Source of the DNA: a virus
Taxonomy: Duplodnaviria; Caudoviricetes
Reading direction: 5' to 3' (one strand)
DNA length: 64,000 nucleotides
IMG/VR virus record: IMGVR_UViG_3300021256_000087
Span: 19,477 to 83,476 of that record
Part shown: positions 1-64,000 of the stretch, in pieces
Position numbering within the stretch: the stretch's first letter is position 1
How the letters are laid out: every line of letters begins with the position of its first letter
Notes under the pieces: generated by a model
Seen by the model: only the letters and a program-made list of their open reading frames with translations
Databases searched by the model: none
Told to the model about the DNA's origin: nothing
Made by a program: the position numbers and the translations under genes

Positions 1-3000
1 AGAACACGGAAGCAAGTTGATTCATTCCAGAAATATCAATCACTTGAAGCCCATTTAAAGATGTCAAAGAGGAGCAGCCTTGAAACATATAATTTATATT
101 AGAAGATGTAAATGTTGTATTTGCTAATCCACTAACATCCGTCAGCGATGAACAGTTTGCAAATAATGACGTACCATTCTTAATTGTACATCCATCTAGC
201 CCATCAAGATTTATTAGAGCAGAACATCCATTAAAACTTGTGCTTGTAGAAAATTTACATCCCTCTAATCCCGATAAAGACGTCAGAGCCGTGCAGTTTT
301 TCAAATTAACTTCGACTTGTTTTGTCGTAGATATTTTTCCAGATAATACACTTATCGACGACAATAACGTACAACCTTCAAATGAATAATAAATACATGC
401 CGATAAATCCCAATTACTTAAAAATGATAAATTTGATATCTTAGTGGTTGGCATTTGTATTTCGGTAAACATACTATTCCAATTTGCAAGTGAAGAATAA
501 TCTGTAGCCGGTATATTATCAAACGCTCTCGCAAAGGTCGCTCCACTAAGGGGCCAAATTATTCTAGCTAATCCTGATAAATTTGTGAGATATGAGCAAT
601 TAGAAAATGTCGATTCTAAATTTTTTACACGCAACCCCTCATCCGGAATGAAATCAACATTAGTGATTGCAGTATTACTCAGAAAGCTACTTAGCTCGAT
701 TGGGTTCATCCCCATATTTTCTTTTAATTTAGTGAATAACACTTTTAATCTATCTACATTTGATAAACTCGTACAACCATAAAACAATGATGTCAATGAA
801 CGATTTGTTGTGCCTTGCGCCGGACTCGTATTGAAATAATCAAGATTTGAAATATCAGTTAATGCAGCGCAATTGCGAAACACACTTGAACTTCCGAGGC
901 TTATTCTAATTTTGGGAGCCGTTATGACTTGAGTGTTCTGAAACATACGGCTATAATTATAATACGCCCATTGTTGGTTTACACGCGAACCGCTTTTATA
1001 ATAATAATTGTAATGTATTCCTATCGACCATTTGTTTACAACTGATACGTTCACTAAAGAAGTGCACATATTAAACATATCGCTAGGGTCAAAAGGATCA
1101 CTTATTACAATCATTTCAGATATATCTGTCAGCCTAGAACTATTCTGTAATGAAAATTTTCTTAATCCAAATGGTAGTCCAGATATTTTCACTATATTGT
1201 TACTCGGAGTCGATTCTACTCTTGTATAGGCAGTTACACTATTTGATATAGAATTAAGAGGATATACAAACAAATAGTTATCAGGATACAAACGACATTG
1301 TATTGTCGTACTTGTGGTGGAAGTATATGTTCCCGAACTTGAATTCCAAGTGTAATCGTAAGGCGATCCAACTACAGAATATGAATTACCATGATCTTCT
1401 ACAATTATCTTTTGTTTATAATCATATCCGCCTACTGTAATCTTCAATGTATGCGTTCCAACAGTATCGAAAACTTGACCTTCGGTAACTAATTCATCGT
1501 CCAAATATACTTCGTTTAAATTAAGACCGCTCATGGTCATCATCTGATATTGAGTATAAGCGGATCCAAGAGGGACATGAGTATGACAAAAGAAAATAGG
1601 ACTTCCATTTGGAGCCACCCATTCGTCAGCGTCGTCATTTATAATAGCTTGTTCGAAATCATTGTGAGTGGTGCCGTAGTGTATAATTACATTTGAAGGT
1701 TCCTCGTTCCACCCTAACTCGCTATAATTAAGAGCGTCTGTATATATTTCTCCAGTTGTAATATTCATGGTGCGACGTGAGTCCAATATAAACGTTGAGG
1801 GTATCCAAACTATTTTTGTATAGTCCAAACCGTAGTTTGCCATATATGCCCATTGATCAGATGTATAATCCGCATTTAATGTATTTACTGAAGAGTAATC
1901 TACGTATTTTGCCTTACCGGTTTTTGTATTTACATCCACATCTGTGCAGATTTTATTTGGCATATTAACACGTGTCGCTGTTAATCCGTTAAACAATTGA
2001 TTTCCGTTATTTATATTTAACTCAGCGTTGCTCCAGTCTAATAATTCAACGGCGGTATTTTCAAATATTCGGATATTACTATACACACTCAAATCAAAAG
2101 TATTGTTGGTAATATCTGGCAATATCAATGTGTGAATTTTAGCATTCCCAAATATACACAAGGGATAGATAAACATCATAATTGCCTTATAAAAATGAAA
2201 ACTAGAAAGATCTAGTGTACCGTCTGTAATAAAATTATTAAACATACCAGATACATTATATCCTTCTGGAAAAGTATTGTTATTTGAGAATCTTAAATCA
2301 TGAATATTTGCATAGGAAAATAACGTTTCCCACGTACCGTGTTCTGCATTTCCATACGGAGCATTGGATGCATTGGCTCCCAAATCCCAATCTGATATAT
2401 CTAATATATTTGTATTAAGACCACTAAATAATGATTTTTGATAAGAAGTATTTGGTTCAATAGCTTCGGGCAACTGAAAATGAAATCCTCTTAAATCTAG
2501 ATTGGGAACTGTCATATTGCTAAATAGTCCTGAGATATCTTTGACATTAGAAACATCTAATGTATTAGGAAATACGAATGTTTGTAATGACGTGCCCGCA
2601 AACATATAACTCATATCTTCAACATTAGACGTATCAAATCCTGAAACGTCTATTTCGTCTAGTGAAGTATTTCGGAACATATTTTGCATATTCACTACAT
2701 TAGAGGTATCAAATCCAGAATAATCTATTTCATCATAAGAGGTATTGTAAAATATATTGCCTATATCTTCCACCAAAGATGTGTCAAAATGAGACAAGTC
2801 TAATGTAGTTCCCGAAGTACCTTGAAACATACCATGCATGTTAGTGACAAGAGACGTATTAAAATTTGATATATCTATATTTGCTTCAACATTTTTAAAC
2901 ATGTTACTCATATTTGTAACTTTAGATGTATCAAAGCTACTTATGTCTAATTGTTCGACGGAACTATCACAGAACATATTTTCCATTGTCTCTACCTTAG

Positions 3001-3343
3001 ACGTATCAAAATGAGACAAATCTAATTCCGTAGCCTTACTACTGTTAAACATAAAACTCATATCTGTAACCTTAGAGGTATTAAACACGTCAAGTCCTAA
3101 TATAGTTTCAGACATACAATTATCGAACATGGATCGCATAGTTGTAACTTTTGATGTATTAAAATTTCTTAAATCTAAAGTCTCAGGTAGTTGATAATTT
3201 GCCCCCGAAAACATATTACTCATATCAATACAATTATCGGTACGTATATAAGGTATTACTTTATATCTCCATGTTAGGTGATTATAACCCTCGAGCGTGA
3301 TTTTATTACTTCCAGTATGAGAAGGAATATATACTTGTCCCAT
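1..3343 (-). CDS. BspA/DUF285-type leucine-rich surface-repeat protein, >1114 aa, 3' end beyond the window (absent from the ORF track)
   Basis: ATG at 3343 overlapping the stop of the upstream gene. Manual translation gives MGQVYIPSHTG..., repeated F(D/N)TSKVTxMxxMF units, later FxGCSSLTSLxGL units, and is still in frame at the left edge (...DISGMNQLASVF). Confidence 0.85.
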   Translation of the reverse strand, partial: MGQVYIPSHTGSNKITLEGYNHLTWRYKVIPYIRTDNCIDMSNMFSGANYQLPETLDLRNFNTSKVTTMRSMFDNCMSETILGLDVFNTSKVTDMSFMFNSSKATELDLSHFDTSKVETMENMFCDSSVEQLDISSFDTSKVTNMSNMFKNVEANIDISNFNTSLVTNMHGMFQGTSGTTLDLSHFDTSLVEDIGNIFYNTSYDEIDYSGFDTSNVVNMQNMFRNTSLDEIDVSGFDTSNVEDMSYMFAGTSLQTFVFPNTLDVSNVKDISGLFSNMTVPNLDLRGFHFQLPEAIEPNTSYQKSLFSGLNTNILDISDWDLGANASNAPYGNAEHGTWETLFSYANIHDLRFSNNNTFPEGYNVSGMFNNFITDGTLDLSSFHFYKAIMMFIYPLCIFGNAKIHTLILPDITNNTFDLSVYSNIRIFENTAVELLDWSNAELNINNGNQLFNGLTATRVNMPNKICTDVDVNTKTGKAKYVDYSSVNTLNADYTSDQWAYMANYGLDYTKIVWIPSTFILDSRRTMNITTGEIYTDALNYSELGWNEEPSNVIIHYGTTHNDFEQAIINDDADEWVAPNGSPIFFCHTHVPLGSAYTQYQMMTMSGLNLNEVYLDDELVTEGQVFDTVGTHTLKITVGGYDYKQKIIVEDHGNSYSVVGSPYDYTWNSSSGTYTSTTSTTIQCRLYPDNYLFVYPLNSISNSVTAYTRVESTPSNNIVKISGLPFGLRKFSLQNSSRLTDISEMIVISDPFDPSDMFNMCTSLVNVSVVNKWSIGIHYNYYYKSGSRVNQQWAYYNYSRMFQNTQVITAPKIRISLGSSSVFRNCAALTDISNLDYFNTSPAQGTTNRSLTSLFYGCTSLSNVDRLKVLFTKLKENMGMNPIELSSFLSNTAITNVDFIPDEGLRVKNLESTFSNCSYLTNLSGLARIIWPLSGATFARAFDNIPATDYSSLANWNSMFTEIQMPTTKISNLSFLSNWDLSACIYYSFEGCTLLSSISVLSGKISTTKQVEVNLKNCTALTSLSGLEGCKFSTSTSFNGCSALINLDGLDGCTIKNGTSLFANCSSLTDVSGLANTTFTSSNINYMFQGCSSLTSLNGLQVIDISGMNQLASVF

Positions 3344-3344
3344 T

Positions 3345-5504
3345 TTAATCACCTCCTATCGCTTGTAAGAAATCATCATGAGTACTATTAAGATGTAGCC
3401 GATATCCATAAGGTTCTGCTTTAGTATATATGTGTGAAAATTTCCATCCTTGCTCTTCAACGCTGATAGCATTTGTATAAATATCTATGATACATCCCTC
3501 ATTCGCACCTCCATAAAACATGGTATTATCATATCCAATGGGATTGTATAATGTATTAGGAATATAAGCTATTTTATTGACGCTAGTGCTTGAATATTCG
3601 CTTATTAACATACAGTTTGTTATATCGTCTCTCGATCTAGGTATAACCCATCCGTCGAAGTCAACTGATCCCGCGAATCCAGATATTCCATATATATAAG
3701 TCACATTGGATAAATCCCAATTTCTTATATCAAGATTCCCGTTTAAAGAACTAGCGATGCCATTTATTCTAGTAAGATTATCAGTATCCAAATTACTAAG
3801 GTTAAAATTTCCTGTGCAATTTTGCAATAAATACGAAATACTTTGGAGTTGACCAACGTTCCAATTACTTAAATCATAAGACCCATATGTGCTATAAAAT
3901 AAATATTCCATTTCTTGAACATCTGATACATCGATTTTGTCTAAGTTATATAAGACCGGAGAATGGCCACTGTATCCATAACAAAAATAACTCATTTTGT
4001 TCGAAAATTTTATTCCCGTATTGGGGAAATATATCGCTCCAAGAGAACATCCGTATCCCATGAATCCATAAGAATATGTACAGACACCATCAACAACCAA
4101 TCCTCTCATATCTAAATACGTATCGTTCCAATCGGATCCATAATATGTACAATATATAAAATTGTTTAATCTGCCAGAATTTCCCATATGCAACACTGAA
4201 TTCTCAAACGTTATCTGAACAGGATAAGAACCAGATATAAAATTAGAAAAATCGCTAGCGTAAATCGTACTGTTTTTAATTAGATATGATGTCGTGCCAA
4301 GATCAGAAGCTTGAGGGGATATAAAATATCCTAAGCGATTTACTGCTGTGGGAAATGTTAACTCCAAAATATGATTAATTGCTTTATCATAATATGTCAA
4401 TCCAAATTGGCTGTAACTCGTAATATTTGGAGATAAAGAAGTTTTTAAATGCATTTCAGGAGTTTGGCATCCATAAAAGGGGTAATGACTATATGAAGTT
4501 TCTCCTGAGAAATCTAATGTAGAAAAATCAGTTTCTCCTAAAACAGTATTATAAAACATGTTATCTCCGTTCGAGATAATAACATCTTCAAAACAAGACA
4601 AATCCAATCCACTATCCGGCATTTTTATATATGCAAACATATAAGAAGTATCTAAGCCCGATGATTCCATTTTCATATTATCAAAGACAAAATTAGGTTC
4701 AATATCGTTATTCATCCATTGATAAAACATATACGATGCATTTACAATAGATGGAAATACGCAATCGGATAAATCAATTGTTACTTGCACCGATTCATTT
4801 GAAAGGGGGCCCGCCGAATTATTGAACATACCATACGCATTTTGCAGCAATGTAAAAGATACTCCTGATAAATCTATGGTAGGAATACTGCTTGAATAAA
4901 ACATTTGTGCCGCATTTACAACATTCGAAAAATCTAATGTATTTAATCCTGTGACAATAGGAATGCGAGCAGAATTAAACATATTACTTACATCTGTGAT
5001 AGTTGAAATATCAAACCCAGTTAAATCTAACGATGGGAGAGAAGCATTGTAAAACATGCCCGCAAGGCTTGTTAAATTTGACACGTCCAATGTAGCCAAT
5101 CTAAGACCTTGGACTATATTCGCCCCATTAAACATATTTGCCGGAAGACTATAGAATTGGGCTCCTGTAAAATCAACCGAGTTAAATGTTCCGCTCAATA
5201 AATTTATCGCTGTAGTTTGAGCACCAATAACTAATCCATCAAGAGACAAATCTCCTCCGGTAACATTTTGGAACATATAATTCATATTAGTTACAGATTC
5301 ACTATTTATTTCACTTAGATCAAAATCATAGGCCTTAGAATAACTAAATAAATAACTCCAGTCTTCGGCGTTATCCATCGTGGAGAAATCTGTATTTTTT
5401 ATAAATTCTTCTTCCCACCTATCACCTCTTTCTCCTATTTCAAGGCCATATTGTGGAATAAGACTTTTTCTTTCAATAGGAGGGCGTATATAAATAACTC
5501 CCAT
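3345..5504 (-). CDS. BspA/DUF285-type repeat protein (719 aa), putative virion adhesin or receptor-binding protein
   Basis: Repeats such as LDVSNLTSLAGMFYNA, FDISTITDVSNMFNSA, IDVSDVQEMEYLFY, WDLSNVT; lies at the distal end of the tail module. Confidence 0.75.
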   Translation of the reverse strand: MGVIYIRPPIERKSLIPQYGLEIGERGDRWEEEFIKNTDFSTMDNAEDWSYLFSYSKAYDFDLSEINSESVTNMNYMFQNVTGGDLSLDGLVIGAQTTAINLLSGTFNSVDFTGAQFYSLPANMFNGANIVQGLRLATLDVSNLTSLAGMFYNASLPSLDLTGFDISTITDVSNMFNSARIPIVTGLNTLDFSNVVNAAQMFYSSSIPTIDLSGVSFTLLQNAYGMFNNSAGPLSNESVQVTIDLSDCVFPSIVNASYMFYQWMNNDIEPNFVFDNMKMESSGLDTSYMFAYIKMPDSGLDLSCFEDVIISNGDNMFYNTVLGETDFSTLDFSGETSYSHYPFYGCQTPEMHLKTSLSPNITSYSQFGLTYYDKAINHILELTFPTAVNRLGYFISPQASDLGTTSYLIKNSTIYASDFSNFISGSYPVQITFENSVLHMGNSGRLNNFIYCTYYGSDWNDTYLDMRGLVVDGVCTYSYGFMGYGCSLGAIYFPNTGIKFSNKMSYFCYGYSGHSPVLYNLDKIDVSDVQEMEYLFYSTYGSYDLSNWNVGQLQSISYLLQNCTGNFNLSNLDTDNLTRINGIASSLNGNLDIRNWDLSNVTYIYGISGFAGSVDFDGWVIPRSRDDITNCMLISEYSSTSVNKIAYIPNTLYNPIGYDNTMFYGGANEGCIIDIYTNAISVEEQGWKFSHIYTKAEPYGYRLHLNSTHDDFLQAIGGD

Positions 5505-5505
5505 A

Positions 5506-6066
5506 TTAATACCCCCTCATAAGCGCCACTGAAAATGTAATGGGTGGTTTATTTTCTAATGCATACCAAGTTATGGTTCCATCTCCGGTTATACCATAAT
5601 CTAATCTACTCGCTGCTTGTCCAATAGTTATATTATCCGAAGGCGTATTAGATGGAACATATCCTAAATATATCATTTTATCTAAAGATGTAATCCCAGC
5701 AACATTTACTGTATTAGTGTACGGTGCAACGTTTGACCATCCGCTTGCCGGTATTGTGACGTTTATAATCGCAAAGTTTGCAAGGATACCACTTACTGTA
5801 CCGTCTGCATATTCAGATATATCTGTGTTACCTATTTTCGTGTTTGTTTGAGCTACTTTATTATCAACAGCAAGTATTGCACCGCTTGGAGTTCCGTCTC
5901 CAAGTGACGAAATATTGTTGTCTCCATTAATCTGTCTTGTTAAATTTCCTACAGTTATATTTCTTGTTCCATATGTGGAAGAATCCAGTGTTAACTCTTC
6001 ATCCGAGTAAGCCGTATTAATATCTGTATGATCTTTAAGTCTACGTGTTTCTATATCAACGGGCAT
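5506..6066 (-). CDS. tail fibre/baseplate-associated protein
   Basis: Position after Tal; segments TKIGNTDISEYADGTVSG and VTIPASGWSNVAPYTNTVNVAGIT resemble phage fibre accessory proteins. Confidence 0.5.
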   Translation of the reverse strand: MPVDIETRRLKDHTDINTAYSDEELTLDSSTYGTRNITVGNLTRQINGDNNISSLGDGTPSGAILAVDNKVAQTNTKIGNTDISEYADGTVSGILANFAIINVTIPASGWSNVAPYTNTVNVAGITSLDKMIYLGYVPSNTPSDNITIGQAASRLDYGITGDGTITWYALENKPPITFSVALMRGY

Positions 6067-6099
6067 ATCAATTCCTCCTTTCTATAAAATAGGGAGGAG

Positions 6100-6315
6100 T
6101 CACTCGGACTCCTCCTCCTTGTCAGGTGCTTGATCTTCTTGTTGAAATTCTTTTACAACAGAAGAATTAAGTTGTGCATAATAAGTTTTTTCCACCTTCC
6201 ACTGAAGATCATTTACGATTAAGTTAATAACCCCAATAGGAAGATTAGAATCGTTTATATCTTTAACGAGCTGCTGTTTAAGATTTTCTATTACTATATT
6301 TACATTGTTTTCCAT
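6100..6315 (-). CDS. small hypothetical phage protein
   Basis: RBS (AGGAG) and co-directional packing in the tail operon. Confidence 0.55.
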   Translation of the reverse strand: MENNVNIVIENLKQQLVKDINDSNLPIGVINLIVNDLQWKVEKTYYAQLNSSVVKEFQQEDQAPDKEEESE

Positions 6316-6332
6316 ATTTTCTTTTTACTCCT

Positions 6333-9300
6333 TTATTGACTTACATTATCAATTCCTAAAACAAATATTCTTTTAGTGGGAACATCAGTAACTATATGTC
6401 CAACTTGATTCCAATTTCCAGCACCAGAAGGTTGAGAAGCCGAAATAGCAATATTCTTAGTGCTGGATTCTTGCCATAAATAAGGTCGATCTGTTGGGTT
6501 TAAAGCTTTAGCTACACTAATAGTTTGCCATTTTAATGTACCGCTAGGAAGATTACCTTGGCTATCTTTAATCTGGTTGACCGTTATGGTTCCGTTAACA
6601 TCAAGATTTTGTGCATTAATAGATTCGTGTACTGTTAATGTTCCGGTCGTCAAATCCTCGATATTTGCTTTATCAGCAGTCAAAGTTCCTATATTAGCTG
6701 TTACCGCACTGAGCTGACCTTGAATGTTTAAATTCATAAGGTTCATTGCTTCAATAGTCGCATACCCAGCAATAGTAACATTTTCAAAGTTACCACCGGT
6801 CGCCGTTATATTCGAGAATGTTGCAGTACCATCGTTATAGATTCCCCATTTAACGTTATTATTAATAGAACACACCATACTACCAGTATTATATAACGTT
6901 ACATTACCACTAGTGCCTGAAAGAGACGTTTGTCCGATATTCCATCCGCCTATCGTACCATCTGTGGCCGTGAGAGTGCCGCTATTAGTAACACGAAAAG
7001 TGCCATTACCATTATTAATTTCCCCATTTATTTGAGCACCCGTACAAGTCATTAATCCACTTTCGTTGACTGAGAATGCGGTTCCGCTAGACCCTACTAC
7101 ACTTATAGATCCACCCGTAATAGCTGCGCCGGTAATTGTTCCGCCACTCGTAACACCATTCTCCAAGGTAATGTCTCTTGCAGTAACCTTACCTTCTGGC
7201 GTAACGACAAAGTTATTACCATTAGTTATAGATGAAGCACTGATAGTACCTCCATTAAGTGAGAGAAGGTTGCCATCATATGTCAACTTGTTTCCTCCGA
7301 AACTGAACGTTCCATTATTTAAATTAATATGGCTCCCTGTGTTTCCAATTGCTGAGTAATTACTTGAATATATATCTCCTCCAATAATACTCGAACCGCT
7401 TATATGTCCTGCTTGTACAAACTCTGCCGTAAGACCATAATCAGATGCGATCTTATAAGCATCATCATTAGGATCATAATAAGTATAATCATGTTTTCCA
7501 AGTGCAGCCGACGCCGTTTCCCAATTATTCTTTGTGAATACAAGAATGTTATGCGTAATTCTTAATTGCTCTGGACTATAAGTTTCGGTATCTGGATCGT
7601 AACTTTTAGCATATATTCCATTTTCTCCAAAAGTAATTTCTTCATCAACATTATTCTTGACATTTGTCAGCGCGGACAATAACCCAGTTTCAACAAATTT
7701 ACCTATCGTTGTATTTGCCTTTTCTCCAGCAGATGCTTGATTAGTGGTATATCCATAAGATCCAGATATTGATTTAGCTGAATTTAATATACTCTCTACA
7801 TCTGTCATGATGTTTCCAATTTTAGTTACGTTGGAAAATTCTACATTAATTTTATTAAAATCACTAAAATCTATAGAATAAGAAACCAGCCTTAATCTAA
7901 ATAATTGGTCATCTGCTATTACTCTAATCCAGTTTCCAAGAACAAATTTATCTTTATACACTTCATATCCGGTGGTTGGTATTAAATTATAAAGATTACA
8001 TTTAACACTATATTGAGGAGTGGTCGCTTTTAAAAGTTCCCTATTGGCGGCCTCAAGATATTCTCGTGCTTTAGCAAATAGTGCAGCCTTATCGTCAACG
8101 CCAGTCGAAATATAATTAGAATTAGAATATGTCTGCTCTCGTCGATAAGCACAATAGATATTGTATAGTTCTTCTCCTAAATAATTCTTGAAATTTAATA
8201 TATCTTGGATTTCTCTTTTTCTTGCTTCTAATGATCCATCTAAGATAATAACGGTTTCATCGTCTTTAGTGATCTTTCCAATGATATTTGTCCAATAATC
8301 TACATTTGCAATAGCATAAGGCTCTCCATATCCATCGGTTCTTTGAGACGGGGAACCGTCAGGTTCTATACCAGATTGCCTTCGACCTATTTCATCCTCG
8401 GTCGCTTTTAATTTCGCGTAATATGGTTCATATACACTGTCATAAAATTCATCTACTACGTTAGAATGCCCCTCTTGTGTAAGAATATCAATGCACCCAG
8501 ATAACGCGCTATGAAAAGAACCTAACCTTTCGACGGAATAACGAGTAATAGCATATTCAAATTGCGGGGAAGAAAGATTTAATACTTGGAATATATTACC
8601 TTCCTTATCATTATATTTAACTATATTTTTTGCTATTTTATCATTGAGATATGTCTCATAATCATCAGTCACCAACACATTAATAGTACGGCTGTATGCG
8701 GTATCTTCATTGTTCGAATAATTTGTAATTAAAAATCTTCCAGTCCATTGACCATAATTATGACCTTCAGAATCTATTCCTTGATATTCAAATGATGCCG
8801 GTTGCTCAGTCATATCTACTTGGGCTTTAACATAACCAGTTTTCACTACCGTTTTTACTAATTGTTCAAGAGCATTGTTTACTGTTTTTACAACAGTGCC
8901 ATTACTAACACTTGCCAATCCTAACGGAGATAATTTATCTGGCGTTATTTTAGAAGCCTGATCTTGCGCTGTGATGGGATCTTGCTCAAAAGATGGCATT
9001 AACGAATGAGCGTATTTATTTTGCTTATAAAGAGCGTCATAATAATCTTCCATTAATTGCGCATATTCTTCTTTATAAGAATCATATAAATCATTATAGG
9101 ATTCTATTTTACTTACAAGACTATCGGGCATATCTACATAATCAAGCTCATTAAACAGATTGATGTATTCTGATCCATTCGGATTTAGACCCACTACGGT
9201 AGAAGTCATATAGTCATCTCCCGTCTCAAGTTTAAATGTATTCTTAATTGAGTCAGTGTCAATAGTTAACTCTATATCGTCAGTAAGATTTTCTTTATTG

Positions 9301-10199
9301 ATAACAACGCGAGTATCTTCTCCGAAAAAATTAAGATCAGTGCTCCCACATTCAGAGCAAACCATTCTTTTAAATGCAATAACCCCATCATTACCACATA
9401 ACCACGCATTATCTGAATCAGTAGTTATTTTTAAATCTGAGTCTTGAGCATATTCAGTGAGGTCGTAATACCCATGTTCATAATTGGGGTCTTGGCGATG
9501 AGAACAATTATTACAAACTACAAGTAAGTCATAAACGTTAATTATTTTATGAACATTATCGATTAAAAACATTACCTCAAATTCTTCGGCCACATCTTTA
9601 GACAAAAAATCCCATACGCTTTTATCATTAATTGAAAACTCAGGTCTTCTTTCTAAGGCAGCCACGCTTTCTGGTACATGTCCAATAGAATACTGAGGAA
9701 TTTTATATAAGGCTCTATGTAATAAAGATCGACTAGGATCTTCTGGGTCATAAAAAATGGTGCCTTGATATTCGCCCAGTCCCTTTATTCTTCTTTCATT
9801 ATTTTGTATTTCAATGTCTATAGGCGTATTAATTTCTAGCCCATATATTTGTGTTTGAGATAACTCTGCTATACCAGCATTAACTCCCACTACACTTTTC
9901 TTTCTCTCAACCGTATCATGATCTGTAATGGTGATTTCAAGATAATCATTCAATTCGGGTATATATATTAATTTGAAATCTACTAGGTCATTCCACAATG
10001 GCTCTATTTTTCCGTTCAGTTCATAATAAACATCGAAAGATACTTCATTGCCATTTAGCATTTCAGCCTTAAGATTGATCGAAGAAAAATCAACATTTTG
10101 AACAGTTCCAATTTGTTTATGATCTCTGCTACATAAAACAATTGTAAATTTGTCGTATAGGGTTTTTATTGGCCCATAAAAATTATTTGTATTTGCCAT
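6333..10199 (-). CDS. tail-associated baseplate hub / Tal-like protein with C-terminal beta-rich spike region
   Basis: 1288 aa directly after Dit; N-terminal tail-endopeptidase-like fold region, KDKFVLGNWIRVIAD...LRLVSYSIDF motif, Gly/Thr-rich beta-repeat C-terminus. Confidence 0.75.
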   Translation of the reverse strand: MANTNNFYGPIKTLYDKFTIVLCSRDHKQIGTVQNVDFSSINLKAEMLNGNEVSFDVYYELNGKIEPLWNDLVDFKLIYIPELNDYLEITITDHDTVERKKSVVGVNAGIAELSQTQIYGLEINTPIDIEIQNNERRIKGLGEYQGTIFYDPEDPSRSLLHRALYKIPQYSIGHVPESVAALERRPEFSINDKSVWDFLSKDVAEEFEVMFLIDNVHKIINVYDLLVVCNNCSHRQDPNYEHGYYDLTEYAQDSDLKITTDSDNAWLCGNDGVIAFKRMVCSECGSTDLNFFGEDTRVVINKENLTDDIELTIDTDSIKNTFKLETGDDYMTSTVVGLNPNGSEYINLFNELDYVDMPDSLVSKIESYNDLYDSYKEEYAQLMEDYYDALYKQNKYAHSLMPSFEQDPITAQDQASKITPDKLSPLGLASVSNGTVVKTVNNALEQLVKTVVKTGYVKAQVDMTEQPASFEYQGIDSEGHNYGQWTGRFLITNYSNNEDTAYSRTINVLVTDDYETYLNDKIAKNIVKYNDKEGNIFQVLNLSSPQFEYAITRYSVERLGSFHSALSGCIDILTQEGHSNVVDEFYDSVYEPYYAKLKATEDEIGRRQSGIEPDGSPSQRTDGYGEPYAIANVDYWTNIIGKITKDDETVIILDGSLEARKREIQDILNFKNYLGEELYNIYCAYRREQTYSNSNYISTGVDDKAALFAKAREYLEAANRELLKATTPQYSVKCNLYNLIPTTGYEVYKDKFVLGNWIRVIADDQLFRLRLVSYSIDFSDFNKINVEFSNVTKIGNIMTDVESILNSAKSISGSYGYTTNQASAGEKANTTIGKFVETGLLSALTNVKNNVDEEITFGENGIYAKSYDPDTETYSPEQLRITHNILVFTKNNWETASAALGKHDYTYYDPNDDAYKIASDYGLTAEFVQAGHISGSSIIGGDIYSSNYSAIGNTGSHINLNNGTFSFGGNKLTYDGNLLSLNGGTISASSITNGNNFVVTPEGKVTARDITLENGVTSGGTITGAAITGGSISVVGSSGTAFSVNESGLMTCTGAQINGEINNGNGTFRVTNSGTLTATDGTIGGWNIGQTSLSGTSGNVTLYNTGSMVCSINNNVKWGIYNDGTATFSNITATGGNFENVTIAGYATIEAMNLMNLNIQGQLSAVTANIGTLTADKANIEDLTTGTLTVHESINAQNLDVNGTITVNQIKDSQGNLPSGTLKWQTISVAKALNPTDRPYLWQESSTKNIAISASQPSGAGNWNQVGHIVTDVPTKRIFVLGIDNVSQ

Positions 10200-10209
10200 A
10201 ACACCCTCC

Positions 10210-11043
10210 TTAAATCAATCCAAATTTGCTTATTGGTTTGTATGTCATTTCAATTTCTGTATCTGCTAAATTAGCAACAAATATATTTGTCCTATAATCA
10301 AGACCGCTTCCCATATTATTCCATATTTTAGGAAAGACATAATTAAAATCATCTTGAATATTTTCATGCGAAACATATGCTGGGAACTGTACGGTTCCGG
10401 TTTCACCATCCAAAATTATAGTTTCACCAGAAGCGCAATTGGCTATAACGGTTAGCTCCTCACGTTTTCGAGTATTATATAATATCAAATGTCCATCGGT
10501 ATGAATTGTAAAAATACACCGAGGATATATAAACCCTTGCTCGTCAGACTTATCTTCGATCGTAACCGTATCAGTACCGGTAACAGTGACCTCATCATAA
10601 TATCCAAATGGAGCATCAGTGGTCATATCAAGTTGAAATCCTATTACATTCCCCATATAAACTATGGGCTGTACATTAAATGTTGCGTTATAATGTACAG
10701 TGGGCCATGAAGTATTAGAATAGACAGGAACAAAATCTTCATACCGAGGCTGATTAAGCCACCTTAAAATGTTTACAACTTCTTCGTATGTGTAATACCC
10801 GCATTTATCACATGGATTTTTAAAAAATGAAAATTGCTTTTCCACATAAGAATCATAAGTTGATGTGACACTTTTTCTTTTCTTTAACGGCTTTAACTCT
10901 ATAGGATTTAAATTTAATTCACTACCTATATTCACAGGGCCAACAGTATCTCCACCTGATATATCACCAATAACCCCATTAAATTCTGAGAGGCTATGTC
11001 CGCAATATATAAAATCTATAAAATCATTAACAATAAATTTCAT
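10210..11043 (-). CDS. distal tail protein (Dit)
   Basis: DFIYCGHSLSEFNGVI start, EVVNILRWLN, FQLDMTTDAPFGY; position two genes after the tape measure; start moved to the ATG with a GGAGG RBS. Confidence 0.75.
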   Translation of the reverse strand: MKFIVNDFIDFIYCGHSLSEFNGVIGDISGGDTVGPVNIGSELNLNPIELKPLKKRKSVTSTYDSYVEKQFSFFKNPCDKCGYYTYEEVVNILRWLNQPRYEDFVPVYSNTSWPTVHYNATFNVQPIVYMGNVIGFQLDMTTDAPFGYYDEVTVTGTDTVTIEDKSDEQGFIYPRCIFTIHTDGHLILYNTRKREELTVIANCASGETIILDGETGTVQFPAYVSHENIQDDFNYVFPKIWNNMGSGLDYRTNIFVANLADTEIEMTYKPISKFGLI

Positions 11044-11345
11044 CCGTCGTCCTCCTTCCCAATACCACATTCTTTCATAAACTTTTCCATTTTCTTTTTA
11101 TATTCAACGTTGAGTTTTATAAACTTCTTACGTTCATCTTCATATTTATTTTTTGCTTCCTGAAGCTCGGTAATCTCGTTAGATACCTTTGTAAGTAATT
11201 CATTAAGTTGATATATCAAAGCGTCGGCCTCTATCTGTTTATCTCTGAGTAACGCCGCATCTATATTATTTTGTTCAAGTTCATTAATTTTTTCTTTTAA
11301 TGATTTAATGACTTGTTCACGTCTCTTTAATCTAATGTCCTTCAA
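11040..11345 (-). CDS. hypothetical coiled-coil protein
   Basis: Charged heptad-rich 101 aa ORF between TMP and Dit; AGGAGG RBS. Confidence 0.55.
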   Translation of the reverse strand: MKDIRLKRREQVIKSLKEKINELEQNNIDAALLRDKQIEADALIYQLNELLTKVSNEITELQEAKNKYEDERKKFIKLNVEYKKKMEKFMKECGIGKEDDG

Positions 11346-11376
11346 ATTGATTCCTCCTTTTATTCAAATAGAAACA

Positions 11377-11404
11377 GTGGGACGGAATTTGACCTCCGCC
11401 CCAC
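11377..11404 (-). terminator. intrinsic terminator after the tape measure gene
   Basis: Minus strand GTGGGGCGGA-GGTCAAAT-TCCGTCCCAC followed by TGTTTCTATTT. Confidence 0.6.
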
Positions 11405-11411
11405 CTAATTA

Positions 11412-14400
11412 TTAGATAGAGTATTTACTCAATTTGCTTTTTCCTAAAGCAGTACCTATAGTTATATTCTGAACCAGCTTTTCGAATTGAGGATCCTTCT
11501 TTGCCTTATTAACAAAGTCTTCGTAACTTGTTACATTGGGCAGTGAGAAGGATACATTCATTCCATTAATTGTGGTTCCAGAAGTAATATTACTTAACGT
11601 ATTAGCTGGCAGTGTCGCCAGAGGTTGCATCATCTTAAAGATACTTTGCATCTGCTTTATACGCTCAAGGCTAAGTACTTCTTCACCGGTACGGGCGAGA
11701 ATAATACCATCCTCTCCAGTACGCTTAATAGCAGATCCAATTGTACCGCCCTTAGCATAAGCTGCATTTTTTAAAGTATTAGCTTCTTTTATAGCTGCCA
11801 CTGCTTGAGCATGGTAAAATTGTACGTTCGCCAAATAACCTTGCCATTTATCATATACAGCTTGTTTATTTGCTCCGCTCAAAGCAGGAGGTAATGACTT
11901 ATATTTTTTCTCTTCTGATTTTGCCAATTGTCTGTATTGTTTTTCTAATTCAATATATTTCTGATACTGCTCTTCGAGTTCTTGTATTTTTCTAATATTA
12001 ACAGATTTTTTAGATTTTTCTTCTCCTTCGGAAGGGTCTTCTCCTTGTATTCCATCAGTCGTGACCTGAGGAGAATTATTTGTTCCGTTATTGGATCCAT
12101 TATTATTCCCATTATTTTGTCCGAGCTGAGCAATCTGATTTGCAATCTGTGCTGCTTGATTTGCAGAAGAAGTAGCCACTGCATTTGCAAGCGCACTAAG
12201 AGCATTCAGTTGATTCTGAGCGTTGACATTAGCATCGGTGTGCATACCTTCAATCACAGCCTTCACCGCATCAACAGCTCCAACAGCATCGCTAATCTTC
12301 ATATCGAAATTAATTCCGAAAGAAGTGTTCTCAAGATCGTACGGAAATTCATCGAGCTCCTGTTGAATACTTTGTTTTATTGTCTCACCACTTGCAGCGG
12401 TCTGGTCAATAGCTTGTGCCACCAGTTTATCGAGATTATCAAGACGATCATCTATGAGTTTCTCAAACGCCTCATACATGTTATCCATCATTTCTTCTTG
12501 ATCAGAAAGCCACTTATCATACTCTGTTTGCTGTAAGTCTTCTTCTGCCTTCTTAAGGTCGTCGGCAAGCTGTTGTAAACGAGCACGATTCTCTTCGGAA
12601 TTATCTCCTCCAAGCGCCGCTAACTGTTGCTGATAATTTGTTATAGCTTCAGTTTGCTCTCTGACATTTCTCTCATAATCATAAAGATTCTTTTCAGCCT
12701 CTAAAGCTTTCTTACGGTAGTCTATAGACTTCTGTAAATAATCAAGGAATGTCTCGTACCCTTGTTTAATTAAATCTCTGATGGCTTGCTTTTCAGAAGA
12801 GATACCTTTGATAATATCTCTCCACTGATCTATAAGTTCGTTGCGCCTGTCAAGCAACTTCTTATTGTTAGGATCTTTCACAAGATCAGCATTAATCTTT
12901 TCTATCTCTTCGGCATAATCCTTGGCTTGCTCGGTAAGGGTCTGATAACTATTAACGTGCAAACCTTGGACAGAAAGAGCGGCGTCACTCATATTGCCGT
13001 TTGCATATAAGTTCTCGCCGATAAGAGCGTTCTTCTCGAACATCATAGCCTCATCCTGAAGGATGTCGATAAGGAACTCATTCTCTTCAGTAAGGCGACT
13101 AACCGAATCTTGAATGTAATCAAACTTATCCCATTCAAGTTGTCTAATCTGATCATTATAACCAGCGATATTAGATTGAAGTTCTAAGACTTGATCGTTG
13201 ACATTTTGAAGACTATCATACATTCCCCACCACTGTTCGGAACCATACTCAATGTCACCATTGGATACGGCCTCATCAATAGATGCGGCGAGTTGTTGTG
13301 CTTCATCTTGAAGTTGACCAAGCTTATCTTCAGCACCCGCTCTAAGCTGTTCGATTAAAAGCGTAGATTCAAAATATCCTTCTGATTCTATTGTACTCTG
13401 TATATGACCAATACGTGTTGCAGCATGGTCAATGCTGAGCGCCATCTCTTCGAACTGCTTAGTAATGTAATCAAATCTAGTTTGTGCGAGCTGAGCAATC
13501 TCCCCACGCAAATCTTCAACAGCATCTGCGGCATCAGTGGATTTATCATAATATTCTTGGAAGTCACTAATTTGCTCTTTGAGTTTTTCGTCAGTAACAG
13601 TTTCAATATCCATAAGGCCATTCATAACTTTACTACGATACTCAGCACTTAATCCAATTGCATTAGCCTCTGCCATATAGGCCTGTGCGGCTTGCTCTTG
13701 GAGAGCGATTTCTTCCTTGAGTTTCTGATATTTGCCTGATGTAAATTTATCGTAATCAGCATAAATAGCTTCTTGCTGAAGATGTAATCTTTCAGCATAA
13801 TCATCCGCTTCTTCAAGGGTGTCAAATATACCTAAGTATTCACCGGTGTTATGATATCTATCAAGTGCCTCATCACTGGTCATCTCATATGGATTACCAA
13901 GCTCGTCCCAGTCAATGGTTGGAACTAAAACAAATTTACCATCCTCTTCAAAGGATTCACTTAATACAGTTTCTACCCAAGATTCACCGTTTTCTTCTTG
14001 CCAAAGCTGAGGTCTATTATACAGATCAATATTGCCACGACCAAACTGACCAATCTCGTCATGGAACTCTTCGGTCTTACCCATAAGGGCGTCAATTCTA
14101 TCGCCCCACTTCTTATATGTTGCATCGGCAACCTTACCGAGATTAGTGACAGCACGCTGGATTTTCTTAATCGCGCGCTCAATCCAGTCGAACTTCTGCT
14201 TAGAGTCACCGGACTTGTCATTATCGACCATGGTATTGGCATCCCATTTTACATCAGGTTTCCAATCCACCTCGACACTACTAATTGCGTTTGCAACTTC
14301 ATCTCTAAGTTCATTGGCTTCCTTTAAATATTGAGAAGCAGTATATGAACCGGATCCTAAATTTTGAGCAACATGTTCAAGATAATCGGCTCTTGCAAGT

Positions 14401-17400
14401 TTTTCTTCTGCCTTTGCAAGTTCAAGAGTTCCAACGGTAGCTATTCCAAGAGACTTATACAATTTGATGAGATTATTGACATCTTCCTTAGTCTCAATTG
14501 TAATACTATTTGCAAGTATTCTTCCCTTATAATAGTTTAATAAAGCTTCATTACTGAGAATAAGTTGTATTTGCTCTTCGGTTAAATCACCAATTTCAGC
14601 GTCAATATCTATCTCGTTTTTGTTAGCCTCTTCTTTTGCAGCAGCATAAGTTTCTGCACTATATCCTAATCTTGAGAAAAGAACATCCGCTGCATTCGTT
14701 ACACCCATTTCGGTTAATGTCTTCTGAACAAAAAGTGCAGTTTCTCCTGACGCTTGCCCAAGAGCAGGATTTAAACTATCTACAAGTGTAGTAGCCAATC
14801 CATTAAATGCATCATGAGCTTCTTTCTCTGTAGTTGTCGCATCTGATAATGTAAGAATGAAATCATTAATCTGATCTGTAGAGAAGCCTTCAAGACCTTT
14901 TTCTTTCAAATCATTATTTAATGATTCTACTTGGCTTCTGACACTTTCTAACTGTTCAGACGTTACCTTAGATATATTAAATCCGGAATCGCTCCAAATA
15001 GCTTTGTACGCAGTAGCCATAGCATCAAACATAGGCTTATACTGAGCTTCCATGTTTTTAAGCATGGTGGATGCGTCAGATGTTTTCTCTAAGCCGGATG
15101 TTTCAAGCTTATACATGGCGACCGCCTCAGCAGCCGACGTAGCTTGTTCTGCTATATTTTTCCATATTGTAAGTTCTTCATCTGTACCTATTCCTAAGGC
15201 ATCGAAAGAAGATCCTAACATACCAAATCTACTTGCGGCAGCATCACGATAACTTTGATAATCGTCTTCAAATGTAAGTTGATTATTTTCTTTGAAAAGT
15301 CCTTGACTATAAAGCCTATCAAGAGCTTGAGTATAATCTACTCCCATGGCGTCGAAGGTATCTTTGAGGAGCTTAAGCCATCCTTGTTGATCATTTGAGA
15401 ATCCTGACAGATCTCCTCCTGTGAGATAATTTAATATTTGAGTTTTACTCAAACCACTATCTCCAAGCCACTTTCCAACGGCTTCCGCTCTGTCACCTAA
15501 ATTAGCGCCATTTTCAGTTTGTTTATTCCAATACTCATCGAGATGCGCATTCTCAATCTCGTCGGCATATGTTTTAAAGAATGATCTTAACCATTTCTTT
15601 GCGCCCTCATCATTAGCATCAGACGCAATTTCCCACATTGTCATGAGATTATCTTTAAGAGCTCTTTCTGTTTCTTCTGTGGGATTCTGAAGATTCTCAT
15701 AGTATGAGTTCATCAAGGATTCATACTCAGAGTAGTGTTCTTTAGCCATTCTGTCTTGGGCCGCAATTAACCACTCATCAAGATATTCCTCTTCATCTTT
15801 GCTCATTTGATCAAGAGCGCGCTGAATAAAATCAGAAGCTGCATCGGTACCTATCCGGCCTTCATATTCTTCTCTGCCCAATTCCATTTGAGCTTGAGTA
15901 AGCATTGTTTTGAGTTCATCATAATTAGCGGCTTCAAAATCTATCATACCCAATCGCATGGTTTGTAGATTATTATTTTTTAACACCTCTTTAGGTAGGA
16001 TATCTTTTAAAACATTAAGGGCTAATTCTGCAGATACGGTATTTGTAAATATACCTAAATTAGACCCAGTTCTACCATTAAAGACGCCTTCGGCAGTAGA
16101 GGCTCTATCGCTTCCAGACCCAATTGAACGCCAGTTAAAAGTTGATTCAGATTTTCTAGCAGCTTCTCTATTCTTGAGTATTTGATTCTCAATTAGCAGT
16201 TGGTTTTGTTCTTTTAGATCGCTATTTGCGTTCTGAATTACAGTACTATAATTTCCATATGTCTCATTAAGTTCTTGTTGAATAGTTATTAATTCGTTCT
16301 TAGCATCTCTGATCTGCTCAGTGGTTGAATTCTCATCTCTAAGAACTCTATTAGCTTCCCCTATACGCTTAGCATAATCATCAAGAGATTTATTTGATTT
16401 GGCTGTTTCTTTGGCAAACTCTTTTGAGGCCTGTTGTGCTTCTTGATATTTCTTAATCGCGTAATTTATCGCTGTGACGACGGCTGTAATTCCTATGGTT
16501 ACAATTAATCCTTTTATCGCCGGCTGTAAATCTTTCTTGGCAGATTCGCTTAAAGCATTTTGTGCGTTTTCTAATTTTCTTTCACTATCCGTTAATTTAT
16601 CGGTTGCACCAGCTAACGTATTCCAAGCCTCATCCGCATTATCAAATGTTTCCTTTAAATTTTCAGCATCAATATCAGTATCTTGGAAAACTTGATCAAG
16701 ATCCTTAAAATTTTCTAAGGCTGATGTGTAATCAACTTTATCTAAATCATATTGCTGCTGAGCATAATTAGCATTTTGTCTAATCTGGAAATATCTTTGT
16801 ATTCCACCATTACTTCCCACTAACCCAATTCCAGCACCGGCGGTAAGAGTGGGTAATAATCCGACTTTACCAACTATTTCAGTTAATACATTTAACAATT
16901 CCGTTAACGCACTTATTGCATTTTTAACAGCATCTGTGTCAATAAACTCTTGCCAGAAATTCTCACCGGCAGTTTGAAGCTGAGTCATACGTCCCTGAAT
17001 TGAATCAACTATGTGCGCATTTTCCTCCATAGCAGATCCTTCAGATTCTTCAATGGATTTAAGAACATTATCAATCTGCTTGTAGTTCTGCAGCATTGCA
17101 GCAAGAGCGTTTGATCTATTCTTACCAGCAAGTTTTTCAAGCATCGCGGTACGATCGATATCTGACATTTCATCATAGACCTTACCGATACCTTTAATAA
17201 TATCCGCAAGAGACTTAAAGGTATCTTCATCTTCCATGATGTCAAAGCCTTCGTACTTCCCATTTATGCTAGTATAACCCTTGATAAGCTCTCTAAGTTT
17301 AGATGTAGATTTTACAACATAATCTGTTTCCTCGCCCATTTCCTCAAGTTCGGAAGATGCGCCTCTAATACGGAGAGCGATAGTTCTAAGTGCAGTACCA

Positions 17401-20400
17401 GTCTTTTCAGGATCCTGAAGGATTTCATTACCGGCAGTAATAAGAGCGATAGATTCATTAAATGAAGTATTAGATGCCGCAAGTACCGAAGCGGAACGCT
17501 GCATTGCATCTCCAATATCAGTAGCGGAGAGAGCAAAGTGGTTACCTATTTCGTTATACTTATCTACGATTGACATTGCGTCATCAGCCGTAATATTGAA
17601 CGCTTTCATGGCGGTGATCATCATATCGGTAGCACCCTTGATATCAACACCGTCTCCAACATTTACAAATACACGTGCGTCCTTTGCTAACTCTGTAGCC
17701 TCTTTAATAGAGTATCCTAAGCGGCTCCAGTCTGCAGCCGACTGTATTAAATCAGCATTTGTTGAAGCAACATCGACAGCTGTTGAACGAATTGTATCTC
17801 TAAATTCTGAGTATTCTTTCTCAGTAGCATCAGTAACTTTACGAAGTTCGACCATTGCGGTGTCGAGCTCTTTTATGGTATTAACACCGGTACGAACATA
17901 ACGAATAATATCGTACAGTGAAAAATATCTAGCAATTTGAGCAGTAAACTGTGCCTTTAAACTCTTACCAATTCTAGTAAAAGCATCTACACCATATACG
18001 CCTAATTGCTTGTATTTTGAGCCAAGATCCATAACCTCGGCTTTTATATTATCATATCTTTCTCTATTAATACCTTCAACAACTTCATCGGCCTTTTTGC
18101 CTTCTACTCTTAATAATTGTAATTCATTTACTAAATTATAAATTCTACTTCTATCGTCTGCTGAAACACCTCGTCCTCGTGTGTTGTTTTGTAGTTCGAT
18201 AGCATCATTTAATAATTTAGAAACTTGGGAAGCTTTAACCGTAACATTTTGATCACTCTGTGCTTCTATGAATCTCTTTCTGTAATCTTCAAGACTTCTA
18301 TAAGCTTTTCTGATGATCGCCTCAGCACCTTCTCCGGCATTTTCTATATTTAATAATTGTCTTATTAATTCTTTAGCTTGAGCCGATTCTTCGTCAACCG
18401 TATTCTCAAATGCTTTTGTATATCCAAATCCTTGTTGCCTTTTTCGAACCATTGAGTTCGAAATATCTTTTTGGATCTTTCCGATTTGTCTGGCAAGATT
18501 AGCCCCGACCTCTTGATATTCGCTGTTAGATCCTAATATGCTTTCAACAAATTCACTACCAACATCTTTGCCACGAGCATATTCTCTAATAGCATTATAT
18601 GCCACATTTAATTTTGACGTAAGATTATCAATATATCCTTCATCAGCATCGGTATCAAATTTAGCTTCAGCAATAAGTTTACGAAGATTATACGTTCTTT
18701 GATATTGCGTATTTATCTCTTTAATGTTTTCAATAGTAGAAGAAAGTTCATCACCTTCTTGTACTAATTTAGCATAATCTTCGGCGCTTCTAATATCACC
18801 GGCTTTAAAATCCTGCAACCTTCCAATATGTTCATTCATTCGGACGTTTATAGAATTGATAGTCCCCAAAACGTCATCTCCGATACTATCGCGTATTGCA
18901 GCATTCATAAGAGACCGGAGTTCTTCGATGCGTCTATCAATCACGCCAGTGTCTACAATTTTGACACGGCTACTTGCATTAGTAGATTGCTTGACAAGAT
19001 CTTTAGCATTATCTATGTATTGCTGTCCATCTGCTAATGCCTCTTCTACTATAGAAGTATCAGATTCGCCAAATAATACATTTTCTAATCGCTCGACAAT
19101 ACGATCCCTCGCTTCGATAATATTGCGTGCGTTGCCCATAAACTCTTCGGAATATATTATGCCTTTATCAGTGTTGTTTTTGATATTATCAACAAGTTTA
19201 TCTCCATTTTCCTCTATATCTTTTAATATTTTTTCAGCAACAACACGATTGGCTTCTGCGGTAATTTTGTCCAGTTCTATATTTTTCTCTTCATCGGTCG
19301 TTAATCTTGAACCTTCAACATAGGTGCTGAACAGCTTATTAAAACTATCTTTCTGTTTTGAAATACCACGATTATCTCCGGAAAGTCTCTTAGTTTGAAT
19401 CTTTGCTTGTAATTCTACAAGGTTATTGTACGCTGTAAGTTTACCGGCATCTAAACTATTTTTGGCAACTAGCTTTGAATACCTATCATTAAACCTACGC
19501 CACTCTTTAAGATCCGCTCTGTTTGTTGGATTATCATAATTAATTAAATCTTGTTTTAATTTCTTTAAACCCTCGATATCTCGATTTTCTCCGGATCTTA
19601 TAATAATCCTATCAATTTTATTTAAGAACTCAACTACCTGATCGTGAGTGATAGCTTTCCGTTCCTCAGCCCCTTCACTATTTTTCGCATCAGCATTAAT
19701 ACTATCCGCCTGAACGTTCACGACATTTGTCTTTAATACTTCTGTATGATTAGTATCAACTATTGTGACATGAGGAGAACTAATTACTATTCCTTCCTCT
19801 GTGCCAACAATTTTAGGTTCAGTCTTAGGTTCATTGGTATCGGATTTCTTTATTGATTTTCTTTCTTTAGGAGGTTCTTTCGGAGGTTCCTGAGACGTTT
19901 TAGGCTTTTGCTCAGACTCGGCTTTATTCTTAAATTTATTATCAGTATATTCTTTACCAAAAGTCCTTCTTATTGCAAGTTTGAATTCATCAATGGCTCT
20001 CGCCGCCGTACTAACTTTAGGAACTATACTATTCCACAAATCCAATTCTTGGGCGTTACTTATCTTTAATGAATCGAATTGTTTCTCTGTCATTAAACCG
20101 GAATCAATAGCTTTTTTACGAGCAATAGGAAGCTGAGACTCCAGATATAAGGACTCTATTGCAGAGTCAAAATTCGTCTTTAATTTATCTAAATTTTTCT
20201 GAGCAGCGTTATAATCATCTTCTTCTGCTTTGAATGGATTATGTATCGATTTCATAACATCAGTAAAGATGGTGATTGCCTCACGTATATCAGTCAATAA
20301 AGATACTTCCTTGGCGTCTCCCTTAGGATCAGGTTCCCCTTCTTTTGCCTTCGCTATATTTTTAGCTAATGCGTTATAAGAGATCCATTCAGAAAGTTTT

Positions 20401-23400
20401 CCTTTTTCGTCTAATCTAGAAACACTAACATCTCCGCCATATTTTGATAATATTCGCGACATAGTGGTATTAATGATATCAGACTGTACAGACTCCAAAT
20501 TGTCCTCAAAATGCCAAACCATCCTACCTTCTTCATCTTTGTCGATGCTATCTTTGAATCCCGCATCTCGCAGAGCTTTAATGATTTCACTTGACATTTC
20601 ATCAAATAATTGAGAATGTGTGATTTTAGACCAATCAATATTACTATAATCCATTTTGAGAAGTGTATCACCATGTCCTAAATACTCAATTTTAGATTTT
20701 CTCTTGCTAGCAGCATAAAGATCTGCATAGCTTGGAGCTAAATCGTCAGAAGATCCCCATGGATGCGTATGAAAATATATGCCAGACTTGGAATAAGGGA
20801 CAACAACAGAGGTTTCGTCTCCTACTACAGCTTCCCCACCGAAACCAAATTCATTATCAACATGACCAAATGTTTTCAGCATATCAATAATTATGGCAAG
20901 CTCATCTTTATACTCACCATTTACCATTCGAGTATTTATCTGACCCACCATAGCAAACATTTGATCTCTACTCATACCTTCAGGTTTTACTGAAAAATCA
21001 GTTTTATCCCGCAAATTTTTAGGATCAACAGCGTAATGATTTATCTTGTCCTCCAACAAATCCATAGACTTACGAAGCTCTAGATATTCCGCACTTAATT
21101 GTTTTTTTTCTTCAATTAATTTAAGTTCTTCATTGTGTTTTAATTTAGTGAAATCTTTTACCTCATTAAGTTGCGTGTTTAATCTATCTCGATCTTTTAC
21201 CGCAATATAATCGTCTCTCTTTGTAATTAGATTATTTCTTTCTCGTTCTAATTTAGATACTTCTTTTTTATCGCGAGTATTATTCTCATCAGAAAGATAT
21301 TCATTTATCTCGTTTATTCTATTTACTAATGTCCTATAATCCTCTGGCGTTATTGCCCGAAGAGATGCTATATATTTTTTAGAAAATTTGCTTAACTTTT
21401 GATCTAAACTTTTTATTCTCTGAGGATTCTCATCGGCAATTTTGGCTTTTGCAAAATATTGATCTATCTCAGACATTCTACCCGATAATTTAGATAATTC
21501 TTCTTTTCCAGAAGCAAGGGTTTCCTTATCTTTCTCTATAATTTGATCAAGATAAGTTTTAATAAATTTCTGAACCAATGTCTTATCGAACGCAGTTACT
21601 TTATCGTATTGGTCTTCTGGCAAAGCCATTAATTTAGCCCAAGTTTCCTCATCATAAAGACCCGCTTCTTTAAGACGCGCAAGTTGAGTTTCTTTAACCG
21701 CTTTTTGGGCATTTTCATATTCAATCTTTTTTTGCTCTGTAATGGCTTCTTGAACTTCTATCTCTTCATGCAGCGCCTTGATTGAGTTCATTGTCTCTAA
21801 TTTCTTTTGTTCTTCAAGTTTCGCTGCTTGTTCTGCTTGTCTTGCCTTTTCTTTATCTCTTTGACGTTGACTTTCAGCTATTCTTTCTTCAGCTTCAACG
21901 ATCATATCTTCCCGAGTCTTTGGTTCAACGGAGCCCGACGAAGGTTCTTCCGGTTTTATAGGAACCATCGTAGTATTTCTACCAGATTGTTCATGCGCCC
22001 CTGCCATTGTTTGCTGGAATCTTCTATCCATGGTCGCAACAATATCTTGAACATTGGTAAAATGCTTAAAGTCTATTTTACGATTAGGATCTATCTGAGT
22101 AACGTTTGCCAAAGTATTGTACTCTTTAAGGAAGCGTTGATGGTACACCCAATATGCATATAAATATTTACGCTCTTTTTCCATAGCGTCCATTTTTGCA
22201 GCTATTTCTTCTTCTGTGTTCTCCGACATCGAAGCTGCGTCCAACGGAATCTCTCCTATAAGTTTCTTTTTATATGCTCCTGCTTTATAACCATCAGGCA
22301 ATTCGGCTTTTAATCGGTCTAATTCTTCTCTCCACGCTTGATCTTGTTCTGCATAATATAATTGTATTTCATTGAATTTATCAAATGGAATACCGTATGT
22401 ATTTTCACTATAAGATATTCTTTCTTTTTTTCTGCTAAATGTTTTCTGAAGAAATAATTCTCGTTCCAGTGATTTCAAATATTCTTCGTCTGGGTCATCC
22501 ATTCCTCTTACGGTCTCAATTTCGAGAGCTAATTGTGTAATCCTATCATTTTGATTTTTAATAATATTTCCGACAGTACGACCCTGTAAATAAGAAGTCA
22601 TTCCCTTTGTTATATCTTTTTGCTGAGAAAGAGCTTTGACATAACCTTGGGTTTTTTCTAATTCTTTCTTTATTTCCCTAGCACGGGCTTTATTCTCTGC
22701 TAAATTATTATATTCATTTTGCAGCATCTCTCGCGCATTTGGAATAACCGCTCCTTCTTCAGCTGCTTCAGCCATATCTGCCTTTAACCCTTGGATTCTA
22801 TTTGAAATGTCATTGCTAGTATTAGCAGCCTTACGAAGAGCTTGCGAAAGATTTTGTTCTTTTATCTGAAGAGTCTCTAATAAAGAATCTGTAAAATCTG
22901 TTTGAACAGCATCTATAAATCTTTGCTCCTCAGGGGAAAGCTCTTCTCCGGCCAAATATTTCGTTAACATATCTCTTGTGGCTACCGCGTCTCGATAAAC
23001 CGGAGATTTTTCAGGGTCTCTTCCTGCCTCGGCCAAAGACTCTTCCATTTGTGTAATTTGATCTTGAACGTGATCCAATAATTGATTAACATTATCTTTT
23101 AATCCAGTATTAAAATCATCTCTTCTGTCATACATAACAGAGTGGGGAGTCTCGGTAGCATCGTCTATTTTTCGTAATTCTTCTCCATATTTATCCATTG
23201 CGAATCTACGTTGATCTATATCAGGATATACTCCTTGATACATTTCCTCAACGTCATTTGATTTTATATCGAGATCTATTGTACGTTTTAATTCTTGAGC
23301 CGTTTCCGTATTTTCTTTTATAGTTTCAGCAAGAGCCTCATTAGAATTTACAACCTTATCCTGACTATTTTCTTCGGCTTTAATTTCTTGGGCAACTTCT

Positions 23401-26400
23401 TGTATTTTAGCACCTGCATTATCTATATTTTCTACACCCTTAATCTCTTGCTCAGTTTCTTGTGTCTTTACAATTGTTTTTTTTGACTCTTTTTCCAGAG
23501 AAGCCTTTCGCGCTTCGTCTTCTTGTCTTCGTATTTCGGCAATACGTTCTTCCTCTTTTCTTCGCGCTGCTGCTTCGGCAACTCTTTCTTCTTCTAATTT
23601 TGCCGCCTCAGCATCTTCTTTCTCTTTAAGCCTTTGCTGCTCTTCGGTTAAAATTATAGAAGGAGAATTATTTAATTTATTTTGTTCGAGAACCCTAGCT
23701 CTAGATCCCTCGCGCTCAAGATCATCTTTTTCTCTTTGTTCAGCAAGTGTTTGCCGTAGTCTTTCTTTATCATTTTCTGTTGCGTTTTGTCTCCATTCTA
23801 GTACTTTTCTCCCCCATTCACTTCCTACGGTTTGTTGTCTCTGTTCTTTTTTTTCATCAGATTTTTGACTAGTATCCGAAGTGACAAAAATAGAGTCCTC
23901 AATTTTATCTAGTATATCTTTGGATATTTCTTTATTTATATCTACACCTAATTTATCTCTCTGATGTACTTCAGCTATTAATAATTTAAGATATTCGGTA
24001 TTTGCCTTAAAAAAGTCTGTAGCATCCGAATATTCTATTTTATCACTATCACCTACTGCAATATTGAAATGATCGTTTGTTCCAACAAGACCACTCATTA
24101 ATGATTTTATATAAGTACGAGGGGATTTAAAATTCTCTACTTTTTTATTACCATGTTCTTTTAATGCCAATGCTTTGAGATCGTTAATCACATCACCAGT
24201 AATATCTTTTTCTATTGACGCGGTTATATCATCCGCAAAAATTCTAGCTTTTTCAATCCATTTATGGTTGCTTTCATTATGCAAAACAGAGTTCCCGCTT
24301 TTAGGATCTACTATACCGAGAAAAGATACCCTCCTCGCGGCTTCTTTCCGATCCGCCTCTTTGTTATACGTTGCAGTAATCCCCTTCATGTCAGCCAAAG
24401 CTCTGAGTTTAAGCTTATCGTCATCAGATACCTCATCTCCAATGAAGAGTCTTTTTCGTATCTTATTCATCTCATTCAAGATTTTATCGTAATCCAGTTG
24501 TAATATTTCTTCTCCAAACTTGTAACCAGCCTCATAAAATTTATGGATAAAAGATTTAGGGTCTGCTAATTTCTCATCGAATTTTTTTTGTGCTGTTTCA
24601 TAATCTGTGTCCGTATTTACCGGTATTAATTTAACTTCATTTTTATGTTCCGAAATATTATGTAATACATCATCATTTCCGCTTATCTTATCCGCGGCTT
24701 CTAATATTTTTTCTGCAGCAGCGTTAATGTTAGCTGCAGCTTGCTCCATAGTGACAGACGAATCTTTATATCCAGAGAAAGCATCTCTAATATTGTCGTT
24801 TATCTCTTCGTTGGCTTTCCATACTTCGTTGGTTTTATCATCCACGAAATTATTTCCCCTAAGTGTTGCCGTGCTGAGTTTACCTCCAAATTCAGCCAGA
24901 ACATCTTCAACAGCATTTCTCACCGCAGAAGAAATAGCCTTATCTTTTCCTCTAACAGTTTCAAATTCAGTGGTTCCAGTCCGTTCATCTTTTATAATAC
25001 GGCCACCATTTGCAACCGCCGATTTAAAGATTCTGTCGATAATTTTATTTTCTAATTCATCAGGGGATATTTTGCTCCAATCAATTCCACCGAAATCCAT
25101 TTTTAACAAACGTTCTCCGTGTGCTATATACGCTTCTTTAAGATGAGCTTCTCCCGTGAGCATTAAATCATTTCTGATATGACTCATATAGCTACGGATA
25201 TCTTGAGCACTGGGCGCAAATGCGTCATACCCGAGTAACGGATGAGTGTGAAAATTTACTCCCAATCTTTTATTGGAAATCCTAATTTGATCCTCTTCTC
25301 CTTTGATTATTTCTTTACCATTAAATCCAAATTCGGACACCATTTCGTCCTTAAAATTTTTAACAATATCTTTAATAATCTCAAAATAATCACCGACCTC
25401 ACCGAGATCTTTATTCATAGATTTAACAGTCTGAGATAATTTCAAATTTTTTACTTCCTTTTCAGGATCAGCCATAAAATCTAGATTAAGACTATGGAAC
25501 TTAGACACAACATCATCTACTTCTTTTATCTTATCTCTTATGAGCTTTTCGATGTCTTCTCCGTAACCGCCATACTTTGTAGTTCTATCTCCAATATAGC
25601 TCATAATGTGATCCTTAACTTTAGCGTATAACCCTTTTCTAGGATCTTTTGCTGTTTTTTCTTCTATGCCAGCTCTTAAAAGAGTGCCCATTATAGCTTC
25701 AATTTCACCATCGGTAATTTTATCTTTTTCGTAATCCCTTCCTTCTCGGCCCAGATATTTGTCAAGATTACCGATCAAAAAATTCAAAACGTCTCGATCA
25801 GTTTTTTTGTTATTTCGAGCATCTTTCGCGGCGAGAGCATATCTTTTTAAATTTATGTTTTTAGCTGCCTTAACAGATTTAAATATTTCTGCGTCGTCAG
25901 AAAACAAAGACCCAATATCTAATTGATTCACTTTAGAAGCGAACTCGTCTAGATTATTTTTTACAGATTTCAATTCATCAAAATAATCAAAAGAAGTTGA
26001 AAAGCCTTTCAATAAATCTTTATATAGTCCTTTCCAATTTGAATTAAATCGCTCAGCTATAAAAGCTTTTTTAAAAGTACGCTCTATTGCTGAAAGATCT
26101 TCTTCAGAAAGCGTATTCTTATCTTTAACGAGATCTTCTAAATACTTATCAAGATCGACATAAAAATTAGCATGTGACTTTGTGCGATTTTTTTTTAAGT
26201 CTTCTATTATAGAACTATCAATCAAAGGCTCTTCTGTGTAGTTCCTTTTGCTTTTATTATTTTTCTTTGCAGGAGAACTCTTTTGAGGAACAACCTCTTC
26301 TACAACTTGAACTTTTTTTACTACCGGCTCTTCTTCCATTTTTTCTATATATTTCTGAATAGCCCGTACTTCTTTTTCGAAATTCTTTTTATTAAGTTTT

Positions 26401-26423
26401 ACGTTAATTTCATAATTGGCCAT
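11412..26423 (-). CDS. giant tape measure protein (~5003 aa) with N-terminal cargo region, two JAB/MPN-like domains and an inserted domain
   Basis: TP901-type TMP core (ELDTAMVELRKVTD...SAADWSRLGYS...DKYNEIGN...GTALRTIALRIRG) starts near nt 17870; C-terminus AYAKGG...ARTGEEVL; start set at the ATG with GGAGGTG RBS. Confidence 0.9.
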   Translation of the reverse strand: MANYEINVKLNKKNFEKEVRAIQKYIEKMEEEPVVKKVQVVEEVVPQKSSPAKKNNKSKRNYTEEPLIDSSIIEDLKKNRTKSHANFYVDLDKYLEDLVKDKNTLSEEDLSAIERTFKKAFIAERFNSNWKGLYKDLLKGFSTSFDYFDELKSVKNNLDEFASKVNQLDIGSLFSDDAEIFKSVKAAKNINLKRYALAAKDARNNKKTDRDVLNFLIGNLDKYLGREGRDYEKDKITDGEIEAIMGTLLRAGIEEKTAKDPRKGLYAKVKDHIMSYIGDRTTKYGGYGEDIEKLIRDKIKEVDDVVSKFHSLNLDFMADPEKEVKNLKLSQTVKSMNKDLGEVGDYFEIIKDIVKNFKDEMVSEFGFNGKEIIKGEEDQIRISNKRLGVNFHTHPLLGYDAFAPSAQDIRSYMSHIRNDLMLTGEAHLKEAYIAHGERLLKMDFGGIDWSKISPDELENKIIDRIFKSAVANGGRIIKDERTGTTEFETVRGKDKAISSAVRNAVEDVLAEFGGKLSTATLRGNNFVDDKTNEVWKANEEINDNIRDAFSGYKDSSVTMEQAAANINAAAEKILEAADKISGNDDVLHNISEHKNEVKLIPVNTDTDYETAQKKFDEKLADPKSFIHKFYEAGYKFGEEILQLDYDKILNEMNKIRKRLFIGDEVSDDDKLKLRALADMKGITATYNKEADRKEAARRVSFLGIVDPKSGNSVLHNESNHKWIEKARIFADDITASIEKDITGDVINDLKALALKEHGNKKVENFKSPRTYIKSLMSGLVGTNDHFNIAVGDSDKIEYSDATDFFKANTEYLKLLIAEVHQRDKLGVDINKEISKDILDKIEDSIFVTSDTSQKSDEKKEQRQQTVGSEWGRKVLEWRQNATENDKERLRQTLAEQREKDDLEREGSRARVLEQNKLNNSPSIILTEEQQRLKEKEDAEAAKLEEERVAEAAARRKEEERIAEIRRQEDEARKASLEKESKKTIVKTQETEQEIKGVENIDNAGAKIQEVAQEIKAEENSQDKVVNSNEALAETIKENTETAQELKRTIDLDIKSNDVEEMYQGVYPDIDQRRFAMDKYGEELRKIDDATETPHSVMYDRRDDFNTGLKDNVNQLLDHVQDQITQMEESLAEAGRDPEKSPVYRDAVATRDMLTKYLAGEELSPEEQRFIDAVQTDFTDSLLETLQIKEQNLSQALRKAANTSNDISNRIQGLKADMAEAAEEGAVIPNAREMLQNEYNNLAENKARAREIKKELEKTQGYVKALSQQKDITKGMTSYLQGRTVGNIIKNQNDRITQLALEIETVRGMDDPDEEYLKSLERELFLQKTFSRKKERISYSENTYGIPFDKFNEIQLYYAEQDQAWREELDRLKAELPDGYKAGAYKKKLIGEIPLDAASMSENTEEEIAAKMDAMEKERKYLYAYWVYHQRFLKEYNTLANVTQIDPNRKIDFKHFTNVQDIVATMDRRFQQTMAGAHEQSGRNTTMVPIKPEEPSSGSVEPKTREDMIVEAEERIAESQRQRDKEKARQAEQAAKLEEQKKLETMNSIKALHEEIEVQEAITEQKKIEYENAQKAVKETQLARLKEAGLYDEETWAKLMALPEDQYDKVTAFDKTLVQKFIKTYLDQIIEKDKETLASGKEELSKLSGRMSEIDQYFAKAKIADENPQRIKSLDQKLSKFSKKYIASLRAITPEDYRTLVNRINEINEYLSDENNTRDKKEVSKLERERNNLITKRDDYIAVKDRDRLNTQLNEVKDFTKLKHNEELKLIEEKKQLSAEYLELRKSMDLLEDKINHYAVDPKNLRDKTDFSVKPEGMSRDQMFAMVGQINTRMVNGEYKDELAIIIDMLKTFGHVDNEFGFGGEAVVGDETSVVVPYSKSGIYFHTHPWGSSDDLAPSYADLYAASKRKSKIEYLGHGDTLLKMDYSNIDWSKITHSQLFDEMSSEIIKALRDAGFKDSIDKDEEGRMVWHFEDNLESVQSDIINTTMSRILSKYGGDVSVSRLDEKGKLSEWISYNALAKNIAKAKEGEPDPKGDAKEVSLLTDIREAITIFTDVMKSIHNPFKAEEDDYNAAQKNLDKLKTNFDSAIESLYLESQLPIARKKAIDSGLMTEKQFDSLKISNAQELDLWNSIVPKVSTAARAIDEFKLAIRRTFGKEYTDNKFKNKAESEQKPKTSQEPPKEPPKERKSIKKSDTNEPKTEPKIVGTEEGIVISSPHVTIVDTNHTEVLKTNVVNVQADSINADAKNSEGAEERKAITHDQVVEFLNKIDRIIIRSGENRDIEGLKKLKQDLINYDNPTNRADLKEWRRFNDRYSKLVAKNSLDAGKLTAYNNLVELQAKIQTKRLSGDNRGISKQKDSFNKLFSTYVEGSRLTTDEEKNIELDKITAEANRVVAEKILKDIEENGDKLVDNIKNNTDKGIIYSEEFMGNARNIIEARDRIVERLENVLFGESDTSIVEEALADGQQYIDNAKDLVKQSTNASSRVKIVDTGVIDRRIEELRSLMNAAIRDSIGDDVLGTINSINVRMNEHIGRLQDFKAGDIRSAEDYAKLVQEGDELSSTIENIKEINTQYQRTYNLRKLIAEAKFDTDADEGYIDNLTSKLNVAYNAIREYARGKDVGSEFVESILGSNSEYQEVGANLARQIGKIQKDISNSMVRKRQQGFGYTKAFENTVDEESAQAKELIRQLLNIENAGEGAEAIIRKAYRSLEDYRKRFIEAQSDQNVTVKASQVSKLLNDAIELQNNTRGRGVSADDRSRIYNLVNELQLLRVEGKKADEVVEGINRERYDNIKAEVMDLGSKYKQLGVYGVDAFTRIGKSLKAQFTAQIARYFSLYDIIRYVRTGVNTIKELDTAMVELRKVTDATEKEYSEFRDTIRSTAVDVASTNADLIQSAADWSRLGYSIKEATELAKDARVFVNVGDGVDIKGATDMMITAMKAFNITADDAMSIVDKYNEIGNHFALSATDIGDAMQRSASVLAASNTSFNESIALITAGNEILQDPEKTGTALRTIALRIRGASSELEEMGEETDYVVKSTSKLRELIKGYTSINGKYEGFDIMEDEDTFKSLADIIKGIGKVYDEMSDIDRTAMLEKLAGKNRSNALAAMLQNYKQIDNVLKSIEESEGSAMEENAHIVDSIQGRMTQLQTAGENFWQEFIDTDAVKNAISALTELLNVLTEIVGKVGLLPTLTAGAGIGLVGSNGGIQRYFQIRQNANYAQQQYDLDKVDYTSALENFKDLDQVFQDTDIDAENLKETFDNADEAWNTLAGATDKLTDSERKLENAQNALSESAKKDLQPAIKGLIVTIGITAVVTAINYAIKKYQEAQQASKEFAKETAKSNKSLDDYAKRIGEANRVLRDENSTTEQIRDAKNELITIQQELNETYGNYSTVIQNANSDLKEQNQLLIENQILKNREAARKSESTFNWRSIGSGSDRASTAEGVFNGRTGSNLGIFTNTVSAELALNVLKDILPKEVLKNNNLQTMRLGMIDFEAANYDELKTMLTQAQMELGREEYEGRIGTDAASDFIQRALDQMSKDEEEYLDEWLIAAQDRMAKEHYSEYESLMNSYYENLQNPTEETERALKDNLMTMWEIASDANDEGAKKWLRSFFKTYADEIENAHLDEYWNKQTENGANLGDRAEAVGKWLGDSGLSKTQILNYLTGGDLSGFSNDQQGWLKLLKDTFDAMGVDYTQALDRLYSQGLFKENNQLTFEDDYQSYRDAAASRFGMLGSSFDALGIGTDEELTIWKNIAEQATSAAEAVAMYKLETSGLEKTSDASTMLKNMEAQYKPMFDAMATAYKAIWSDSGFNISKVTSEQLESVRSQVESLNNDLKEKGLEGFSTDQINDFILTLSDATTTEKEAHDAFNGLATTLVDSLNPALGQASGETALFVQKTLTEMGVTNAADVLFSRLGYSAETYAAAKEEANKNEIDIDAEIGDLTEEQIQLILSNEALLNYYKGRILANSITIETKEDVNNLIKLYKSLGIATVGTLELAKAEEKLARADYLEHVAQNLGSGSYTASQYLKEANELRDEVANAISSVEVDWKPDVKWDANTMVDNDKSGDSKQKFDWIERAIKKIQRAVTNLGKVADATYKKWGDRIDALMGKTEEFHDEIGQFGRGNIDLYNRPQLWQEENGESWVETVLSESFEEDGKFVLVPTIDWDELGNPYEMTSDEALDRYHNTGEYLGIFDTLEEADDYAERLHLQQEAIYADYDKFTSGKYQKLKEEIALQEQAAQAYMAEANAIGLSAEYRSKVMNGLMDIETVTDEKLKEQISDFQEYYDKSTDAADAVEDLRGEIAQLAQTRFDYITKQFEEMALSIDHAATRIGHIQSTIESEGYFESTLLIEQLRAGAEDKLGQLQDEAQQLAASIDEAVSNGDIEYGSEQWWGMYDSLQNVNDQVLELQSNIAGYNDQIRQLEWDKFDYIQDSVSRLTEENEFLIDILQDEAMMFEKNALIGENLYANGNMSDAALSVQGLHVNSYQTLTEQAKDYAEEIEKINADLVKDPNNKKLLDRRNELIDQWRDIIKGISSEKQAIRDLIKQGYETFLDYLQKSIDYRKKALEAEKNLYDYERNVREQTEAITNYQQQLAALGGDNSEENRARLQQLADDLKKAEEDLQQTEYDKWLSDQEEMMDNMYEAFEKLIDDRLDNLDKLVAQAIDQTAASGETIKQSIQQELDEFPYDLENTSFGINFDMKISDAVGAVDAVKAVIEGMHTDANVNAQNQLNALSALANAVATSSANQAAQIANQIAQLGQNNGNNNGSNNGTNNSPQVTTDGIQGEDPSEGEEKSKKSVNIRKIQELEEQYQKYIELEKQYRQLAKSEEKKYKSLPPALSGANKQAVYDKWQGYLANVQFYHAQAVAAIKEANTLKNAAYAKGGTIGSAIKRTGEDGIILARTGEEVLSLERIKQMQSIFKMMQPLATLPANTLSNITSGTTINGMNVSFSLPNVTSYEDFVNKAKKDPQFEKLVQNITIGTALGKSKLSKYSI

Positions 26424-26465
26424 AAAACACCTCCACAAAAATAAAAGAGGCGTCCTTGACACCTC

Positions 26466-27158
26466 TTAACGTTTTTCTTCTATTAACTTTTCTATATCTT
26501 TATCTAGATCTTTGGATATCTCTTTCCATTTGGCATCCAAATGTTTCTTCGTAGTAATTTTCTTATATCGTTTGCCCATTTCCTTAAAGGGCAAGATATC
26601 AGAATCAGGGGGTATAATATTCGCATCGTATATGTTTTTTAATATCCTTCTTCTACTTGGACGATCTGGATTACCTTTTAAATGATATTTGATATAATAT
26701 TTTTTCTGACTTTCTTTCGTAGTATACCATTTTTCGGAAACTATCTTTTTGTTATATCCAATGATTCCATGATAAAACATCATTTCAAATACTGCATTTT
26801 TATCATAGGGTTCTCCTTTATTTTCGCCCCAACGTGAAAAGATTTCTCCACGTATATTGCTAGACTCTACATTAACCCCTGATTTAAACCAGTCACTCTC
26901 CGAAGTATCAATTTGTATTCCACGATTATTTCCAATATCATTATAAACATCTGAAGCCTTCAATAAAAACCGCGTTTTATCATAATCTTTACCAGAATTT
27001 TTCGCCCAATTAATATAGGCCTCCATAAAATCTTCGTAAACTTCTTCGTACGCTTTTTCAATTTCTTCGACAATTTCTTGAGTAAATTGTTTGGCGTATC
27101 TTCTGAATTGCGTGTTAAGTACGTCCTTTATCCTCCCTAACTCCGTTCTCTTCGCCAT
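26466..27158 (-). CDS. hypothetical tail-morphogenesis protein
   Basis: Basic protein immediately upstream of TMP; GGAGGT RBS. Confidence 0.5.
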   Translation of the reverse strand: MAKRTELGRIKDVLNTQFRRYAKQFTQEIVEEIEKAYEEVYEDFMEAYINWAKNSGKDYDKTRFLLKASDVYNDIGNNRGIQIDTSESDWFKSGVNVESSNIRGEIFSRWGENKGEPYDKNAVFEMMFYHGIIGYNKKIVSEKWYTTKESQKKYYIKYHLKGNPDRPSRRRILKNIYDANIIPPDSDILPFKEMGKRYKKITTKKHLDAKWKEISKDLDKDIEKLIEEKR

Positions 27159-27657
27159 TGGTACTACCTCCATTAATTTGATTCAAGGCCATCTTTTCAA
27201 CAGCACTTTGCAGTATATTATCCAAACCCAATATAAGATTTTTTATACGACCTTGAATAGAGTTTACGTTTTCATATTCATCATCATAAATATTGTCTAC
27301 AATATTCATAAATGTCATAACATCTTTTTTAGGTAGAGCAGACATAAGTATATCCTCGTATCCCTTTTCAGATAATATATTATAATCCTTTAATGTATCA
27401 TCAGAAAAAGTTAAGTCCGTATACATTCTAATTAAAGCAAGCACAGTAAGAAAATGTTGTTTATTGGAATCAACCCAAAATATTTTTTGAATCTTTCCTT
27501 CCGCATCAACAATATCCTTATAGCATGCCATCTCTATAATTTTATGACCTTCAGCAATCTTTTCTTCAAGAGGAACATATTGTCTTGTAATATGTTTCTG
27601 TATAACACCCTCTTTATGATCACTGTTCATTTGTTTAACAAACATTTCTATATTCAT
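27115..27657 (-). CDS. putative tail assembly chaperone
   Basis: Helical 180 aa protein two genes upstream of TMP; call is by position only. Confidence 0.4.
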   Translation of the reverse strand: MNIEMFVKQMNSDHKEGVIQKHITRQYVPLEEKIAEGHKIIEMACYKDIVDAEGKIQKIFWVDSNKQHFLTVLALIRMYTDLTFSDDTLKDYNILSEKGYEDILMSALPKKDVMTFMNIVDNIYDDEYENVNSIQGRIKNLILGLDNILQSAVEKMALNQINGGSTNGEENGVREDKGRT

Positions 27658-27669
27658 GATTATCTCCTT

Positions 27670-28164
27670 TTATTCAAATAAATCATTGCATTCCGATAAC
27701 CAACCAGCTTCCGCAATGCATATCGCTTCAGCCTCATCGTCTCCACATTTTATCTTGTATGTTTTATTTACTTTCTTTATTGCTTCCTGTTTAAGTTCTT
27801 CACGTTTAAGTTTCGTACCATTCTTATTACATAGTTTTATTCCGGCTAAACTTCTCCACGCGGATGGAAGCATTTTGGTAAAATTACATTTCATATCTTG
27901 ACAAACATACATTACAGCTCCAAGAACATTTGACAACATCTTTGTTGTTTCAATATTTTGTTTATTCCATGAATCCTCTATGTATACAGCAGCGGGGGAA
28001 TATTCTTTTATAATTGCCCCCAATTCGCTCATCATATTCTTGACGCGTTGATCCGCATCATGATTGGATTTCATATTTATTGTATCGTGAAATATAAGTT
28101 TACCGTCTTCGATGACAGCAACTCCAGAACAAGTGGTACTAGCGTCAATGCCCATAACTTTCAT
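27670..28164 (-). CDS. ruvC: RuvC-like Holliday junction resolvase
   Basis: MKVMGIDASTTCSGVAV, VYIEDS, MLPSAWRS, DDEAEAICIA: RNase H-fold acidic catalytic motifs. Confidence 0.85.
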   Translation of the reverse strand: MKVMGIDASTTCSGVAVIEDGKLIFHDTINMKSNHDADQRVKNMMSELGAIIKEYSPAAVYIEDSWNKQNIETTKMLSNVLGAVMYVCQDMKCNFTKMLPSAWRSLAGIKLCNKNGTKLKREELKQEAIKKVNKTYKIKCGDDEAEAICIAEAGWLSECNDLFE

Positions 28165-28175
28165 AAGCAATACCT

Positions 28176-28409
28176 TTACTCACGCTGCTTGCACCATCTA
28201 TCATAAGCATCGCGAGTATCCTCCCTATTAAATAAAAAGACCATAACTGGTTCATGCGTCTTACGGTCTTCACTAATTTCTATGTCATTAAGTACGACAC
28301 CATTCCTCAGGTAAAAAATGCTCTGTTTAATATTGAGTATTCTTACCTGAGAAAATAGTTCATATGTCCTTCCAGTTATCTTACTTGTTTCATATCTTTT
28401 TTCGTTCAT
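28176..28409 (-). CDS. small hypothetical protein
   Basis: GAAAGGA RBS; VRILNIKQSIFYL...VMVFLFNREDTRDAYDRWC. Confidence 0.6.
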   Translation of the reverse strand: MNEKRYETSKITGRTYELFSQVRILNIKQSIFYLRNGVVLNDIEISEDRKTHEPVMVFLFNREDTRDAYDRWCKQRE

Positions 28410-28426
28410 CCCGTTATTCCTTTCTA

Positions 28427-28585
28427 TCATCTTTCTACATTTGGATTTATTAACAATTCGATTTGTTGATACATCTCTGTTATAATAAGTTCAATGTTCG
28501 GCTGTTCATTTACCAATACCGGTACGTATTTCTTATCTCTATTAGCAATAACTAATTGAGGTACTGAAGTAGTTTCTATATTCAT
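28427..28585 (-). CDS. small hypothetical protein (52 aa, not in ORF track)
   Basis: AAGGTGA RBS then MNIETTSVPQLVIANRDKKY...NPNVER*; fills the gap between neighbours exactly. Confidence 0.55.
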   Translation of the reverse strand: MNIETTSVPQLVIANRDKKYVPVLVNEQPNIELIITEMYQQIELLINPNVER

Positions 28586-28597
28586 ATCATCACCTTA

Positions 28598-28921
28598 TTA
28601 ACTATTATGATAAGCGGTGTTAATAATTGAATCTTTTACCATAACCTCTGCAATATCAGATTTAACTACTACCTCTTTAGCTTCAGGGCCATCAACACCT
28701 ATTAACTGCACCTGAACGACGCCAGTCTTAAATTTAAGAGTATCTTCTTGCCTTAATGTAACTACTGCAATATTTACTGAATTTATAAATGGTTCCACAT
28801 CCACAAAAAATGATCCTTGCTTAAATCTAAAGAAAAGAGTAGATCCTAAGTCTGAATACTTAATTCCATTTGAAAGTTGAATTGTAAATATAGGAGTAGT
28901 GCCTCTTATAAAATCCGCCAT
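28598..28921 (-). CDS. BppU N-terminal-like (RGTTP family) virion protein
   Basis: MADFIRGTTP...VTLRQEDTLKF...VQVQL; paralogue of 51143-51448. Confidence 0.55.
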   Translation of the reverse strand: MADFIRGTTPIFTIQLSNGIKYSDLGSTLFFRFKQGSFFVDVEPFINSVNIAVVTLRQEDTLKFKTGVVQVQLIGVDGPEAKEVVVKSDIAEVMVKDSIINTAYHNS

Positions 28922-28980
28922 ATTAATCCTCCACAAAAAATGGGATAAGCAATCACAATTGTGAATGTTATCCCATATAT

Positions 28981-29295
28981 TTAATCATCTTCATTCACAA
29001 TCTTTGGTTCATTTTTTACTTTAGGCTCTTTAGCCATAATAGAATCTATCTGCTTTTTAATTTCAGCATTAAATTTCATTCCCTTAGGAATATTAAGAGC
29101 CTCAAGTTTTTCGCGCGCCTCTTCTTTCTTTATATGATTAAAAGTAAAAGAAGATAAAACGTCAAATATTTTATTGCAAAGATCCGTGTCGTATAAATAT
29201 CTCCACGTCTCTTCCTTATTGCCTTTGCCACATCTAGGACAATAGACATAGTCGGAACCACAGACTATGCATTTTCTGAATCCCTTTTCTCTCAT
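28981..29295 (-). CDS. hypothetical Zn-ribbon protein
   Basis: CIVCGSDYVYCPRC motif. Confidence 0.6.
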   Translation of the reverse strand: MREKGFRKCIVCGSDYVYCPRCGKGNKEETWRYLYDTDLCNKIFDVLSSFTFNHIKKEEAREKLEALNIPKGMKFNAEIKKQIDSIMAKEPKVKNEPKIVNEDD

Positions 29296-29315
29296 CTATT
29301 TTCCTCCAATAAATA

Positions 29316-29340
29316 AGGGGGCGAAAATATCCGCCCCCTA
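29316..29340 (-). terminator. intrinsic terminator after the major tail gene
   Basis: AGGGGCG-GATATTTT-CGCCCC stem followed by a T-rich tract. Confidence 0.6.
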
Positions 29341-29353
29341 CATTTTTCATTTA

Positions 29354-30172
29354 TCAGCCAGCGTTGGTTACAACGGTAGTGACTGCATCCTCATCAGGGA
29401 AGTAGATGTAGTAAAGAATCTTATCAACGGAATCACAGTAGTCGATCTGAAGGTTTCCGTTGAAGTCAGTCTCAGTGCTCTCTGCATCAAGATTGATGGT
29501 GACCGAAGGATCGGGCTGGAAGCTGGGAATGTAAACATAAGCAGCTCTGTAAGCGTCCTCACAAGGGTCAACAATTGCAACATACAGAGTAAGGTGAATG
29601 GTATCAGGGAATGCAGAAGCGGTGTTGGTAATCTTATAACCAGCCTCAACATCTCTATCATACTTAATCAGATACTTAGTAGGAGCTTCATCAGCGGTAG
29701 CAGGAACAGTAACAGTCTTTGCGTTGGAATCGTATGCGAAAGATACGTCAACAACAGCAGAAGTGCCCTGAACGAGAACCTTACCATTTGCGCCGTTGTT
29801 ATAAAGACCCATTACGTGAATGGTTCCAGTCTTAGCATCGGCAACATCAATGGTGGTACCAGCTGCTACAACAGTTATGAAAGGCATCTCAATAGCATTG
29901 GTAGCAGATGCAATCTCCATAGGGCTTCCCGACTGAGCGTTAAGCAGAACGGGAGAGAGCAGAGCAGAAGAAGCGGTAAACGTACCGGACTTGCTCTGAT
30001 AAATTGTACGGATGATATTTCCGTTCTTATCAGCGATCTCAATAGGATCAGAGCTGATCTCAATAGAAGCACTGGTAAGCTGATCGAGGGTGTACAGAAG
30101 CTCATTCTCGAAGTTCTGAGCTACACCGTAGATAATTTCCTTTACAGCGAAATTTCCAAGATTAAAAGCCAT
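29354..30172 (-). CDS. major tail (tube) protein
   Basis: 272 aa, highly biased codon usage, position after head-tail genes, followed by a terminator. Confidence 0.75.
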   Translation of the reverse strand: MAFNLGNFAVKEIIYGVAQNFENELLYTLDQLTSASIEISSDPIEIADKNGNIIRTIYQSKSGTFTASSALLSPVLLNAQSGSPMEIASATNAIEMPFITVVAAGTTIDVADAKTGTIHVMGLYNNGANGKVLVQGTSAVVDVSFAYDSNAKTVTVPATADEAPTKYLIKYDRDVEAGYKITNTASAFPDTIHLTLYVAIVDPCEDAYRAAYVYIPSFQPDPSVTINLDAESTETDFNGNLQIDYCDSVDKILYYIYFPDEDAVTTVVTNAG

Positions 30173-30191
30173 AATATTTTCCTCCTTGTAA

Positions 30192-31037
30192 TTAGATGTC
30201 CTTCATAAAATCATAGCTTGAAGGATCTATATCTTTACTATTTACAAAACCCGAATACATACCCTTAAGTATTGCAGTCGCATTCTCGTAAAGTTGAATT
30301 CTTTTCAATGAATCAAAAAATTCAGCCACCCCTATTTGGCGTAACTCTTGCAGAGAATGCTTAGTGCCGGGGTGATTAATATATGCACTGATAAGGGGAA
30401 CAAAAGAGAAAGAAGAAGATATTCCCTTTTTCTGTTTTTGTTTTAATTCAACTTGATCTTTATGGATCCAAGCTTCTTTTAACATCTTGTCAGGCGTAAC
30501 CTCGCGTTCGGGTTTCATATTAAAAACATTTTGGAGATATTGATGAAAGTACTGATATACGAGTTCTGTTATCTCCGTATCAGTTAACTCGTTGTATAAA
30601 TATCTTTCTACTTCTCCGTCTTCCTTTTGCCGTTCATAAACTTCAAAAGAATTAAAATCTATATTGTCAAACAATAAATCGACCACGTCCGATTCTAATT
30701 GTTTATACATTAAAATAAACATTTCAAAATCTGAAATTGTATTCCAATCTATTCCAGCCTCCCACAACATTAACCTAAATTGTGTCGGGTTGCCGACGAG
30801 TATACTCAAGTTGCTATAAAATTTAGATTCACCAATTTGAATTATGTCACCTAATGTTGGAGACTTTACGGTGACCACGCCTTTAACTCCCTCTTCGTCG
30901 ATTACCAATGGATCCCCGAAGAATAACTTTAGTCTGTCAAATTCAAGAGTAGGATATCGCGGAGGTAACTTAGCTTTTACAGGGGATAGTTTCCCCACAA
31001 CTTTACCCGCGTTTTCCTCTGTTGTCTTATTTGGCAT
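30192..31037 (-). CDS. tail morphogenesis protein
   Basis: SPbeta-like position between tail terminator and major tail; KLFFGD...SPTLGDIIQIGE, SLKRIQ...GMYSGF. Confidence 0.5.
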   Translation of the reverse strand: MPNKTTEENAGKVVGKLSPVKAKLPPRYPTLEFDRLKLFFGDPLVIDEEGVKGVVTVKSPTLGDIIQIGESKFYSNLSILVGNPTQFRLMLWEAGIDWNTISDFEMFILMYKQLESDVVDLLFDNIDFNSFEVYERQKEDGEVERYLYNELTDTEITELVYQYFHQYLQNVFNMKPEREVTPDKMLKEAWIHKDQVELKQKQKKGISSSFSFVPLISAYINHPGTKHSLQELRQIGVAEFFDSLKRIQLYENATAILKGMYSGFVNSKDIDPSSYDFMKDI

Positions 31038-31626
31038 ATAGTTTATTTATAATTTGAGGACTACCATTAATAGTTTTGACGAGGTTAGCGTCAGTAATAA
31101 ATTCAAATGTAAGCGTACGTACAGCATAATTATCATCTGTCGTATTAGGTACATTAGAGACAAGGTGCGCCTTGCCACCTTTAAAAGGGTAGAAATTAAA
31201 CTCATGTATAAGTAATGACGCAATGAGATCGTGGCGAGCAATGCCAAGTTCGGTTATGGCACCATCTAATTCAGTAGATGTAACAACCGTTTGATTTTTC
31301 TGCTCACATAAAATATAAAACAATATCTGTTGAATTTTCATTGCACTATTGTAGCGTTCCAACTCGCTAAAGCGTGTTTCAAAACAAATAAAATTATTTG
31401 ATTGAACTTGCGTGGGATGAATAATGTAGTATGGGAATATTGATCTCCCGTAATATTCATCCGGTTCTGCCTCTGCCTTTTCTAGTTCTTTGTTGTCTAA
31501 CGCCTTTATTATGTATTTATTACTTATGAGTTTTTCTTTTATTTCCCTTTTCAATCTTGAGTCATCGTCTTCTACATCATGTACGAGAGATGCGAAATAG
31601 GCTGTGTCTTGATCTGTCCATTCCAT
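31027..31626 (-). CDS. putative tail completion/terminator protein
   Basis: Synteny; IFPYYIIHPTQ...FICFE...RHDLIASLL. Confidence 0.5.
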   Translation of the reverse strand: MEWTDQDTAYFASLVHDVEDDDSRLKREIKEKLISNKYIIKALDNKELEKAEAEPDEYYGRSIFPYYIIHPTQVQSNNFICFETRFSELERYNSAMKIQQILFYILCEQKNQTVVTSTELDGAITELGIARHDLIASLLIHEFNFYPFKGGKAHLVSNVPNTTDDNYAVRTLTFEFITDANLVKTINGSPQIINKLYAK

Positions 31627-31639
31627 ATCGCTTCCTCCT

Positions 31640-32863
31640 TTACAATCCGCTTATAGATAATGTTAGTGTGCCAACTATAACCACAGGCGATGTTGTATAG
31701 GTAATTGTTAAAATCTTACCTATATAGGCTGTGTCGTCAGCAAATTTAATACGTACTTGATTTATGTCGAGGCCATCAAAATCCTCTGTAATATGATCGG
31801 AAACATCTATACCATCTACAGTATAACGCCATGTTCCGGCTTCAGGTGTAATTTGATCATCTCCATCATAAAAGACCGCGGTAATCTTTTTAGAACTACC
31901 ACCTACTTTAATTGTCTGAGATACACCGGCGAACACTACATCAATATGTTTATTAGAATCAACAATATGTTCATCAAGAAAATCATCCGGCGTATTCTCA
32001 CCATAATAATCGGCATACATACCTATGATAGTAGAAGGGTCTCCTTCTACTTCATATTCGATGTAATCTCGATTTACATCCCATACATCCTGAGCTGCCG
32101 TATAGACACCTATACCATGAGGCGTGGTGCGCGATACCTTAGATATCTGCCATACACGTGGGATGGCACCACTAGCTACATCTATTTTAGTATCTACTAT
32201 AAGTCTCTGATTATACGTAAGTTTCGAAGTTACTTCATTCATTGGCAAATAAAATTTGATAACATCATTAGGTGTTTCAAATACCCAGTCCATCCACACT
32301 CCAGAGTTGTACGAGTTCTGGTTTCTTTGGACTCCTGCCATTTGATATTTAGTTCTATTAAATACCCATGTAAATAAATAATTTACACGAAGTATTTCAT
32401 ACGTAGGGAATTGAGCATTGTTGCTCTGCGCCATACCGACAACTAACCATTTATTATAAACACCCCTATAATCTGGAATGTCTACATATAAGCCGCACGG
32501 AAATGTAGCTCCCCATCTCTCTTCATAATTTGTTTTATAGTATGTCACTACTCCCAAATCTTGAGAAGGCTTGAACATAATGTGGTAACTTACCGCATCT
32601 TTATTCAGAGTCTGTGAGCTGTTTTCTATATACTTAATTGTAATTGGTACTTTGCCGGCGTCGTCTGCGGGACTTAAGCCCTCAAACTGACGAGGATGCG
32701 GATCATGTTCATAGTCGTAGAAATATGCTGTACGAGTCTGCAAATCATCGTACCATGTTTGTTCCATGACCATATCCGATTCAACCTTATGGGCTTCCCC
32801 GTTTGTATATGAACCTATCATCTTTTTATATGTTGATAGGGATGGCAATTCAACCACCTCCAA
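31640..32863 (-). CDS. putative head closure / head-tail joining protein with C-terminal Ig-like region
   Basis: Synteny; beta-rich C-terminus (QTIKVGGSSKKITAVF...TWRYTVDG). Confidence 0.55.
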   Translation of the reverse strand: MEVVELPSLSTYKKMIGSYTNGEAHKVESDMVMEQTWYDDLQTRTAYFYDYEHDPHPRQFEGLSPADDAGKVPITIKYIENSSQTLNKDAVSYHIMFKPSQDLGVVTYYKTNYEERWGATFPCGLYVDIPDYRGVYNKWLVVGMAQSNNAQFPTYEILRVNYLFTWVFNRTKYQMAGVQRNQNSYNSGVWMDWVFETPNDVIKFYLPMNEVTSKLTYNQRLIVDTKIDVASGAIPRVWQISKVSRTTPHGIGVYTAAQDVWDVNRDYIEYEVEGDPSTIIGMYADYYGENTPDDFLDEHIVDSNKHIDVVFAGVSQTIKVGGSSKKITAVFYDGDDQITPEAGTWRYTVDGIDVSDHITEDFDGLDINQVRIKFADDTAYIGKILTITYTTSPVVIVGTLTLSISGL

Positions 32864-33167
32864 TCTTCAACACTTCACTCCCAGCATCTAATATAAATTT
32901 TCTGTATCTTCTATATTCAAAATCGGGAGATCTAAATTCCTTAAGAGCTTTCGCAAGTTTCTTAGCGATATTAACCATTTCTATTGGATATCCGAATATC
33001 TCATTAAGACCATCAAGATCTGAAAAGATATCTTCAAATGCAGCCTCAACGTCCACATTTGGATATTGTTCTGCCGTGGCGGGATCTACAACAAGCAATA
33101 GATAAAAAACTTTTTTCTGTAAAAGTCTTTTTTCAGTTTCTATTTGTTCGCACGTAAATTTCATCAT
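32850..33167 (-). CDS. hypothetical head-tail region protein
   Basis: Overlapping neighbours in the structural operon. Confidence 0.55.
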   Translation of the reverse strand: MMKFTCEQIETEKRLLQKKVFYLLLVVDPATAEQYPNVDVEAAFEDIFSDLDGLNEIFGYPIEMVNIAKKLAKALKEFRSPDFEYRRYRKFILDAGSEVLKIGGG

Positions 33168-33628
33168 GTACCAGTGCCTCCTAAATATTTATTGTTGATA
33201 AATCCTCGATCCCTGATCATTCGTCTGACTTCGAGTTCGGTGTCTTCTTCAATACCACGGAGTTCAGCTAAGTGATTACTTTGTGCAAAAAATTTGACTT
33301 CCTTACCTGAGAACATTTGAGCCAATAGAGACGTTTTACGAACCTGAGGATGTATCCATTCATATACCATTGCTTTTCCTAATAAGTTAATTAGGAAGTC
33401 GTCGTCACCTTTTATATCCGGATTATTCATCGTGTATATTAATTCAGAATTGTCATCGTCAAGTTCAATAGATAAAAATAATGTTCTAATATACGGTGTA
33501 CCAATTGCCTTGTGTAAATACTCGGTCAATTGTTCAGTGGTCACATCCTCGCCTTGTGTTGCGATTTTATAATCAGTTACATTTGATAAGAAACTACCAA
33601 ATATAATTTCGTAATTTATGGAAGACAT
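33164..33628 (-). CDS. putative head-tail adaptor
   Basis: YEIIFGSFLSNVTDY, LLGKAMVYEWI, KEVKFFAQSNHLAEL; two genes after the capsid gene. Confidence 0.55.
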   Translation of the reverse strand: MSSINYEIIFGSFLSNVTDYKIATQGEDVTTEQLTEYLHKAIGTPYIRTLFLSIELDDDNSELIYTMNNPDIKGDDDFLINLLGKAMVYEWIHPQVRKTSLLAQMFSGKEVKFFAQSNHLAELRGIEEDTELEVRRMIRDRGFINNKYLGGTGT

Positions 33629-33648
33629 AACTCACCTCCATTTACGAC

Positions 33649-34305
33649 TTACTGCATTTCTGCTACTAATGAGAAATCTACACCAAGAATTCTTTCAAGA
33701 GCTTTAATTTTTCTTACGCTATCAAGTTCACCAGTGGAAATTTTAGTGGAAGCTATATTGATAAGCTGTTCCCTAGCACCCTTAGGAAGAATACTAATCT
33801 TATTCTCCATCTCATTGTCGTTCATGAGGAGGATATCAGTAAGCTCTCTGATTGTGAATTTTTCCTTATAGAACTTTTTAAGTTCAACAAACTCATCAAC
33901 AAAGTCCTCGTCCTCAATTATGAAATAAGGTTCGTATACATGCCCTGAGTGAGCGCGCACTGCACTGGCAAGATCCTTGTATTCAACTTCTGCTTCTGAA
34001 CCATAGTCGGGCCATCTATATACCATACCGGTAGCCGCCCCAATCATGACAAGTTTTCCGGCAGCTATTGATCTACAAAGGATTGTGTCGTCTGCACGGA
34101 ATTTCTTCTTCTCAACCACGACAACCTTTTCCTCGGCGGAAGCTTTCTCTTCAACGGGAGTATCTTCCTCAACAGGAGCTTTCTCCTCAGCAGGAGCATC
34201 TTCCTCAGCCTGAGTTGCCTCTTCAACGGTTGTTACTTCTTCAACATCTACGGGTTTTGCCTTAGTAGTAGTTTTCTTATCAGTTGTCTTTCTAGTGTAA
34301 GCCAT
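33649..34305 (-). CDS. hypothetical protein following the major capsid gene, with an acidic low-complexity linker
   Basis: APAEEKAPVEEDTPVEEKA repeats; C-terminal LDSVRKIKALERILG. Confidence 0.6.
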   Translation of the reverse strand: MAYTRKTTDKKTTTKAKPVDVEEVTTVEEATQAEEDAPAEEKAPVEEDTPVEEKASAEEKVVVVEKKKFRADDTILCRSIAAGKLVMIGAATGMVYRWPDYGSEAEVEYKDLASAVRAHSGHVYEPYFIIEDEDFVDEFVELKKFYKEKFTIRELTDILLMNDNEMENKISILPKGAREQLINIASTKISTGELDSVRKIKALERILGVDFSLVAEMQ

Positions 34306-34329
34306 ATTTCATTTCTCCTTTTATTCTAA

Positions 34330-34354
34330 GTGGGAGAGCGTATTGCCCTCCCAC
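34330..34354 (-). terminator. hairpin after the capsid gene
   Basis: GTGGGAGGGC-AATAC-GCTCTCCCAC; weak U tract. Confidence 0.45.
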
Positions 34355-34371
34355 AATTTTGTTTATATCAA

Positions 34372-35490
34372 TTACGGAGTGATAGTCCATACGCCAAACT
34401 GTCTGTTTGCCTTAACAGCAATAGCCTGCTCGTACTGAACTTCATACTTGCCGATGTCATCGATACGTCCGTGCTCCTCACCCTTCTCGGTGATCTCATC
34501 GAGCTCAGTCTCTCCACGAGTAACGAACTCAACGATCTTATAATCATCGCTAGGAAGGATGTAAAGCTTCTTGTCATTCATGAGCTTGGTGGTCAGAGTC
34601 TTGTCAGCAAATCTCTGCTCAACTTCAACAAGAGCAGTTCCCTCATAAGAACCGAGTCTACCCATAGAATCGATAGCATTCTTTTGTGCGTCAGATGCCC
34701 ACTGAACGTCTGCGAGCGCGGTGATCTTTCTAAGAGCATTCTTAGTTCCAAGAATAACTGCAGAACCATAAATGGATCTTACGTTATCAACGATCTCATC
34801 GAAATCATCCTTGGTAGCAGCGCCAAGAGTACCAGTTCCTACGAAACCATTAGTAACACGAAGGCTATTAACGGCGTTGGTAACAGCGCCATAAATAAGG
34901 CCCTGATTCTTGATCATGATAGATCTAACAAGCATAGCGATAAGCTTGGGGAAGTCTTCCTGACCTACGAGATATCTGTTGATATCAAGACCAACAGCGG
35001 CTCCGTAACGTCCCATAGGAAGGGTGTACTTGGAACCAAGAGCGGGTCTCTGAAGGATAAAGTCGTGATGTGACTTTCCGACAGTAGCGATGGAGAGAAT
35101 TATATTCTCATCCTCAACATTAAACTCGATAGAATCACCAGCGGCGATGTTTCTATAATCAACGAGCTTATTAAACCACTCGGACTCTCTATATCCAGTG
35201 TCAAGAGCGTCATCAACGACCTCCTCAATAAGGTCGAAATATCTGCGCATAGCGCCACTCTGGTATGCTCTCTTAAGATCTCTCTGAGAGAAGCCCTTCT
35301 CAAGGCCGATAAAATCAAGAGAGAATGCACGAAGCTTATCATTAGCCTCTGCCTTAGAAACTACCTTTCCCTCGTCGTTTACAATCTCGTTTCCACGAGA
35401 AAGGTCGAACATAAGGTTCTTGATAGCATCTTCATTAGTTTCATGCTTAGCAAATACGCTAAGTTCCTGTTCTGAAAATGTAAGTCTCAT
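34372..35490 (-). CDS. major capsid protein
   Basis: 372 aa with strongly optimised codons; follows scaffold/decoration genes in SPbeta order. Confidence 0.8.
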   Translation of the reverse strand: MRLTFSEQELSVFAKHETNEDAIKNLMFDLSRGNEIVNDEGKVVSKAEANDKLRAFSLDFIGLEKGFSQRDLKRAYQSGAMRRYFDLIEEVVDDALDTGYRESEWFNKLVDYRNIAAGDSIEFNVEDENIILSIATVGKSHHDFILQRPALGSKYTLPMGRYGAAVGLDINRYLVGQEDFPKLIAMLVRSIMIKNQGLIYGAVTNAVNSLRVTNGFVGTGTLGAATKDDFDEIVDNVRSIYGSAVILGTKNALRKITALADVQWASDAQKNAIDSMGRLGSYEGTALVEVEQRFADKTLTTKLMNDKKLYILPSDDYKIVEFVTRGETELDEITEKGEEHGRIDDIGKYEVQYEQAIAVKANRQFGVWTITP

Positions 35491-35516
35491 AATATATTGT
35501 CCTCCTTTCTCTCTAA

Positions 35517-36005
35517 TTAGGGCTTGGTAACCTTAAGCTTGTTATTAGCAGCAACCTCAACAGTTGCACCCTCAACAAGGTCGGTTGCCTTACTAGTGTT
35601 ATAAGTAAAGATAGCCTCGGACTCTTCGACGACATCAAAGAGCTCAAGAATATAACCCTTTACGGTATCATTAGCTGCGTTAAAGAAAACGTCAGGCTGA
35701 TCTGCATATCTCTCATCCTCAGCGATGGGAGAGTTGTAAAGGAATACAGGGGGATTTTCTACATCGATAGCAGTTACCTCGACATACCAATTTCCATTAG
35801 CAGCGGCATGAAGCTTGCCCTGAAAAGCAGTATTGCCAGCGGTAAAATTATAACGATCAAAATCCTTCCATGCGCCAACAGTTCCGATAACTCCATTGTC
35901 GGTATCTGCGGCTACAAAAATATTAAGAGTATGGCCATCCCCGCCACTACGAATCTTAGAGGGGAATGCCACATTGTGCTTAGAAACTGTAACTGAATAA
36001 GCCAT
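35517..36005 (-). CDS. putative capsid decoration protein
   Basis: 162 aa, optimised codons, between scaffold/protease and capsid genes. Confidence 0.55.
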   Translation of the reverse strand: MAYSVTVSKHNVAFPSKIRSGGDGHTLNIFVAADTDNGVIGTVGAWKDFDRYNFTAGNTAFQGKLHAAANGNWYVEVTAIDVENPPVFLYNSPIAEDERYADQPDVFFNAANDTVKGYILELFDVVEESEAIFTYNTSKATDLVEGATVEVAANNKLKVTKP

Positions 36006-36026
36006 AGTTTTTTCTCCTTTCAAAAA

Positions 36027-37685
36027 TTATTTATCTGAAAACATATTTCCATATCTACCAGTTCCCTTTGTTGCCTTGAACATTACGGGCTTACGGGTAG
36101 TCTGTGCATTCTGTGCTGCAAACTTAATTGATTTATTTCTAGCTGCCTCAAGCAGAATGGAATCAGCTTTTGCTTTAACTTCATCGACTGACATCTCAAA
36201 ATGAGTTTCGATTTCAGTAAGCTTTGAGAACTCTGCGTCCTCACGAACACCGTCATAATCCTCGCGATTAAGGACTTCCATCTTGTCGGGCTCGGTTTCA
36301 TAATTTTGTAATTTTGTTAACATAGAATCATATGAGCTACGCATAGAATTAATAGAGGCCTTTTCCTCTTCGGTTACCCAAATAGAAAATACTTCGACTC
36401 TATCTCCAACTAATGAATAATTATCACCGTTGCGTTCAATGTTCTGCTTGAATGCACGATTAGTACACCATGACTCCATAATTACATAGCCATCATCTTC
36501 ATATACATCGACAAAATAATAATCATTATCTGCTTCTCCATATGTAAGATTTACAAGATCATGAAGAGCTCTGTTCTTTTCGTCAAGACTAAGACCGAAA
36601 GTAGCGATCTTATCACCGGTCTGAATCGATGCCGTAATATCGGCGACGGGTGCTTCGGGCACGGGGGTACCTTCGGACTCACCACCTTCTTCAGGAGCAG
36701 GAGTACCAGCCTCCTCGCCTTCCTCGGGGTTCTCACCAGATTGCTCGCCTTCCTCGGGAGCCTGTTCTCCGCCTTCACCTTCAATAGGTACTTCGCCGAA
36801 AACCTCAGCGAACTTTGCTTCGAGCTCCTCATCTGAGAGACCTTCGGTTTCGAAAGTTACTTCTTCGGCAGTCTTATTGTATTTCTTGAGAAGTTCATCA
36901 AATTTCATAAGACTTTCTGTTCCTCCTTTCTCTGAATTTTTTATAGACAAACTATGTTGAATCTCTGCGACCTGACGGGAGAGTTCCTCAAGTTTAATCT
37001 GCGTATCAGAAAACGAAACTTCACTATCACGAATAGTAATATTTGATCCAGCCATTCCAGCCTGTACTTCAGTTCCGTCCTCAAATCTTCCGAGTATAGT
37101 TACACCCGTAAAGATAAAATCTGTAATGTTGAGAATACGTGTCTGAGCATTGTAGTTCATTTCATTAACCGCCATCTCCACACTGACCTGACACTTACCT
37201 TCACGGCGTAATATGTCGGCGGCTTTCGTATATTTCTCAACAATATATCCATCGACCTCTACAAAGTTCTTTTTCTTTTCTTCATCGAACTCAATATGAG
37301 GATTACATGATTCGGGTAAATAGCCTACGATTATTTCATCGTACACAGTTTCACCATTCTCTTTGTGCATATCGTGTGATCTGAATTGATATTCTCCATC
37401 GTCATCTTTATAAATAAAACCAAGAATGGGTTTATTAATTAGAGACGGAAGAGCAGTGTTCATATCCTCGTCGGAGATGTTACACTTATTTACATTCTCT
37501 CCGGTATGACATGCTTGCAAGTGTACCGGAAGAAGATCTCCGTCAGAAGTTTCATCAAATGTCATGGTCGCATTGGCTACTACCATATACTGAGTATCTT
37601 TATCCTTTACACTAAATACAAAATCCTTATTCTGTTCATTGAAGAATTGATAGAGGTCGTCGATTGTAAGATATTTTTTCTTCAT
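36027..37685 (-). CDS. prohead protease/scaffold fusion (SPbeta YonD-like)
   Basis: LQACHTGENVNKCNI, NKPILGFI, QVSVEM, FTGVTILG N-terminal protease-like region; acidic Glu/Gly-rich scaffold region. Confidence 0.7.
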   Translation of the reverse strand: MKKKYLTIDDLYQFFNEQNKDFVFSVKDKDTQYMVVANATMTFDETSDGDLLPVHLQACHTGENVNKCNISDEDMNTALPSLINKPILGFIYKDDDGEYQFRSHDMHKENGETVYDEIIVGYLPESCNPHIEFDEEKKKNFVEVDGYIVEKYTKAADILRREGKCQVSVEMAVNEMNYNAQTRILNITDFIFTGVTILGRFEDGTEVQAGMAGSNITIRDSEVSFSDTQIKLEELSRQVAEIQHSLSIKNSEKGGTESLMKFDELLKKYNKTAEEVTFETEGLSDEELEAKFAEVFGEVPIEGEGGEQAPEEGEQSGENPEEGEEAGTPAPEEGGESEGTPVPEAPVADITASIQTGDKIATFGLSLDEKNRALHDLVNLTYGEADNDYYFVDVYEDDGYVIMESWCTNRAFKQNIERNGDNYSLVGDRVEVFSIWVTEEEKASINSMRSSYDSMLTKLQNYETEPDKMEVLNREDYDGVREDAEFSKLTEIETHFEMSVDEVKAKADSILLEAARNKSIKFAAQNAQTTRKPVMFKATKGTGRYGNMFSDK

Positions 37686-37695
37686 CTCTAACACC

Positions 37696-37869
37696 TCACC
37701 CATACATAATGTTTGAAAACTCTACCTTGTCATTTCTGTCGAAAGTTGTTATGGAGTCGTTCGCAAAAATGTATTCGTTATTGAATTGCGTAATAAGTGT
37801 GAATCCTAATTTTGTCAACTTATCCGCAGTTTCTTTATCTGTAGTTTTTATAAATGCCGGTTTATCCAT
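37696..37869 (-). CDS. small hypothetical protein
   Basis: GAGGTG RBS; MDKPAFIKTTDKETADKLTKLGF. Confidence 0.55.
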   Translation of the reverse strand: MDKPAFIKTTDKETADKLTKLGFTLITQFNNEYIFANDSITTFDRNDKVEFSNIMYG

Positions 37870-37879
37870 ATTGTTCACC

Positions 37880-39394
37880 TCATTCATTTCTACTGCGTTC
37901 ACCTGATCCACTAAGTTCATCATCTGGAATCGTAGGACGTCCGCCTTCACTATCTCCAGTTTGAGTATATGAAGATGATAGAGGTATCATTTTATCAGGT
38001 AAACTTAATATATTATTTTCGAGAATTTGCATAGCTATAGTCGCCTTCTCAGATATACCATTGAACGTATTATAAGCCAACCTATTGCTGAATCCATATT
38101 GACATGACTCAAGTAACGTGGCTTGTACATCATCCTTCGTGTATATAGAAACTTCAAAGTATTCTACTTTACAAGGATTAGCACAATCATATTTAAGCAT
38201 ACGATTAGTAAATCCCTGAATCTGTGGCAGAAGAGGAGAGATAGCAAATTCTGTCTCGGCTCTTAGCCATGCTTTAAATGCCGCAGTTGATGTGATCATG
38301 TTCGCATTAAGTACAGCACCGCCTCCGGCAGTACCAAGTAAAGTCTTATCGCTCTGTTCGAGTCTGTCCACATCGTTATCCGTTGCAGCAGATGAGAAGT
38401 CTAATACATTGTCCTTATCTACGTCTGCCGGTATAAGAGCAGCTGCAATATAGTCGGGTAAGTCTTCAAGCATTCTCTCATAATACCCTAGCATTAATTC
38501 AGGAGACACTTCGAAATCGTCACTACGTTTACTGCCGCTAAGTGTCTTCATAGGTATGAGTAATAATTTATATATACTAAGTTCATCGGCAATAGCCTGC
38601 AAATCCGCACGGTCATTGCGTGCTGCAAGCTCTTGAAAGATTGCCATGAGAGGTGGTAATATATGATCAATATCATCTGTACGGAATTTAAAACATGCCG
38701 CATATCTATCATCCATATGTTGCCATTTCTCATTGGTTCGATCATACTCTCTATACATAGAAAGAAGAGGATCTCCGAGCCACTCAAGCAGCTCCTGTTG
38801 TGAAGCACTCTTAAATTTACTCATATCTACTGCATATGAAAAATCGTGAGAACTGTATATTCCGTCGATTCTACACCACGACGGATCAAGCGGATATAAA
38901 ACACTTCCGCTGTCATCACGATAGAATATTCCAAAGAATACATCTTCTCTGAATACCCTGATAAGTGCGGGAAGCATAATTCCCTGTATATCGTATTTAT
39001 CAAGCCAATTCAGAGTGTCATTATATTGTTTTAATATTTTCTTAGGATTCACTTCTTTTGTAAGACTTATATTGGGCACAACTTGCCTACATCTAAGGTC
39101 AAACATATTTGCGTAGAAGTGTACTAATCTGAAAAATATTTGAGTTCTATAAAACAAGTAACGAGCCGACGCAATAAGATTAGTTTCATTACTTGCGGGG
39201 TTTTTTAAGTATTCCCTAATCAGCCTTCTATCTTTCCCGATAATGGCTGATATGGTTTGTTTATTTGGATCTTTGATCTTCAATAAGGTATCTTTTGTTT
39301 TCTTAAATAACTTATCGTCGAACTCCATCTTGTCCCTTATTTCTGCTGCTGTACGGGTGTTGCCCGCAGAAGCTTTCTTTGTAGTAGTCGCCAT
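37880..39394 (-). CDS. portal protein
   Basis: 504 aa upstream of the protease/scaffold; LPDKMIPLSSSYTQTG...GGRPT C-terminus typical of SPbeta-type portals. Confidence 0.8.
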   Translation of the reverse strand: MATTTKKASAGNTRTAAEIRDKMEFDDKLFKKTKDTLLKIKDPNKQTISAIIGKDRRLIREYLKNPASNETNLIASARYLFYRTQIFFRLVHFYANMFDLRCRQVVPNISLTKEVNPKKILKQYNDTLNWLDKYDIQGIMLPALIRVFREDVFFGIFYRDDSGSVLYPLDPSWCRIDGIYSSHDFSYAVDMSKFKSASQQELLEWLGDPLLSMYREYDRTNEKWQHMDDRYAACFKFRTDDIDHILPPLMAIFQELAARNDRADLQAIADELSIYKLLLIPMKTLSGSKRSDDFEVSPELMLGYYERMLEDLPDYIAAALIPADVDKDNVLDFSSAATDNDVDRLEQSDKTLLGTAGGGAVLNANMITSTAAFKAWLRAETEFAISPLLPQIQGFTNRMLKYDCANPCKVEYFEVSIYTKDDVQATLLESCQYGFSNRLAYNTFNGISEKATIAMQILENNILSLPDKMIPLSSSYTQTGDSEGGRPTIPDDELSGSGERSRNE

Positions 39395-39424
39395 TGAGAC
39401 AACATCCCCCTTTCTTCTAAATTA

Positions 39425-39622
39425 TTAACCGCCGATTATATTCCAAGTATCTGTTTCCGCATTGTAATAATATGCATCACCGGTATCAAGTTCGACAAAT
39501 ATACTAAAGTGGGGAGCTATTTCTTTTGCACCATTGGCCACGGTAGGCTTATCTTCGGTGCTTTCTCCAAATATTTCCCACGTAGATGCGAAAGTTGTAT
39601 TCTGCTTTTTATTAACTACCAT
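39425..39622 (-). CDS. small hypothetical phage protein
   Basis: GESTEDKPT...SIFVELDTGDAYYYNAETDTW; GGAGG RBS. Confidence 0.6.
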   Translation of the reverse strand: MVVNKKQNTTFASTWEIFGESTEDKPTVANGAKEIAPHFSIFVELDTGDAYYYNAETDTWNIIGG

Positions 39623-39642
39623 GGTCAATGCCTCCATTCTTA

Positions 39643-39670
39643 AAAGAGAGGAGAGCATTAGCTCTCCCCT
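39643..39670 (-). terminator. intrinsic terminator
   Basis: Minus strand GGAGAGC-TAAT-GCTCTCC-TCTCTTTT. Confidence 0.6.
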
Positions 39671-39678
39671 CAAAACAT

Positions 39679-40035
39679 TTACATCTGTTCGACTTTACGC
39701 TTCATCTCTTCGATTTGACGCATCATCTGTTCTTTGTCCATATGTCCGCTAGCGCCATCATCACGACTGGTGTAACGTCCCATTGAATCTCTTCCTCTGC
39801 GAGCCTGACTATAATCGTCACGATAATATCTGCGAGCATTACTATAATCATCGTAGTAGTTGCCAGCATATGATCCACCAGCTTCTTCCATTGCTTCTAT
39901 AGTTTTAATGTCCTTGATAATATCAACAGCCTTGTATGCTCTTTCGAGTTCAGTAGGAGAGATATCGTTCTTTTGATTCAATCTTTTAATCTCATCTTTG
40001 AGATTATCACAAAGATCATATAATTCATCCATCAT
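39679..40035 (-). CDS. hypothetical protein of the conserved accessory cluster (RRGRDSMGRY motif)
   Basis: Helical N-terminus, Tyr/Arg-rich C-terminal repeats. Confidence 0.65.
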   Translation of the reverse strand: MMDELYDLCDNLKDEIKRLNQKNDISPTELERAYKAVDIIKDIKTIEAMEEAGGSYAGNYYDDYSNARRYYRDDYSQARRGRDSMGRYTSRDDGASGHMDKEQMMRQIEEMKRKVEQM

Positions 40036-40053
40036 AATAACTTTCCTCCTCTC

Positions 40054-40530
40054 TTAGGCAATTCGTGTAACAGTAAGATTAGCATTCTGAACAAGTATTG
40101 CGGGTGCGGGCACCGTTGCGGGTGTTGCACTCTCAGAAGTATTCTCAACGCTAACATTCATGCAGCAACATTTAGGAACATCAATTATTGCAGTTGACGT
40201 AACATTAAAGAAATTATTCTGAGTAGGAGGATCTGCAGCTACTGCTGCGGGTGTGACAATTGCCCTACTAGTAAGGATGGGCTCTCCGTCCAGTGCAAGA
40301 CTTACACTTATTGGCCCAACGGTAGTTCCAGTGGGAACTGCTATATTGCCGTTAAAGGTGACCTGATATCTAGCGAATCCACAAGGACTGTTAGAAATGC
40401 CACGGAGAGTTACAATACCACTTCCATTCCTGTGATATATCGATCCCTTATTGCAGCCGATACTCGTATTAAGAGTAACGGGCTGATTGGGTTGAACGAC
40501 CTGATATTCGTTCTTCGTAAACTCAGCCAT
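40054..40530 (-). CDS. beta-sandwich protein, possibly BclA-CTD/C1q-like
   Basis: RYQVTFNGNI...LALDGEPI...ILVQNANLTVTRI; fold assignment is inference. Confidence 0.45.
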   Translation of the reverse strand: MAEFTKNEYQVVQPNQPVTLNTSIGCNKGSIYHRNGSGIVTLRGISNSPCGFARYQVTFNGNIAVPTGTTVGPISVSLALDGEPILTSRAIVTPAAVAADPPTQNNFFNVTSTAIIDVPKCCCMNVSVENTSESATPATVPAPAILVQNANLTVTRIA

Positions 40531-40542
40531 AGTCGTACCCCC

Positions 40543-41597
40543 TTAAATTAAAGAGGTACCACCGTTACATCCACATCCGTTACCGCATGTGAATATAGGG
40601 GTTCTGCCATATACCGGAGTGCTGGGCACGGGGCAACTAGAAAGTCTATTATAGAGTTGATCAACCTCATCGCTGAATCCCTGCTGAATGAAAGCATTCT
40701 GTGCAGTCTGAGATTCGCGGAGAGCAGCCATATTGAGCTGACTTCTTAAGTTGTCGTTCTCCCTCTTGTAGCCATCCAGCTCGAGCTGGCAAAGTTTATC
40801 GAGGATAGACTGAGTATTTGCAGCATTAGCAGATCTGGTAGCACAAGCTTCAGTTGCGATGGTATACTTTACATCGGCAGTAGCTGCTCTATTATCGCAG
40901 CAACACTGAGCAAGCTGTGACTGGATCGCATTCAGCCCCTGAGTAGAAGCGGTCTGAGCTGCAAAACTTCTCTCCATATCAGCAATCTGATTGGAGAAGA
41001 GTTGAGTAGAGATGTCGCCAATACCATCTCTTACAGAGGTGATATTGTCATTTATCATAGCGTCTCTATAGGTACCATTTGTATTCGCATTAATTCCTGA
41101 CTGTCCATTAAGGATCCAAGGGAAGTCGTTGCCTCCACCGAATCCACCATTTCCCCATCCGTTACCCATGATAGCGAAGAGGAAGAGTATAACCCCAATA
41201 TGTTATCGCGCAGACTTTTTATTCCGCGCTTCTTGCGCTTTTATTCGCACAAGTTCAGCATATCTTTTCAACTATTTAATGCATATAATATAAATGTTTG
41301 GACGCGTTTTATTCTTTTCTGTTCGGCTTCAATCAACTATGTTTAAATAGTTGTCGCAGCCTCGTGGGCACATTGTATTCTGTTTCCAGTTTCAGTGCCT
41401 ATGCGTTGCGCATGACTGTACTTTTACATACAGCCTTCTGCTCGGATTTGCGTTTCAGCATTCCCGCTTAATTCTGCGATTTAAAGTTGGCAAGTTTTTG
41501 TTCACCAACCGTCTCCGCCAAATCCTGAATTTCCGTAGCCTCCGCCGTACGCGGGAGCAACAGGCATATACATGCCGTTTGAATCTGTAAGTGCCAT
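40543..41597 (-). CDS. Gly-rich, Cys-containing membrane-associated protein (~248 aa) split by a group I intron; exons 41597-41504 and 41195-40543
   Basis: AAAGGAG RBS and ATG at 41597; splicing restores MALTDSNGMYMPVAPAYGGGYGNSGFGGDGW-WVILFLFAIMGNGW... in frame with track ORF 40543-41169. Confidence 0.85.
41196..41503 (-). mobile_element. group I intron, ORF-less (308 nt)
   Basis: Exon ends in U, intron ends in G; P1 GUUGGU/GCCAAC with terminal U.G; P10 GGGUU/AACUU; P3 UCGCAG/CUGCGA; P/Q-like AAUUAAGCGGGAA and AAUCCGAGCAG; P7 GCAUA/UAUGC; 11-bp P8; P9 hairpins. Confidence 0.9.
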
Positions 41598-41668
41598 AAT
41601 GATTCTCCTTTCAACAATAAGGTTTACAGTTATATATCAAAATCACTTATGCGCAATCGTGATTGATA

Positions 41669-41893
41669 TCAAAGCCTAATGCCCATACTGCGGGCTTGTT
41701 GAATTAAGTAGTTCAAATTTCCTTGAGACATACTTCCATTGTTTAGTAAATACTGTATAGCTCCTTCTGGATTGTACATATACTGTTGTGGTATATTTAC
41801 ATTATTCTCCATTAAGAACTGCATTGGATTTCCTTTAAATCTTTGAAATTGTCCCATCAATCCCTGTACTCCATATGGATTAGGGTTTTGCAT
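41669..41893 (-). CDS. Gln/Asn/Met-rich small protein (accessory cluster)
   Basis: FQRFKGNPMQFL...NPEGAIQYLLNNGSMSQ. Confidence 0.65.
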   Translation of the reverse strand: MQNPNPYGVQGLMGQFQRFKGNPMQFLMENNVNIPQQYMYNPEGAIQYLLNNGSMSQGNLNYLIQQARSMGIRL

Positions 41894-42314
41894 TATTTGC
41901 TACCTCACTTTTAGAATCATTGTTTCTCTGCGGGTAATTCTGTTTATTTCTATTGTTCTGAAGCGACAACACAGATGTCTTTAATGAATCCATATCTGAC
42001 GCTAACTTCTCAACAATAGATGCCATATAATCCTTTGTGACATAATTATCTTCTTCCTTTTTAACCTCTTCCCTTTTGATCATGTCGTATATTTCAAATA
42101 CCGGCGCCTCCAGCTGAGAGAACCCCTGTGTCTTAATGCACACTATGGGCTGATTCTCAATCTTAAAGGTTACGACATTGCCGAGTCCGACAGGATAGTT
42201 ACGCGCATACTCAACACTCGATGCTTCCATAACCCATCTGTTCATGACGGGTTGAGAAGGCATTTGCTGCTGAGCGTAGCCGTAAGGATTTTGTGGATAA
42301 TTATTCATTGCCAT
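41880..42314 (-). CDS. hypothetical protein (accessory cluster)
   Basis: Gln/Pro/Tyr-rich N-terminus; YPVGLGNVVTF...DNYVTKD. Confidence 0.65.
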   Translation of the reverse strand: MAMNNYPQNPYGYAQQQMPSQPVMNRWVMEASSVEYARNYPVGLGNVVTFKIENQPIVCIKTQGFSQLEAPVFEIYDMIKREEVKKEEDNYVTKDYMASIVEKLASDMDSLKTSVLSLQNNRNKQNYPQRNNDSKSEVANNAKP

Positions 42315-42691
42315 CGGCTCCCTTCAAAGAAGTAGACTGGGATCTCGTCACCGGAATCCCAAGTATCATAGTAATCACCGTCGATTACACATACAACGTG
42401 ACTACCAGTTGCCAATAAAAATTTTCCATAAGGATTATCGTAACAAAAATCTCTAATTGTATAACAATCCGGACACGAGTTCGGGATCACCCTTTTCTTG
42501 TATCCAATCATTTTCAGATACGTCATCCATACTTCGTTAGAAGAGGGCATGTCATACATTTGTCTACCGAGCTTTGTTATTTGATCATATGTATATTCCC
42601 ATGATGTATCTGTTAATATAGAGATTCCTCTTATGACACAATCCCCAACAAGGTTTTTTATTGGATTAGGATTTTTATAAATATATGCCAT
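42305..42691 (-). CDS. conserved hypothetical phage protein (NPNP...GDCVIR...HVVCVIDGDYYDTWDSG)
   Basis: Cys (GDC) plus His/Asp motifs hint at a papain-like fold (inference). Confidence 0.6.
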   Translation of the reverse strand: MAYIYKNPNPIKNLVGDCVIRGISILTDTSWEYTYDQITKLGRQMYDMPSSNEVWMTYLKMIGYKKRVIPNSCPDCYTIRDFCYDNPYGKFLLATGSHVVCVIDGDYYDTWDSGDEIPVYFFEGSRWQ

Positions 42692-42742
42692 AAGAATTTC
42701 CTTTCAAAATTATAGTGCTGGCTTTTACACCAGCACTAATAA

Positions 42743-43030
42743 TTAATCTTCATCATAAACGTAATAGGTTGTACCATTCATCTTCTCGGCTTCACTTAAT
42801 AAATCATAACGAGCCTTTGATAAAACTACCTCATTTGTTATTCCGTCCATTACGTCAATATAATCGGTTTCTACGGTGCCATCGTCAAGCGTCCACTTAA
42901 ATGTAATGCGGTGTCCGCCTTCGATTGTTTCAATGCTGTCAATCGTACAGTTTTTACCCTTAACAGCACCGCCTCCGATCAAACTTTCCTCGGTATATTT
43001 CCTAGAAAGTATATATGATACTATATCCAT
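42743..43030 (-). CDS. hypothetical virion accessory protein
   Basis: MDIVSYILSRKY N-terminus; AGGAG RBS. Confidence 0.6.
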   Translation of the reverse strand: MDIVSYILSRKYTEESLIGGGAVKGKNCTIDSIETIEGGHRITFKWTLDDGTVETDYIDVMDGITNEVVLSKARYDLLSEAEKMNGTTYYVYDED

Positions 43031-43072
43031 ATTGTTTCTCCTTATGACGGGTTGTTACAAAATTACAATTAT

Positions 43073-45250
43073 TTATGTGTTCGCATTTTTATTAAAATTA
43101 AATATTCTAACTTTTCCAGTAGGATTATGCGACTCTAAATCCATATCATTTACAGTTAATCTTATCGCAGTAGGAGAAGCTGAGACATCATGATTATAGT
43201 CATCTTTATATTGATCTTCTGCTCCAATAGCTCCAATATAACTATCTCCGTTATACATTAAACATCCCTTATAGTTATATGCCGCTTCTCCGATACAAGT
43301 CGTAGCAATTGTATGCATAACAGGAGCTTCAATAAGATTAGAAAACCACGTATGAGAAGTAGGATCTTCGGTTATTAGTCCGGTATTAGTATCTAATACT
43401 CCGGCAGTCCACGACGTAACATTGCTAGTAAGGTCTGTTCCACCTGATAAAATAGTAAGGGTAGAATATACTTTAGCAGGATCATATAAATGTATATTTA
43501 TAGAATAAGTATCAGGAGGTGTTATTATAACGTCTCCGTTATAAGGGGTTCTCCCTTTATATCCCAGACTGTTGCCAGATGCATCATACATAAATACATC
43601 TACTTCTTGTAAGCTACTTTCAGAATTAAATTCTGGTAAATGTATAGCAGATCCAACAGAATGCAGAGCAGATACTGAACCGCCCGGCATTTCTGACCAA
43701 CCTCCATTATCAATCAACTCCTCAACTTTGGTTGAATATTCGTCTTGAGACACATCTACGGTGGCTGCACATATAGCAGTCTGAGATCCACATCTAATGT
43801 TTATATTGGCTGTCCCATTTGTTATTGGAGTTACCACCCCGTAATCACTAATTTGAATAATAGAGTTATTACTTGAACTATAAAAAACTCTATCGGTAGT
43901 ATCGGCTGGAGTTAGTGTCATAGATAAAGAGAATGGCTCTAAATCACTAATTGTAAGTGTTGCGGGTATGTCAATAGATGTACATGCAACCCGCTCTTTG
44001 AGTTGTGAAAATTTCTCATCTACATATGTTTGTCTATTATAAATATAATCTTCTATTTGCCATACGTTATTGCCAGTAGCGTTGGGTATATCAGGATAAA
44101 TGACGACATCTCTGTCATATAATTCAAGACCAATCAAATCATTAAATTCCTCAGATTTAATGACTAAATTTTCCATAGTCATTATTGTTTGTCTTAATGC
44201 TTCATATCTCGCCTTTATCCTAAGCGGGAATAAATCCCACACTCTCTCAAAAAGATGATTATATTGCTCTTCATAGTCCTGAGGACAAGCATAATTATAT
44301 GGAACGATATATCTTCCAGAATAAAAATTTCCGTAAGTGCTATCTAAATCATATGGCGACAAATACCATTTAGTGCCATCATATGTCAACATTATCATAT
44401 TCTTTCCAAGATTATCTAATGCATTGAAAAAATATGCGAAGATATAATAATCAATAATATTATCCACATCGAAGTAATTATTAATGTTATTAATAAAATC
44501 AGAATCGGAAGCGTTAATAACAAATCCAATTGCGTTATTAACTGATGTAACTATAGCGGGAGTATTGGTACCAGCTTCGACACTCCACTCTTCTCCGTCT
44601 ACTCCCGTCCAAAGTGATTTAAAATTACATGCAGTAGCAACGGTTTGGCTATGAGAATTTACTTCAGCACAAAGAGCCACATGATTTGGATTGTCGGGAT
44701 CCATGTTGAACATCCAAGAATCCTTGGGAATGTTCCATGTATATATTCCTTCATAATGTCCGTTTGCATATAATTTAAATGGATATCCATCTACGGCCCC
44801 ATGATTATAGGCAGCTTTCATTTCCTCAGGGAGACTATCATAATCGGATCTACTTTCGACGATTTGTTTCCAAATTCGACCTGATATAATATTACGCATA
44901 TGAGAGTGATCAATATAGTTTGCCTTCAAGCAGTATTTTGAATGCTCTCCCCAGCCTTTCTTAAACTCGTGATTATATTCCTGAGTTCTTTCTGAATCTG
45001 AATATAATTTAATGGTATAATTTTTTTTCGGATATCCCATGGATGAAGTACCTTGACATTTTATTTTTCCATACAACTTCGTCTTAATACCATCCTGTTC
45101 ATATTCACATTCACAGTTGACATTGTCCTTAGTCGTCGGCATTGCTGCTGCAGTAACGAACAATCTCGGTAATGATTGAGGCCCACTAGGAGGGATTGGA
45201 CTACCAGAATTTTTACCATAGGCTACGCCTTTTTTATAAATAACTCCCAT
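43073..45250 (-). CDS. CotH-family kinase domain protein with Ig-like (Big_2) domain
   Basis: KCQGTSSMGYPKKNY, CLKANYID, LYANGHYEGIY, DNLGKNM, KWYLSPYDLDSTYG; followed by TLTPADTTDRVFYSSSNNSIIQISDYGVVT. Confidence 0.8.
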   Translation of the reverse strand: MGVIYKKGVAYGKNSGSPIPPSGPQSLPRLFVTAAAMPTTKDNVNCECEYEQDGIKTKLYGKIKCQGTSSMGYPKKNYTIKLYSDSERTQEYNHEFKKGWGEHSKYCLKANYIDHSHMRNIISGRIWKQIVESRSDYDSLPEEMKAAYNHGAVDGYPFKLYANGHYEGIYTWNIPKDSWMFNMDPDNPNHVALCAEVNSHSQTVATACNFKSLWTGVDGEEWSVEAGTNTPAIVTSVNNAIGFVINASDSDFINNINNYFDVDNIIDYYIFAYFFNALDNLGKNMIMLTYDGTKWYLSPYDLDSTYGNFYSGRYIVPYNYACPQDYEEQYNHLFERVWDLFPLRIKARYEALRQTIMTMENLVIKSEEFNDLIGLELYDRDVVIYPDIPNATGNNVWQIEDYIYNRQTYVDEKFSQLKERVACTSIDIPATLTISDLEPFSLSMTLTPADTTDRVFYSSSNNSIIQISDYGVVTPITNGTANINIRCGSQTAICAATVDVSQDEYSTKVEELIDNGGWSEMPGGSVSALHSVGSAIHLPEFNSESSLQEVDVFMYDASGNSLGYKGRTPYNGDVIITPPDTYSINIHLYDPAKVYSTLTILSGGTDLTSNVTSWTAGVLDTNTGLITEDPTSHTWFSNLIEAPVMHTIATTCIGEAAYNYKGCLMYNGDSYIGAIGAEDQYKDDYNHDVSASPTAIRLTVNDMDLESHNPTGKVRIFNFNKNANT

Positions 45251-45349
45251 CTATGTCTCCTTTCTATATATTTTTTAAAAATTATTATCTCACCGAGATC
45301 ACTCACTAAGATAATAATTCCTATCTCCAAAATAGAGATAAAAGAAAAC

Positions 45350-45375
45350 AACACGGAGTTTTAAGGCTCCGTGTT
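45350..45375 (-). terminator. intrinsic terminator
   Basis: AACACGGAG-CCTTAAAA-CTCCGTGTT followed by GTTTTCTTTT. Confidence 0.65.
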
Positions 45376-45383
45376 GAAAATTG

Positions 45384-45842
45384 TTATCCAATATACATCG
45401 TAAAGGTGTATGCTTCTCCGGACTTAATGGTGACAGGAGAAATTACATCTCGAGCAATTATAGACTTACGCCTAGCATTTCCCGGATACTCAGCATAACC
45501 CATTATTGCTACTTCAGATACGGTAATATCTTCATCTGTATCATTTCTGTAGGTCTTTACAAATATGCCTATGTAATTTTCATGATAATCACCATTATTT
45601 GTAGTATTAGTTCCACTATATGTAATAGTTGTTAATCCAGCATCGATATCCGTAATAGAATAGTCGTTAGCTGTCGGCTCATTATTTCCAGTTCCAACAT
45701 ACAACTGTAAAGTAGCGCAAAAAGTTTGTATATAGGAACCGCTATAACCTATGTCAGTTCCATTTACATCTTTCATAGTGATCTGGCCATAGCTCCCGTT
45801 ATTAGGTATTCTTAATAAAGCCTTTCCATTAGCAAGTAACAT
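45384..45842 (-). CDS. hypothetical beta-rich virion protein
   Basis: LYVGTGNNEPTANDY...EVAIMG...ARDVISPVTIKSGEAYTFTMYI resembles fibre-anchor domains. Confidence 0.5.
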   Translation of the reverse strand: MLLANGKALLRIPNNGSYGQITMKDVNGTDIGYSGSYIQTFCATLQLYVGTGNNEPTANDYSITDIDAGLTTITYSGTNTTNNGDYHENYIGIFVKTYRNDTDEDITVSEVAIMGYAEYPGNARRKSIIARDVISPVTIKSGEAYTFTMYIG

Positions 45843-45845
45843 GAT

Positions 45846-45986
45846 TTAATCCTCCTCTTTCTCAACAGTCGTAATTGTATCAATACCATTGTTATCGGAC
45901 ATCGATGTAACTGTTACATTGGTTATGGAGCCTCCCTTGGATTTCTTCATTTTTTGTTTCATAAGAATATATGTTATAATGTCCAC
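45846..45986 (-). CDS. small protein (46 aa, GTG start, not in ORF track)
   Basis: GGGGAAGG RBS; MDIITYILMKQKMKKSKGGSITNVTVT...; N-terminus resembles 42743-43030. Confidence 0.55.
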   Translation of the reverse strand: MDIITYILMKQKMKKSKGGSITNVTVTSMSDNNGIDTITTVEKEED

Positions 45987-46111
45987 GATTCCTTCCCCTT
46001 TCTATTGTCCGTATAAAAATATTATTCCTCCTATCGAGAAATAATAAAGAAAATAACACTAAGTTTTGAGGCTTAGTGTTACTGTAAAAATCATAAATTG
46101 TTAATTTAATT

Positions 46112-46333
46112 TTATTCTTCAATAACCGGAGTATGTGAAATTACTTCCTTGTACCCATCTGCTACATCCAGTTTCTCATTTGTAATCATTACAGTTGCAG
46201 TGATAACATCAGGTTCATTCCAAAGAGTCTGGCAAAGTCCATGAAACTGTGCCTTTGCAGAGTCAATAGATGTGATACCTTCGGAATGAATAAAGTAATT
46301 TCCATTAATAACTTTAATAATAGCAAATTTCAT
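46112..46333 (-). CDS. small fibre-associated protein
   Basis: Directly after the fibre gene; AGGAG RBS. Confidence 0.6.
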   Translation of the reverse strand: MKFAIIKVINGNYFIHSEGITSIDSAKAQFHGLCQTLWNEPDVITATVMITNEKLDVADGYKEVISHTPVIEE

Positions 46334-46334
46334 T

Positions 46335-49300
46335 TTATTCTCCTGTTTGTAATTCTTTTATTTGAACTTTCAAATCATCAATTTCTTTTTGCTGCATCTG
46401 AATCATCTTAATGAGATGAGGTACAAACTTATCATAGCTAACTCCGCTTGGAATGTTATAATCAATGGTGTGATCATCATTTATTTGATAGCTTACAACG
46501 CTTGGAATGATCTCGTTGATTTCTTCTGCAATCACACCAAACTTTCCTTTTCGTTCGTCTCCATCTCCAAAACCGGCTCCTTGTTTGTAGTCAAAGGAAA
46601 CTACATTCACTTCAAGCAATTTTTGAGCCTCTTCTTCGGTTATAGGCTTAATGTTTTCTTTTATTTTTCTTGATGAATTATTCTGAGGTGTAAACGTCGT
46701 ACCCGCTATACCAGTCCAAGCATTATCTGCGAAATTCCTGCACTGTATTCCGGGTGAGCACAAATTTAAAAACGCCGAGCCTCTTACAAAAGTCGTTGCG
46801 CTACTTGCATCACCACCGCTATTAATAAAAGAACCTGAATTACGGAAATATAGAGGCCCAGTCATTGTACCACCAGTTAATCCAAGAACTTTATCCTCTA
46901 ACGCTAGTCTTGTTTGCATCGAAGATTTTCCATCAGATGAATAAGCACGGTAATTCGGCCCATATCCTATGCTAGTACTGTCAAGCGTATCATACATCCA
47001 TATCCTAGATTTTTCATTACCATTTCCATATCTAAATACTATATCTGCGGAATCATTAGAACTAGTATTAGGAGTCATCAATGCTAGTTCTCCACCTCTT
47101 ACTACCATACTGTCACTAGCAATAGTACCAGAAGACGGATTGTATGTTAACTTAGTTGATTTTCTGGCGCCTTCAGTACGAGTAGTATCATCTGCTGTGG
47201 CTGAGAATAGAACCCTATAATCACCACTACCACTGGTGGTCGTATTTGTCTGAGTTACAGCATTGTTGGTATTCGAATCATAGTCATTAAGTACTCTAAA
47301 TATACCGGTAACACTCGAAGTAGTATCGCCACCGGCTTTAGGATAGCAAGTACATTTACCAGCACTCTCATATGTAACAGCAATTACTGTATCCTTTGCG
47401 TAATGAGTAGTGAAACGTCCTGTACCACTAGAAACTGCAACAGGATAGTAGTTTGTCCCATTATTCAAAGACAACCAGACGCCATAAGTACCACCAGCAA
47501 CAGGAATCTTAATTAGATAAACCTCGCCATTGGCAACGGTTACTCCGCTATTGAATGTCCAAAGCGACGGAATATATCTTGGCGATACTCCAGATCCCTT
47601 GTCAGATCCTGCTGTGCCAGTTCCCGTCAATGCTATCAATGCTTTAGATGAAAGTTTATTTGCAGTAAGCGTTCCGCTTGTTGCGTAAACTTGATCATCT
47701 GAATACGTTTGAGGATTAGCCGCTTGTGAAGTTGCACCAATCAAGAATATCTTTGATGAGGTATTAGTTGAACCGGCAGTGTTCTTTGTATCGTTATCTG
47801 TAGCTGCAATAGTAACAGTCCCACTTGAATTAGTAACTGATACATTACTTCCAGCTTTGAGATTAAGTGCAGTAGTATTATTACCAAGTATTTCTGTACC
47901 ATTTACTTGAATAGGTCTATGAGTGTTGGTGTCAGAAGTAGGCGGTGTGTAACCTAATGCTCCTGTAACATTTGCTTTTGTCAAACTAAATGTTGTACCG
48001 CTTAATGTAATATTTGAACCAGCACTGTAAGTAGTATCTGTAAATTTAGGGCTGTTACCAACAGCAACACCATTAATATTCGTGAAATATCCATCAGCCC
48101 ATTTATGAGATGATGATCCTATACTTCCACTATTATTTGCGGCAGCGTCTGCTTTTTCAGGAAGAACATTACCACTATTGTCGATCATAAGACCGAGTCT
48201 ATTGGCTATGGTTTGACCATTTGCTTGTATGTGAACATAGTTGTCAGAAGTCAGATACAATGTTTCACCAGTGTTATGTTCATATAGTTTATAATGATTC
48301 AAAGGCCCTTCACCAGAACCTATAAACATATTTCCTGCCGGATATATTACCATATTAGAACCACTAGCACCACCATCGTAAGCAGATATTGTTCCATTCG
48401 AATTGACACTATTCGTCGAATCTACAGCTCTAAGAGTAAGTGTTGCTGGATAATTATTATCATGAGTCCCAGTTCTCTGTATGGTAAGATTGCCCGTCAT
48501 CGTATCTCCGGACTTATTGACCTTGCCGGAGATATCCTGATGCGCCGTTAAAACTTTAGTGCCTCCAGAATACAGACATCCATCAGTTCCTACATATGCA
48601 GTATCCTGAGAATATGTCTGCGGATTGGCAGCTTGACTCGTAGCGCCGATTAAAAATATCTTCGATGAGGTATTTGTAGACCCCGCTGTGTTCTTTGTAT
48701 CATTATCAGTAAACTTAGGAGAACTACCAACGGCTACCCCATTGATGTTAGTGATGTAAGCATTGTTAAAATATTTTGCAGTTGTTCCTAGATCAGCTCC
48801 ATTATTTTCTTCAGGATAAATACTACCATATACTGAACTGCCATCTCTTGGAACAAATGTTTCTCTTAATCCAGCGCTACCATAATTATAAATACCCATT
48901 TGAGCTATTCTAAATTGAGTACTATTCCAAGAACTAAAAGTAAATCTTACTTTATTAAATCCTCCGCCAGAACCACTAGCTCCTACTGGTGTATGTGAAG
49001 TCCTAACATAACAATGCCCCAAATCATTGTCGGTATTGTTATATTTTTGAGTCCATACATCTTGAGCATAATTACTGTTCATTACCTCTATTTTTACATT
49101 CTTTGCTCTCCAACCAGCCGATCCGAAATCTACATATATAGTATTAGTATACGTAAATACTTTATGAAGTGTAAGCTCTATTACTATAGTTGTTACATTA
49201 GTTGGGGTCACAGACCAATATGAGGGAGAGGCATCAAAACAGTTAGTAAGATTAACTGACTGAGTAGTGCCATCATATTTGACTACTGTCGAACCACCAC

Positions 49301-50150
49301 GTTTAAGCAAATACGCAATATCATTATTCATGAATGGTATTAATGTCGGATTATTTTCAGGATGAATATTTAAATATCCACCTGTCAAGTAGTCAGCACT
49401 ATGATTAGCGATGCTAATCGTTCCTGACGAGGTTATTGTTCCACCAGTAAGACCAGTTCCTGTCGCAACAGAAGTGACTGTTCCAGTATTAGTCGTATAC
49501 CCACTATCATTCGTTAACTCACTGACCTTTGTGGGAACAGTAATATTAGCAGTTACATTACTCGATGCGTTTGCCGTAAATGTCTTAACAGTGGTTCCGT
49601 TCTTCTGAATTGTAAGAGTAGCGTTATTAACCGTAGGAATAGTCGGCTTATTCAATATTTGAGCAACACCACTCGTAGCATTCCAATCAGAATTAACCTG
49701 TGCCGCAGGAATGGTTGGCTTATTGCTTAAGTCATTATATGACCCAGTAAATGCAACAGTCTTGAGATCTGCAAAAAACTTCTTTATCTTACCAAGAATA
49801 GTAGCAAAAGTCTCACCGCTTGCTATATTAGCCCTTGACGAAGCTTCCGTAAAAGTAGGACTGTCAGCAACAAAATTACTGTCATTCGTCAGCTCGCTAA
49901 CTTTCACAGGAACAGTAATATTGGCAGTAGCTGCTGCACTCTGGTTCGCTGTAAATGTAGCGACCGTCGTTCCATTCTTCTGTATTGTTAGCTTGCCATT
50001 ATTGACCGTTGGAATCACCGCTGATCCAACTATCTGTTCACCACTCTTGTCGTGAGCGGTAACACCTTCTAACATAGTATCAGAGGTGACAGTATCTTCG
50101 GTCAAATCCATGACCGTCGTATCACCAAACACTACTTTATTAACAGCCAT
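46335..50150 (-). CDS. tail fibre/spike with C-terminal intramolecular chaperone (peptidase S74-type)
   Basis: SSRKIKENIKPI...FGVIAEEI...VSYDKFVPHLIKMIQMQQKEIDDLK; Thr/Ser/Gly-rich internal repeats. Confidence 0.85.
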   Translation of the reverse strand: MAVNKVVFGDTTVMDLTEDTVTSDTMLEGVTAHDKSGEQIVGSAVIPTVNNGKLTIQKNGTTVATFTANQSAAATANITVPVKVSELTNDSNFVADSPTFTEASSRANIASGETFATILGKIKKFFADLKTVAFTGSYNDLSNKPTIPAAQVNSDWNATSGVAQILNKPTIPTVNNATLTIQKNGTTVKTFTANASSNVTANITVPTKVSELTNDSGYTTNTGTVTSVATGTGLTGGTITSSGTISIANHSADYLTGGYLNIHPENNPTLIPFMNNDIAYLLKRGGSTVVKYDGTTQSVNLTNCFDASPSYWSVTPTNVTTIVIELTLHKVFTYTNTIYVDFGSAGWRAKNVKIEVMNSNYAQDVWTQKYNNTDNDLGHCYVRTSHTPVGASGSGGGFNKVRFTFSSWNSTQFRIAQMGIYNYGSAGLRETFVPRDGSSVYGSIYPEENNGADLGTTAKYFNNAYITNINGVAVGSSPKFTDNDTKNTAGSTNTSSKIFLIGATSQAANPQTYSQDTAYVGTDGCLYSGGTKVLTAHQDISGKVNKSGDTMTGNLTIQRTGTHDNNYPATLTLRAVDSTNSVNSNGTISAYDGGASGSNMVIYPAGNMFIGSGEGPLNHYKLYEHNTGETLYLTSDNYVHIQANGQTIANRLGLMIDNSGNVLPEKADAAANNSGSIGSSSHKWADGYFTNINGVAVGNSPKFTDTTYSAGSNITLSGTTFSLTKANVTGALGYTPPTSDTNTHRPIQVNGTEILGNNTTALNLKAGSNVSVTNSSGTVTIAATDNDTKNTAGSTNTSSKIFLIGATSQAANPQTYSDDQVYATSGTLTANKLSSKALIALTGTGTAGSDKGSGVSPRYIPSLWTFNSGVTVANGEVYLIKIPVAGGTYGVWLSLNNGTNYYPVAVSSGTGRFTTHYAKDTVIAVTYESAGKCTCYPKAGGDTTSSVTGIFRVLNDYDSNTNNAVTQTNTTTSGSGDYRVLFSATADDTTRTEGARKSTKLTYNPSSGTIASDSMVVRGGELALMTPNTSSNDSADIVFRYGNGNEKSRIWMYDTLDSTSIGYGPNYRAYSSDGKSSMQTRLALEDKVLGLTGGTMTGPLYFRNSGSFINSGGDASSATTFVRGSAFLNLCSPGIQCRNFADNAWTGIAGTTFTPQNNSSRKIKENIKPITEEEAQKLLEVNVVSFDYKQGAGFGDGDERKGKFGVIAEEINEIIPSVVSYQINDDHTIDYNIPSGVSYDKFVPHLIKMIQMQQKEIDDLKVQIKELQTGE

Positions 50151-50174
50151 GTTATCCCCTTTCTTCAAATATCA

Positions 50175-50759
50175 TTAAGGTGCCACAGTTCCAATCGTGG
50201 CAGTCACTCCTCCGGCAGCGTTCGGCGTCTCAACATATGCTATAGCAGCGATATCAACCTCAGCCAAATAATCATATCCCGCATCAGGAAGAATGGTCTG
50301 CGCTGTGGTGTACGGCGTTGCAGATTTTGTCTGAGCAGTCACGCCTTCACCAGTATAGGTACCAGTTACACCGAGGATTTGCACGCCCGCCTTAATGTTG
50401 CCTTCAATAATTTTTGCTTGTTCTGTTGTATCTATCTTTACCTTACCAGAGCCGTCATGATAGCCCTGAGGGACAGAATATTCTTGTGCTTTGGTTGTAA
50501 TTGTTCCCGATACACTTCCATTATTGGGCATTGTACCGGTGAGTAAGGTACCTCTCGCATGTGCTGTCTTGCCACTGAGAATCTCTCCGACAAGCGCAGT
50601 GTCTTCAGATGTATCACTATCTTTCGTACTGGTACCAGTGATTATCGCTCCGCTCGCATCATGTGCAGTAACTCCGCTCGCTAAATCCGAGGGGGTTATT
50701 GTGTCGGCGGTAAGATCGATAAGTGTATCATTTCCATATATGACTTTATTAATTGCCAT
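50175..50759 (-). CDS. fibre-associated protein sharing its N-terminal module with 46335-50150
   Basis: MAINKVIYGNDTLIDLTADT...GVTAHDASG; YSVPQGYHDGSGKV. Confidence 0.6.
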   Translation of the reverse strand: MAINKVIYGNDTLIDLTADTITPSDLASGVTAHDASGAIITGTSTKDSDTSEDTALVGEILSGKTAHARGTLLTGTMPNNGSVSGTITTKAQEYSVPQGYHDGSGKVKIDTTEQAKIIEGNIKAGVQILGVTGTYTGEGVTAQTKSATPYTTAQTILPDAGYDYLAEVDIAAIAYVETPNAAGGVTATIGTVAP

Positions 50760-50763
50760 GATT

Positions 50764-51141
50764 TTATCCTCCGATAATAAAAGTTGTGCCCTTTATATTT
50801 CCTGTTTCGTAGTGCGGAATTTCCGCAACAACTATATTCGAGAGCACAGTTTTCTGATTCGTTCTAATTGTTATTTCATCGTATGGTTTTGGAATAATAT
50901 AAGTTGGCCCATCATAAACAGGGTAATCTCCTCCGCCTCCTCCGCAACCATCTGAAACTTTTAATTTAATAACATCTTCATTCTGTATTTTTACTTTTAT
51001 CGGAAGCCGATCATCAACCTTTAAAGTAATAAGATTTTCATCTTCAATTTTTAGTTTTGTTTTAATTGACTCATCTACTTCAGTTTTGATCGTGTTGTCT
51101 GATCGAATTTTTAATGGGATCTTAATTTCAAGAGGATCCAT
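50764..51141 (-). CDS. hypothetical virion accessory protein
   Basis: YPVYDGPTYIIPK...IVVAEIPHYET motif. Confidence 0.6.
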   Translation of the reverse strand: MDPLEIKIPLKIRSDNTIKTEVDESIKTKLKIEDENLITLKVDDRLPIKVKIQNEDVIKLKVSDGCGGGGGDYPVYDGPTYIIPKPYDEITIRTNQKTVLSNIVVAEIPHYETGNIKGTTFIIGG

Positions 51142-51142
51142 A

Positions 51143-51448
51143 TTAAATCACCCCGTCTTTCAAAATCCTTTCAACATTAATATTCTCTACGGTAGATGCG
51201 TATGCAAGACCTCCGGTAGTCTTAAATCTCACTTGAACACTTGCTGGGCCATTAACAAGAGACAATGTGTCCTCTTGCGTTAATGTCACGGTTATTGTTT
51301 TAGTGGTAGGATCTACACTACTAGAGGTTAAATTTTTTGAAACCTCACCTTTTACTCCTTTGAATGTAACCCAAATCTCATCAAGGTCATCAAGAGGTAG
51401 GTCTGTTTCTAATTGTAAATTCAATGTAGGAGTTGTTCCTCTATACAT
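51143..51448 (-). CDS. BppU N-terminal-like (RGTTP family) protein
   Basis: MYRGTTPTL...VTLTQEDTLSL...VQVRF. Confidence 0.6.
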   Translation of the reverse strand: MYRGTTPTLNLQLETDLPLDDLDEIWVTFKGVKGEVSKNLTSSSVDPTTKTITVTLTQEDTLSLVNGPASVQVRFKTTGGLAYASTVENINVERILKDGVI

Positions 51449-51520
51449 GTTTTCTTCTCCTTTCTAAATTTGGGTTATAGTAATAACAAGATGAGTTGTG
51501 ACGCCCATCTTGTCTAATTA

Positions 51521-53290
51521 TTATTTAAGTATTGAACTTTTTCTCATTGAAGAACTAAGCATGTCAAGTATAGATTTAGTCGCCTCAACATTTTTCTTTT
51601 TTGCGTCTCGACCAATTTCCTGTGCTACATAATACGAATATTCCAAACTAGAGAATCTATCCTTACGCATGCCGGTTTGTTCTTTAAGTTTAATCTTTCC
51701 GTCAACTACTTTGCTTTCGAGATTGATTATCTCGTTAACAAACATGCTCGTCTGCGCATAAGGCATAAGCAGTTCAGCTTGTTCGTTGGGAGAAAGAGAA
51801 GAGTACCACGACTTCTTCTTAAGCACTTCTTCAGCATCATATTCATTTATTAGCAAGGACACGTTGCCAGTTTGTATTCCGGCCCTGAGCATAGTTGCAG
51901 CATCAGAGTTGAATTGTGCGTACGCCTTGATAGTCCACACACATTTAAGTGCTGACTTATCATGACATCTCTCAGCCATCAGCGGATCATTGCAACTCGT
52001 CATGGCTGGATATGTTTCACCGGTCTCAGCATCGAACTGAGGTTGTGCAATATAGTCGAACACGCTAAGGCCCACGCCGTTTGTATCAAGCACAAGGTCT
52101 GTGCACTTATACTTGTTGAAATAGCGCATTATTGTTATGCCAAGTTCATTCGTGGTCTTACCTTCAAATGTTTGTAAAAATACAAAATGAGAAGAGTAGC
52201 CATTGTCCGTTGGCGTGGCTACATTTAGCCACACTGCAGATGCGTCGTTATTATGTCCTTTACTCGCCATGAGCGCAACGTCTACAGAAAGTATTCGACG
52301 TTCATCGGGCGCCAGATCGGGAACATTAATACCACGCTTATCGTACATATGAAGAGGATAGAACGCATTCTTTATAACGCGCCTATCACTCACATCATCA
52401 AACGAAAAGAAAGCATCCTCGGCTTCACCGTAGAAGAGTGCTTCACGTTCCATCAAGAAATTGATAGGATTAAAGTCTGCTTCGGCCATTTCATCTTCAA
52501 TAGCGTCTTTAGAATATATTCCATCTTTAACTCCCACCTGATATGGTAATCCACAGCAGAAATATCTTTTGCTATCATCAAGCATAAGACTGGCATCTGA
52601 TTTACATTTATCAAACACCCAAGAACTTTTATAAAAAGCTGATGTCATATATATTTCTGTATTTCTTTCTTGATACTTTGGATTATCCCTGTACTCAGGA
52701 AGATTTAAATAGGGAGGCTGCCTTAATGAAGTAAGGAATGGCCTCAATATACTTTGTACTATTTTACGATCAACAAGTCTCGACTCATCCACGATAAGAA
52801 TTGTGGCACGGTTACCACGAGCATTTTCACTAGCGGTAACACACTTAATCCATGATCCATTCTTAAATAAGACCATAGGATTATTAATTGATGTACTTAT
52901 CTTTTCAATTTCATTTTGTAAATTAAAACTTCCCCATCCATGTCCTTTAAGGAAGTCCGTATCTATCTTACCTATTATTTCCGTTGCCTGTGACCGCACG
53001 CCGGAAGCTATACACACTTTTGTGCCGGGGTACAAGATACATCTGATAACACAATAAAGCGCTACCAGATAGGTCTTACCTAAGCCACGGCTCGCGATAA
53101 ATGACATCACTGTCATTAAGTTCATCACATACAACAGTATTTTCTGAAACAGTTTAAGTTGAATATTTAGGTAGTCAGCTGCGAAACGATGAGGATTCGC
53201 GCGCCAAAACGCCGTCCAAATGCCAACACCTTCCATCAACTTATCCGTCTTTTCCTGTTGTACTTGAGAAAAGGTTTTATGATTATTCAT
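51521..53290 (-). CDS. terL: terminase large subunit
   Basis: Walker A ASRGLGKT, Walker B LIVDESR, nuclease ILSVDVA, C-terminal KDRFSSL; 589 aa. Confidence 0.92.
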   Translation of the reverse strand: MNNHKTFSQVQQEKTDKLMEGVGIWTAFWRANPHRFAADYLNIQLKLFQKILLYVMNLMTVMSFIASRGLGKTYLVALYCVIRCILYPGTKVCIASGVRSQATEIIGKIDTDFLKGHGWGSFNLQNEIEKISTSINNPMVLFKNGSWIKCVTASENARGNRATILIVDESRLVDRKIVQSILRPFLTSLRQPPYLNLPEYRDNPKYQERNTEIYMTSAFYKSSWVFDKCKSDASLMLDDSKRYFCCGLPYQVGVKDGIYSKDAIEDEMAEADFNPINFLMEREALFYGEAEDAFFSFDDVSDRRVIKNAFYPLHMYDKRGINVPDLAPDERRILSVDVALMASKGHNNDASAVWLNVATPTDNGYSSHFVFLQTFEGKTTNELGITIMRYFNKYKCTDLVLDTNGVGLSVFDYIAQPQFDAETGETYPAMTSCNDPLMAERCHDKSALKCVWTIKAYAQFNSDAATMLRAGIQTGNVSLLINEYDAEEVLKKKSWYSSLSPNEQAELLMPYAQTSMFVNEIINLESKVVDGKIKLKEQTGMRKDRFSSLEYSYYVAQEIGRDAKKKNVEATKSILDMLSSSMRKSSILK

Positions 53291-54362
53291 CTAATATACC
53301 GCCAAATACTTTAGCAAATATATCTTCTGAATCCTCATCTCCAGTAAACTCAGGTCGCTTCGCAGAATATTGTTGCATATAATCATTATACATCTTGGCA
53401 TATTTATTCTTAATGCCAAGCATCTTGCATAAATGGCCCAAGAAGAATACACTTATATACGTCCCAATTTTGTCAACGTCAGCAAGTTCGGGATCTATAT
53501 CGGGAGCCGGACGAGTCTCTTCCATTTTTTGAATAAGTTGTCCAAATGATTCAATACCATTTGTAAGATCAGTCTTATTCTGTTTAGGCGTAATGTTTCC
53601 GGTTTCCATAAGTTTCTGCAGTGTAGTAGTTAGTTTATCCGTCTGCTCGCCATTGAGTCTCGCCTTATGTAATTCAAGCTGTGTAAAAGCTATATTCTTA
53701 AACACTTCCTCCTGAGCTTTAGTATTGCATTCATACTTATCACACCAATCCGAATATTCCTTTTCGAGAAAATTAAGATCAGGCAATGAGTATTCAGTGC
53801 CGAAATGTTCTTTTGCCAATTTAAAAAATTCGGAGTTTTCGTCGAACGTTTCCTCTACGGGGCGTTGTTCGTAACTTCCGAATTTACTATCTTTCCATTT
53901 CTTACCTTTATACTGAGGTAAGCTTTGTATGTTAGTTATATAGACCGCAAAGATCGACGACCAATTCTTTTTAGTTTTAACGTCATACTTTTGATCTGCC
54001 ATGCCAGTACATAACTTTGTATATAATGCATCGTCATATGGCTTATCCATCAACTCAAGAACTTTCATAATACTTTCCCTTGTTTCATTTGGCGGATCAG
54101 ATTCCCTTTTTCTTTGTGCTGCAATCATCTGAATACATTCCTTACATATGGGAAAGTATCCAGCCTTAAAACGATCATCTCTGTAGAACCCAGTATGCTG
54201 ACCGGTATTTCGTTTCCACTGATCGCACTTAGGGCAATACATAATATCGCAGTCAAGCATCTTATTATAGGTGTCAGCGAACTTACTATAAATTCTACGC
54301 ATATCGGCGACACCAAGTTTAGATTCCTCGCCAAGAGGCGCGGGTTGTAAATTCGTTGCCAT
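53283..54362 (-). CDS. putative terminase small subunit / DNA-packaging protein with Cys motifs
   Basis: Overlaps the terL start; CPKC...CKEC; start moved to the ATG with AAGGA RBS. Confidence 0.5.
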   Translation of the reverse strand: MATNLQPAPLGEESKLGVADMRRIYSKFADTYNKMLDCDIMYCPKCDQWKRNTGQHTGFYRDDRFKAGYFPICKECIQMIAAQRKRESDPPNETRESIMKVLELMDKPYDDALYTKLCTGMADQKYDVKTKKNWSSIFAVYITNIQSLPQYKGKKWKDSKFGSYEQRPVEETFDENSEFFKLAKEHFGTEYSLPDLNFLEKEYSDWCDKYECNTKAQEEVFKNIAFTQLELHKARLNGEQTDKLTTTLQKLMETGNITPKQNKTDLTNGIESFGQLIQKMEETRPAPDIDPELADVDKIGTYISVFFLGHLCKMLGIKNKYAKMYNDYMQQYSAKRPEFTGDEDSEDIFAKVFGGILDE

Positions 54363-54388
54363 CCTTTTTATCCTTTCTAATTCTAATA

Positions 54389-54415
54389 GAAAAATGGCGG
54401 GGAATTCTCCCCGCC
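54389..54415 (-). terminator. intrinsic terminator just upstream of the packaging genes
   Basis: GGCGGGGA-GAAT-TCCCCGCC-ATTTTTCT. Confidence 0.7.
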
Positions 54416-54582
54416 TACCAATACTCACATTGACTCGGCAAGGGATATACGTCTACCCTAACGTTTAGGTTATAATTGTTTAGCCTTTTCACTCCACGCC
54501 AATGTAATAATTTGAGCCCGAGATTTTATATACCGCATCTCGGGTAGCGGTAAACATTTGGTGCAATGCCCTATAGGCACTG

Positions 54583-54650
54583 TAGTGGAGCCCAGAGGAA
54601 TCGAACCTCCATTAAGATACGCACTAATTGCGTCCACAGCCATCGGCCCC
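54583..54650 (-). ncRNA. tRNA-like RNA lacking a D-stem, resembling the tRNA-like domain of tmRNA / tRNA-Ala
   Basis: GGGGCCG...GGAGG-TTCGATT-CCTCT-GGGCTCC-A-CTA: acceptor stem with G3.U70, discriminator A, canonical T arm, and a central ACGCA-ATTAG-TGCGT hairpin. Confidence 0.65.
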
Positions 54651-54827
54651 AAAAAAACAAAAGACGTCACAATATAACAGCTATCTTTATCGCCCCTCGC
54701 TTTGTTTATGGTGGAGGTTCGCCAATCTTTATTTGACGTCTTCGAAGGCTCCTCCTACACATGGTAGATGAGTTAAAATTTTGCGCCCCCTCCACCGCTA
54801 GGACAGCAGTGAAAGGAACGCACGCGG

Positions 54828-54990
54828 AAGGAATCAATTGAAAGTAACGGGACGGAGAGACCTAATGTCTCTCTCATCCACGATAAAAACGAAACCTTGA
54901 ATTAAACCCCTGAATTAATGGTTTCAGGAACCAAAGGAATTAATTAAAAGTAACGGGATGGAGAGATCTAATACCTCCCTCATCCACGAC
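54828..54990 (-). repeat. tandem 57-bp imperfect repeat (54828-54884 and 54934-54990) forming a conserved hairpin
   Basis: 8 mismatches, all transitions; those in the stem preserve pairing. Confidence 0.85.
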
Positions 54991-56130
54991 TAAAACCATT
55001 TGTTCGGGAGCTCCAACTATACGTTTTGACATCGTATAATCGTCGCCGGTGCCGCATAAACTTCCGCTGCGGATCACCTTTACATTGCTAATATTTTGAA
55101 AAGAGTTATTATGGAGATGTCCCATAATGACTGCTTCCGGAATGTGCCCAATCATAAACACGAGCTTAGCTACACTAGACTGATCAGCCCCGTCCCAGTC
55201 CCCATGTACGATTAAGTATTCCTTATCTCGTACTATTACACTTCCAATACTGGGATCATAATTAAACTCGTCAATAAAAATTATATTTGTCAGATGTTCA
55301 AGTTTTGCCTTGCAATACCAAGGAACTATCGAGTCGAGTCGCTCATCTCGCAGAACATTTTCCTTGAGTCCAATGCGGGAATGATTTCCTCCTACGTTAT
55401 TAATAAACACGTTTTCAAAATGTTTACTAAGTTCATACAGAAAATCCGATACGAGCTCTGATGCTTTCACAACTTGCTCAATAACATTTTCTCTGTTCTG
55501 TAGTTGTACCGTAGGGTGGATGTTTCCTGATACTAAATCTCCGAGGAGTAGGACGTAAGCGTCCCTCGAAGCATTGCTCTTTTGGATCTTCAGAATATTT
55601 CCGAGATACTCGTCCAGTCTTTCCTTTGCAATGGTACTATTATACTTACCGCCCCATGAGTCCACATCTTCTCCGATATGAAGATCTGATAAACAGATAA
55701 TCATATCCGTATCCCCATTAGTCGTTTTTATCACAGAAGGTTTATACTTCAGCTTTCCAGCTTCGGCAATTTCCCGTCTTAAAATATCCAGATTTTCCTC
55801 GCATCTTGCTTCATCTCTTTTAATCTTAACAAGCGCTGCGCGCTCATCGAAAAGCTTCTGCTTCTCTTTGCGAATGTCATATATTCTACTGTCACCGCAT
55901 GTCACGGGACGCTTACTATCCATATATTTCTTTACCGCATAACCTCCAAATAAGGTGCCATTGGCTTTCCTAAGAACATCGGAAGCATAGGGTATATTGT
56001 ACTTTTCTTTTATTTCATCCCACTCCATATCGAGGTTTCCTTCAAGTTTGTCGTATATATCAGACAGACAACTCTCATAATCCTCGACGGACATGTTTAT
56101 CTTTTCTAATTCTTTTTCTATATTTTCCAT
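54940..56130 (-). CDS. calcineurin-like metallophosphoesterase (SPbeta YonJ-like)
   Basis: LSDLHIG, LLGDLVSG, GGNHSR, IVHGD, MGHLH motifs. Confidence 0.85.
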   Translation of the reverse strand: MENIEKELEKINMSVEDYESCLSDIYDKLEGNLDMEWDEIKEKYNIPYASDVLRKANGTLFGGYAVKKYMDSKRPVTCGDSRIYDIRKEKQKLFDERAALVKIKRDEARCEENLDILRREIAEAGKLKYKPSVIKTTNGDTDMIICLSDLHIGEDVDSWGGKYNSTIAKERLDEYLGNILKIQKSNASRDAYVLLLGDLVSGNIHPTVQLQNRENVIEQVVKASELVSDFLYELSKHFENVFINNVGGNHSRIGLKENVLRDERLDSIVPWYCKAKLEHLTNIIFIDEFNYDPSIGSVIVRDKEYLIVHGDWDGADQSSVAKLVFMIGHIPEAVIMGHLHNNSFQNISNVKVIRSGSLCGTGDDYTMSKRIVGAPEQMVLVVDEGGIRSLHPVTFN

Positions 56131-56139
56131 GTGTCCCCT

Positions 56140-56769
56140 TTAAACCTTTAATAATTGTTTCAGAGTTATATCTTTACCAATGATCTTGTGAACAATTCCA
56201 TACTCCTGAGCCTTATCAGAATACATATAGAATTCACGATTTACATTTTTATCATATGTATCCTCATCCATGGTGGTACGCTCAAGTACGAACTGTTTTA
56301 CGCGCTCGTTCATACCGTCAAAGAACTCCATTGTATCCTTTGCTTTACCGGAAGAATTTGAAAGATCAATCTCTCCGTCATGCTGAAGAAAAATGGTATT
56401 GGTAAAAGAGTATCTTTCATCAGCAGCGAGATAAATAAGATATGCTGCCGAAGCTACCAATCCAAGACCAATAACTCTAATAGGTGTCTCAGATGAATGA
56501 ATAACATCCATCATTGGGCCGGCTACATACATATCTCCGCCATAGCTATGGATGAATATCGTAATCGGTCTACGATCCTTCTTTGTCAGACATACATCCT
56601 CAAGATTCCACTGGAGTATCCAAGAGATAGCATCGTCTATAAGTCTTATGTCTACGTCTTGATTTAAGAACAATATTCTATTCTGCAAGAAACCAGTAAA
56701 GAGCTTGTCATAAGCACTGCTTTCTCCGTCGGTCATTATTGAATTAAGATCTACTACACATGCTCCCAT
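56140..56769 (-). CDS. clpP: ClpP-like protease subunit
   Basis: RILFLNQDVD, IFIHSYGGD, GLVASAA (Ser), FLQHDG (His). Confidence 0.88.
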   Translation of the reverse strand: MGACVVDLNSIMTDGESSAYDKLFTGFLQNRILFLNQDVDIRLIDDAISWILQWNLEDVCLTKKDRRPITIFIHSYGGDMYVAGPMMDVIHSSETPIRVIGLGLVASAAYLIYLAADERYSFTNTIFLQHDGEIDLSNSSGKAKDTMEFFDGMNERVKQFVLERTTMDEDTYDKNVNREFYMYSDKAQEYGIVHKIIGKDITLKQLLKV

Positions 56770-56833
56770 TTCCTTTTATTCCTTTCTGTCCGCTGAGAGG
56801 TGACACTGCGCCACCTCTTTCATATGCGGACTT

Positions 56834-56848
56834 TGTTATTGTGTCAAG
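56834..56848 (-). promoter_or_regulatory. 15-bp element CTTGACACAATAACA (-35-like), identical to 63080-63094
   Basis: TTGACA with a weak TATGAA 17 nt downstream; upstream of clpP. Confidence 0.5.
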
Positions 56849-56909
56849 AATGTATCAACCATGCGGGTTTGAAGGGTGTCGAGGTAGGGGAGGGGTACCC
56901 AAAAAGTGG

Positions 56910-59900
56910 TCATTTTTGCAAATTTTTGCTAAAGCATTTAAGTAGTGCCTCAGGATTAACCTCGTATAAAACCCTTAATAAGATTGCTCTATTCTTATTT
57001 AGCTTACTTTTTAAACCGGCGGTCTGTTGCTCGAGCTGTGGAGTCATCCTAAAAGCTCTGTCCAGCAGCCAGCTAAACAAACCAATATATCTATTTGGTA
57101 ATGCTATTCGTCTAATGTCTTCCACAAGTTGTTCAAAATCTTCTCTGAGTAAGAGATAAGATTCCATATCGCTTATGCAATCATCTTTGTCTATTCTGCT
57201 TTCAAGTAATTCTAGTTGATATTTTTGTATAAGATCTTCAACATTACGTGAAGCCTTCTTTGTCATGTCCAGCGGAAACTTCTGAAAGAAATCCGTTGTC
57301 GGTATAGTTTCCGTTTCGGGTTTATATGATTCAAACTCCATCTTGTACAGCCTACACATAGGTGAATCGAGTTTGAAGTTTATTCTATTTGTTGGGAATC
57401 CTTTTCGGATTTGTTGCCAGAATGGCGGATATTTATTGTCCTTAATGCCGATATCGGCACGGATACGTTTTATTTCATTTGTTATATCTATTGAAAAGGT
57501 ACGCTTACTACTATCTATGGCTGCTTGTGCAAGCACCGCTAAGATACAAGCGTAATCTTTATATTTCTGATCTGGATAATTATATGTATATGTTAAACAA
57601 ACTTGTGCCAGATTGCTGGACTCTCCTATATTTCTTTGGCTCGCACTTAAATTGTTATCCATCAACGCAAATGAAGCCATGTCGGAATCGTATGATTTTT
57701 TACTCTTAGGTATATTATTAACTATCGTTGGATAGACTTGATAACAATACTTTGCGTGCTCCACAATTGAAGGAGCGTTGGTTGTGTATATTGAATCAGA
57801 GTCCTGATCTGCTATGTGTTATCGTATTGGTTCTTTATCCAATACCTCTCTAAGTTTCCTTAGACGCTCAGACTATCTCATCACCTTCGGCATTGTCCGG
57901 TCAGGTGTTCGGCGCTCGTGGGTGGATTATTGTTGCCTACTCACCACCTAGTCGTTAAACGTTCCTGTAGTTATTGTTGGCATTACAGACTTCGTAATTG
58001 ATTAGCATATATATGATTAAATATTTTTCCAAGTCTTTCTTTTAACAATATAATCAATAGTTGACCAATGACTATGATAATCATCATTTGGATAAAGTAT
58101 TCTGCAAATATCTATAACTCTCAACCCGTCAGAATACATTTTTCTTATTTCTAAAACTTGTTCTTCTGTAAGAGTACTACGTCCGTTATTAGTTCCAGTA
58201 TGTCCTTTACAAATGGTTTCATAATTATTATCAACACTATATTGAATATTTTCTTTATGAGTAACCCATTCAAGATTATCGGCATTGTTATTATGTCTAT
58301 TAAAATCTTTATGGTTTACTTCAGCTTCTTCAAAATAACCATCAACCCAAGCATGTGCTACATATAAATGAACTGGAACATCTCCGCCACTTACCAAATA
58401 GCCGTCTACATTATCTCTTGTTTTACTTTCTTGGTTTCTGTTATTTTTTATATCTCCATCTTTTGAAACCCACTTGCTACGATTTCTTACAGTCACATAT
58501 CTATATATCTTACCATCAATTTCTTTTTCTTCCATAAACGTCCTTTCCGAAATTGACTTGGAAATTAATCATATACTTAGCTTTCCGATTTTCACCGAAT
58601 GTTTATTACGCACATTTCTGTACGCTGGCCCAGTTTGTTAAGCCATTATTTCTGTCACAGAAACTTGTACCTTGTAGATTCACTGCTATACACAACTTAC
58701 CGAATCTAAAATACTTTTTAATCAACGGATGTAATCTGTTATGCAAATATCCCAAATTGTTTTGGGAATTAAAAGGATTTCTAAATTCTGCCAGATACTC
58801 TCCATCCTCAAATCTTTCTGAATAACATTGGATTGCATCTTCCTCTACGTCAAAGGTGCAATCTTTACTCACATCTTCTCCGACAGAGTGCAAGAGCATT
58901 GCGTATGGACTTCCACATATAACAAGATTATCGGCGTTTTGTAAAAGTTTACCGGTCTTTATACTCATCGTATAGTCGTAAATGATTTTCTTCTTACGCT
59001 CTCGGAAATATTCGCTCTGTTCAAATGTATGATCCTGAGTCCATATTGCCAGCAACGCTTCATAATCATTCGAAAAGTTTGCATTTCTCTTTAAGAAATC
59101 CAAATACGTATTTAAATCGGTCTTAAGTGCCTTTACATAATCTCTGGTGGGAGCGGATACCTGATCTATGGTTTCATTGTTTAATGAGTTGACCATTTGG
59201 TAAGACATCCTCTGATAATCGCCGTACTTGCTTGGATGCGCTGTCTTAACTATTCCAAACATTGATCCGTTCTCTCGAACCTTCTCACACCATTGTTCAT
59301 AGGTCACATTATATTTAACCCATTTCACGGCATTATTAGTGGTAATTACTTTAACGTTCTTAGCAAGATGTTTATTACCCCACATATCCGTCAGATAAGC
59401 CGTATCATATTTCTGACCAAAATAGTCCTTGAGAAAACCTTGTATATCTGTAGCGAATGCTGCCGCTTTTGTGAAATGATGGCGCAAGAGGAGATACCCG
59501 TTTGTCCACTCGGGACATATCGACAAATCGATTAATGCCTGTCCATCAAACATGTCACAGCCCAACGTGTAATCTCTACGATACACTGCCTTGCATTGAT
59601 TGTTTTCAACCTCTACACTTACCACATTGGTTTTGAATTCCGACTTTACATCTTTTAGGATTACTATATCTTCGGGATTAATCTCTATCTTGCCGACAAT
59701 GGTTGAAGTCACCAGTGATGTGTATGCCCCAAACTCCGTAATTGGTGCATCGTGCTTTGGGAGCTTGAGGCCCATATAGAGGAAGTCGTGAGCCTTCTTA
59801 TACAAGCTTTGCTTTATAAACATACACGAACCAACCTTAGCCTTGCCAGCGGTACGATACAAATATTTATACTTTACATCACCATTCTTATAATGTATCG

Positions 59901-60267
59901 TGACTCCGTTCTCATAAAATATCTTTCGTATTTCGTCTGCGCTTTTGCAATCAAACTTATCTTTATTGGCGACGCATTCTTCTCTAAGTGCTTGTAGATA
60001 TGTATTATCTGGATCCTCCGCCAATGAGACGTCTATCCTTGCAAGTTCGTCCTCATAAGTTCTGCTGCCGTAATTAAAGTTGAGACATATTACATCACGT
60101 GTATACTTTTCATTTCGGGTACTCAATCCATTCGCCTTAAGAAAGTCTAAGAATAGTGAGTTGGTTAACATTGCCTGTTTCGAATCGTACTTTTTACGAA
60201 CACCGCACTGTACTTCATATACAGAACCGGCCTCAAAATTACTAATCTTATAACCGTATTGACCCAA
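56910..60267 (-). CDS. yonO: YonO-like single-subunit (two-barrel, RdRP-related) DNA-dependent RNA polymerase, ~842 aa; exons 60267-58641 and 57811-56910
   Basis: DMFDGQALID, LLRHHFTKAA, AEFRNPFN; splicing restores DRNNG-S-DQDSDSIY (DxDxD catalytic motif); 1627+902=2529 nt = 843 codons. Confidence 0.88.
57812..58640 (-). mobile_element. group I intron (829 nt) carrying an HNH homing endonuclease
   Basis: P1 UGGCU/GGCCA with U.G at the 5' splice site; P10 CAG/CUG; P3 UUCGGUG/CGCCGAA; R UUUAACGACUAG; S GAGAUAGUCUG; terminal G. Confidence 0.92.
58017..58535 (-). CDS. intron-encoded HNH homing endonuclease
   Basis: VHLYVAHAWV...EVNHKDFNRHNNNADNLEWVTHKEN; C-terminal GTNNGRSTLTEEQVLEIR DNA-binding module; flanked by a 10-bp stem TATATGATTA/TAATCATATA. 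Confidence 0.92.
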   Translation of the reverse strand: MEEKEIDGKIYRYVTVRNRSKWVSKDGDIKNNRNQESKTRDNVDGYLVSGGDVPVHLYVAHAWVDGYFEEAEVNHKDFNRHNNNADNLEWVTHKENIQYSVDNNYETICKGHTGTNNGRSTLTEEQVLEIRKMYSDGLRVIDICRILYPNDDYHSHWSTIDYIVKRKTWKNI

Positions 60268-60283
60268 CGGTTATCACCCCCTC

Positions 60284-61213
60284 TTAACCAATGATAATCT
60301 CGCGGGCATACTGCATAGTCTTGCTACCGCACATCTTCCCGAATAGTGAACCCGCTATATCAACAAGTTCCTTTTCTTCCTTTACACAGTCCTCATATAC
60401 GAACTTGGGAAGTAGTCTTGCAACGGCGCCCATATCCTGAGGAGTCAACTGAACCGGAAGATCTCCATCGTCGCGCAGCTTCTCAATCGCCTTTTCAACT
60501 CGCCTCTTGGTTACTATTGTGTCAACTATATTCTGACAGTTAGCTTCATCGGCAATCTCTAGCTCACTCTTAATCTTTGGAGCTCTTGCCTTCATTGATT
60601 CCTTAAAAGCTTCATTGACGATCTTCACATAATAAGGCTGGCGTGAATCATTAGAATCAAGTCTGTCCTGTGACTTGCAAACCACTCCTTCCTGAGTGGG
60701 GCCGTAGTACCCGTCATTTTCAAGGAACTGCTTTACATGATCCCACGAAACAAATGGCCCATCATAGAGAACGTGGATATATGTAAGACCAAGTTCGTCG
60801 CAGATTTTGCGCACGTCCTCCTGAGGAAGATACTGACCGGTTGCGGCATTAAATACGTCATACACTATCCAATGATTATGAGCGAACTCAGGCTTGTAAT
60901 CTTTTATTTTGTTACCTCCTAAATTCCACTCTCCAAAAATTACCATGTCCTGATGGCCGGACATAAACCATTCAGCAAGACTACCGAGATTAGTAGTATA
61001 CTGCCAGAACCCGTTGAGATTGTTGTCGTAATCAAGGACTTTATTTCTCGAACATGCGATGATATGCCCGTCCTCCCAAGCCGCCGACGCATTTGAACCA
61101 TCGACTTTGACAGTCACTTGCACATGCTCGCCTACTGTAAATCCGTCCACATTAGAGGCACGGAGTTCCGTGCTCTCTATGCGTGCCGCCTCGATGTCCA
61201 TATACTTCTTCAT
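60284..61213 (-). CDS. ATP-dependent RNA ligase (Rnl2-like)
   Basis: Motif I KVDGSN, III IFGEW, IIIa VYDV, IV EGVVCK, V YVKIVNEAFKE. Confidence 0.85.
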   Translation of the reverse strand: MKKYMDIEAARIESTELRASNVDGFTVGEHVQVTVKVDGSNASAAWEDGHIIACSRNKVLDYDNNLNGFWQYTTNLGSLAEWFMSGHQDMVIFGEWNLGGNKIKDYKPEFAHNHWIVYDVFNAATGQYLPQEDVRKICDELGLTYIHVLYDGPFVSWDHVKQFLENDGYYGPTQEGVVCKSQDRLDSNDSRQPYYVKIVNEAFKESMKARAPKIKSELEIADEANCQNIVDTIVTKRRVEKAIEKLRDDGDLPVQLTPQDMGAVARLLPKFVYEDCVKEEKELVDIAGSLFGKMCGSKTMQYAREIIIG

Positions 61214-61605
61214 TAAGAATCCTCCTCGTCATATGGAAAATACACAGGAACACCTTCGATATTTATTGAAAACATCTTCAATTCCGGATATGTCTTAATA
61301 GTCATTTCAAGAGGTTCTTCCATAGCTACGGCAATTTCTCTGACGCTATTAATCAGATCTTCCACCATCAAATCCTCAACATCATCGGTATCATCGTACG
61401 TCTCTACGTTGAGATAAACGACTGCAAAGTCTTTACTTACGTACTCATAATTAATTACTTCGCAATCCATCAGCTCGGGATCAATGTCTTCAGCCGATGT
61501 GTAATACTCAGCACAATCTTCAGCGTCAAGATTTACATCGAGCTCCACAATGTAGTAAAAATTACACTCAAGTTCTTTCATTACGTCTCTAAGAGTCTGA
61601 TTCAT
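61213..61605 (-). CDS. acidic hypothetical protein
   Basis: Very Asp/Glu-rich; GAAGGA RBS. Confidence 0.6.
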   Translation of the reverse strand: MNQTLRDVMKELECNFYYIVELDVNLDAEDCAEYYTSAEDIDPELMDCEVINYEYVSKDFAVVYLNVETYDDTDDVEDLMVEDLINSVREIAVAMEEPLEMTIKTYPELKMFSINIEGVPVYFPYDEEDS

Positions 61606-61606
61606 A

Positions 61607-61867
61607 TTATTCCTTCCTTTCATTTGCTCTACTAAAATGTTTGTCAGCACATTTGGTACATGCAAGGTCTCTATCGCTACCGCACCCCAGATCACCAAGG
61701 CTTACTACCAAATCGCCCTTACGCATGATCTTGCGGCAGTAACAACATCTTTGTTTATCGGTCAGTGAAAATTTGGGGAAGCAATTATCACAAAACACAT
61801 AGCCGAGAGATTCATATCCTTCACCATCGGCCACTCTGTCGCCGCATCTACAACATTTACGCATCAT
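61607..61867 (-). CDS. small Cys-rich double zinc-finger protein
   Basis: CCRC...CDNC...CCYC...CTKC. Confidence 0.6.
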   Translation of the reverse strand: MMRKCCRCGDRVADGEGYESLGYVFCDNCFPKFSLTDKQRCCYCRKIMRKGDLVVSLGDLGCGSDRDLACTKCADKHFSRANERKE

Positions 61868-62042
61868 CTTCCTCCACTTCACAGACGGCGTATGCCTGTC
61901 CGCCCCTAAACACAAACCTGAGAACCGTATAACCGGCTCCCCACTTCTTCCTTACATAGTCATCAGCGCTCTGCCAGTTGTCTTCGTGCATCGCCCGATG
62001 ATATGTGAAGTATGGAACCATTACTGTAACTTCCTTCCTCAT
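61857..62042 (-). CDS. small hypothetical protein
   Basis: GGAGAT RBS; overlaps neighbours. Confidence 0.55.
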   Translation of the reverse strand: MRKEVTVMVPYFTYHRAMHEDNWQSADDYVRKKWGAGYTVLRFVFRGGQAYAVCEVEEDDA

Positions 62043-62227
62043 TCCACATCTCCTTTATAATTTAATGGCTGAATTACGAGTAACATACTAAGGGTTATAA
62101 TCAACAGTACTTTGTGAGCCAGCCATTCCCCGTAGGGATCTAATGCTGAAAGAACCACACATACCGTTAGTCCTATAAGGGTTATTAAAAAAAATATGTC
62201 TATCATTTTCTTCATTTCGAAAACCAA
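62039..62227 (-). CDS. small two-TM membrane protein
   Basis: Two hydrophobic stretches. Confidence 0.5.
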   Translation of the reverse strand: MVFEMKKMIDIFFLITLIGLTVCVVLSALDPYGEWLAHKVLLIITLSMLLVIQPLNYKGDVE

Positions 62228-62844
62228 TGCCCCCTATATCTAAATAATGGTTCCGCCGCGCAGTCGTTATATCCCTGATTACAGAAGAAGACGGCTCCCT
62301 TCGATCCATCCCAGCCAGATGCTACCAGCAGAAGAGCAAGCTCGCACTCCTCGTCCCAGCCTCCCATACCGGCAGTATAAAACTGATTGGGCGCATATAT
62401 GATGCTGCGCACGCTTGCATTGTTAATCTCGCATCTATTGAGTACACATCTCATAACAATCATCTTGCCAATCACGCCCTGATTGCCGGCCTCGGCCATC
62501 GCAATCTGCATCAGCAGCTCCTCATCCTCGGGCGTCAGCTCCAGTACATCACGGCAGAAGAGTGCCATAGGATCTTCGAGCACATACTGAAGGTACTCAA
62601 TTTCACCGACCAGCGCCTCATTCTCGTCGCGAACCGCCGCCAAATCCGTCTCAATTTCGGACTTTTGGATAGATAATATTTCTATCTCATTTTGCAACTC
62701 GGCAATCTCGACATCCTGCTCGGCAATAATAAGTTGCTGTTGCATAATCTGTTCCTGATCAAGAGCGTACCGTGTTGATATCAGTGCCGTACCGCCCACC
62801 GCGAACAGTAGTACGATCAACGAAGTGATTACTTCTTTATTCAC
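62212..62844 (-). CDS. SleB-type (Hydrolase_2) cell wall hydrolase with N-terminal TM anchor and coiled coil
   Basis: LLMQIAMAEAGNQ...CVLNR...IIYAPNQF...RYRGHWFSK. Confidence 0.85.
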   Translation of the reverse strand: MNKEVITSLIVLLFAVGGTALISTRYALDQEQIMQQQLIIAEQDVEIAELQNEIEILSIQKSEIETDLAAVRDENEALVGEIEYLQYVLEDPMALFCRDVLELTPEDEELLMQIAMAEAGNQGVIGKMIVMRCVLNRCEINNASVRSIIYAPNQFYTAGMGGWDEECELALLLVASGWDGSKGAVFFCNQGYNDCAAEPLFRYRGHWFSK

Positions 62845-63016
62845 TGGCCTTCACCTCCGCCCTGAGTTCCTCGATCTGCTGCTCGTAGTTGTGCATGCGC
62901 TCGTCCAGCTTACCGGAATTATATCCTGCCCACCACGACAGTGATACAATAATAATTATAAGTATAGCAATGCAGTTACGCTCAATCCACTGTTTAATTC
63001 TGTCAAGTACTTTCAT
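62837..63016 (-). CDS. small membrane protein (59 aa, not in ORF track)
   Basis: GGAGG RBS; MKVLDRIKQWIERNCIAILIIIIVSLSWWAGYNSG...coiled coil. Confidence 0.7.
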   Translation of the reverse strand: MKVLDRIKQWIERNCIAILIIIIVSLSWWAGYNSGKLDERMHNYEQQIEELRAEVKASE

Positions 63017-63064
63017 GACATTCCTCCAATTTTAAATTAAGCGGGCACTCCACCCACCACGTAT

Positions 63065-63093
63065 ATAATAGCATGTTTATGTTATTGTGTCAA
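63065..63093 (-). promoter_or_regulatory. SigA-type promoter
   Basis: TTGACA-17 nt-TATTAT with TG extended -10. Confidence 0.8.
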
Positions 63094-63677
63094 GTGGGCT
63101 GATTCAAATAATAATAACTAGGCATATCTTTACGGCGGGCAATACTAATAACGCCTAGATTTTTTAATATGCTATTGTATTTCGTCAAAGATAATTCATT
63201 CATGTCAAGTTTACCAGCGAAATACTGTCGGCTAAAAGAGCACATATTATCCTTCTTCATATGTTCTGCCAACATCAGATAGTAGCGGAGTGCTCCTTGC
63301 CAGCTCTGGCCGCTCTGCATTATCTTTTTTAAGTCTTCATATACCAATAATTTCCCGCCATGAGGGAGCTGACTGAGTTCATTGTGAAAAGACCTTTGGC
63401 AATCCACAATATAAAATCCACACCCAATTTCTTCGGCCACCACATGACCTTCCTCAATGAGAAACTCCATAGCCTCGCGCACATCCTCGCGTTGCCTTTG
63501 AGTGGGCAACTTATCCATCATATTGAAGTAGATAGATTTGTCACATAATACTATCTGGTCTCGGTATATTGTTCCCAGATCCATTGCGGATAAAAACACC
63601 CCGAACTGCATGCCGGTTAGAGGCAGCGACATGAAGTCGCGATCAATAATTAATTTGCTCATAAACCTCCTATTCAA
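63090..63677 (-). CDS. putative winged-helix DNA-binding / replication-initiator-like protein
   Basis: C-terminal FSRQYFAGKLDMNELSLTKYNSILKNLGVI HTH-like segment; next to an AT-rich IR region. Confidence 0.45.
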   Translation of the reverse strand: MNRRFMSKLIIDRDFMSLPLTGMQFGVFLSAMDLGTIYRDQIVLCDKSIYFNMMDKLPTQRQREDVREAMEFLIEEGHVVAEEIGCGFYIVDCQRSFHNELSQLPHGGKLLVYEDLKKIMQSGQSWQGALRYYLMLAEHMKKDNMCSFSRQYFAGKLDMNELSLTKYNSILKNLGVISIARRKDMPSYYYLNQPT

Positions 63678-63702
63678 TAACTAGAAGTATAGTGACAAGT
63701 AT

Positions 63703-63731
63703 AAAATACCACCTAGATGTTATAAAGTCAA
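63703..63731 (-). promoter_or_regulatory. SigA-type promoter
   Basis: TTGACT-17 nt-TATTTT with TG upstream; AGGAGG RBS downstream. Confidence 0.6.
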
Positions 63732-63739
63732 GTAGATTT

Positions 63740-64000
63740 TGAGTATCAATGCTATACATTACTATATTCTACAATATTTAATGATATTAATATAATATAT
63801 AATATAGTATTAGTTATATTATTTAGTTGTAGTATATAGTACAGTATATAAATATGTTATTAAAATAATACATATTACTATATACTACATTTTAATTATT
63901 AGAGTACTGAACGTAGTGAAGTACTCTAAGTATTCTCTTTCTTTGGTACTTTCTTTCTCTTGCTCACCCCCCCCCATCAATGTACCCCCTCCCCTATACA
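63740..64000. other. AT-rich non-coding region with inverted repeats, possible replication origin or regulatory hub
   Basis: 14-bp IR 63828-63841/63876-63889; 10-bp IR 63899-63908/63920-63929; pyrimidine and poly-C tracts. Confidence 0.4.

Follow-up and report, generated by a model that had tools for sequence, protein, structure and literature searches.

Two divergent JAB/MPN-like modules in the variable N-terminal part of a giant phage tape measure protein

Why would a phage tail tape measure protein (TMP) carry, twice, a domain with the residues of a metalloprotease? The question arose from an uncultured, SPbeta-like phage, for which a 64,000-nt stretch of DNA (the window; positions 19,477 to 83,476 of IMG/VR record IMGVR_UViG_3300021256_000087) was analysed following an initial annotation that had described two JAB/MPN (JAMM)-like domains in the TMP.

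The tape measure protein and its duplicated module

The gene is a single uninterrupted ORF on the minus strand (26462..11412), encoding 5016 aa when read from the GTG at 26462; residue numbers throughout follow this 5016-aa ORF. Translation probably begins at the ATG at 26423, which is preceded by GGAGGTG and whose codon, residue 14, aligns with residue 1 of a related TMP (P0002). The resulting 5003-aa protein is a phage tail TMP, as initially annotated, with agreeing matches to PF10145 (PhageMin_Tail; E 5e-24, 85.7 bits against a cut-off of 33.2) and to the TMP family phrog_4211 (E 3.9e-71). It lies between putative tail chaperone ORFs and Dit/Tal, the same order being seen in four related loci (L001-L004), and the region is syntenic with the SPbeta structural genes YonD, YonB, YomW and YomU (tube), then Dit (DUF6558) and Tal. 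Downstream of the TMP are a DUF6558 Dit-like gene and an unannotated Tal of 1288 aa. Since the two overlapping ORFs directly upstream, which also precede the TMP in L001-L004, matched no family, a chaperone role is suggested by position only, which is that of G/GT-type tail assembly chaperones.

26466..27657, minus strand: two overlapping ORFs directly upstream of the TMP gene, 27115-27657 (180 aa) and 26466-27173 (235 aa), from the ORF list
11412..26423, minus strand: TMP gene, 5003 aa from the ATG (ORF list, translation, PF10145, TMP PHROGs)
19797..26423, minus strand: variable N-terminal extension, aa 14-2222 (BLASTP against P0002-P0006, charge content)
19803..21113, minus strand: cassette of about 437 aa housing module copy 2, aa 1784-2220 (BLASTP against P0002)
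19812..19925, minus strand: Pro/Lys/Glu-rich low-complexity linker between extension and core, aa 2180-2217 (junction alignment)
11415..19811, minus strand: conserved TMP core, aa 2218-5016 (BLASTP against relatives, Pfam, PHROGs)
17124-17795, minus strand: PhageMin_Tail domain within the core, aa 2890-3113 (Pfam)

The core (aa 2221-5016, about 2,800 aa) is 47-61% identical to those of P0002, P0004 and P0005. The N-terminal extension varies in length and content among relatives, from about 1000 to 2325 aa, and in BLASTP comparisons with P0002-P0006 its conservation is limited to the JAB-like module and scattered patches. It is highly charged (charged-residue fraction 0.29-0.45) and falls outside any Pfam or PHROG family, its Pfam scan having covered the first 2500 aa at E up to 1. 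At the junction of extension and core, four relatives also have a linker, either Pro-rich or Gly/Ser-rich. Within the extension, the two related domains that had been reported about 1,500 aa apart were located residue by residue.

24843..25481, minus strand: JAB/MPN-like module copy 1, aa 328-540 (BLASTP paralogy, alignment, AlphaFold model mf4a68facb82c)
25317-25337, minus strand: copy 1 E377, within SEFGFNG
25239-25256, minus strand: copy 1 H405/H407
25200-25214, minus strand: copy 1 S418/D421
25065-25088, minus strand: copy 1 IDWSK, aa 460-464
20388..20999, minus strand: JAB/MPN-like module copy 2, aa 1822-2025 (BLASTP paralogy, alignment)
20835-20855, minus strand: copy 2 E1871
20760-20777, minus strand: copy 2 H1898/H1900
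20721-20735, minus strand: copy 2 S1911/D1914
20619-20642, minus strand: copy 2 IDWSK, aa 1942-1946

The modules, of about 210 aa each, are 1,494 aa apart and share 30% identity over 211 columns (BLASTP, E 6e-22); they are paralogues. The pattern HxH-x5..14-SxxD occurs at just two sites in the 5016 residues, one in each copy, and the spacing in all aligned copies is HxH-x10-S-x2-D, confirming the motif as it had been read in both domains.

A search of 1.84 billion representative proteins identified relatives of the module only in five giant TMPs of the same uncultured SPbeta-like clade, with one copy each; when proteins of all lengths were searched, no stand-alone homologue was found. The apparent splits of the TMP gene in L003 and L004 are colinear intron-like insertions, and therefore the module always lies within the TMP chain; it is restricted to the TMPs of one uncultured SPbeta-like phage lineage. 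Copy 1 appears to be the orthologue of the relatives' single copy. The cassette that houses copy 2 has no collinear counterpart in P0002: residues 1045-1783 of the present TMP (P0001) align with 560-1289 of P0002, and residues 2221 onward with 1319 onward, while only copy 2 itself matches the single copy of P0002, out of order. In the seven aligned copies from this phage and its relatives, which share only 27-46% identity, E, HxHP (H[TS]HP in every copy) and PSxxD are invariant together with 15 further positions. These include two Tyr, and also an IDWxK motif that lies in an extra C-terminal alpha/beta part, and the relative P0004 has the E, HxHP, PSxxD, Tyr and IDWxK residues as well. Such conservation of the motif is far more than chance would give. 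Copy 2 retains 22 of the 22 invariant columns.

Relationship to JAB/MPN families

The earlier identification of these residues as the JAMM signature stands for the residues themselves and fails for their spacing. The broad JAB/MPN order E...HxH...S..D is invariant in the seven aligned copies and present in P0004, and the module also has the set (E, H[ST]H, S, D) of the Tox-JAB-2/DUF4329 clade. The canonical JAMM signature is EXnHS/THX7SXXD, i.e. HxH-x7-SxxD (PMC300881), a spacing absent from all aligned copies, which have x10 instead. None of the sequence methods (Pfam, PDB sequence, hhalign) reached significance for any JAB family. With Pfam, matches were confined to the motif region, the best being to Prok-JAB in two of the seven members (16.2 bits, E 0.0099, against a cut-off of 25) and another to DUF4329 (PF14220) in one of the seven (14.5 bits, E 0.034, against 28.6). 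PDB sequence searches with the module found no JAB. By hhalign the best profile match, which is sub-threshold, was to OP1-type Tox-JAB-2 phage proteins (48.7%, P 1.8e-4), and RadC aligned over 23 columns, at 8.5% and with a gap of three residues. In the Atlas, the named clusters closest to both copies are Prok-JAB, DUF4329 and Toxin-JAB1, as weak leads.

An AlphaFold model of copy 1 (mf4a68facb82c; pLDDT 84, pTM 0.83) shows the order known from JAMM: the Glu precedes a strand, HxH closes a strand, and the Ser and Asp open the helix that follows. When the model was compared with the whole PDB, MPN-domain entries made up 19 of the 21 top matches, and MPN/JAMM proteins also dominated a second structural comparison. 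The MPN matches are weak (Z <=5.5), and all structural Z scores are <=5.8, a range that according to the tool can reflect a common arrangement. The active MPN+ proteins Sst2 (Z 5.5), RadC (2qlc; 5.0), PfJAMM1 (4.9), Cap3 (4.3) and AfJAMM (3.9) aligned at 11-17% identity (16% for RadC), with lower values for BRISC/BRCA1-A (2-6%) and for most proteasome and CSN entries (8-10%). The MPN fold, which the initial annotation had proposed to check with Foldseek, is favoured by the make-up of the top structural matches but not by the Foldseek search of the PDB, which returned nothing at E 1e-3 or better. An earlier, shallow model (pLDDT 64) had resembled nuclease-like folds no less than JAMM. On balance the evidence leans towards a fold that resembles MPN/JAMM more than anything else in the PDB. 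Among predicted viral structures (BFVD), giant viruses of the mimivirus-like, algal and pitho types supplied the matches at E 2e-5 to 1e-3, their proteins being uncharacterised; iridovirus and ASFV proteins matched more weakly.

The E...HxH...SxxD set is common to the module and to Rpn11, CSN5, AMSH/Sst2, AfJAMM, PfJAMM1, Cap3 (CBASS) and BilC. From the characterised JAMM isopeptidases, on which the model superposes at Z 3.9-5.5, the module differs in its x10 spacing in place of x7, in giving no significant sequence match and in its context, being part of a virion structural protein whereas the characterised prokaryotic deconjugases belong to conjugation operons. The HxHP...PSxxD core of RadC-like proteins (PF04002; E. 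coli YeeS, phage RadC) aligns with that of the module, but their N- and C-terminal elements differ.

Of the described clades, the closest appears to be Tox-JAB-2/DUF4329, of which Xanthomonas phage OP1 ORF24 is a phage example; Zhang et al. 2012 reported the clade, with mimiviruses, iridoviruses and algal viruses among its hosts (PMC3482391). Both it and the module are small alpha+beta JAB-type domains with a Glu, H[ST]H(P) and a downstream Asp, and both occur in tailed phages, giant-virus occurrence being by report. OP1-type proteins share with the module a His-to-Asp spacing longer than that of canonical JAMM; the module differs from them in keeping PSxxD and in its extra C-terminal part with IDWxK. 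It is also internal (aa 328-540 and 1822-2025 of 5016), whereas Tox-JAB-2 domains stand alone or form the toxin tip of Rhs/T6SS proteins with an immunity gene. Our preferred reading, to which we give a probability of about 45%, is that the module is a new, very divergent JAB/MPN+ (JAMM-type) clade of metal hydrolases, housed in a TMP and nearest to Tox-JAB-2/DUF4329.

Alternative roles for the module

A JAB domain in a phage tail module has a precedent in lambda gpK (TAPK), a JAB plus NlpC/P60 tail assembly protein with the Ubl partner gpI (PMC1779556). Like the module, gpK carries a JAB-type motif (HSHP...SEAD) inside a siphophage tail gene cluster; unlike it, gpK is a separate small protein with an NlpC/P60 domain and a Ubl gene, and sequence similarity between the two is confined to the motif. 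By analogy with the role proposed for gpK, acting on gpI, the module might serve as an assembly-time protease that cuts the TMP itself, for instance at the linker before the core, or another tail-assembly factor, so that the variable extension would be trimmed or released before head joining. Such a role is consistent with the occurrence of JAB domains in other tail assembly clusters (PMC1779556), with a variable extension on a conserved core and with a linker, rich in Pro or Gly, that in four relatives falls precisely at the junction. We nevertheless consider it rather unlikely, as no Ubl/beta-grasp partner was found in the TMP or flanking ORFs, no NlpC/P60 domain in the N-terminal 2500 aa (E up to 1) or the flanking ORFs and no conserved Gly-Gly site in the junction alignment of relatives, and the distance to the junction, 1,700 aa from copy 1 and 160 aa from copy 2, varies in relatives.

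The module could also be a virus-specific alpha/beta structural element unrelated to JAB, a bulky plug or spacer in the TMP whose His and Asp bind a structural metal or nothing, similar to Acidianus two-tailed virus (ATV) ORF273 or to uncharacterised phage and giant-virus proteins. ORF273 (PDB 4art/4ats), likewise a virion protein, ties with the best JAMM match (Z 5.4-5.8) and covers more of the model, having the longest aligned stretch (156 residues, Z 5.8), at 7-8% identity; on these models its relationship to the module is unproven. Reportedly it represents a novel fold, with no active site known. The sub-threshold sequence matches to JAB families and the atypical x10 spacing would suit a structural element, but the full E/H/H/S/D set is invariant across copies of about 30-45% identity, MPN proteins dominate the top PDB entries and independent weak leads all point to JAB-clan families, which makes this explanation unlikely.

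Somewhat less probable again is a Tox-JAB-2-like toxin or nuclease that would enter with the TMP and attack host DNA or RNA early in infection, or be toxic to the cell in some other way. The OP1-type proteins are the best profile match, the DUF4329 match and Atlas leads point the same way, those proteins too have H[ST]H and a longer distance from His to Asp, and the giant-virus matches in BFVD fit the reported range of Tox-JAB-2 (PMC3482391). Against this, DUF4329 scores well below its cut-off and hhalign below 50%, the OP1 set lacks the PSxxD Ser that the module keeps, the module lies inside its chain whereas a toxin tip would be C-terminal, and there is no evident immunity gene; for Tox-JAB/RadC proteins themselves, nuclease activity is only a prediction.

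The initial annotation had proposed a virion-delivered deconjugase or anti-defence enzyme, or else a self-processing TMP protease, ideas that are speculative. As a virion-borne deconjugase, the TMP would free tail proteins of Bil-type Ubl tags or undo the Cap2-type priming of CBASS cyclases, on ejection or during tail assembly. This is not the default reading because the activity predicted by the describers of the nearest clade was that of a nuclease and not of a Ubl peptidase (PMC3482391), and we hold it to be improbable. No Ubl, E1 or E2 family was detected by Pfam in the TMP or the scanned flanking ORFs, a search in which small beta-grasp domains are easily missed.

Catalytic domains that are part of a TMP, and so carried in the tail and ejected, are known from SPbeta YomI (transglycosylase and M23), T5 pb2 and mycobacteriophage TM4 (Rpf motif); these, like most characterised TMP-embedded enzymes, are wall hydrolases and, unlike the module, are not N-terminal. 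A role comparable to that of the lysozyme, M23 or Rpf-type domains of other TMPs, as an isopeptidase that cuts a Gram-positive peptidoglycan bond (cross-bridge to Lys, or gamma-glutamyl link) and helps the tail cross the wall might be entertained since Pfam detected no other wall-hydrolase domain in the TMP, but it is very improbable: the module is in the N-terminal end, which is presumed to be next to the head and the last part to exit the tail, we know of no JAB enzyme that acts on peptidoglycan, and the unannotated Tal may carry wall degradation.

Predicted action in the virion

If the module is a divergent JAB/MPN+ domain, the virion probably carries it as an active metal hydrolase. Chemistry like that of the superfamily would have a metal ion, probably zinc, bound by both HxHP histidines and the PSxxD Asp, with the ExG[FY]xG Glu activating water and the PSxxD Ser supporting the intermediate. 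As a segment of the TMP chain, the module would be present in the tail lumen in several copies per virion, their number set by TMP stoichiometry, and each chain of this phage has two. TMPs are presumed to have their N-terminal end next to the head. If delivery follows general TMP biology, the TMP would leave the tail immediately before the DNA and take the modules with it, so that the enzyme would act in or at the newly infected cell. Its target there could be a peptide or isopeptide bond or, following the proposal made for Tox-JAB, nucleic acid.

Literature searches brought up no TMP with a JAB-type domain, in keeping with the initial remark that this architecture was not known to have been characterised, and two JAB-like modules in the variable N-terminal part of a TMP are an unusual placement. 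Should they prove to be deconjugases, they would be the first anti-defence enzyme built into a TMP, and their duplication would reflect two substrate specificities.

Gene context and identity of the phage

The tape measure protein (TMP) of the window is encoded by one long reading frame, the C-terminal half of which matches PF10145 PhageMin_Tail in Pfam (85.7 bits) and TMP families in PHROGs (phrog_4211, E 3.9e-71).

26462..11412, minus strand, TMP reading frame, uninterrupted, 5016 codons

Residue numbers used here count from the GTG at 26462. The start codon is most likely the ATG at 26423, giving 5003 aa, since GGAGGTG precedes it at the proper distance and residue 14 pairs with residue 1 of the closest relative. 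Upstream of the TMP gene, in the G/GT tail assembly chaperone position, lie two small ORFs in different frames with a 59-nt overlap (26466-27657, minus strand), for which a programmed frameshift is plausible. Downstream are a DUF6558 Dit-like gene and a Tal-sized gene of 1288 aa. The same gene order is found in the relatives, after the SPbeta-family genes YonD_N, YonB, YomW and YomU_Tube. The source record, a virus fragment of 83 kb in IMG/VR, has a completeness of about 66%, and its capsid protein shares only 26-31% identity with its counterparts in SPbeta-like and large Bacillus/Staphylococcus siphophages. Taken together, the gene order and the distant capsid protein assign the TMP to an uncultured, distant SPbeta-like phage. 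No related prophage turned up when genome contigs were scanned for the major capsid protein, so the scan gave no clue to the host.

Several other features of this tail module were observed. A RuvC-like Holliday junction resolvase gene (phrog_159/827; 27670-28170, minus strand) separates the tube-side genes from the chaperone ORFs, as it does in three related loci (L001-L003), and is conserved in the clade. After the chaperone ORF and before the TMP start codon (26430-26462, minus strand), a GC-rich hairpin, AAGAGGTGTCAAGGACGCCTCTT, is followed by a T-run, TTATTTTT, which together look like an intrinsic terminator or attenuator ahead of the 15-kb TMP gene. After Tal come two large proteins (2-5504, minus strand). 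DUF285 (BspA-type leucine-rich repeat) domains are present in their L001 and L002 counterparts, and the two proteins appear to replace classical tail fibres, an arrangement kept in the relatives.

Two module copies in a variable N-terminal extension

The initial annotation had placed two related domains, about 1,500 aa apart, in the TMP; translation confirmed that both stretches lie where they had been located, inside one TMP ORF. The copies (aa 328-540 and aa 1822-2025) share 30% identity over 211 columns (E 6e-22) and are separated by 1,494 aa, and the pattern HxH-x(5-14)-SxxD occurs at only two sites in the whole TMP, one in each. Copy 2 lies within a 437-aa stretch (aa 1784-2220) without a collinear counterpart in the related giant TMP P0002, and in a small tree the two copies group weakly, with support of 0.74 and long branches. 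An old, lineage-specific duplication is the likely origin of the pair.

The TMP core (aa 2221-5016) is 47-61% identical to its relatives, in which the TMP measures 3746-5101 aa overall. The N-terminal extension, which is very rich in charged residues, differs among them in length (approximately 1000 to 2325 aa) and in content, and the module alone is clearly conserved there. A Pro/Lys/Glu-rich linker closes the extension precisely at the start of the conserved core, and the linkers of the relatives at this junction are Pro-rich or Gly/Ser-rich. Within the core, roughly 104 residues (aa 4138-4241, with GNIDLYNRP; 13740-14051, minus strand) fall between the two alignment blocks with P0002 and P0004 and are spanned by a single block with P0005, P0004 and P0005 being two further relatives. 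This stretch has no Pfam family at E <=1 and resembles an insertion into the helical C-terminal region of the protein.

The module is rare. When 1.84 billion representative proteins were searched in full with HMMER, using a profile of the two copies, just five true relatives emerged (E 1e-30 to 5e-45); each is a giant protein (1647-5101 aa) carrying one module. Contig scans added one locus, L005, which closely resembles P0002, and the family as found here comprises six distinct proteins and this one P0002-like locus. The module was not found in GenBank phages (tblastn) or in 185,579 species genomes, and no further members outside the clade were found in viral, genome and metagenome contig scans or in a word search of 5.8 billion proteins. 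In two relatives, the module appeared on an ORF separate from the TMP core. There, tblastn showed that the TMP coding sequence breaks off at an insertion (1186 nt in one, 1482 nt in the other) and restarts after it at the same residue.

L003:10941-12128, TMP insertion of 1186 nt with an ORF of 325 aa, colinear with the window TMP at aa 2913/2913
L004:7614-9097, TMP insertion of 1482 nt with an ORF of 396 aa, colinear with the window TMP at aa 2973/2974

Both insertions lie inside or just past the PhageMin_Tail region; their ORFs have no Pfam family, and Rfam identified no intron family in either. The insertions are intron-like, in the manner of self-splicing introns with a homing-type ORF, and the TMP proteins are not split. 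In every case, therefore, the module belongs to a TMP.

Evidence for JAB/MPN membership

By sequence methods alone, the module is not demonstrably a JAB/MPN domain. The initial annotation had read a JAMM signature in both copies. Its residues (E377, H405, H407, S418 and D421 in copy 1; E1871, H1898, H1900, S1911 and D1914 in copy 2) are invariant across copies with 27-46% identity, but their His-to-Ser spacing is x10 and the canonical spacing is x7 (PMC300881). Neither the N-terminal 2500 aa nor either module on its own matched a Pfam or PHROGs family at a useful E-value. While Pfam returned nothing for the two copies of the window, it gave sub-threshold matches to Prok-JAB (E 0.0099 and 0.25) and DUF4329 (E 0.034) among the seven members, spanning the HxHP..PSxxD stretch alone. 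Profiles built from 2 and from 7 sequences found no JAB entry among PDB sequences, and their top matches, a xylanase and GDAP1, were rejected as noise. Protein language-model leads, taken as leads only, pointed for both copies to JAB-clan families exclusively (Prok-JAB, DUF4329 and Toxin-JAB1; scores 0.82-0.87).

Profile comparison by hhalign against an assembled RadC set gave 8.5% over 23 columns and required a 3-residue gap; phage RadC matches were used for this profile since the RadC proteins returned by a YeeS search were all enterobacterial and nearly identical. With six OP1-type phage proteins, the hhalign result was 48.7% (P 1.8e-4) over 41 columns. The OP1-type protein is the phage example of Tox-JAB-2 (PMC3482391), and this family keeps EVCG...HTHP...D...PGYL but is without the Ser of PSxxD. 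In Xanthomonas phage OP1 (L018) it is a stand-alone gene beside tail-fibre genes.

L018:20486-20857, opposite strand amid tail-fibre genes, OP1 ORF24 (Tox-JAB-2), between ORF23 and the ORF25 tail fibre

By structure, the module is probably a JAB/MPN domain. A first AlphaFold model from two sequences (pLDDT 64), which matched a mixture of PD-(D/E)xK-like and other folds (Z <=5.9), was set aside for a 7-sequence model, mf4a68facb82c (24828-25394; pLDDT 84, pTM 0.83). A PD-(D/E)xK nuclease reading of MD...IDWSK was rejected, as the D-x-x-K spacing is unfit and the better model no longer matches such folds. The 7-sequence model runs through a helix, three short strands, a strand with HxH at its end, a loop, a long helix from S/D, a beta hairpin and a helix, which as predicted is the JAMM order, and carries an extra beta-beta-alpha-beta-beta part after these elements. 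In a structural alignment against 48,161 PDB representatives, 19 of the 21 top entries were MPN-domain proteins (Sst2/AMSH, proteasome lid, BRCC36 complexes, RadC, PfJAMM1, CSN5, Cap3, AfJAMM and Npl4), and a second look gave an identical list. Identity was 11-17% for stand-alone active enzymes, 8-10% for most proteasome/CSN entries and 2-6% for BRISC/BRCA1-A entries; the higher identity to active enzymes suggests that the motif residues superpose in the model. ATV ORF273 shares first place among the matches. The MPN fold proposed earlier is thus favored by the dominance of MPN proteins in this alignment, at Z-scores that are all <=5.8, but Foldseek against PDB was empty at E <=1e-3.

Among predicted viral structures (BFVD), 13 matches at E <=1e-3 were to phage 'minor capsid' proteins and to uncharacterized giant-virus proteins of mimivirus-like, algal and pitho-type viruses, including Harvfovirus, Bathycoccus virus and pithoviruses; iridovirus and ASFV proteins matched more weakly, among them ASFV F317L, frog virus 3 3R and IIV3 229L. 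The model also resembles phage 'minor capsid proteins' of 520-610 aa and Mu F-family proteins in the ESM Atlas. PF25310 (VG15), a family from the Atlas fold search, was absent from the record, and control genomes gave no signal. These model-based matches hint that JAB-like modules form a wider, as yet unnamed family among viruses, with some members on other virion proteins. Tox-JAB-2 has been reported in mimiviruses, iridoviruses and algal viruses (PMC3482391), a likeness to the BFVD matches at the level of host group.

Since the E/H/H/S/D set is invariant in divergent copies and the predicted fold is MPN-like, the module is best read as a new, very divergent clade of the JAB superfamily, nearest Tox-JAB-2/DUF4329, and as a probably active metal hydrolase (about 0.65-0.7). 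The proposed JAB homology draws on the motif and on weak structural matches.

Delivery, candidate roles and significance

Since the module is part of the TMP, it would be packed in the tail and then expelled ahead of the DNA. In lambda, T5 and related tails, the TMP is oriented with its C-terminus at the tip and its N-terminus facing the head; the N-terminal extension would therefore leave last. TMPs are among the earliest phage proteins to enter the cell, and an enzyme borne on one would therefore be delivered before gene expression.

Of the candidate roles, an ejected enzyme that acts in or at the new host ranks first. Second comes a protease for processing at assembly, third a nuclease or toxin of the Tox-JAB type, and last a wall isopeptidase. 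A more speculative role as an anti-Bil or anti-CBASS deconjugase would be attractive, given that the central tail fibre is a tail protein tagged by Bil (bioRxiv 10.1101/2023.09.04.556158). The searches showed no Ubl, E1 or E2 context for the module, and those who described Tox-JAB-2 argued that the Ubl-tail groove is missing in such divergent JABs (PMC3482391).

The literature and databases searched gave no precedent for a duplicated JAB-type module that lies within a TMP and makes up a separate sequence family. Enzymes within TMPs are already known; to our knowledge, those known so far are wall hydrolases. A JAB domain occurs in the phage tail cluster of lambda, in gpK, with the Ubl protein gpI (PMC1779556). 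The module is compact at ~200 aa, its candidate catalytic residues are clear and it is expressible without phage culture; it could help test what divergent JAB clades such as RadC and Tox-JAB cleave. If true, a JAB-type hydrolase in a TMP would represent a new class of activity for the TMP delivery route and would provide a link to work on bacterial ubiquitin-like defence.

Follow-up and report, generated by a model that had tools for sequence, protein, structure and literature searches.

The 308 nt at 41503-41196 on the minus strand of the window (the whole stretch of phage DNA analysed here, 64,000 nt long) very probably constitute, at a probability that we put at roughly 0.92, a functional group I intron of a phage IA-like kind, which carries no ORF, lacks the P2 helix and interrupts codon Trp32 of a phrog_16490 gene. 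Its boundaries are defined at both ends, its secondary structure is that of a group I intron, it belongs to a family of phage introns, and the exons it separates join into an intact frame. An ORF-less group I intron in a gene truncated by ORF callers had been proposed in a preliminary description of this DNA, and the splice-site anatomy, the covariation of the helices, the match to a covariance model termed R2 and the ligated junctions of intron-less relatives bear this out. As such, the window intron represents a well-known type of mobile RNA and is an ordinary case of it; it extends by one site the known range of phage genes into which group I introns have moved, and leaves the knowledge of how these introns work unchanged.

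The gene and its interruption are laid out as follows:

41605..41610, minus strand: Shine-Dalgarno sequence AAGGAG, 7 nt 5′ of the exon 1 ATG, read from the sequence
41504..41597, minus strand: exon 1, 31 codons (MALTD...GGDGW) plus the T of Trp32
41196..41503, minus strand: group I intron, 308 nt, no ORF, no P2
40543..41195, minus strand: exon 2, the GG of Trp32, then VILFLFAIMGNGW and onwards, 216 codons plus stop
41504/41195, minus strand: predicted ligated junction, GGAGACGGTTGGT joined to GGGTTATACTCTTCC
Junction peptide of the 248-aa product, predicted: ..GFGGDGWWVILF..

Exon 1 is seen by a gene caller as a 31-codon minus-strand ORF (41597-41505) that encodes MALTDSNGMYMPVAPAYGGGYGNSGFGGDGW and ends in GDGW, the stop being a TGA that spans the break between exon 1 and the intron, with base 41504 as its T. 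The frame of exon 2 is already open from 41195/41193 (..W VILFLFAIMGNGW..), while the called 208-aa ORF (41169-40543) begins at an internal ATG at 41169, ahead of which no purine run like AAGGAG was found on reading the sequence. Joined together, 41597-41504 and 41195-40543 make 747 nt and 248 codons, the sole stop being terminal; the split codon is Trp32 (T before the intron, GG after it), placing the intron in phase 1. Thus, the frame does stop after GDGW and is restored by removing 41503-41196, precisely as had been described. Because the intron interrupts its gene, gene callers lose the first 40 residues of the host protein (248 versus 208 aa), a truncation that had likewise been foreseen. 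The true product would be a single protein of 248 aa, whose N-terminus is rich in Gly and which includes a hydrophobic segment, instead of one of 31 aa and another of 208 aa, and the same correction to the annotation holds for at least two other public contigs. The hydrophobic part, earlier claimed as a TM segment, amounts to 11 strongly hydrophobic residues.

The host gene matches phrog_16490 (PHROGs), a family of unknown function, and lies two genes upstream of the portal gene amid a cassette of unknown proteins. A Pfam search of the host protein gave no match, and an AlphaFold2 model of the protein family was uninformative (pLDDT 40.8). In a protein search, the exon 2 translation had at least 8000 relatives, which, together with the closeness to the portal gene, makes the label 'accessory' that the gene had been given doubtful. 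The gene is widely conserved, as had been surmised, and the junction lies within its conserved motif GDGWWVILFLF. Of the best 120 homologues nearly all measure 245-295 aa, a length of 208 aa being found among them only in the window's own product and in two further entries (P0002 and P0003). When full-length homologues (about 245-295 aa) were aligned, 11 of 12 ran unbroken over the junction as G(D/C)DGWWVILFLFA(L/I)MGNGW, with GDGWWVILFLFA spanning the junction in these 11; the twelfth reads GDWAWIVLLLLL at this place.

At the DNA level, two intron-less alleles (L006 and L007) read ..GG(A/C)TGGT-GGGTTAT.. at the junction, here marked by the hyphen, and Butyrivibrio virus Ceridwen, which offers a lead towards Butyrivibrio-like hosts, possesses an intact, intron-less gene of 275 aa. 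The exact ligated junction was found in eight stretches from metagenome and virus collections (one contig being present in both), and the similarity between them and the window breaks exactly at 41195. The comparison with intron-less homologues that had been suggested is therefore available, and in all of these the gene is uninterrupted at the predicted junction. Near-identical intron-less alleles were sought as well; the nearest is about 70-83% identical in the flanks, and a megablast search of the region against the phage collection returned no near relative.

Two contigs, L005 (encoding P0002) and L004 (encoding P0003), repeat the arrangement of the window, with the same 31-aa ORF, gap and 208-aa ORF. 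Their inserts are 98% identical to that of the window, both exons keep an open frame in all three copies, and the exon products are 96-97% identical. All five substitutions that fall in the P9 and P9.1 stems of these near-identical copies preserve pairing, three of them in P9 and two, in L005, in P9.1. Read from the sequences, these pair-preserving changes point to selection on the RNA. One of the three copies (L004) has an A.C mismatch in P7.1a.

The anatomy of the intron is given below on the minus strand, with intron positions counted as 41504 minus the window coordinate:

41486..41496, minus strand: internal guide sequence; pairs checked, P1 and P10 co-varying with the exons in L120, L129 and L184
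41474..41478, minus strand: P3 5′ strand CGCAG (intron 26-30), pairing with 145-149; 95% paired in 66 sequences that were selected for P3
41410..41466, minus strand: P4-P5-P6-P6a domain, with covariation
Intron 38-41/58-61: P4, with AA as J4/5
Intron 44-46/53-55: P5; P4 and P5 together 93% paired
Intron 63-65/92-94: P6, 98.5% paired for two pairs
Intron 69-75/84-90: P6a, 97% and 87% paired
41400..41404, minus strand: P7 5′ strand GCAUA (intron 100-104), invariant in the family
Within 41367..41399, minus strand: P7.1 (intron 105-109/133-137), 98.8% paired, four of five pairs changed on both sides
Within 41367..41399, minus strand: P7.1a (intron 115-117/122-124) with a GAAA loop, 92.7% paired
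41355..41359, minus strand: P3 3′ strand CUGCG (intron 145-149), the conserved CCACGAG just before it
41269..41353, minus strand: P8 (intron 151-161/225-235), an 11-bp stem formed by a perfect 11-nt inverted repeat
41280-41342, minus strand: P8 loop (intron 162-224), 63 nt, about 68% A+T (base count by eye)
41258..41268, minus strand: J8/7 AAAAGA and P7 3′ strand UAUGC (intron 242-246), GAAAAGAUAUGC being conserved family-wide
41232..41253, minus strand: P9 hairpin (intron 251-257/266-272), 91% paired in 30 sequences
41208..41229, minus strand: P9.1 hairpin (intron 275-281/290-296) with loop AUAAAAAG, 95.7% paired, seven of seven pairs changed on both sides
41196..41207, minus strand: 3′ tail GAUAAC-AUAUU-G, the terminal G308 being the omega-G

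P1 is formed by the final six bases of exon 1, GUUGGU, and intron bases 13-18, GCCAAC, with a U-1.G13 wobble at the 5′ splice site, and P10 by GGGUU of exon 2 and AACUU at intron 8-12, immediately 5′ of the P1 guide bases. P2 is absent, 7 nt connecting the guide to P3. From P3 to P9.1 the helices follow one another in the canonical group I order and all proposed pairs are standard, so that the earlier statement that all core helices are visible stands for P3-P9.1 and falls short for P2. The variant P7 (GCAUA/UAUGC) was also correctly recognized; its strands, at 100-104 and 242-246, cross P3 to make the P3/P7 pseudoknot of group I introns. On a reading of the bases, the G100-C246 pair would occupy the guanosine-binding position, with C99 possibly bulged and A98-U247 beyond it, and A249A250 may pair with U306U307 as a candidate P9.0. 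The 308 nt contain no ORF on the sense strand, the sole overlapping frame (49 aa) beginning upstream in exon 1.

Support for this fold comes mainly from covariation. For the 5′ half, 66 distinct family sequences were aligned with MAFFT, which is blind to structure, and the 30 pairs of P3, P4, P5, P6, P6a, P7.1 and P7.1a were found to be 94.1% paired, 28 of them changing on both sides; none of 500 shuffles reached this level of pairing, and sliding the partners by 1-3 columns lowered it to 33-43%. Since the sequences were selected for a 5-bp P3, the pairing statistics of P3 itself are inflated and provide no independent test; P3 alone served for the selection, in which the remaining helices played no part. 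The 3′ half was assessed on 30 sequences, none from the window's phage, and here P9 and P9.1 were 93.3% paired, 13 of 14 pairs having changed on both sides. Taken together, the two halves show 93-94% pairing in these helices, with changes on both sides in 41 of 44 pairs. P7 is invariant within the family, and the case for its pairing comes from complementarity and from the sister sub-family, where GACUA/UAGUC in the intron of the window's RNA polymerase gene stands against GCAUA/UAUGC in L171, L110 and L166, which amounts to two compensatory swaps. For P7.1, a register shifted by one base was considered and discarded, being 57% paired compared to 98.8% for the one adopted.

The proposed fold is not the one of minimum energy, its nested parts amounting to -60 to -64 kcal/mol against -85.5. 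The minimum-energy fold contains local hairpins at 91-103 and 151-170 that clash with P6, P7 and P8, and was rejected given that covariation backs the group I pairings. In the case of P8, the hairpin at 151-170 competes with the long-range stem: the 8 nt AUAGUUGA are present at intron 164-171 and, as a direct repeat, again at 229-236, owing to which the 5′ strand of P8 can pair either locally or at long range. We favour the long-range stem because it is continuous with J8/7 as in every relative and because ORF-bearing relatives close in the same way. In most family members the closing P8 helix starts 2-3 nt past P3′ and ends directly before J8/7, and it does so even around ORF-bearing inserts of 500-950 nt (11 bp in L008, 7 bp in both L120 and L169).

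The splice sites can also be fixed from introns occupying the same codon in diverged homologues. Three contigs, L120 (IMGVR_UViG_3300021400_000079), L129 and L184, carry P2-less introns at the same codon of host-gene homologues, the insertion point being one base into the codon that comes after G-W; the absence of P2 is common to a sub-lineage comprising these three and L182. Measured against the query homologue P0005, the host protein is 56% identical in L120 and about 23% identical in L129 and L184. In L120 the intron follows ..GDWGW plus T, and exon 2 reads (L)ILLLLIAGGGWGN, while in L129 and L184 it follows ..NNGAW plus T, with exon 2 reading (W)IIILFLFMFMGYGNNGWGN. P1 is GUUGGU/GCCAAC in the window and CAUGGU/GCCAUG in L129 and L184, whereas P10 is GGGUU/AACUU in the window, AAUCU/AGAUU in L120 and GGAU/AUCU in L129. 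The guide thus co-varies with the exons in both lineages, which locates the splice sites without recourse to the protein argument. Over positions 11-154 the L120 intron is 83% identical to that of the window, and its guide, GCCAAC, is the same; unlike the window intron, it holds in P8 an ORF of 157 aa (HNH_3+HTH), the end of which overlaps the P8 3′ strand, J8/7 and P7′. L129 has a P8 insert of 167 nt in place of the 63-nt loop of the window intron. These introns represent a natural series at one codon, from endonuclease-bearing through partly reduced to ORF-less, that could be used to study gain, decay and the co-evolution of guide and exon.

Beyond this site, low-stringency blastn matched intron positions 11-162 to sequences inside split genes, namely gyrA of Bacillus phages AR9, PBS1 and vB_BsuM-Goe21 (the AR9 gyrA CDS is annotated as a three-piece join, KU878088), gyrA of Yersinia phage phiR1-37, the major tail protein gene of Staphylococcus phage vB-SscS-F1, an intein-bearing locus just upstream of the terminase large-subunit gene of Listeria phage LIS04, and a human gut phage contig. 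A pattern of two anchors, GCAACGCATAG-N25-55-CCAMGAG, occurs in at least 106 stretches of IMG/VR; it was used instead of GCAACGCATAG-N5-TGA, whose matches in a scan of the collection were mostly due to chance. Two covariance models were built, R1 for the 5′ half of the family and R2 for the 3′ half. As the window is in the seed of R1, the 140 bits it scores with that model are so by construction. The seed of R2 left out the window, L004 and L005, and here the window was matched at 41194-41294 with 90.3 bits (E 3e-18), the match ending at the predicted 3′ splice site. R1 also detects 57907-58010, the RNA polymerase intron, with 25.3 bits, and R2 scores the same intron at 53.6 bits; these two introns are the only matches of the models in the entire 83.5-kb virus record.

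The gyrA introns of AR9, PBS1, Goe21 and phiR1-37 share with the window intron P3-P6a, GCAACGCAUAG, P7.1 with its UGAAAC/AAUAUAAU internal loop, CCACGAG before P3′, GAAAAGAUAUGC, the hairpin with the AUAAAAAG loop and a 3′ end of the form AUAAC-N4-5-G, and two AR9 introns, both in the R1 seed, score 106-108 bits with R1. In contrast to the window intron, which lacks P2 and any ORF and whose P8 loop measures 63 nt, they have a P2 hairpin preceded by an ORF close to the 5′ end, an additional hairpin in the P9 region and a short P8; moreover, they reside in the gene for DNA gyrase and the window intron in one of unknown function. The intron of the YonO-like RNA polymerase gene (window about 57812-58640) has the same type of 3′ end, J8/7 and P9 layout, and is a member of a sister sub-family in which P7 has the canonical form GACUA/UAGUC. 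The resemblance of its 3′ end to that of the window intron, remarked on earlier, is genuine: hairpin-GAUAAC-AUAUU-G compares with hairpin-GAUAAC-ACAUA-G at 57812-57850.

Classical phage IA introns (T4 td, nrdB and nrdD, Twort orf142, SPO1 DNA polymerase, SPbeta bnrdE/F) have the same general architecture and chemistry, with P7.1 after P7, and often carry HNH or GIY-YIG genes in peripheral loops; their second P7 pair is A-U, whereas that of the window intron is C-G. Michel and Westhof reportedly set subgroup IA apart in 1990 by extra helices, P7.1/P7.2 or P7.1/P7.1a, between P7 and P3′. P7.1 with a nested P7.1a is what lies between P7 and P3′ in the window intron, and on this sequence feature we would class it as IA-like. 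When R1 was run against T4, Twort, SPO1 and SPbeta, it gave no significant match, the best (E 0.94) adjoining the Twort 'intron encoded nuclease' gene, and hence no tie by score between the family and an experimentally proven intron was found in these four phages. IA1 and IA2 introns have been described in prophage structural genes (PMC2504315).

The Rfam group I model RF00028 matched neither the window at its gathering score nor a 521-nt stretch of it at E up to 10; likewise, it gave no match to the RNA polymerase intron at the gathering score and none in the AR9 gyrA, LIS04 and MT835481 loci at E up to 1. Considering that the AR9 gyrA locus is missed too, this outcome says little against the intron, and reflects the reach of the model, not the RNA. 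The check with Infernal and group I covariance models that the preliminary description advised has come out divided, RF00028 being silent and the independent R2 model returning 90.3 bits. The practical consequence is that a standard Rfam scan passes over a large family of group I introns of phages, ORF-less ones without a protein signature among them, and that its members are detected by R1, R2 or the GCAACGCATAG-N25-55-CCAMGAG pattern.

The most serious alternative, improbable in our judgement, is that the group I intron has decayed and lost its ability to splice, so that the gene is broken and yields a 31-aa peptide and perhaps an N-terminally truncated product of 208 aa. Decay would agree with the lack of both an endonuclease ORF and P2, with the unusually long P8 loop and its competing local hairpin, and with the mismatch in P7.1a of the relative L004. 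However, all core helices are intact, the substitutions in the P9 and P9.1 stems of the three copies keep pairing in every case (5/5), and the exon frames remain uninterrupted, with products 96-97% identical between copies; furthermore, the family has many members that lack P2 or have a long P8, and the internal ATG from which the shorter product would start has no ribosome-binding site. It is still less credible that the locus holds two separate genes, of 31 and 208 aa, kept apart by a structured non-coding RNA or a regulatory spacer without any splicing. ORF callers and the public protein collection do read it so (three 208-aa entries and called 31-aa genes), yet in almost all homologues both parts belong to a single uninterrupted protein, in which a conserved motif runs across the junction, and the presumed spacer is built throughout like a group I intron, belongs to the intron family and has a guide complementary to both flanks. 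Finally, the sporadic distribution (3 of the best 120 homologues are so truncated) could suggest a mobile insertion other than an intron, for instance a miniature transposable element or the scar of a recombination event, disrupting the gene, but the odds of this are negligible, as the boundaries show neither terminal inverted repeats nor a target duplication, all repeats being internal, and the insert aligns lengthwise with introns of other split genes.

If the window intron is functional, as we think, its catalysis would proceed by established group I chemistry. The pre-mRNA would fold such that GUUGGU of the exon pairs with the guide GCCAAC in P1, and a free guanosine bound at G100-C246 of P7 would attack after U-1. 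AACUU would then hold exon 2 through P10, while G308 enters the same pocket, possibly aided by P9.0, and the ligation of the exons would give the 248-aa protein. On unspliced RNA, ribosomes would presumably be halted by the TGA across the 5′ splice site.

More tentatively, and at somewhat less than even odds, the introns with a GCAUA/UAUGC P7 may form an abundant phage lineage unseen by the sole Rfam group I model, whose P2-less branch has occupied one codon of phrog_16490 across homologues down to about 23% identity. Were this so, annotation would consistently overlook ORF-less copies like that of the window, and many of the phage genes listed as 'short' or 'split' in metagenomes would be artefacts. 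The conserved Gly-Trp target, immediately ahead of the hydrophobic segment, would then point to a site under functional constraint in a very common virion-module protein.

As for its ancestry, the window intron very probably descends from a mobile family with homing-endonuclease genes in the P8 loop. The A+T-rich P8 loop of about 65 nt noticed in the preliminary description exists (63 nt, about 68% A+T), and its interpretation as an eroded endonuclease site has the support of its position, given that the HNH_3+HTH ORF of L120 and the ORFs of other relatives lie in P8; in sequence, however, the loop has no detectable similarity to the P8 ORFs of the relatives and contains no recognizable endonuclease remnant. 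We infer that an endonuclease gene was lost from this intron. Mobile group I introns encode a homing endonuclease, and the window intron encodes none; with only a 63-nt loop in P8, it most likely owes its continued presence to vertical inheritance or to recombination with relatives. An 8-mer repeat such as AUAGUUGA is not improbable by itself in about 300 A+T-rich bases. Removing one of its copies together with the intervening 57 nt (65 nt in total) would leave a minimal P8 hairpin like that of the short members of the family.

Introns of this lineage are recovered by a sequence motif, but not by the Rfam model RF00028. The motif GCAACGCATAG-N25-55-CCAMGAG occurs at more than 100 IMG/VR loci among the matches listed, whereas RF00028 detected none of the lineage's introns when the AR9 gyrA, Listeria phage LIS04 and MT835481.1 loci and the whole window were scanned. 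It gave no match at AR9 gyrA, where the CDS is annotated as a three-piece join, and in the window it matched neither the ORF-less group I intron of the phrog_16490 gene (41196-41503, minus strand; the main intron) nor a second intron, which lies in the gene of a YonO-like RNA polymerase. This second intron was matched by the covariance models of both the 5′ half (R1, 25.3 bits) and the 3′ half (R2, 53.6 bits) of the family:

56910-57764, flanking ORF
57810-58010, minus strand, second intron
58017-58535, flanking ORF

Its P7 is canonical (GACUA/UAGUC), and it shares the 3′ end hairpin-GAUAAC-N5-G with the main intron.

Among the relatives in other phages, the IMG/VR intron at the same codon position of a host-gene homologue (L120) carries an HNH_3+HTH endonuclease ORF within P8 (L120:2943-3416; C-terminus ..WKTVEKIC*). 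Coding sequence and catalytic RNA overlap here, as the final codons of this ORF double as the 3′ strands of P8 and P7, together with J8/7, in the ribozyme. Two contigs, MT835481.1 (L003) and L121, bear tandem pairs of family introns, and in the former pair one intron is ORF-less and the other holds an ORF in P8:

MT835481.1, 2498-2732 and 3517-4620, tandem introns ~1 kb apart
L121, 3352-3573 and 3725-3941, tandem introns with a spacing of only ~370 nt

The LIS04 relative (~1514-1660) seems to lack the P8 hairpin, with AAAACGUAUGC following within ~15 nt of P3′; it is surrounded by intein and Hint fragments, and the terminase large-subunit gene lies just downstream.

In the main intron, the P8 region contains an 8-nt direct repeat, AUAGUUGA (RNA strand), at 41268-41275 and 41333-41340, 65 nt apart. 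Loss of one copy together with the intervening 57 nt would leave a minimal P8 hairpin, as in the short family members; the repeat may record a past insertion or deletion, or may have arisen by chance. Another 8-mer, AUGCUGAA, occurs twice, in P5 (41454-41461) and in P7′/J7/9 (41254-41261), probably by chance.

The virion-gene region also encodes, three genes upstream of the gene that contains the main intron, a 725-aa protein (43073-45250, minus strand) with an Ig-like domain and a CotH kinase domain, the latter full-length (PF08757 in Pfam, E 1.9e-30).

Follow-up and report, generated by a model that had tools for sequence, protein, structure and literature searches.

A D-armless, anticodon-less tRNA-like RNA at a fixed place among the late genes of rumen SPbeta-like phages, possibly a processing signal

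Why should a phage keep, between an exonuclease gene and its packaging genes, a tRNA-like element that has neither a D arm nor an anticodon? The element, here called W, lies on an 83-kb IMG/VR phage record in which all genes are on the minus strand, and it occupies part of the roughly 545-nt gap from the exonuclease gene to a YonG-like gene (Table 1); the window referred to throughout is the 64,000-nt stretch of this record that was analysed. Among deposited proteins, those of SPbeta-type Bacillus phages are closest to the YonG-like protein, and the gene order of the phage matches the SPbeta-type order, yonJ ... yonG-yonF(terminase)-yonE(portal). Judged by these genes, this rumen phage is SPbeta-like. 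A megablast search against deposited phages returned no close DNA relatives. The true tRNA genes of the phage are clustered far off, outside the window.

Table 1. Coordinates of the tRNA-like element, its parts and its neighbours in the window, and of intact copies on related contigs
Feature	Position	Strand	Acceptor 5'/3' strands	Discriminator	Pair 3:70	Remarks
tRNA-like element W	54586..54650	(-)	GGGGCCG / GGGCUCC	A	G.U	Position 1 = 54650, discriminator = 54586; direct reading, RNAfold, covariation, own covariance models R1 and R2
W acceptor 5' strand	54644-54650	(-)
W D-replacement loop	54634-54643	(-)				10 unpaired nt
W central hairpin	54619-54633	(-)				5 bp, AUUAG loop
W linker	54611-54618	(-)				8 nt
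W T arm	54594-54610	(-)				5 bp, canonical loop UUCGAUU
W acceptor 3' strand	54587-54593	(-)
W 3' trailer	54583..54585	(-)				CUA, CCA not encoded; direct reading
YonJ-like exonuclease gene (upstream)	54940..56130	(-)				phrog_284 and SPbeta gene order
Upstream hairpin	54783..54821	(-)				39 nt; 17 bp, GUCCU loop, several U.G pairs; covariation
Inserted structured domain, hairpin to element	54651..54782	(-)				About 120 nt; 9-bp closing helix 54734-54742/54661-54669
Downstream hairpin	54565..54581	(-)				Begins 4 nt after the discriminator; the same one follows the element in L067 and L004
Intrinsic-terminator-like hairpin and U run	54396..54415	(-)				Separates the RNA region from the next gene; conserved in L004, L025 and L067
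YonG-like gene (downstream)	53283..54362	(-)				Real start ATG at 54362
Terminase large subunit gene, after the YonG-like gene	51521-53290	(-)
Element in L067 (contig binned with a rumen Lachnospiraceae MAG)	L067:3090-3155		GGGGCUG / UAGCUCC	A	G.U
Element in L025	L025:5233-5301		GGGGCUG / UAGCCCU	A	G-C
Element in L039	L039:3740-3805		GGUGUGU / CCACACC	U	U-A
Element in L050	L050:6484-6540		GGUACUA / CAGUACC	A	U-A
Element in L004	L004:4216-4292		GGCAACG / UAUUGCC	G	C-G	T loop degenerate

Read directly, W is a 65-nt unit with six acceptor pairs (G1-C, G2-C, G3.U, G4-C, C5-G and C6-G) followed by a G7xG66 mismatch, with no D stem and, where the anticodon arm would be, a hairpin of 5 bp. The minimum free energy structure given by RNAfold is exactly the three-way fold read by eye, and in all these respects it agrees with the fold drawn in the initial annotation. 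The T arm, which had been called perfect, does have five pairs and a canonical loop, but its outermost pair is G.U, so that the adjective is slightly generous. Two absences that had been claimed are also there: CUA, not CCA, follows the discriminator A, and the 33 nt that separate the acceptor 5' strand from the T arm hold no mRNA-like domain. The missing CCA is no defect, since the phage's own tRNAs and the tmRNA of the candidate host likewise do without an encoded CCA. Decoding is impossible, because the central hairpin loops, of 4–6 nt, cannot be an anticodon loop.

The folding energy of W is unremarkable against shuffled sequences (RNAfold, z = -0.85), so stability by itself is no proof of a real RNA. 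What lifts the element beyond chance is that relatives keep it in the same position in the genome, with covarying pairs. These were gathered independently of the element, either through the neighbouring exonuclease and YonG-like proteins or with a degenerate pattern for the upstream hairpin, which was run on collections of viral, metagenome and genome sequences. In all lineages recovered a tRNA-like element occupies the corresponding place, and five lineages besides W are intact (Table 1). Only six independent copies are available. In an alignment of five lineages (A6), standard pairs fill 94.9% of the cells that belong to the 12 pairs of the acceptor and T stem, as compared with 44–56% in a slid control in which the 3' partners were moved by 1–3 columns. 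Seven of the 12 pairs in A6 have changed on both sides, and none of 500 shuffles reaches the observed covariation score; an alignment that includes a broken copy gives the same covariation picture. W is a real structured RNA: D-armless, anticodon-less and tRNA-like.

The pattern of conservation is uneven. The 7+5 stack and the T loop, GGUUCRAnUCC, are constant in the family, as are two parts of the D region, GGC at positions 10–12 and GG before the central hairpin; a GG start is found in five of the six intact copies, and the 7:66 pair is never Watson–Crick. The acceptor sequence (including 3:70), the discriminator and the central hairpin are variable, and the core remains similar among copies while the acceptor stem diverges fast. 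Beyond the stems, the junctions GGCU.U.GG and AUC.UUAA are conserved among W, L067 and L039; neither they nor the central hairpin are conserved in L025, L050 and L004. The family is a structural RNA selected for the geometry of the top half of a tRNA.

Is it, then, a tRNA-Ala- or tmRNA-like RNA, as the initial annotation had it? The acceptor of W carries the full alanine signature (G1-C72, G2-C71, G3.U70, G4-C69 and A73), which L067 shares and which is enough for AlaRS to charge a minihelix. The succession of acceptor, unpaired D region, short helix and T arm is, moreover, the architecture of the tRNA-like domain of tmRNA, and tmRNA is the best Rfam match of W. An element of this kind would be charged by AlaRS and would bind SmpB or EF-Tu, freeing stalled ribosomes without tagging, or it would titrate SmpB or AlaRS. 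Against this, G3.U70, which is invariant in tmRNA and tRNA-Ala, occurs in only two of the six intact lineages, the pair being G-C, U-A (in two lineages) or C-G elsewhere. The proposed resemblance of the D region to the GG...GAC loop of tmRNA likewise holds for W and its closest copies and not for the others.

ARAGORN at default settings calls no tRNA or tmRNA at W, and Rfam at gathering scores gives no match there, Rfam 15 being without a matching family; with permissive thresholds, the Rfam tmRNA model (RF00023) matches exactly 54583-54650, at 18.3 bits against a cut-off of 47. Its alignment uses the acceptor and T arm only, with everything between deleted, and by this model an ordinary tRNA-Met encoded by the phage reaches 17.9 bits. 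In three related complete phage genomes RF00023 does not match the homologues of the element, and what it matches there are only the T arms of normal tRNAs. The score of W reflects generic tRNA features together with its GGGG...CUCCA ends, since the tRNA-Met scores alike and the homologues are missed. The model of the mitochondrial domain-only tmRNA (RF02544) matches none of the four copies in the genomes G000–G003 at E<=10, nor does the tRNA model RF00005 at E<=0.01, in a search that finds 6–18 true tRNAs per genome. W has no messenger-like domain, tag frame or pseudoknots, the four phage genomes contain no gene for SmpB or for a CCA-adding enzyme, so that SmpB would have to come from the host, and the tmRNA of the candidate host differs from W in acceptor stem and D loop. 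By these comparisons the element is not a tmRNA, and the family is not under selection for alanine identity. We consider an alanine-accepting function very improbable, also in the narrower form in which the W/L067 lineage only would have turned the element into an anticodon-less mini-tRNA, a copy of the tRNA-like domain of tmRNA that would be charged after CCA addition and would then either target SmpB, EF-Tu or stalled ribosomes or tie up AlaRS. Other synthetases might, in that case, be engaged by the sister lineages, whose acceptor stems differ.

Some further candidates in the region were tried and rejected. ARAGORN at an 80% threshold returned 30 calls, mostly spurious and with a permuted tmRNA over the region among them, which were judged to be noise. 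A second tmRNA match at 54709-54790 (5.9 bits), considered as a messenger domain, is a helix of the inserted domain, and an 18-codon frame in the insert is, by direct reading, conserved neither in L067 nor in the first module of L043. An alternative 5' partner at 54746-54752, which pairs 7/7 with the 3' acceptor strand, is expected by chance in about 1 in 8 tries and is not kept in L043.

Three related contigs, L043, L045 and L047, bring in another explanation. Their first 50 nt are nearly identical to those of W, divergence sets in halfway through the T loop, and the 3' acceptor strand is lost, so that the acceptor stem can no longer form. The element is dispensable in this lineage, since that strand is lost there. 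It could accordingly be asked whether the whole family is a remnant of a phage tRNA gene, perhaps tRNA-Ala, decaying without function in a recombination-prone spacer. The breakpoint inside the T loop, the degenerate T loop of L004, the shuffling of intergenic spacer modules between relatives, the tRNA-Ala-like 5' strand GGGGCYG kept in several copies and the rarity of the element, which was not found in 150 other genomes of the candidate host family, all point that way. In a neutral copy, however, 12 pairs would not survive seven double-sided changes; nor would such a copy be expected to hold its place in six lineages, with the T loop and the length of the stack retained, when the identity of the flanking proteins among them is only 71–81%. 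The decay in relatives that the initial annotation had named as telling against a functional RNA is thus found in one lineage and is contradicted by compensatory changes in five others. A functionless remnant seems to us distinctly unlikely.

The position just upstream of the YonG-like and terminase genes might also suggest a site that acts as DNA, either a pac or cos signal near the terminase gene or an att site taken over from a tRNA or tmRNA gene of the host, the more so as integrases often target T-loop regions. But G.U pairs together with compensatory changes point to RNA of one particular strand, the element sits inside the phage gene order and not at a prophage end, the 3' half of W has no exact match in 185,579 species genomes (GTDB), and the end of the candidate host's tmRNA differs. 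A DNA-level site is, on this evidence, extremely improbable.

The 17-bp hairpin upstream is single-copy in the genome and conserved in all relatives, directly after the exonuclease gene; all of its 85 aligned cells are paired (100%), and five pairs have changed on both sides. Several of its pairs are U.G, so that only RNA of the sense strand can fold in this way. With no consistent U tract after it, the hairpin is no standard terminator; it may be an RNase III site or a protector of a 3' end. In L025, L039 and L050 the element begins 5–8 nt after this hairpin; this leaves no room for a promoter, from which we infer co-transcription with the gene upstream. A sigma-70 scan found no promoter in the intergenic gap of the window.

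In W, L043 and L067, a structured domain is inserted between the hairpin and the element, and its terminal U run (54651-54662) abuts position 1 of the element; the insert is absent from L025, L039 and L050. It is partly duplicated in L043, and the 3' strand of the 17-bp hairpin is an alternative pairing partner for the 5' part of the insert, an arrangement that could be a switch.

On the other side, the element trailers of the relatives begin CU or UU. L039 and L050 have unrelated hairpins 2–4 nt past the discriminator, so that five lineages in all have a stable hairpin there; L025 has no such hairpin, and its terminator comes straight after the element. An intrinsic-terminator-like hairpin ends the RNA region in most lineages. 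Other repeated or relocated structures were seen in the same spacers. A conserved module of about 80 nt, UUGGCGUGGAGU ... GCCGAGUCAAU, stands after the element in the window (54430-54505, minus strand) and before it in L004 (L004:~4128-4210), and it belongs to no Rfam family. At 54866 and 54972 (minus strand) there are two hairpins of 12 bp, each with an AUUAG loop and a bulged A, one inside the 3' end of the exonuclease gene and the other a non-coding duplicate; the central hairpin of the element has the same AUUAG loop and a similar 5' flank (UGG.UG.G).

What could a phage gain from such an arrangement? We tentatively propose, with a probability of roughly 45%, that the element is a mimic of the top half of a tRNA, lying in the late operon and excised by the RNase P and RNase Z of the host. 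The late genes of SPbeta, among them the exonuclease, yonG and terminase genes, form one operon that is read by YonO, an RNA polymerase of the phage (PMC5467207). The mimic, that is, the acceptor/T-arm stack with its T loop, would be embedded in a correspondingly long late transcript; it would retain the features that RNase P, RNase Z and the CCA-adding enzyme recognise and would have dropped those needed for decoding and for specific charging. RNase P would cut at the 5' end of the element and RNase Z after the discriminator, as for the t-elements of plant mitochondria, which have the same T-loop motif and where cuts by these two enzymes make mRNA ends (PMC1920247). The cuts would split the message into an exonuclease part and a packaging-gene part; the 17-bp hairpin would cap the new 3' end of the upstream RNA, and the second hairpin would shield the 5' end newly made on the downstream RNA. 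As for the 65-mer that is cut out, it would be a disposable by-product. A GG start and a weak acceptor stem mark tRNA-like RNAs for CCACCA tagging and decay (PMC4307339), and such a fate fits with the GG start in five of six copies and with a 7:66 pair that is never Watson–Crick.

We favour this processing signal because the features that are constant are only those of processing, because the element has no promoter of its own and stands among co-directional late genes, and because hairpins would cap the resulting fragments. We also count in its favour that most lineages have these hairpins close by the element, and that those downstream are not homologous from one lineage to another. The route through RNase Z and the CCA-adding enzyme is the usual one there, since neither the tmRNA of the candidate host nor the phage tRNAs have an encoded CCA. 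On the other hand, only four of the six copies have the U at -1 preferred by RNase P, a terminator-like helix with a U run stands directly before W, an intrinsic terminator follows the region, and the loss of the 3' acceptor strand in the L043/L045/L047 lineage also counts against a processing signal. Passage of the polymerase through the region of W is assumed from SPbeta.

The conserved junctions GGCU.U.GG and AUC.UUAA go beyond the known needs of the processing enzymes, and a specific partner could account for them. This raises the alternative that the 65-mer is itself the product, a stable tRNA-shaped small RNA that acts in trans. As a sponge or decoy, it could occupy a host factor that recognises the elbow or the acceptor end of a tRNA, for example a nucleotidyltransferase, a modification enzyme or a defence toxin directed at tRNAs; or it could be a partner of the other ornate RNAs at the locus. 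Conservation of unpaired junctions in W, L067 and L039, and a core that stays similar while the acceptor stem diverges, would be expected of such an RNA. The locus is, moreover, an RNA island, with a ROOL RNA about 180 nt downstream of the element in L004 (ROOL and GOLLD are typically near phage tRNAs), and the RtcB gene beside the tRNA island of one relative hints at a tRNA-directed attack by the host. The bait for tRNA-targeting defences that the initial annotation imagined could not, however, attract anticodon nucleases, as there is no anticodon loop. The GG start and weak 7:66 pair predict instability, one lineage has lost the element, L025, L050 and L004 conserve neither the central hairpin nor the junctions, and no partner gene co-occurs with it. 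We regard a trans-acting 65-mer as plausible, though less likely than a processing signal.

Several other RNAs and genes were found in passing. The ROOL RNA of L004 (IMGVR_UViG_3300028797_001406) is full-length, at L004:4474-5081 (RF03087, 224 bits, cut-off 99); it shares the intergenic region of the element and stands just before the YonG-like gene, and the window has no ROOL. The phage tRNA island outside the window holds a Pistol ribozyme match (G000:C1:1292-1362; 37.8 bits, cut-off 34.5) and a tRNA-shaped gene with a perfect 7-bp acceptor stem and T arm and an insert of about 115 nt between them (G000:C1:1664-1832). In the same island, a near-threshold drum RNA match (G000:C1:1980-2084; 41.1 bits versus 43) lies directly upstream of an odd tRNA, G000:C1:2086-2169, which passes the tRNA model at 49 bits and whose anticodon arm ARAGORN cannot read (tRNA-???). 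The RtcB RNA ligase is encoded in a relative of L025 (G001:C1:24760-25863), as a two-piece match in one open frame that adjoins an island of 18 tRNAs, and is absent from the other three phage genomes. Upstream of the exonuclease gene, L025 has a group I intron match over the cut-off (L025:1963-2259, 58.5 bits) and L050 a weak one (L050:3195-3431, 20 bits). Finally, SPbeta itself (L066, NC_001884) has a DUF3800-VIII RNA at L066:1898-1963 (47.5 bits, cut-off 40.2), in a gap that bears no annotation and immediately precedes yonK. PMC5467207 mentions an unannotated non-coding RNA where the late operon read by YonO begins, and the two may be the same.

Thus far, the family is seen only in a small clade of rumen SPbeta-like phages, comprising seven contig lineages. 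It is not in Bacillus phage SPbeta, and the more distant exonuclease loci L005–L038 gave only ordinary tRNAs at low scores. A second protein-based scan for relatives added no lineage, and an exact 26-nt pattern had no match in viral contigs. Within the window, our model R1 also has a weak match at 28611-28699 (minus strand; 15.1 bits, E ~0.8). No database annotates the family, and tRNA finders and Rfam miss such elements. Phage tRNA genes are usually read as helpers in codon usage or as replacements for tRNAs cut by defence systems; here a phage keeps only the part of a tRNA that processing and CCA-adding enzymes recognise, at a fixed place in its late operon and beside ornate RNAs. Should the element be a processing signal, “tRNA punctuation” of the organellar type would also organise the long late transcripts of YonO-type polymerases, and the defined ends of large phage RNAs such as ROOL would be explained. 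In any case the family is a small, testable set of substrates with natural acceptor-stem variants, two of them with the alanine signature.

The kind of RNA is already known from organelles, from mammalian long non-coding RNAs and from a few phage RNAs. Bacterial Y RNAs of the YrlA type resemble the element in having a tRNA-mimicking module that is read by tRNA enzymes, and they occur in some phages; they differ in a Ro-binding helix formed from their two ends and in travelling with Rsr. No Rfam Y-RNA model matches at the element, and no TROVE gene is present in the four phage genomes (G000–G003). Among phage RNAs, the stable RNAs C and D of T4 (species 1 and 2) and the C4 antisense RNA of P1 and P7 have tRNA-like ends, are matured by the host tRNA machinery and do not decode; C4 is matured by RNase P and has a known antisense target. 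Their sizes, sequences and contexts are other than those of the element, for which no antisense target was found. The tRNA-like domain of tmRNA and the domain-only tmRNAs of jakobid mitochondria share with W the acceptor and T arm, the missing D stem, a helix in place of the anticodon arm, G3.U70 and A73, whereas the phage family has no conserved G3.U70, no messenger-like domain and no pseudoknots, and RF00023 and RF02544 fail on it. In mascRNA and the MEN-beta tRNA-like RNA (MALAT1 and NEAT1), a tRNA-like fold that ends a long transcript is the signal for RNase P and RNase Z, and copies that start with GG and have a weak acceptor stem receive CCACCA and are degraded; these RNAs are eukaryotic and nuclear, cloverleaf-like, and keep an analogue of the anticodon arm.

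Of the t-elements, those of wheat were reportedly treated by Hanic-Joyce et al. in 1990. Plant-mitochondrial t-elements have, like the phage family, a non-canonical tRNA-like fold with an acceptor and a T arm and the motif GGTTCRANYCC; they lie within long transcripts, have no decoding role, and let RNase P and RNase Z make mRNA ends (Forner et al. 2007, PMC1920247). The t-elements are organellar and their cleavage has been shown, whereas the phage family is viral and its cleavage is what we infer. The phage elements further differ from them in having a defined central hairpin and hairpins that flank them closely.

Follow-up and report, generated by a model that had tools for sequence, protein, structure and literature searches.

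In the jumbo phage PhiPA3, the gene for a virion RNA polymerase subunit (gp211/gp209) is interrupted by an intron encoding gp210, an I-HmuI-like HNH endonuclease; gp210 nicks the polymerase gene of PhiKZ, gp178, beside the conserved aspartates and, in co-infection, lowers PhiKZ progeny 3.7-fold (Birkholz et al. 2024, PMC11620839). I-HmuI itself and I-HmuII are HNH nucleases encoded inside group I introns in an essential gene, that of DNA polymerase, of the Bacillus phages SPO1 and SP82. I-HmuI nicks DNA, and intron-containing DNA is cut by it too. Further phage group I introns, with or without a nuclease ORF and present in some relatives but absent from others, occupy conserved parts of essential genes, i.e. 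bnrdE and bnrdF (SPbeta ribonucleotide reductase) and td, nrdB and nrdD of phage T4. YonO of phage SPbeta transcribes the late operon, and DNA-dependent RNA synthesis and late-gene transcription are known for SPbeta YonO only (Forrest et al. 2017, PMC5467207).

Here we analyze a phage locus in which a YonO-family single-subunit RNA polymerase gene, located on the minus strand of a stretch of 64,000 nucleotides (hereafter, the window), is split by an 829-nt insertion (58640..57812). The insertion is very probably a mobile group I intron that is removed by splicing and spreads by homing via its HNH nuclease. The locus resembles that of PhiPA3 in that the gene of a two-barrel phage polymerase contains an HNH group I intron at its conserved aspartates and that related phages lack the intron. 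However, the host gene of PhiPA3 encodes a subunit of a multi-subunit polymerase in a nucleus-forming jumbo phage of Pseudomonas, whereas the host gene in the window encodes a single-chain YonO-type enzyme in a ~125-kb phage of Firmicutes of the gut or rumen; furthermore, nicking and competition were shown experimentally for PhiPA3, whereas for the window intron they are predictions by analogy. The likeness to the I-HmuI and I-HmuII introns consists in the HNH nuclease inside a group I intron of an essential phage gene, the interrupted gene being that of an RNA polymerase here. The bnrdE/bnrdF, td, nrdB and nrdD introns differ in their host genes and, mostly, in the nuclease family. Compared to SPbeta YonO, the polymerase encoded in the window belongs to the same protein family (phrog_8308), is of nearly the same length (842 vs 839 amino acids) and is likewise encoded upstream of structural genes, but identity is only ~21%, and the aspartate triad reads DxDSD here as against DNDGD. 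As an element, the insertion is a typical mobile HNH group I intron of a well-known selfish kind, found frequently in related phages of the gut and rumen. It carries over to the single-chain YonO branch a pattern described for jumbo phages, in which the catalytic aspartates of a two-barrel RNA polymerase are the site of an HNH intron.

Results

The interrupted polymerase gene

Exon 1 starts with TTG at 60267, with the Shine-Dalgarno-like sequence GGGGGTGA located 7 nt upstream, and comprises 542 codons, the last of which encode CDRNNG, followed by a single T at 58641, the first base of a Ser codon. Exon 2 resumes at 57811 with CA GAT CAG GAC TCT GAT, where CA finishes the Ser codon and the following codons continue the motif as S-DQDSD; after the CA, 298 codons and a stop follow. 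Within NNG-S-DQDSD, the Ser codon is split behind its first base, and the ligated junction predicted from the sequence is AATGGCT^CAGATCAG (here and below, ^ marks the insertion point). The first-pass annotation had placed the junction at T^CA in this codon, and the coordinates are as it claimed, with intron-less alleles reading the ligated sequence; it had also described the insertion as lying in the DxDxD motif, but the junction precedes the first Asp by one codon and is not within the motif. A sister intron in the relatives L007 and L023 does interrupt the motif itself, at DQD^SD.

In the unspliced RNA, the exon-1 frame continues for 11 codons of the insertion up to the stop at 58608-58606, the early termination that had been predicted previously, and an in-frame TAA (57821-57819) blocks the frame of exon 2. 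The earliest start in the exon-2 frame is GTG at 57764, downstream of the Asp triad; production of the polymerase as two polypeptides is ruled out because this frame has no start ahead of the triad. As read from these frames, a polymerase with the Asp triad is encodable solely by the spliced mRNA, so that polymerase activity would depend on splicing. Gene callers report the pieces of such a polymerase as two or three "hypothetical proteins", and ~30% of the closest metagenomic homologues as well as several cultured SPbeta-like Bacillus phages are mis-annotated in this manner. The features of the locus, together with the insertion sites found in relatives, are collected in Table 1.

Table 1 Features of the split polymerase gene and its intron, and insertion sites of related introns. 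Coordinates are those of the window.
Feature	Position	Strand	Carriers	Basis
Exon 1, YonO-family RNA polymerase gene	58641..60267	(-)		translation; phrog_8308; IMG/VR relatives
Exon 2	56910..57811	(-)		translation; contiguous in intron-less L005, L006, L009, L010, L011, L013
Asp triad codons	57809-57807, 57803-57801, 57797-57795	(-)		exon 2
Group I intron (very probable), 829 nt	57812..58640	(-)		Rfam Intron_gpI; L008 allele; model R1
P1	58626..58645	(-)		read from sequence; guide changes with exon in 10 other introns
P2 hairpin, 7 bp, GAAA loop	58608..58625	(-)		compensatory changes
P3 5' strand UUCGGUG, partner 57914..57908	58593..58599	(-)		U-A to C-G in L008
P5 extension, 10 bp, 5' arm; partner 58019..58010	58566..58575	(-)		Rfam alignment of L008
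HNH endonuclease ORF, 172 aa, I-HmuI-like	58017..58535	(-)		Pfam HNH_3; phrog_59; PDB 1U3E
P6/P6a	57959..57995	(-)		pairing and covariation alignment
P7, GACUA 57953..57949 with UAGUC 57875..57871	57871..57953	(-)		invariant in 8/8 introns
P7.1	57948..57920	(-)		within P7; compensatory changes
P3 3' strand	57914..57908	(-)		within P7
P8	57907..57882	(-)		within P7; compensatory changes
P9, GAAA loop	57864..57849	(-)		5/6 pairs with changes on both sides
P9.2	57845..57824	(-)		6/7 pairs with changes on both sides
Site A, NG^S			window, L008, L015, L001, L017, L022	DNA
Site B, DQD^SD	12 nt downstream of A		L007, L023	DNA
Site C, VLA^QxAID			L001, L017, L024	DNA

The YonO-like nature of the host gene, also part of the first-pass annotation, was upheld by several comparisons. 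Exon 1 (3.6e-73) and the intron-less allele P0004 (90% identical, 840 amino acids; 3.8e-93) both match phrog_8308, the family to which SPbeta YonO (NC_001884) belongs as well (E 0). When a profile of 49 homologues was compared to YonO using hhalign, the two aligned over 529 columns (99.35% probability, E 6.6e-21), with the RxP motif and the Asp triad in register. Among these 49 diverse homologues, the residues R496, P498, D546 and D548 never vary, and at least 90% have D544. Sequence searches of the PDB with exon 1 alone and with the family profile identified no relative. An AlphaFold model of P0004 (pLDDT 92.8) gave as its best solved Foldseek matches the two-barrel RNA-dependent polymerases RDR2 and QDE-1 (E 5e-15 to 1e-11), followed by the single-chain polymerases of Thermus phages and gp66 of the crAss-like phage phi14:2; judging from this model, the host protein is predicted to fold as a two-barrel polymerase in one chain. 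The gene encodes a YonO-family RNA polymerase, with putative roles, by likeness to YonO, in RNA synthesis and late transcription. This is a large family, with 2,943 proteins found at E <= 1e-5 in a first search and 1,236 clusters at 50% identity in a second; its named relatives are encoded by phages of Enterocloster, Thomasclavelia and Clostridium; a megablast search of the locus against GenBank phages found nothing.

Evidence for a group I ribozyme

The proposal of a group I intron that encodes a homing-type HNH nuclease was borne out by the agreement of helices, covariation, and the HNH_3 and I-HmuI matches. In an Rfam search of the whole window at curated thresholds, no match was obtained, and the intron appears with E-value thresholds only, through its 3' core (RF00028, Intron_gpI; 35.8 bits, E 1.8e-5 for the whole window); the score is below the threshold of 50 bits because the ORF interrupts the covariance model. 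The ORF-deleted allele in L008, which has a natural length of 342 nt, scores 58.5 bits against the same threshold, and four further ORF-less relatives score 69.5-93 bits. We built a covariance model, R1, from these intron cores; it detects two copies outside its training set, those of L022 and L024, at 166 and 125 bits, respectively. A further R1 match, at 12635-12750 of the window, was dismissed as a chance hit, being located within a 5016-codon tape-measure ORF and lacking the P7-P8 core.

The 5' boundary of the intron follows the exon U, and its 3' terminal G is at 57812. P1 is formed between UGGCU at the end of the exon (58645..58641) and the guide sequence GGCCA within the intron (58630..58626), the pair at the splice site being a U.G wobble, and CUG of the P1 loop can pair with CAG of the 3' exon, forming a candidate P10. 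Across introns, guide and exon co-vary, in the combinations GGCCA with UGGCU (the exon end and guide of the window), GGGU/GCCC, GGGU/GCUC and GACU/GGUC. As folded here, the intron has an IA-like feature, the P7.1 hairpin between P7 and P3. The 10-bp stem that was previously noted to loop out the HNH ORF was recovered as a perfect pairing of 58575..58566 with 58019..58010 that surrounds the ORF, and the intron of L017 retains a 10-bp stem of a different sequence. The ORF is assigned to the P5 loop because this is where what remains of the ORF in L008 falls when aligned to the Rfam model.

To quantify covariation, we used the 3' halves of eight introns with 39 pairs, along with 500 shuffles and slid controls. 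Cells were paired in 85.8% of cases, compared to 69% in shuffles and 30-48% in the slid controls; changes on both sides were observed in 25 of the 39 pairs, and none of the 500 shuffles reached the observed values. With a second alignment, 26 of 43 pairs were compensatory. The joining regions and P7 are invariant, the helix differences between the window and L008 are compensatory, and the reading frame is restored exactly, the ligated exons being equal to the intron-less alleles of L009 and L011, where GGC T^CA GAT CAG is identical to the predicted junction. These observations appear indicative of splicing of the window transcript.

Other kinds of insertion were considered and rejected. An intein is ruled out by the stops in the exon frame and by the separate ORF with its own ribosome-binding site, a group II intron by the absence of a reverse transcriptase and the presence of a group I core, and an assembly artefact by the identical arrangement on many independent contigs.

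The HNH nuclease

The HNH ORF is free-standing and preceded by its own AGGA ribosome-binding site, and, in the extended P5, the 3' arm begins with its TAA stop. Its product matches Pfam PF13392 (HNH_3) with 29.9 bits against a cut-off of 24.8 (E 4.4e-7) and phrog_59 (1.7e-19), and its nearest solved relative is I-HmuI (PDB 1U3E; E 8.2e-7), which is of nearly the same length (172 vs 174 amino acids). At the catalytic His and the Asn residues of the HNH motif, H75, N87 and N96 of the window protein align with I-HmuI. In I-HmuI, the Asp before the catalytic His is a metal ligand, whereas position 74 of the window protein, which precedes the catalytic His, is Asn; because of this replacement, nuclease activity is not assured. 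The Asn is also kept in the homologues from L001 and L017. Homologues at 53-56% identity are encoded in the introns of L001, L017 and L022, which suggests that the ORF is maintained. The ORF was lost in L008 and L015, a pattern that fits the usual selfish homing cycle.

Distribution and insertion sites among relatives

We retrieved 13 IMG/VR relatives, 8 of which share 88-94% identity with the window in exon 1. The intron is absent in 6 of these 8 (L005, L006, L009, L010, L011 and L013), and the intron-less alleles read CDRNNG-S-DQDSD, or DFDSD, contiguously. In L008, the intron of the window is present at an identical position, but its ORF is deleted except for the leader and the last ~30 nt, and L007 carries a related ORF-less intron at site B. 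A gap in exon 1 of L016 was rejected as an intron, being an in-frame coding insertion.

Among the 120 closest protein matches, 84 are full length and read NG-x-DxD(S/G)D uninterrupted, the contiguous motif that the first-pass annotation had anticipated in intron-less homologues. Another 21 stop at site A with a conserved read-through peptide that is translated P1-P2, 4 or 5 stop within the triad, after DxD, and 9 stop ~95 codons downstream, after VLA. Of the closest metagenomic homologues, ~30% carry related introns, and the three insertion sites surround invariant residues, with A and B on either side of D544/D546/D548 and C 5 codons ahead of D642 and K645, which are likewise invariant. In L001 and L017, both A and C are occupied, and the L023 intron is interrupted by the contig end.

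By their sequences, the introns at A, B and C are one ribozyme family. The site-B intron of L007 is nearest to the site-A intron of L008, a member of the same clade of phages, at 80% in the core; its guide is one base off that of the window, and it is inserted after GACU^CA. The site-C intron of L024 and the site-A intron of the window have an identical guide and P2, and both are inserted after UGGCU^CA. HNH ORFs were observed at site A only, the resolved B and C copies in this small sample being ORF-less. This three-site pattern is compatible, given the small sample, either with guide-directed spread to look-alike sites or with co-conversion, whereby ORF-less copies could hitch-hike beside an HNH intron. 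It is conceivable, even if we would not bet on it, that one ribozyme lineage colonised three sites within ~100 codons, with the choice made by the guide and not by the nuclease, i.e. by guide-directed ectopic spread in the manner of reverse splicing. If this is the case, the guide-chosen sites would amount to natural evidence for such spread of group I introns; the shared-guide, three-site pattern is in itself a useful natural data set on group I introns reaching new sites.

Discussion

Under the reading that we favor, that of a spliced and homing group I intron, the polymerase gene and the intron would be transcribed as one pre-mRNA, in which the ribozyme would pair UGGCU with the guide GGCCA and cut behind the U using an external guanosine. 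Joining of the exons after the terminal G would then produce NNG-S-DQDSD, the sole product with the catalytic Asp triad. By analogy with I-HmuI and PhiPA3 gp210, from which both the activity and the target of the nuclease are deduced, the HNH protein would act on co-infecting relatives, nicking or cutting their intron-less alleles close to where the intron inserts, and repair of the cut allele would copy the intron in, resulting in homing.

The same nuclease could act mainly as a weapon that damages the polymerase gene of intron-less co-infecting relatives and lowers their yield, a role compatible with homing, in which the intron would be of use to its phage and not just selfish. Such competition, which the first-pass annotation had suggested, is plausible by analogy. 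The precedent is very close, given the effect of PhiPA3 gp210, directed against gp178, on PhiKZ progeny (3.7-fold lower; PMC11620839). In addition, the intron-bearing L008 and the intron-less L011 come from one metagenome (3300031992), and the Ser codon varies among intron-less alleles, being AGC in L005, L010 and L014, which removes the U^CA junction. However, the nuclease is easily lost, as in L008 and L015, and the alleles are ~90% identical, so that homing repair is likelier to succeed than to kill; on balance, we regard a predominantly antagonistic function as a minority possibility. A role of splicing as a regulatory gate, whereby the appearance of active polymerase and hence late transcription would be delayed or conditioned by splicing efficiency, seems highly improbable, although the first-pass annotation had suggested such a timing checkpoint: every intron located in an essential gene brings a dependence on splicing, which by itself is no checkpoint, no element that might sense conditions was observed, and introns reside at differing sites elsewhere. 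The intron is dispensable, because 6 of the 8 near-identical relatives lack it, and in its variability, too, it is more like a parasite than a regulator. Even less credible is the notion that the insertion is a dead remnant and the polymerase a pseudogene, with the phage using another polymerase. The window intron does score under the Rfam threshold, and two separate proteins are called in many contigs, but both exons are intact and conserved (86-94% identity to intron-less alleles, no frameshifts), and the arrangement recurs on many independent contigs; the compensatory helix differences from L008 and the invariance of P7 and the joining regions also speak against decay.

The first-pass annotation had presented the intron as unreported for this type of enzyme. 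This stands insofar as no paper on introns in yonO genes was found in the literature; by contrast, close parallels in other phage polymerases are known, the PhiPA3 intron being published (PMC11620839), and split yonO genes are already present in GenBank.

Probable introns in cultured SPbeta-like phages

A tblastn search with SPbeta YonO found yonO in two pieces in phi3T, SPR, Goe11, Goe14, BUCT083 and SPbetaL3-L7, labelled in GenBank as yonO_1 and yonO_2 or as separate hypothetical proteins. The inserts contain a GIY-YIG ORF, as is the case between the yonO pieces of BUCT083, or no ORF. The break is located ~90 codons downstream of the site occupied in the window, with U ahead of the 5' junction and G ahead of the 3' junction; the junction reads FTID^FAK, exon 2 resumes with FAKTLF, and the SPbeta sequence is restored exactly. 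The phi3T insert (400 nt) scores 19.7 bits in Rfam and 28.7 bits with R1 (E 3e-4), the R1 match ending at the predicted 3' splice site. From these matches, the phi3T insert is probably a further group I intron, and its site, 5 codons from site C, would be the fourth. As a tractable system for intron homing, co-conversion and competition at a YonO gene, SPbeta, whose own yonO is intron-less, and the probably intron-bearing phi3T, SPR and Goe11 all grow on Bacillus subtilis.

Introns at other sites in the polymerase gene

Among the relatives, two further sites in the YonO-family polymerase gene, one after VLA and the other inside DQD^SD, hold related ORF-less introns; in two relatives (L001 and L017), the polymerase gene contains two introns, separated by about 290 nt. 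In one distant homologue (L016, 4008-4319), the N-terminal portion of the polymerase is lengthened by an in-frame insertion of approximately 100 codons, which is not an intron.

In cultured SPbeta-like Bacillus phages, yonO is interrupted as well, with the break point at FTID|FAK in Goe11, phi3T and BUCT083; the split is also seen in SPR, Goe14 and SPbetaL3-L7, and the pieces are annotated as separate genes. The insert, which probably represents a group I intron not reported before, comes in two forms, namely, an ORF-less form of 400 nt and a form of about 1.3 kb, the latter containing a 300-aa ORF (GIY-YIG according to the BUCT083 annotation).

A putative second intron in the window

The model built from the cores of the polymerase-gene introns matched the window at 41197-41448 (61.1 bits, E = 4e-11), which supports a second, putative group I intron in this phage. 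By eye, GCCAA of this candidate can pair with the exon end UUGGU, and its 3' tail is similar to the one in the polymerase intron. An Rfam search of the same interval gave no match, even at E = 1.

Features of the window intron, its relatives and neighboring genes
Feature	Location	Strand	Basis
Second group I intron (putative), ORF-less	window 41197-41503	minus	match to intron-core model
Small hairpin (candidate), UUUCC able to pair with GGAAA	window 58544-58564	minus	sequence
Related ORF-less intron	L001 5285-5560
Related ORF-less intron	L017 3543-3798
Related ORF-less intron	L024 about 4542-4802
Related ORF-less intron	L007 5140-5380
HU-like gene	L022 5494-5728		Pfam Bac_DNA_binding
HU-like gene	L024 5858-6151		Pfam Bac_DNA_binding
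HU-like gene	contig of P0012		Pfam Bac_DNA_binding

Insertion site, nuclease start and downstream gene

In intron-less alleles, the junction Ser codon is either TCA (L006, L009, L011, L013) or AGC (L005, L010, L014). Because U|CA, which is required by the ribozyme and, perhaps, by the nuclease, is absent from the AGC alleles, such alleles may represent sites refractory to the intron.

The candidate hairpin lies directly 5' of the HNH start and overlaps the ribosome-binding site of this ORF; its sequence is unchanged in the ORF-deleted allele of the window intron (L008). The folded intron may hold back translation of the nuclease.

Downstream of the polymerase gene, relatives carry an HU-like gene at a distance of a few genes; SPbeta shows a like arrangement, with yonN, whose product is annotated as a DNA-binding protein, after yonO, so that this gene order appears to be conserved.
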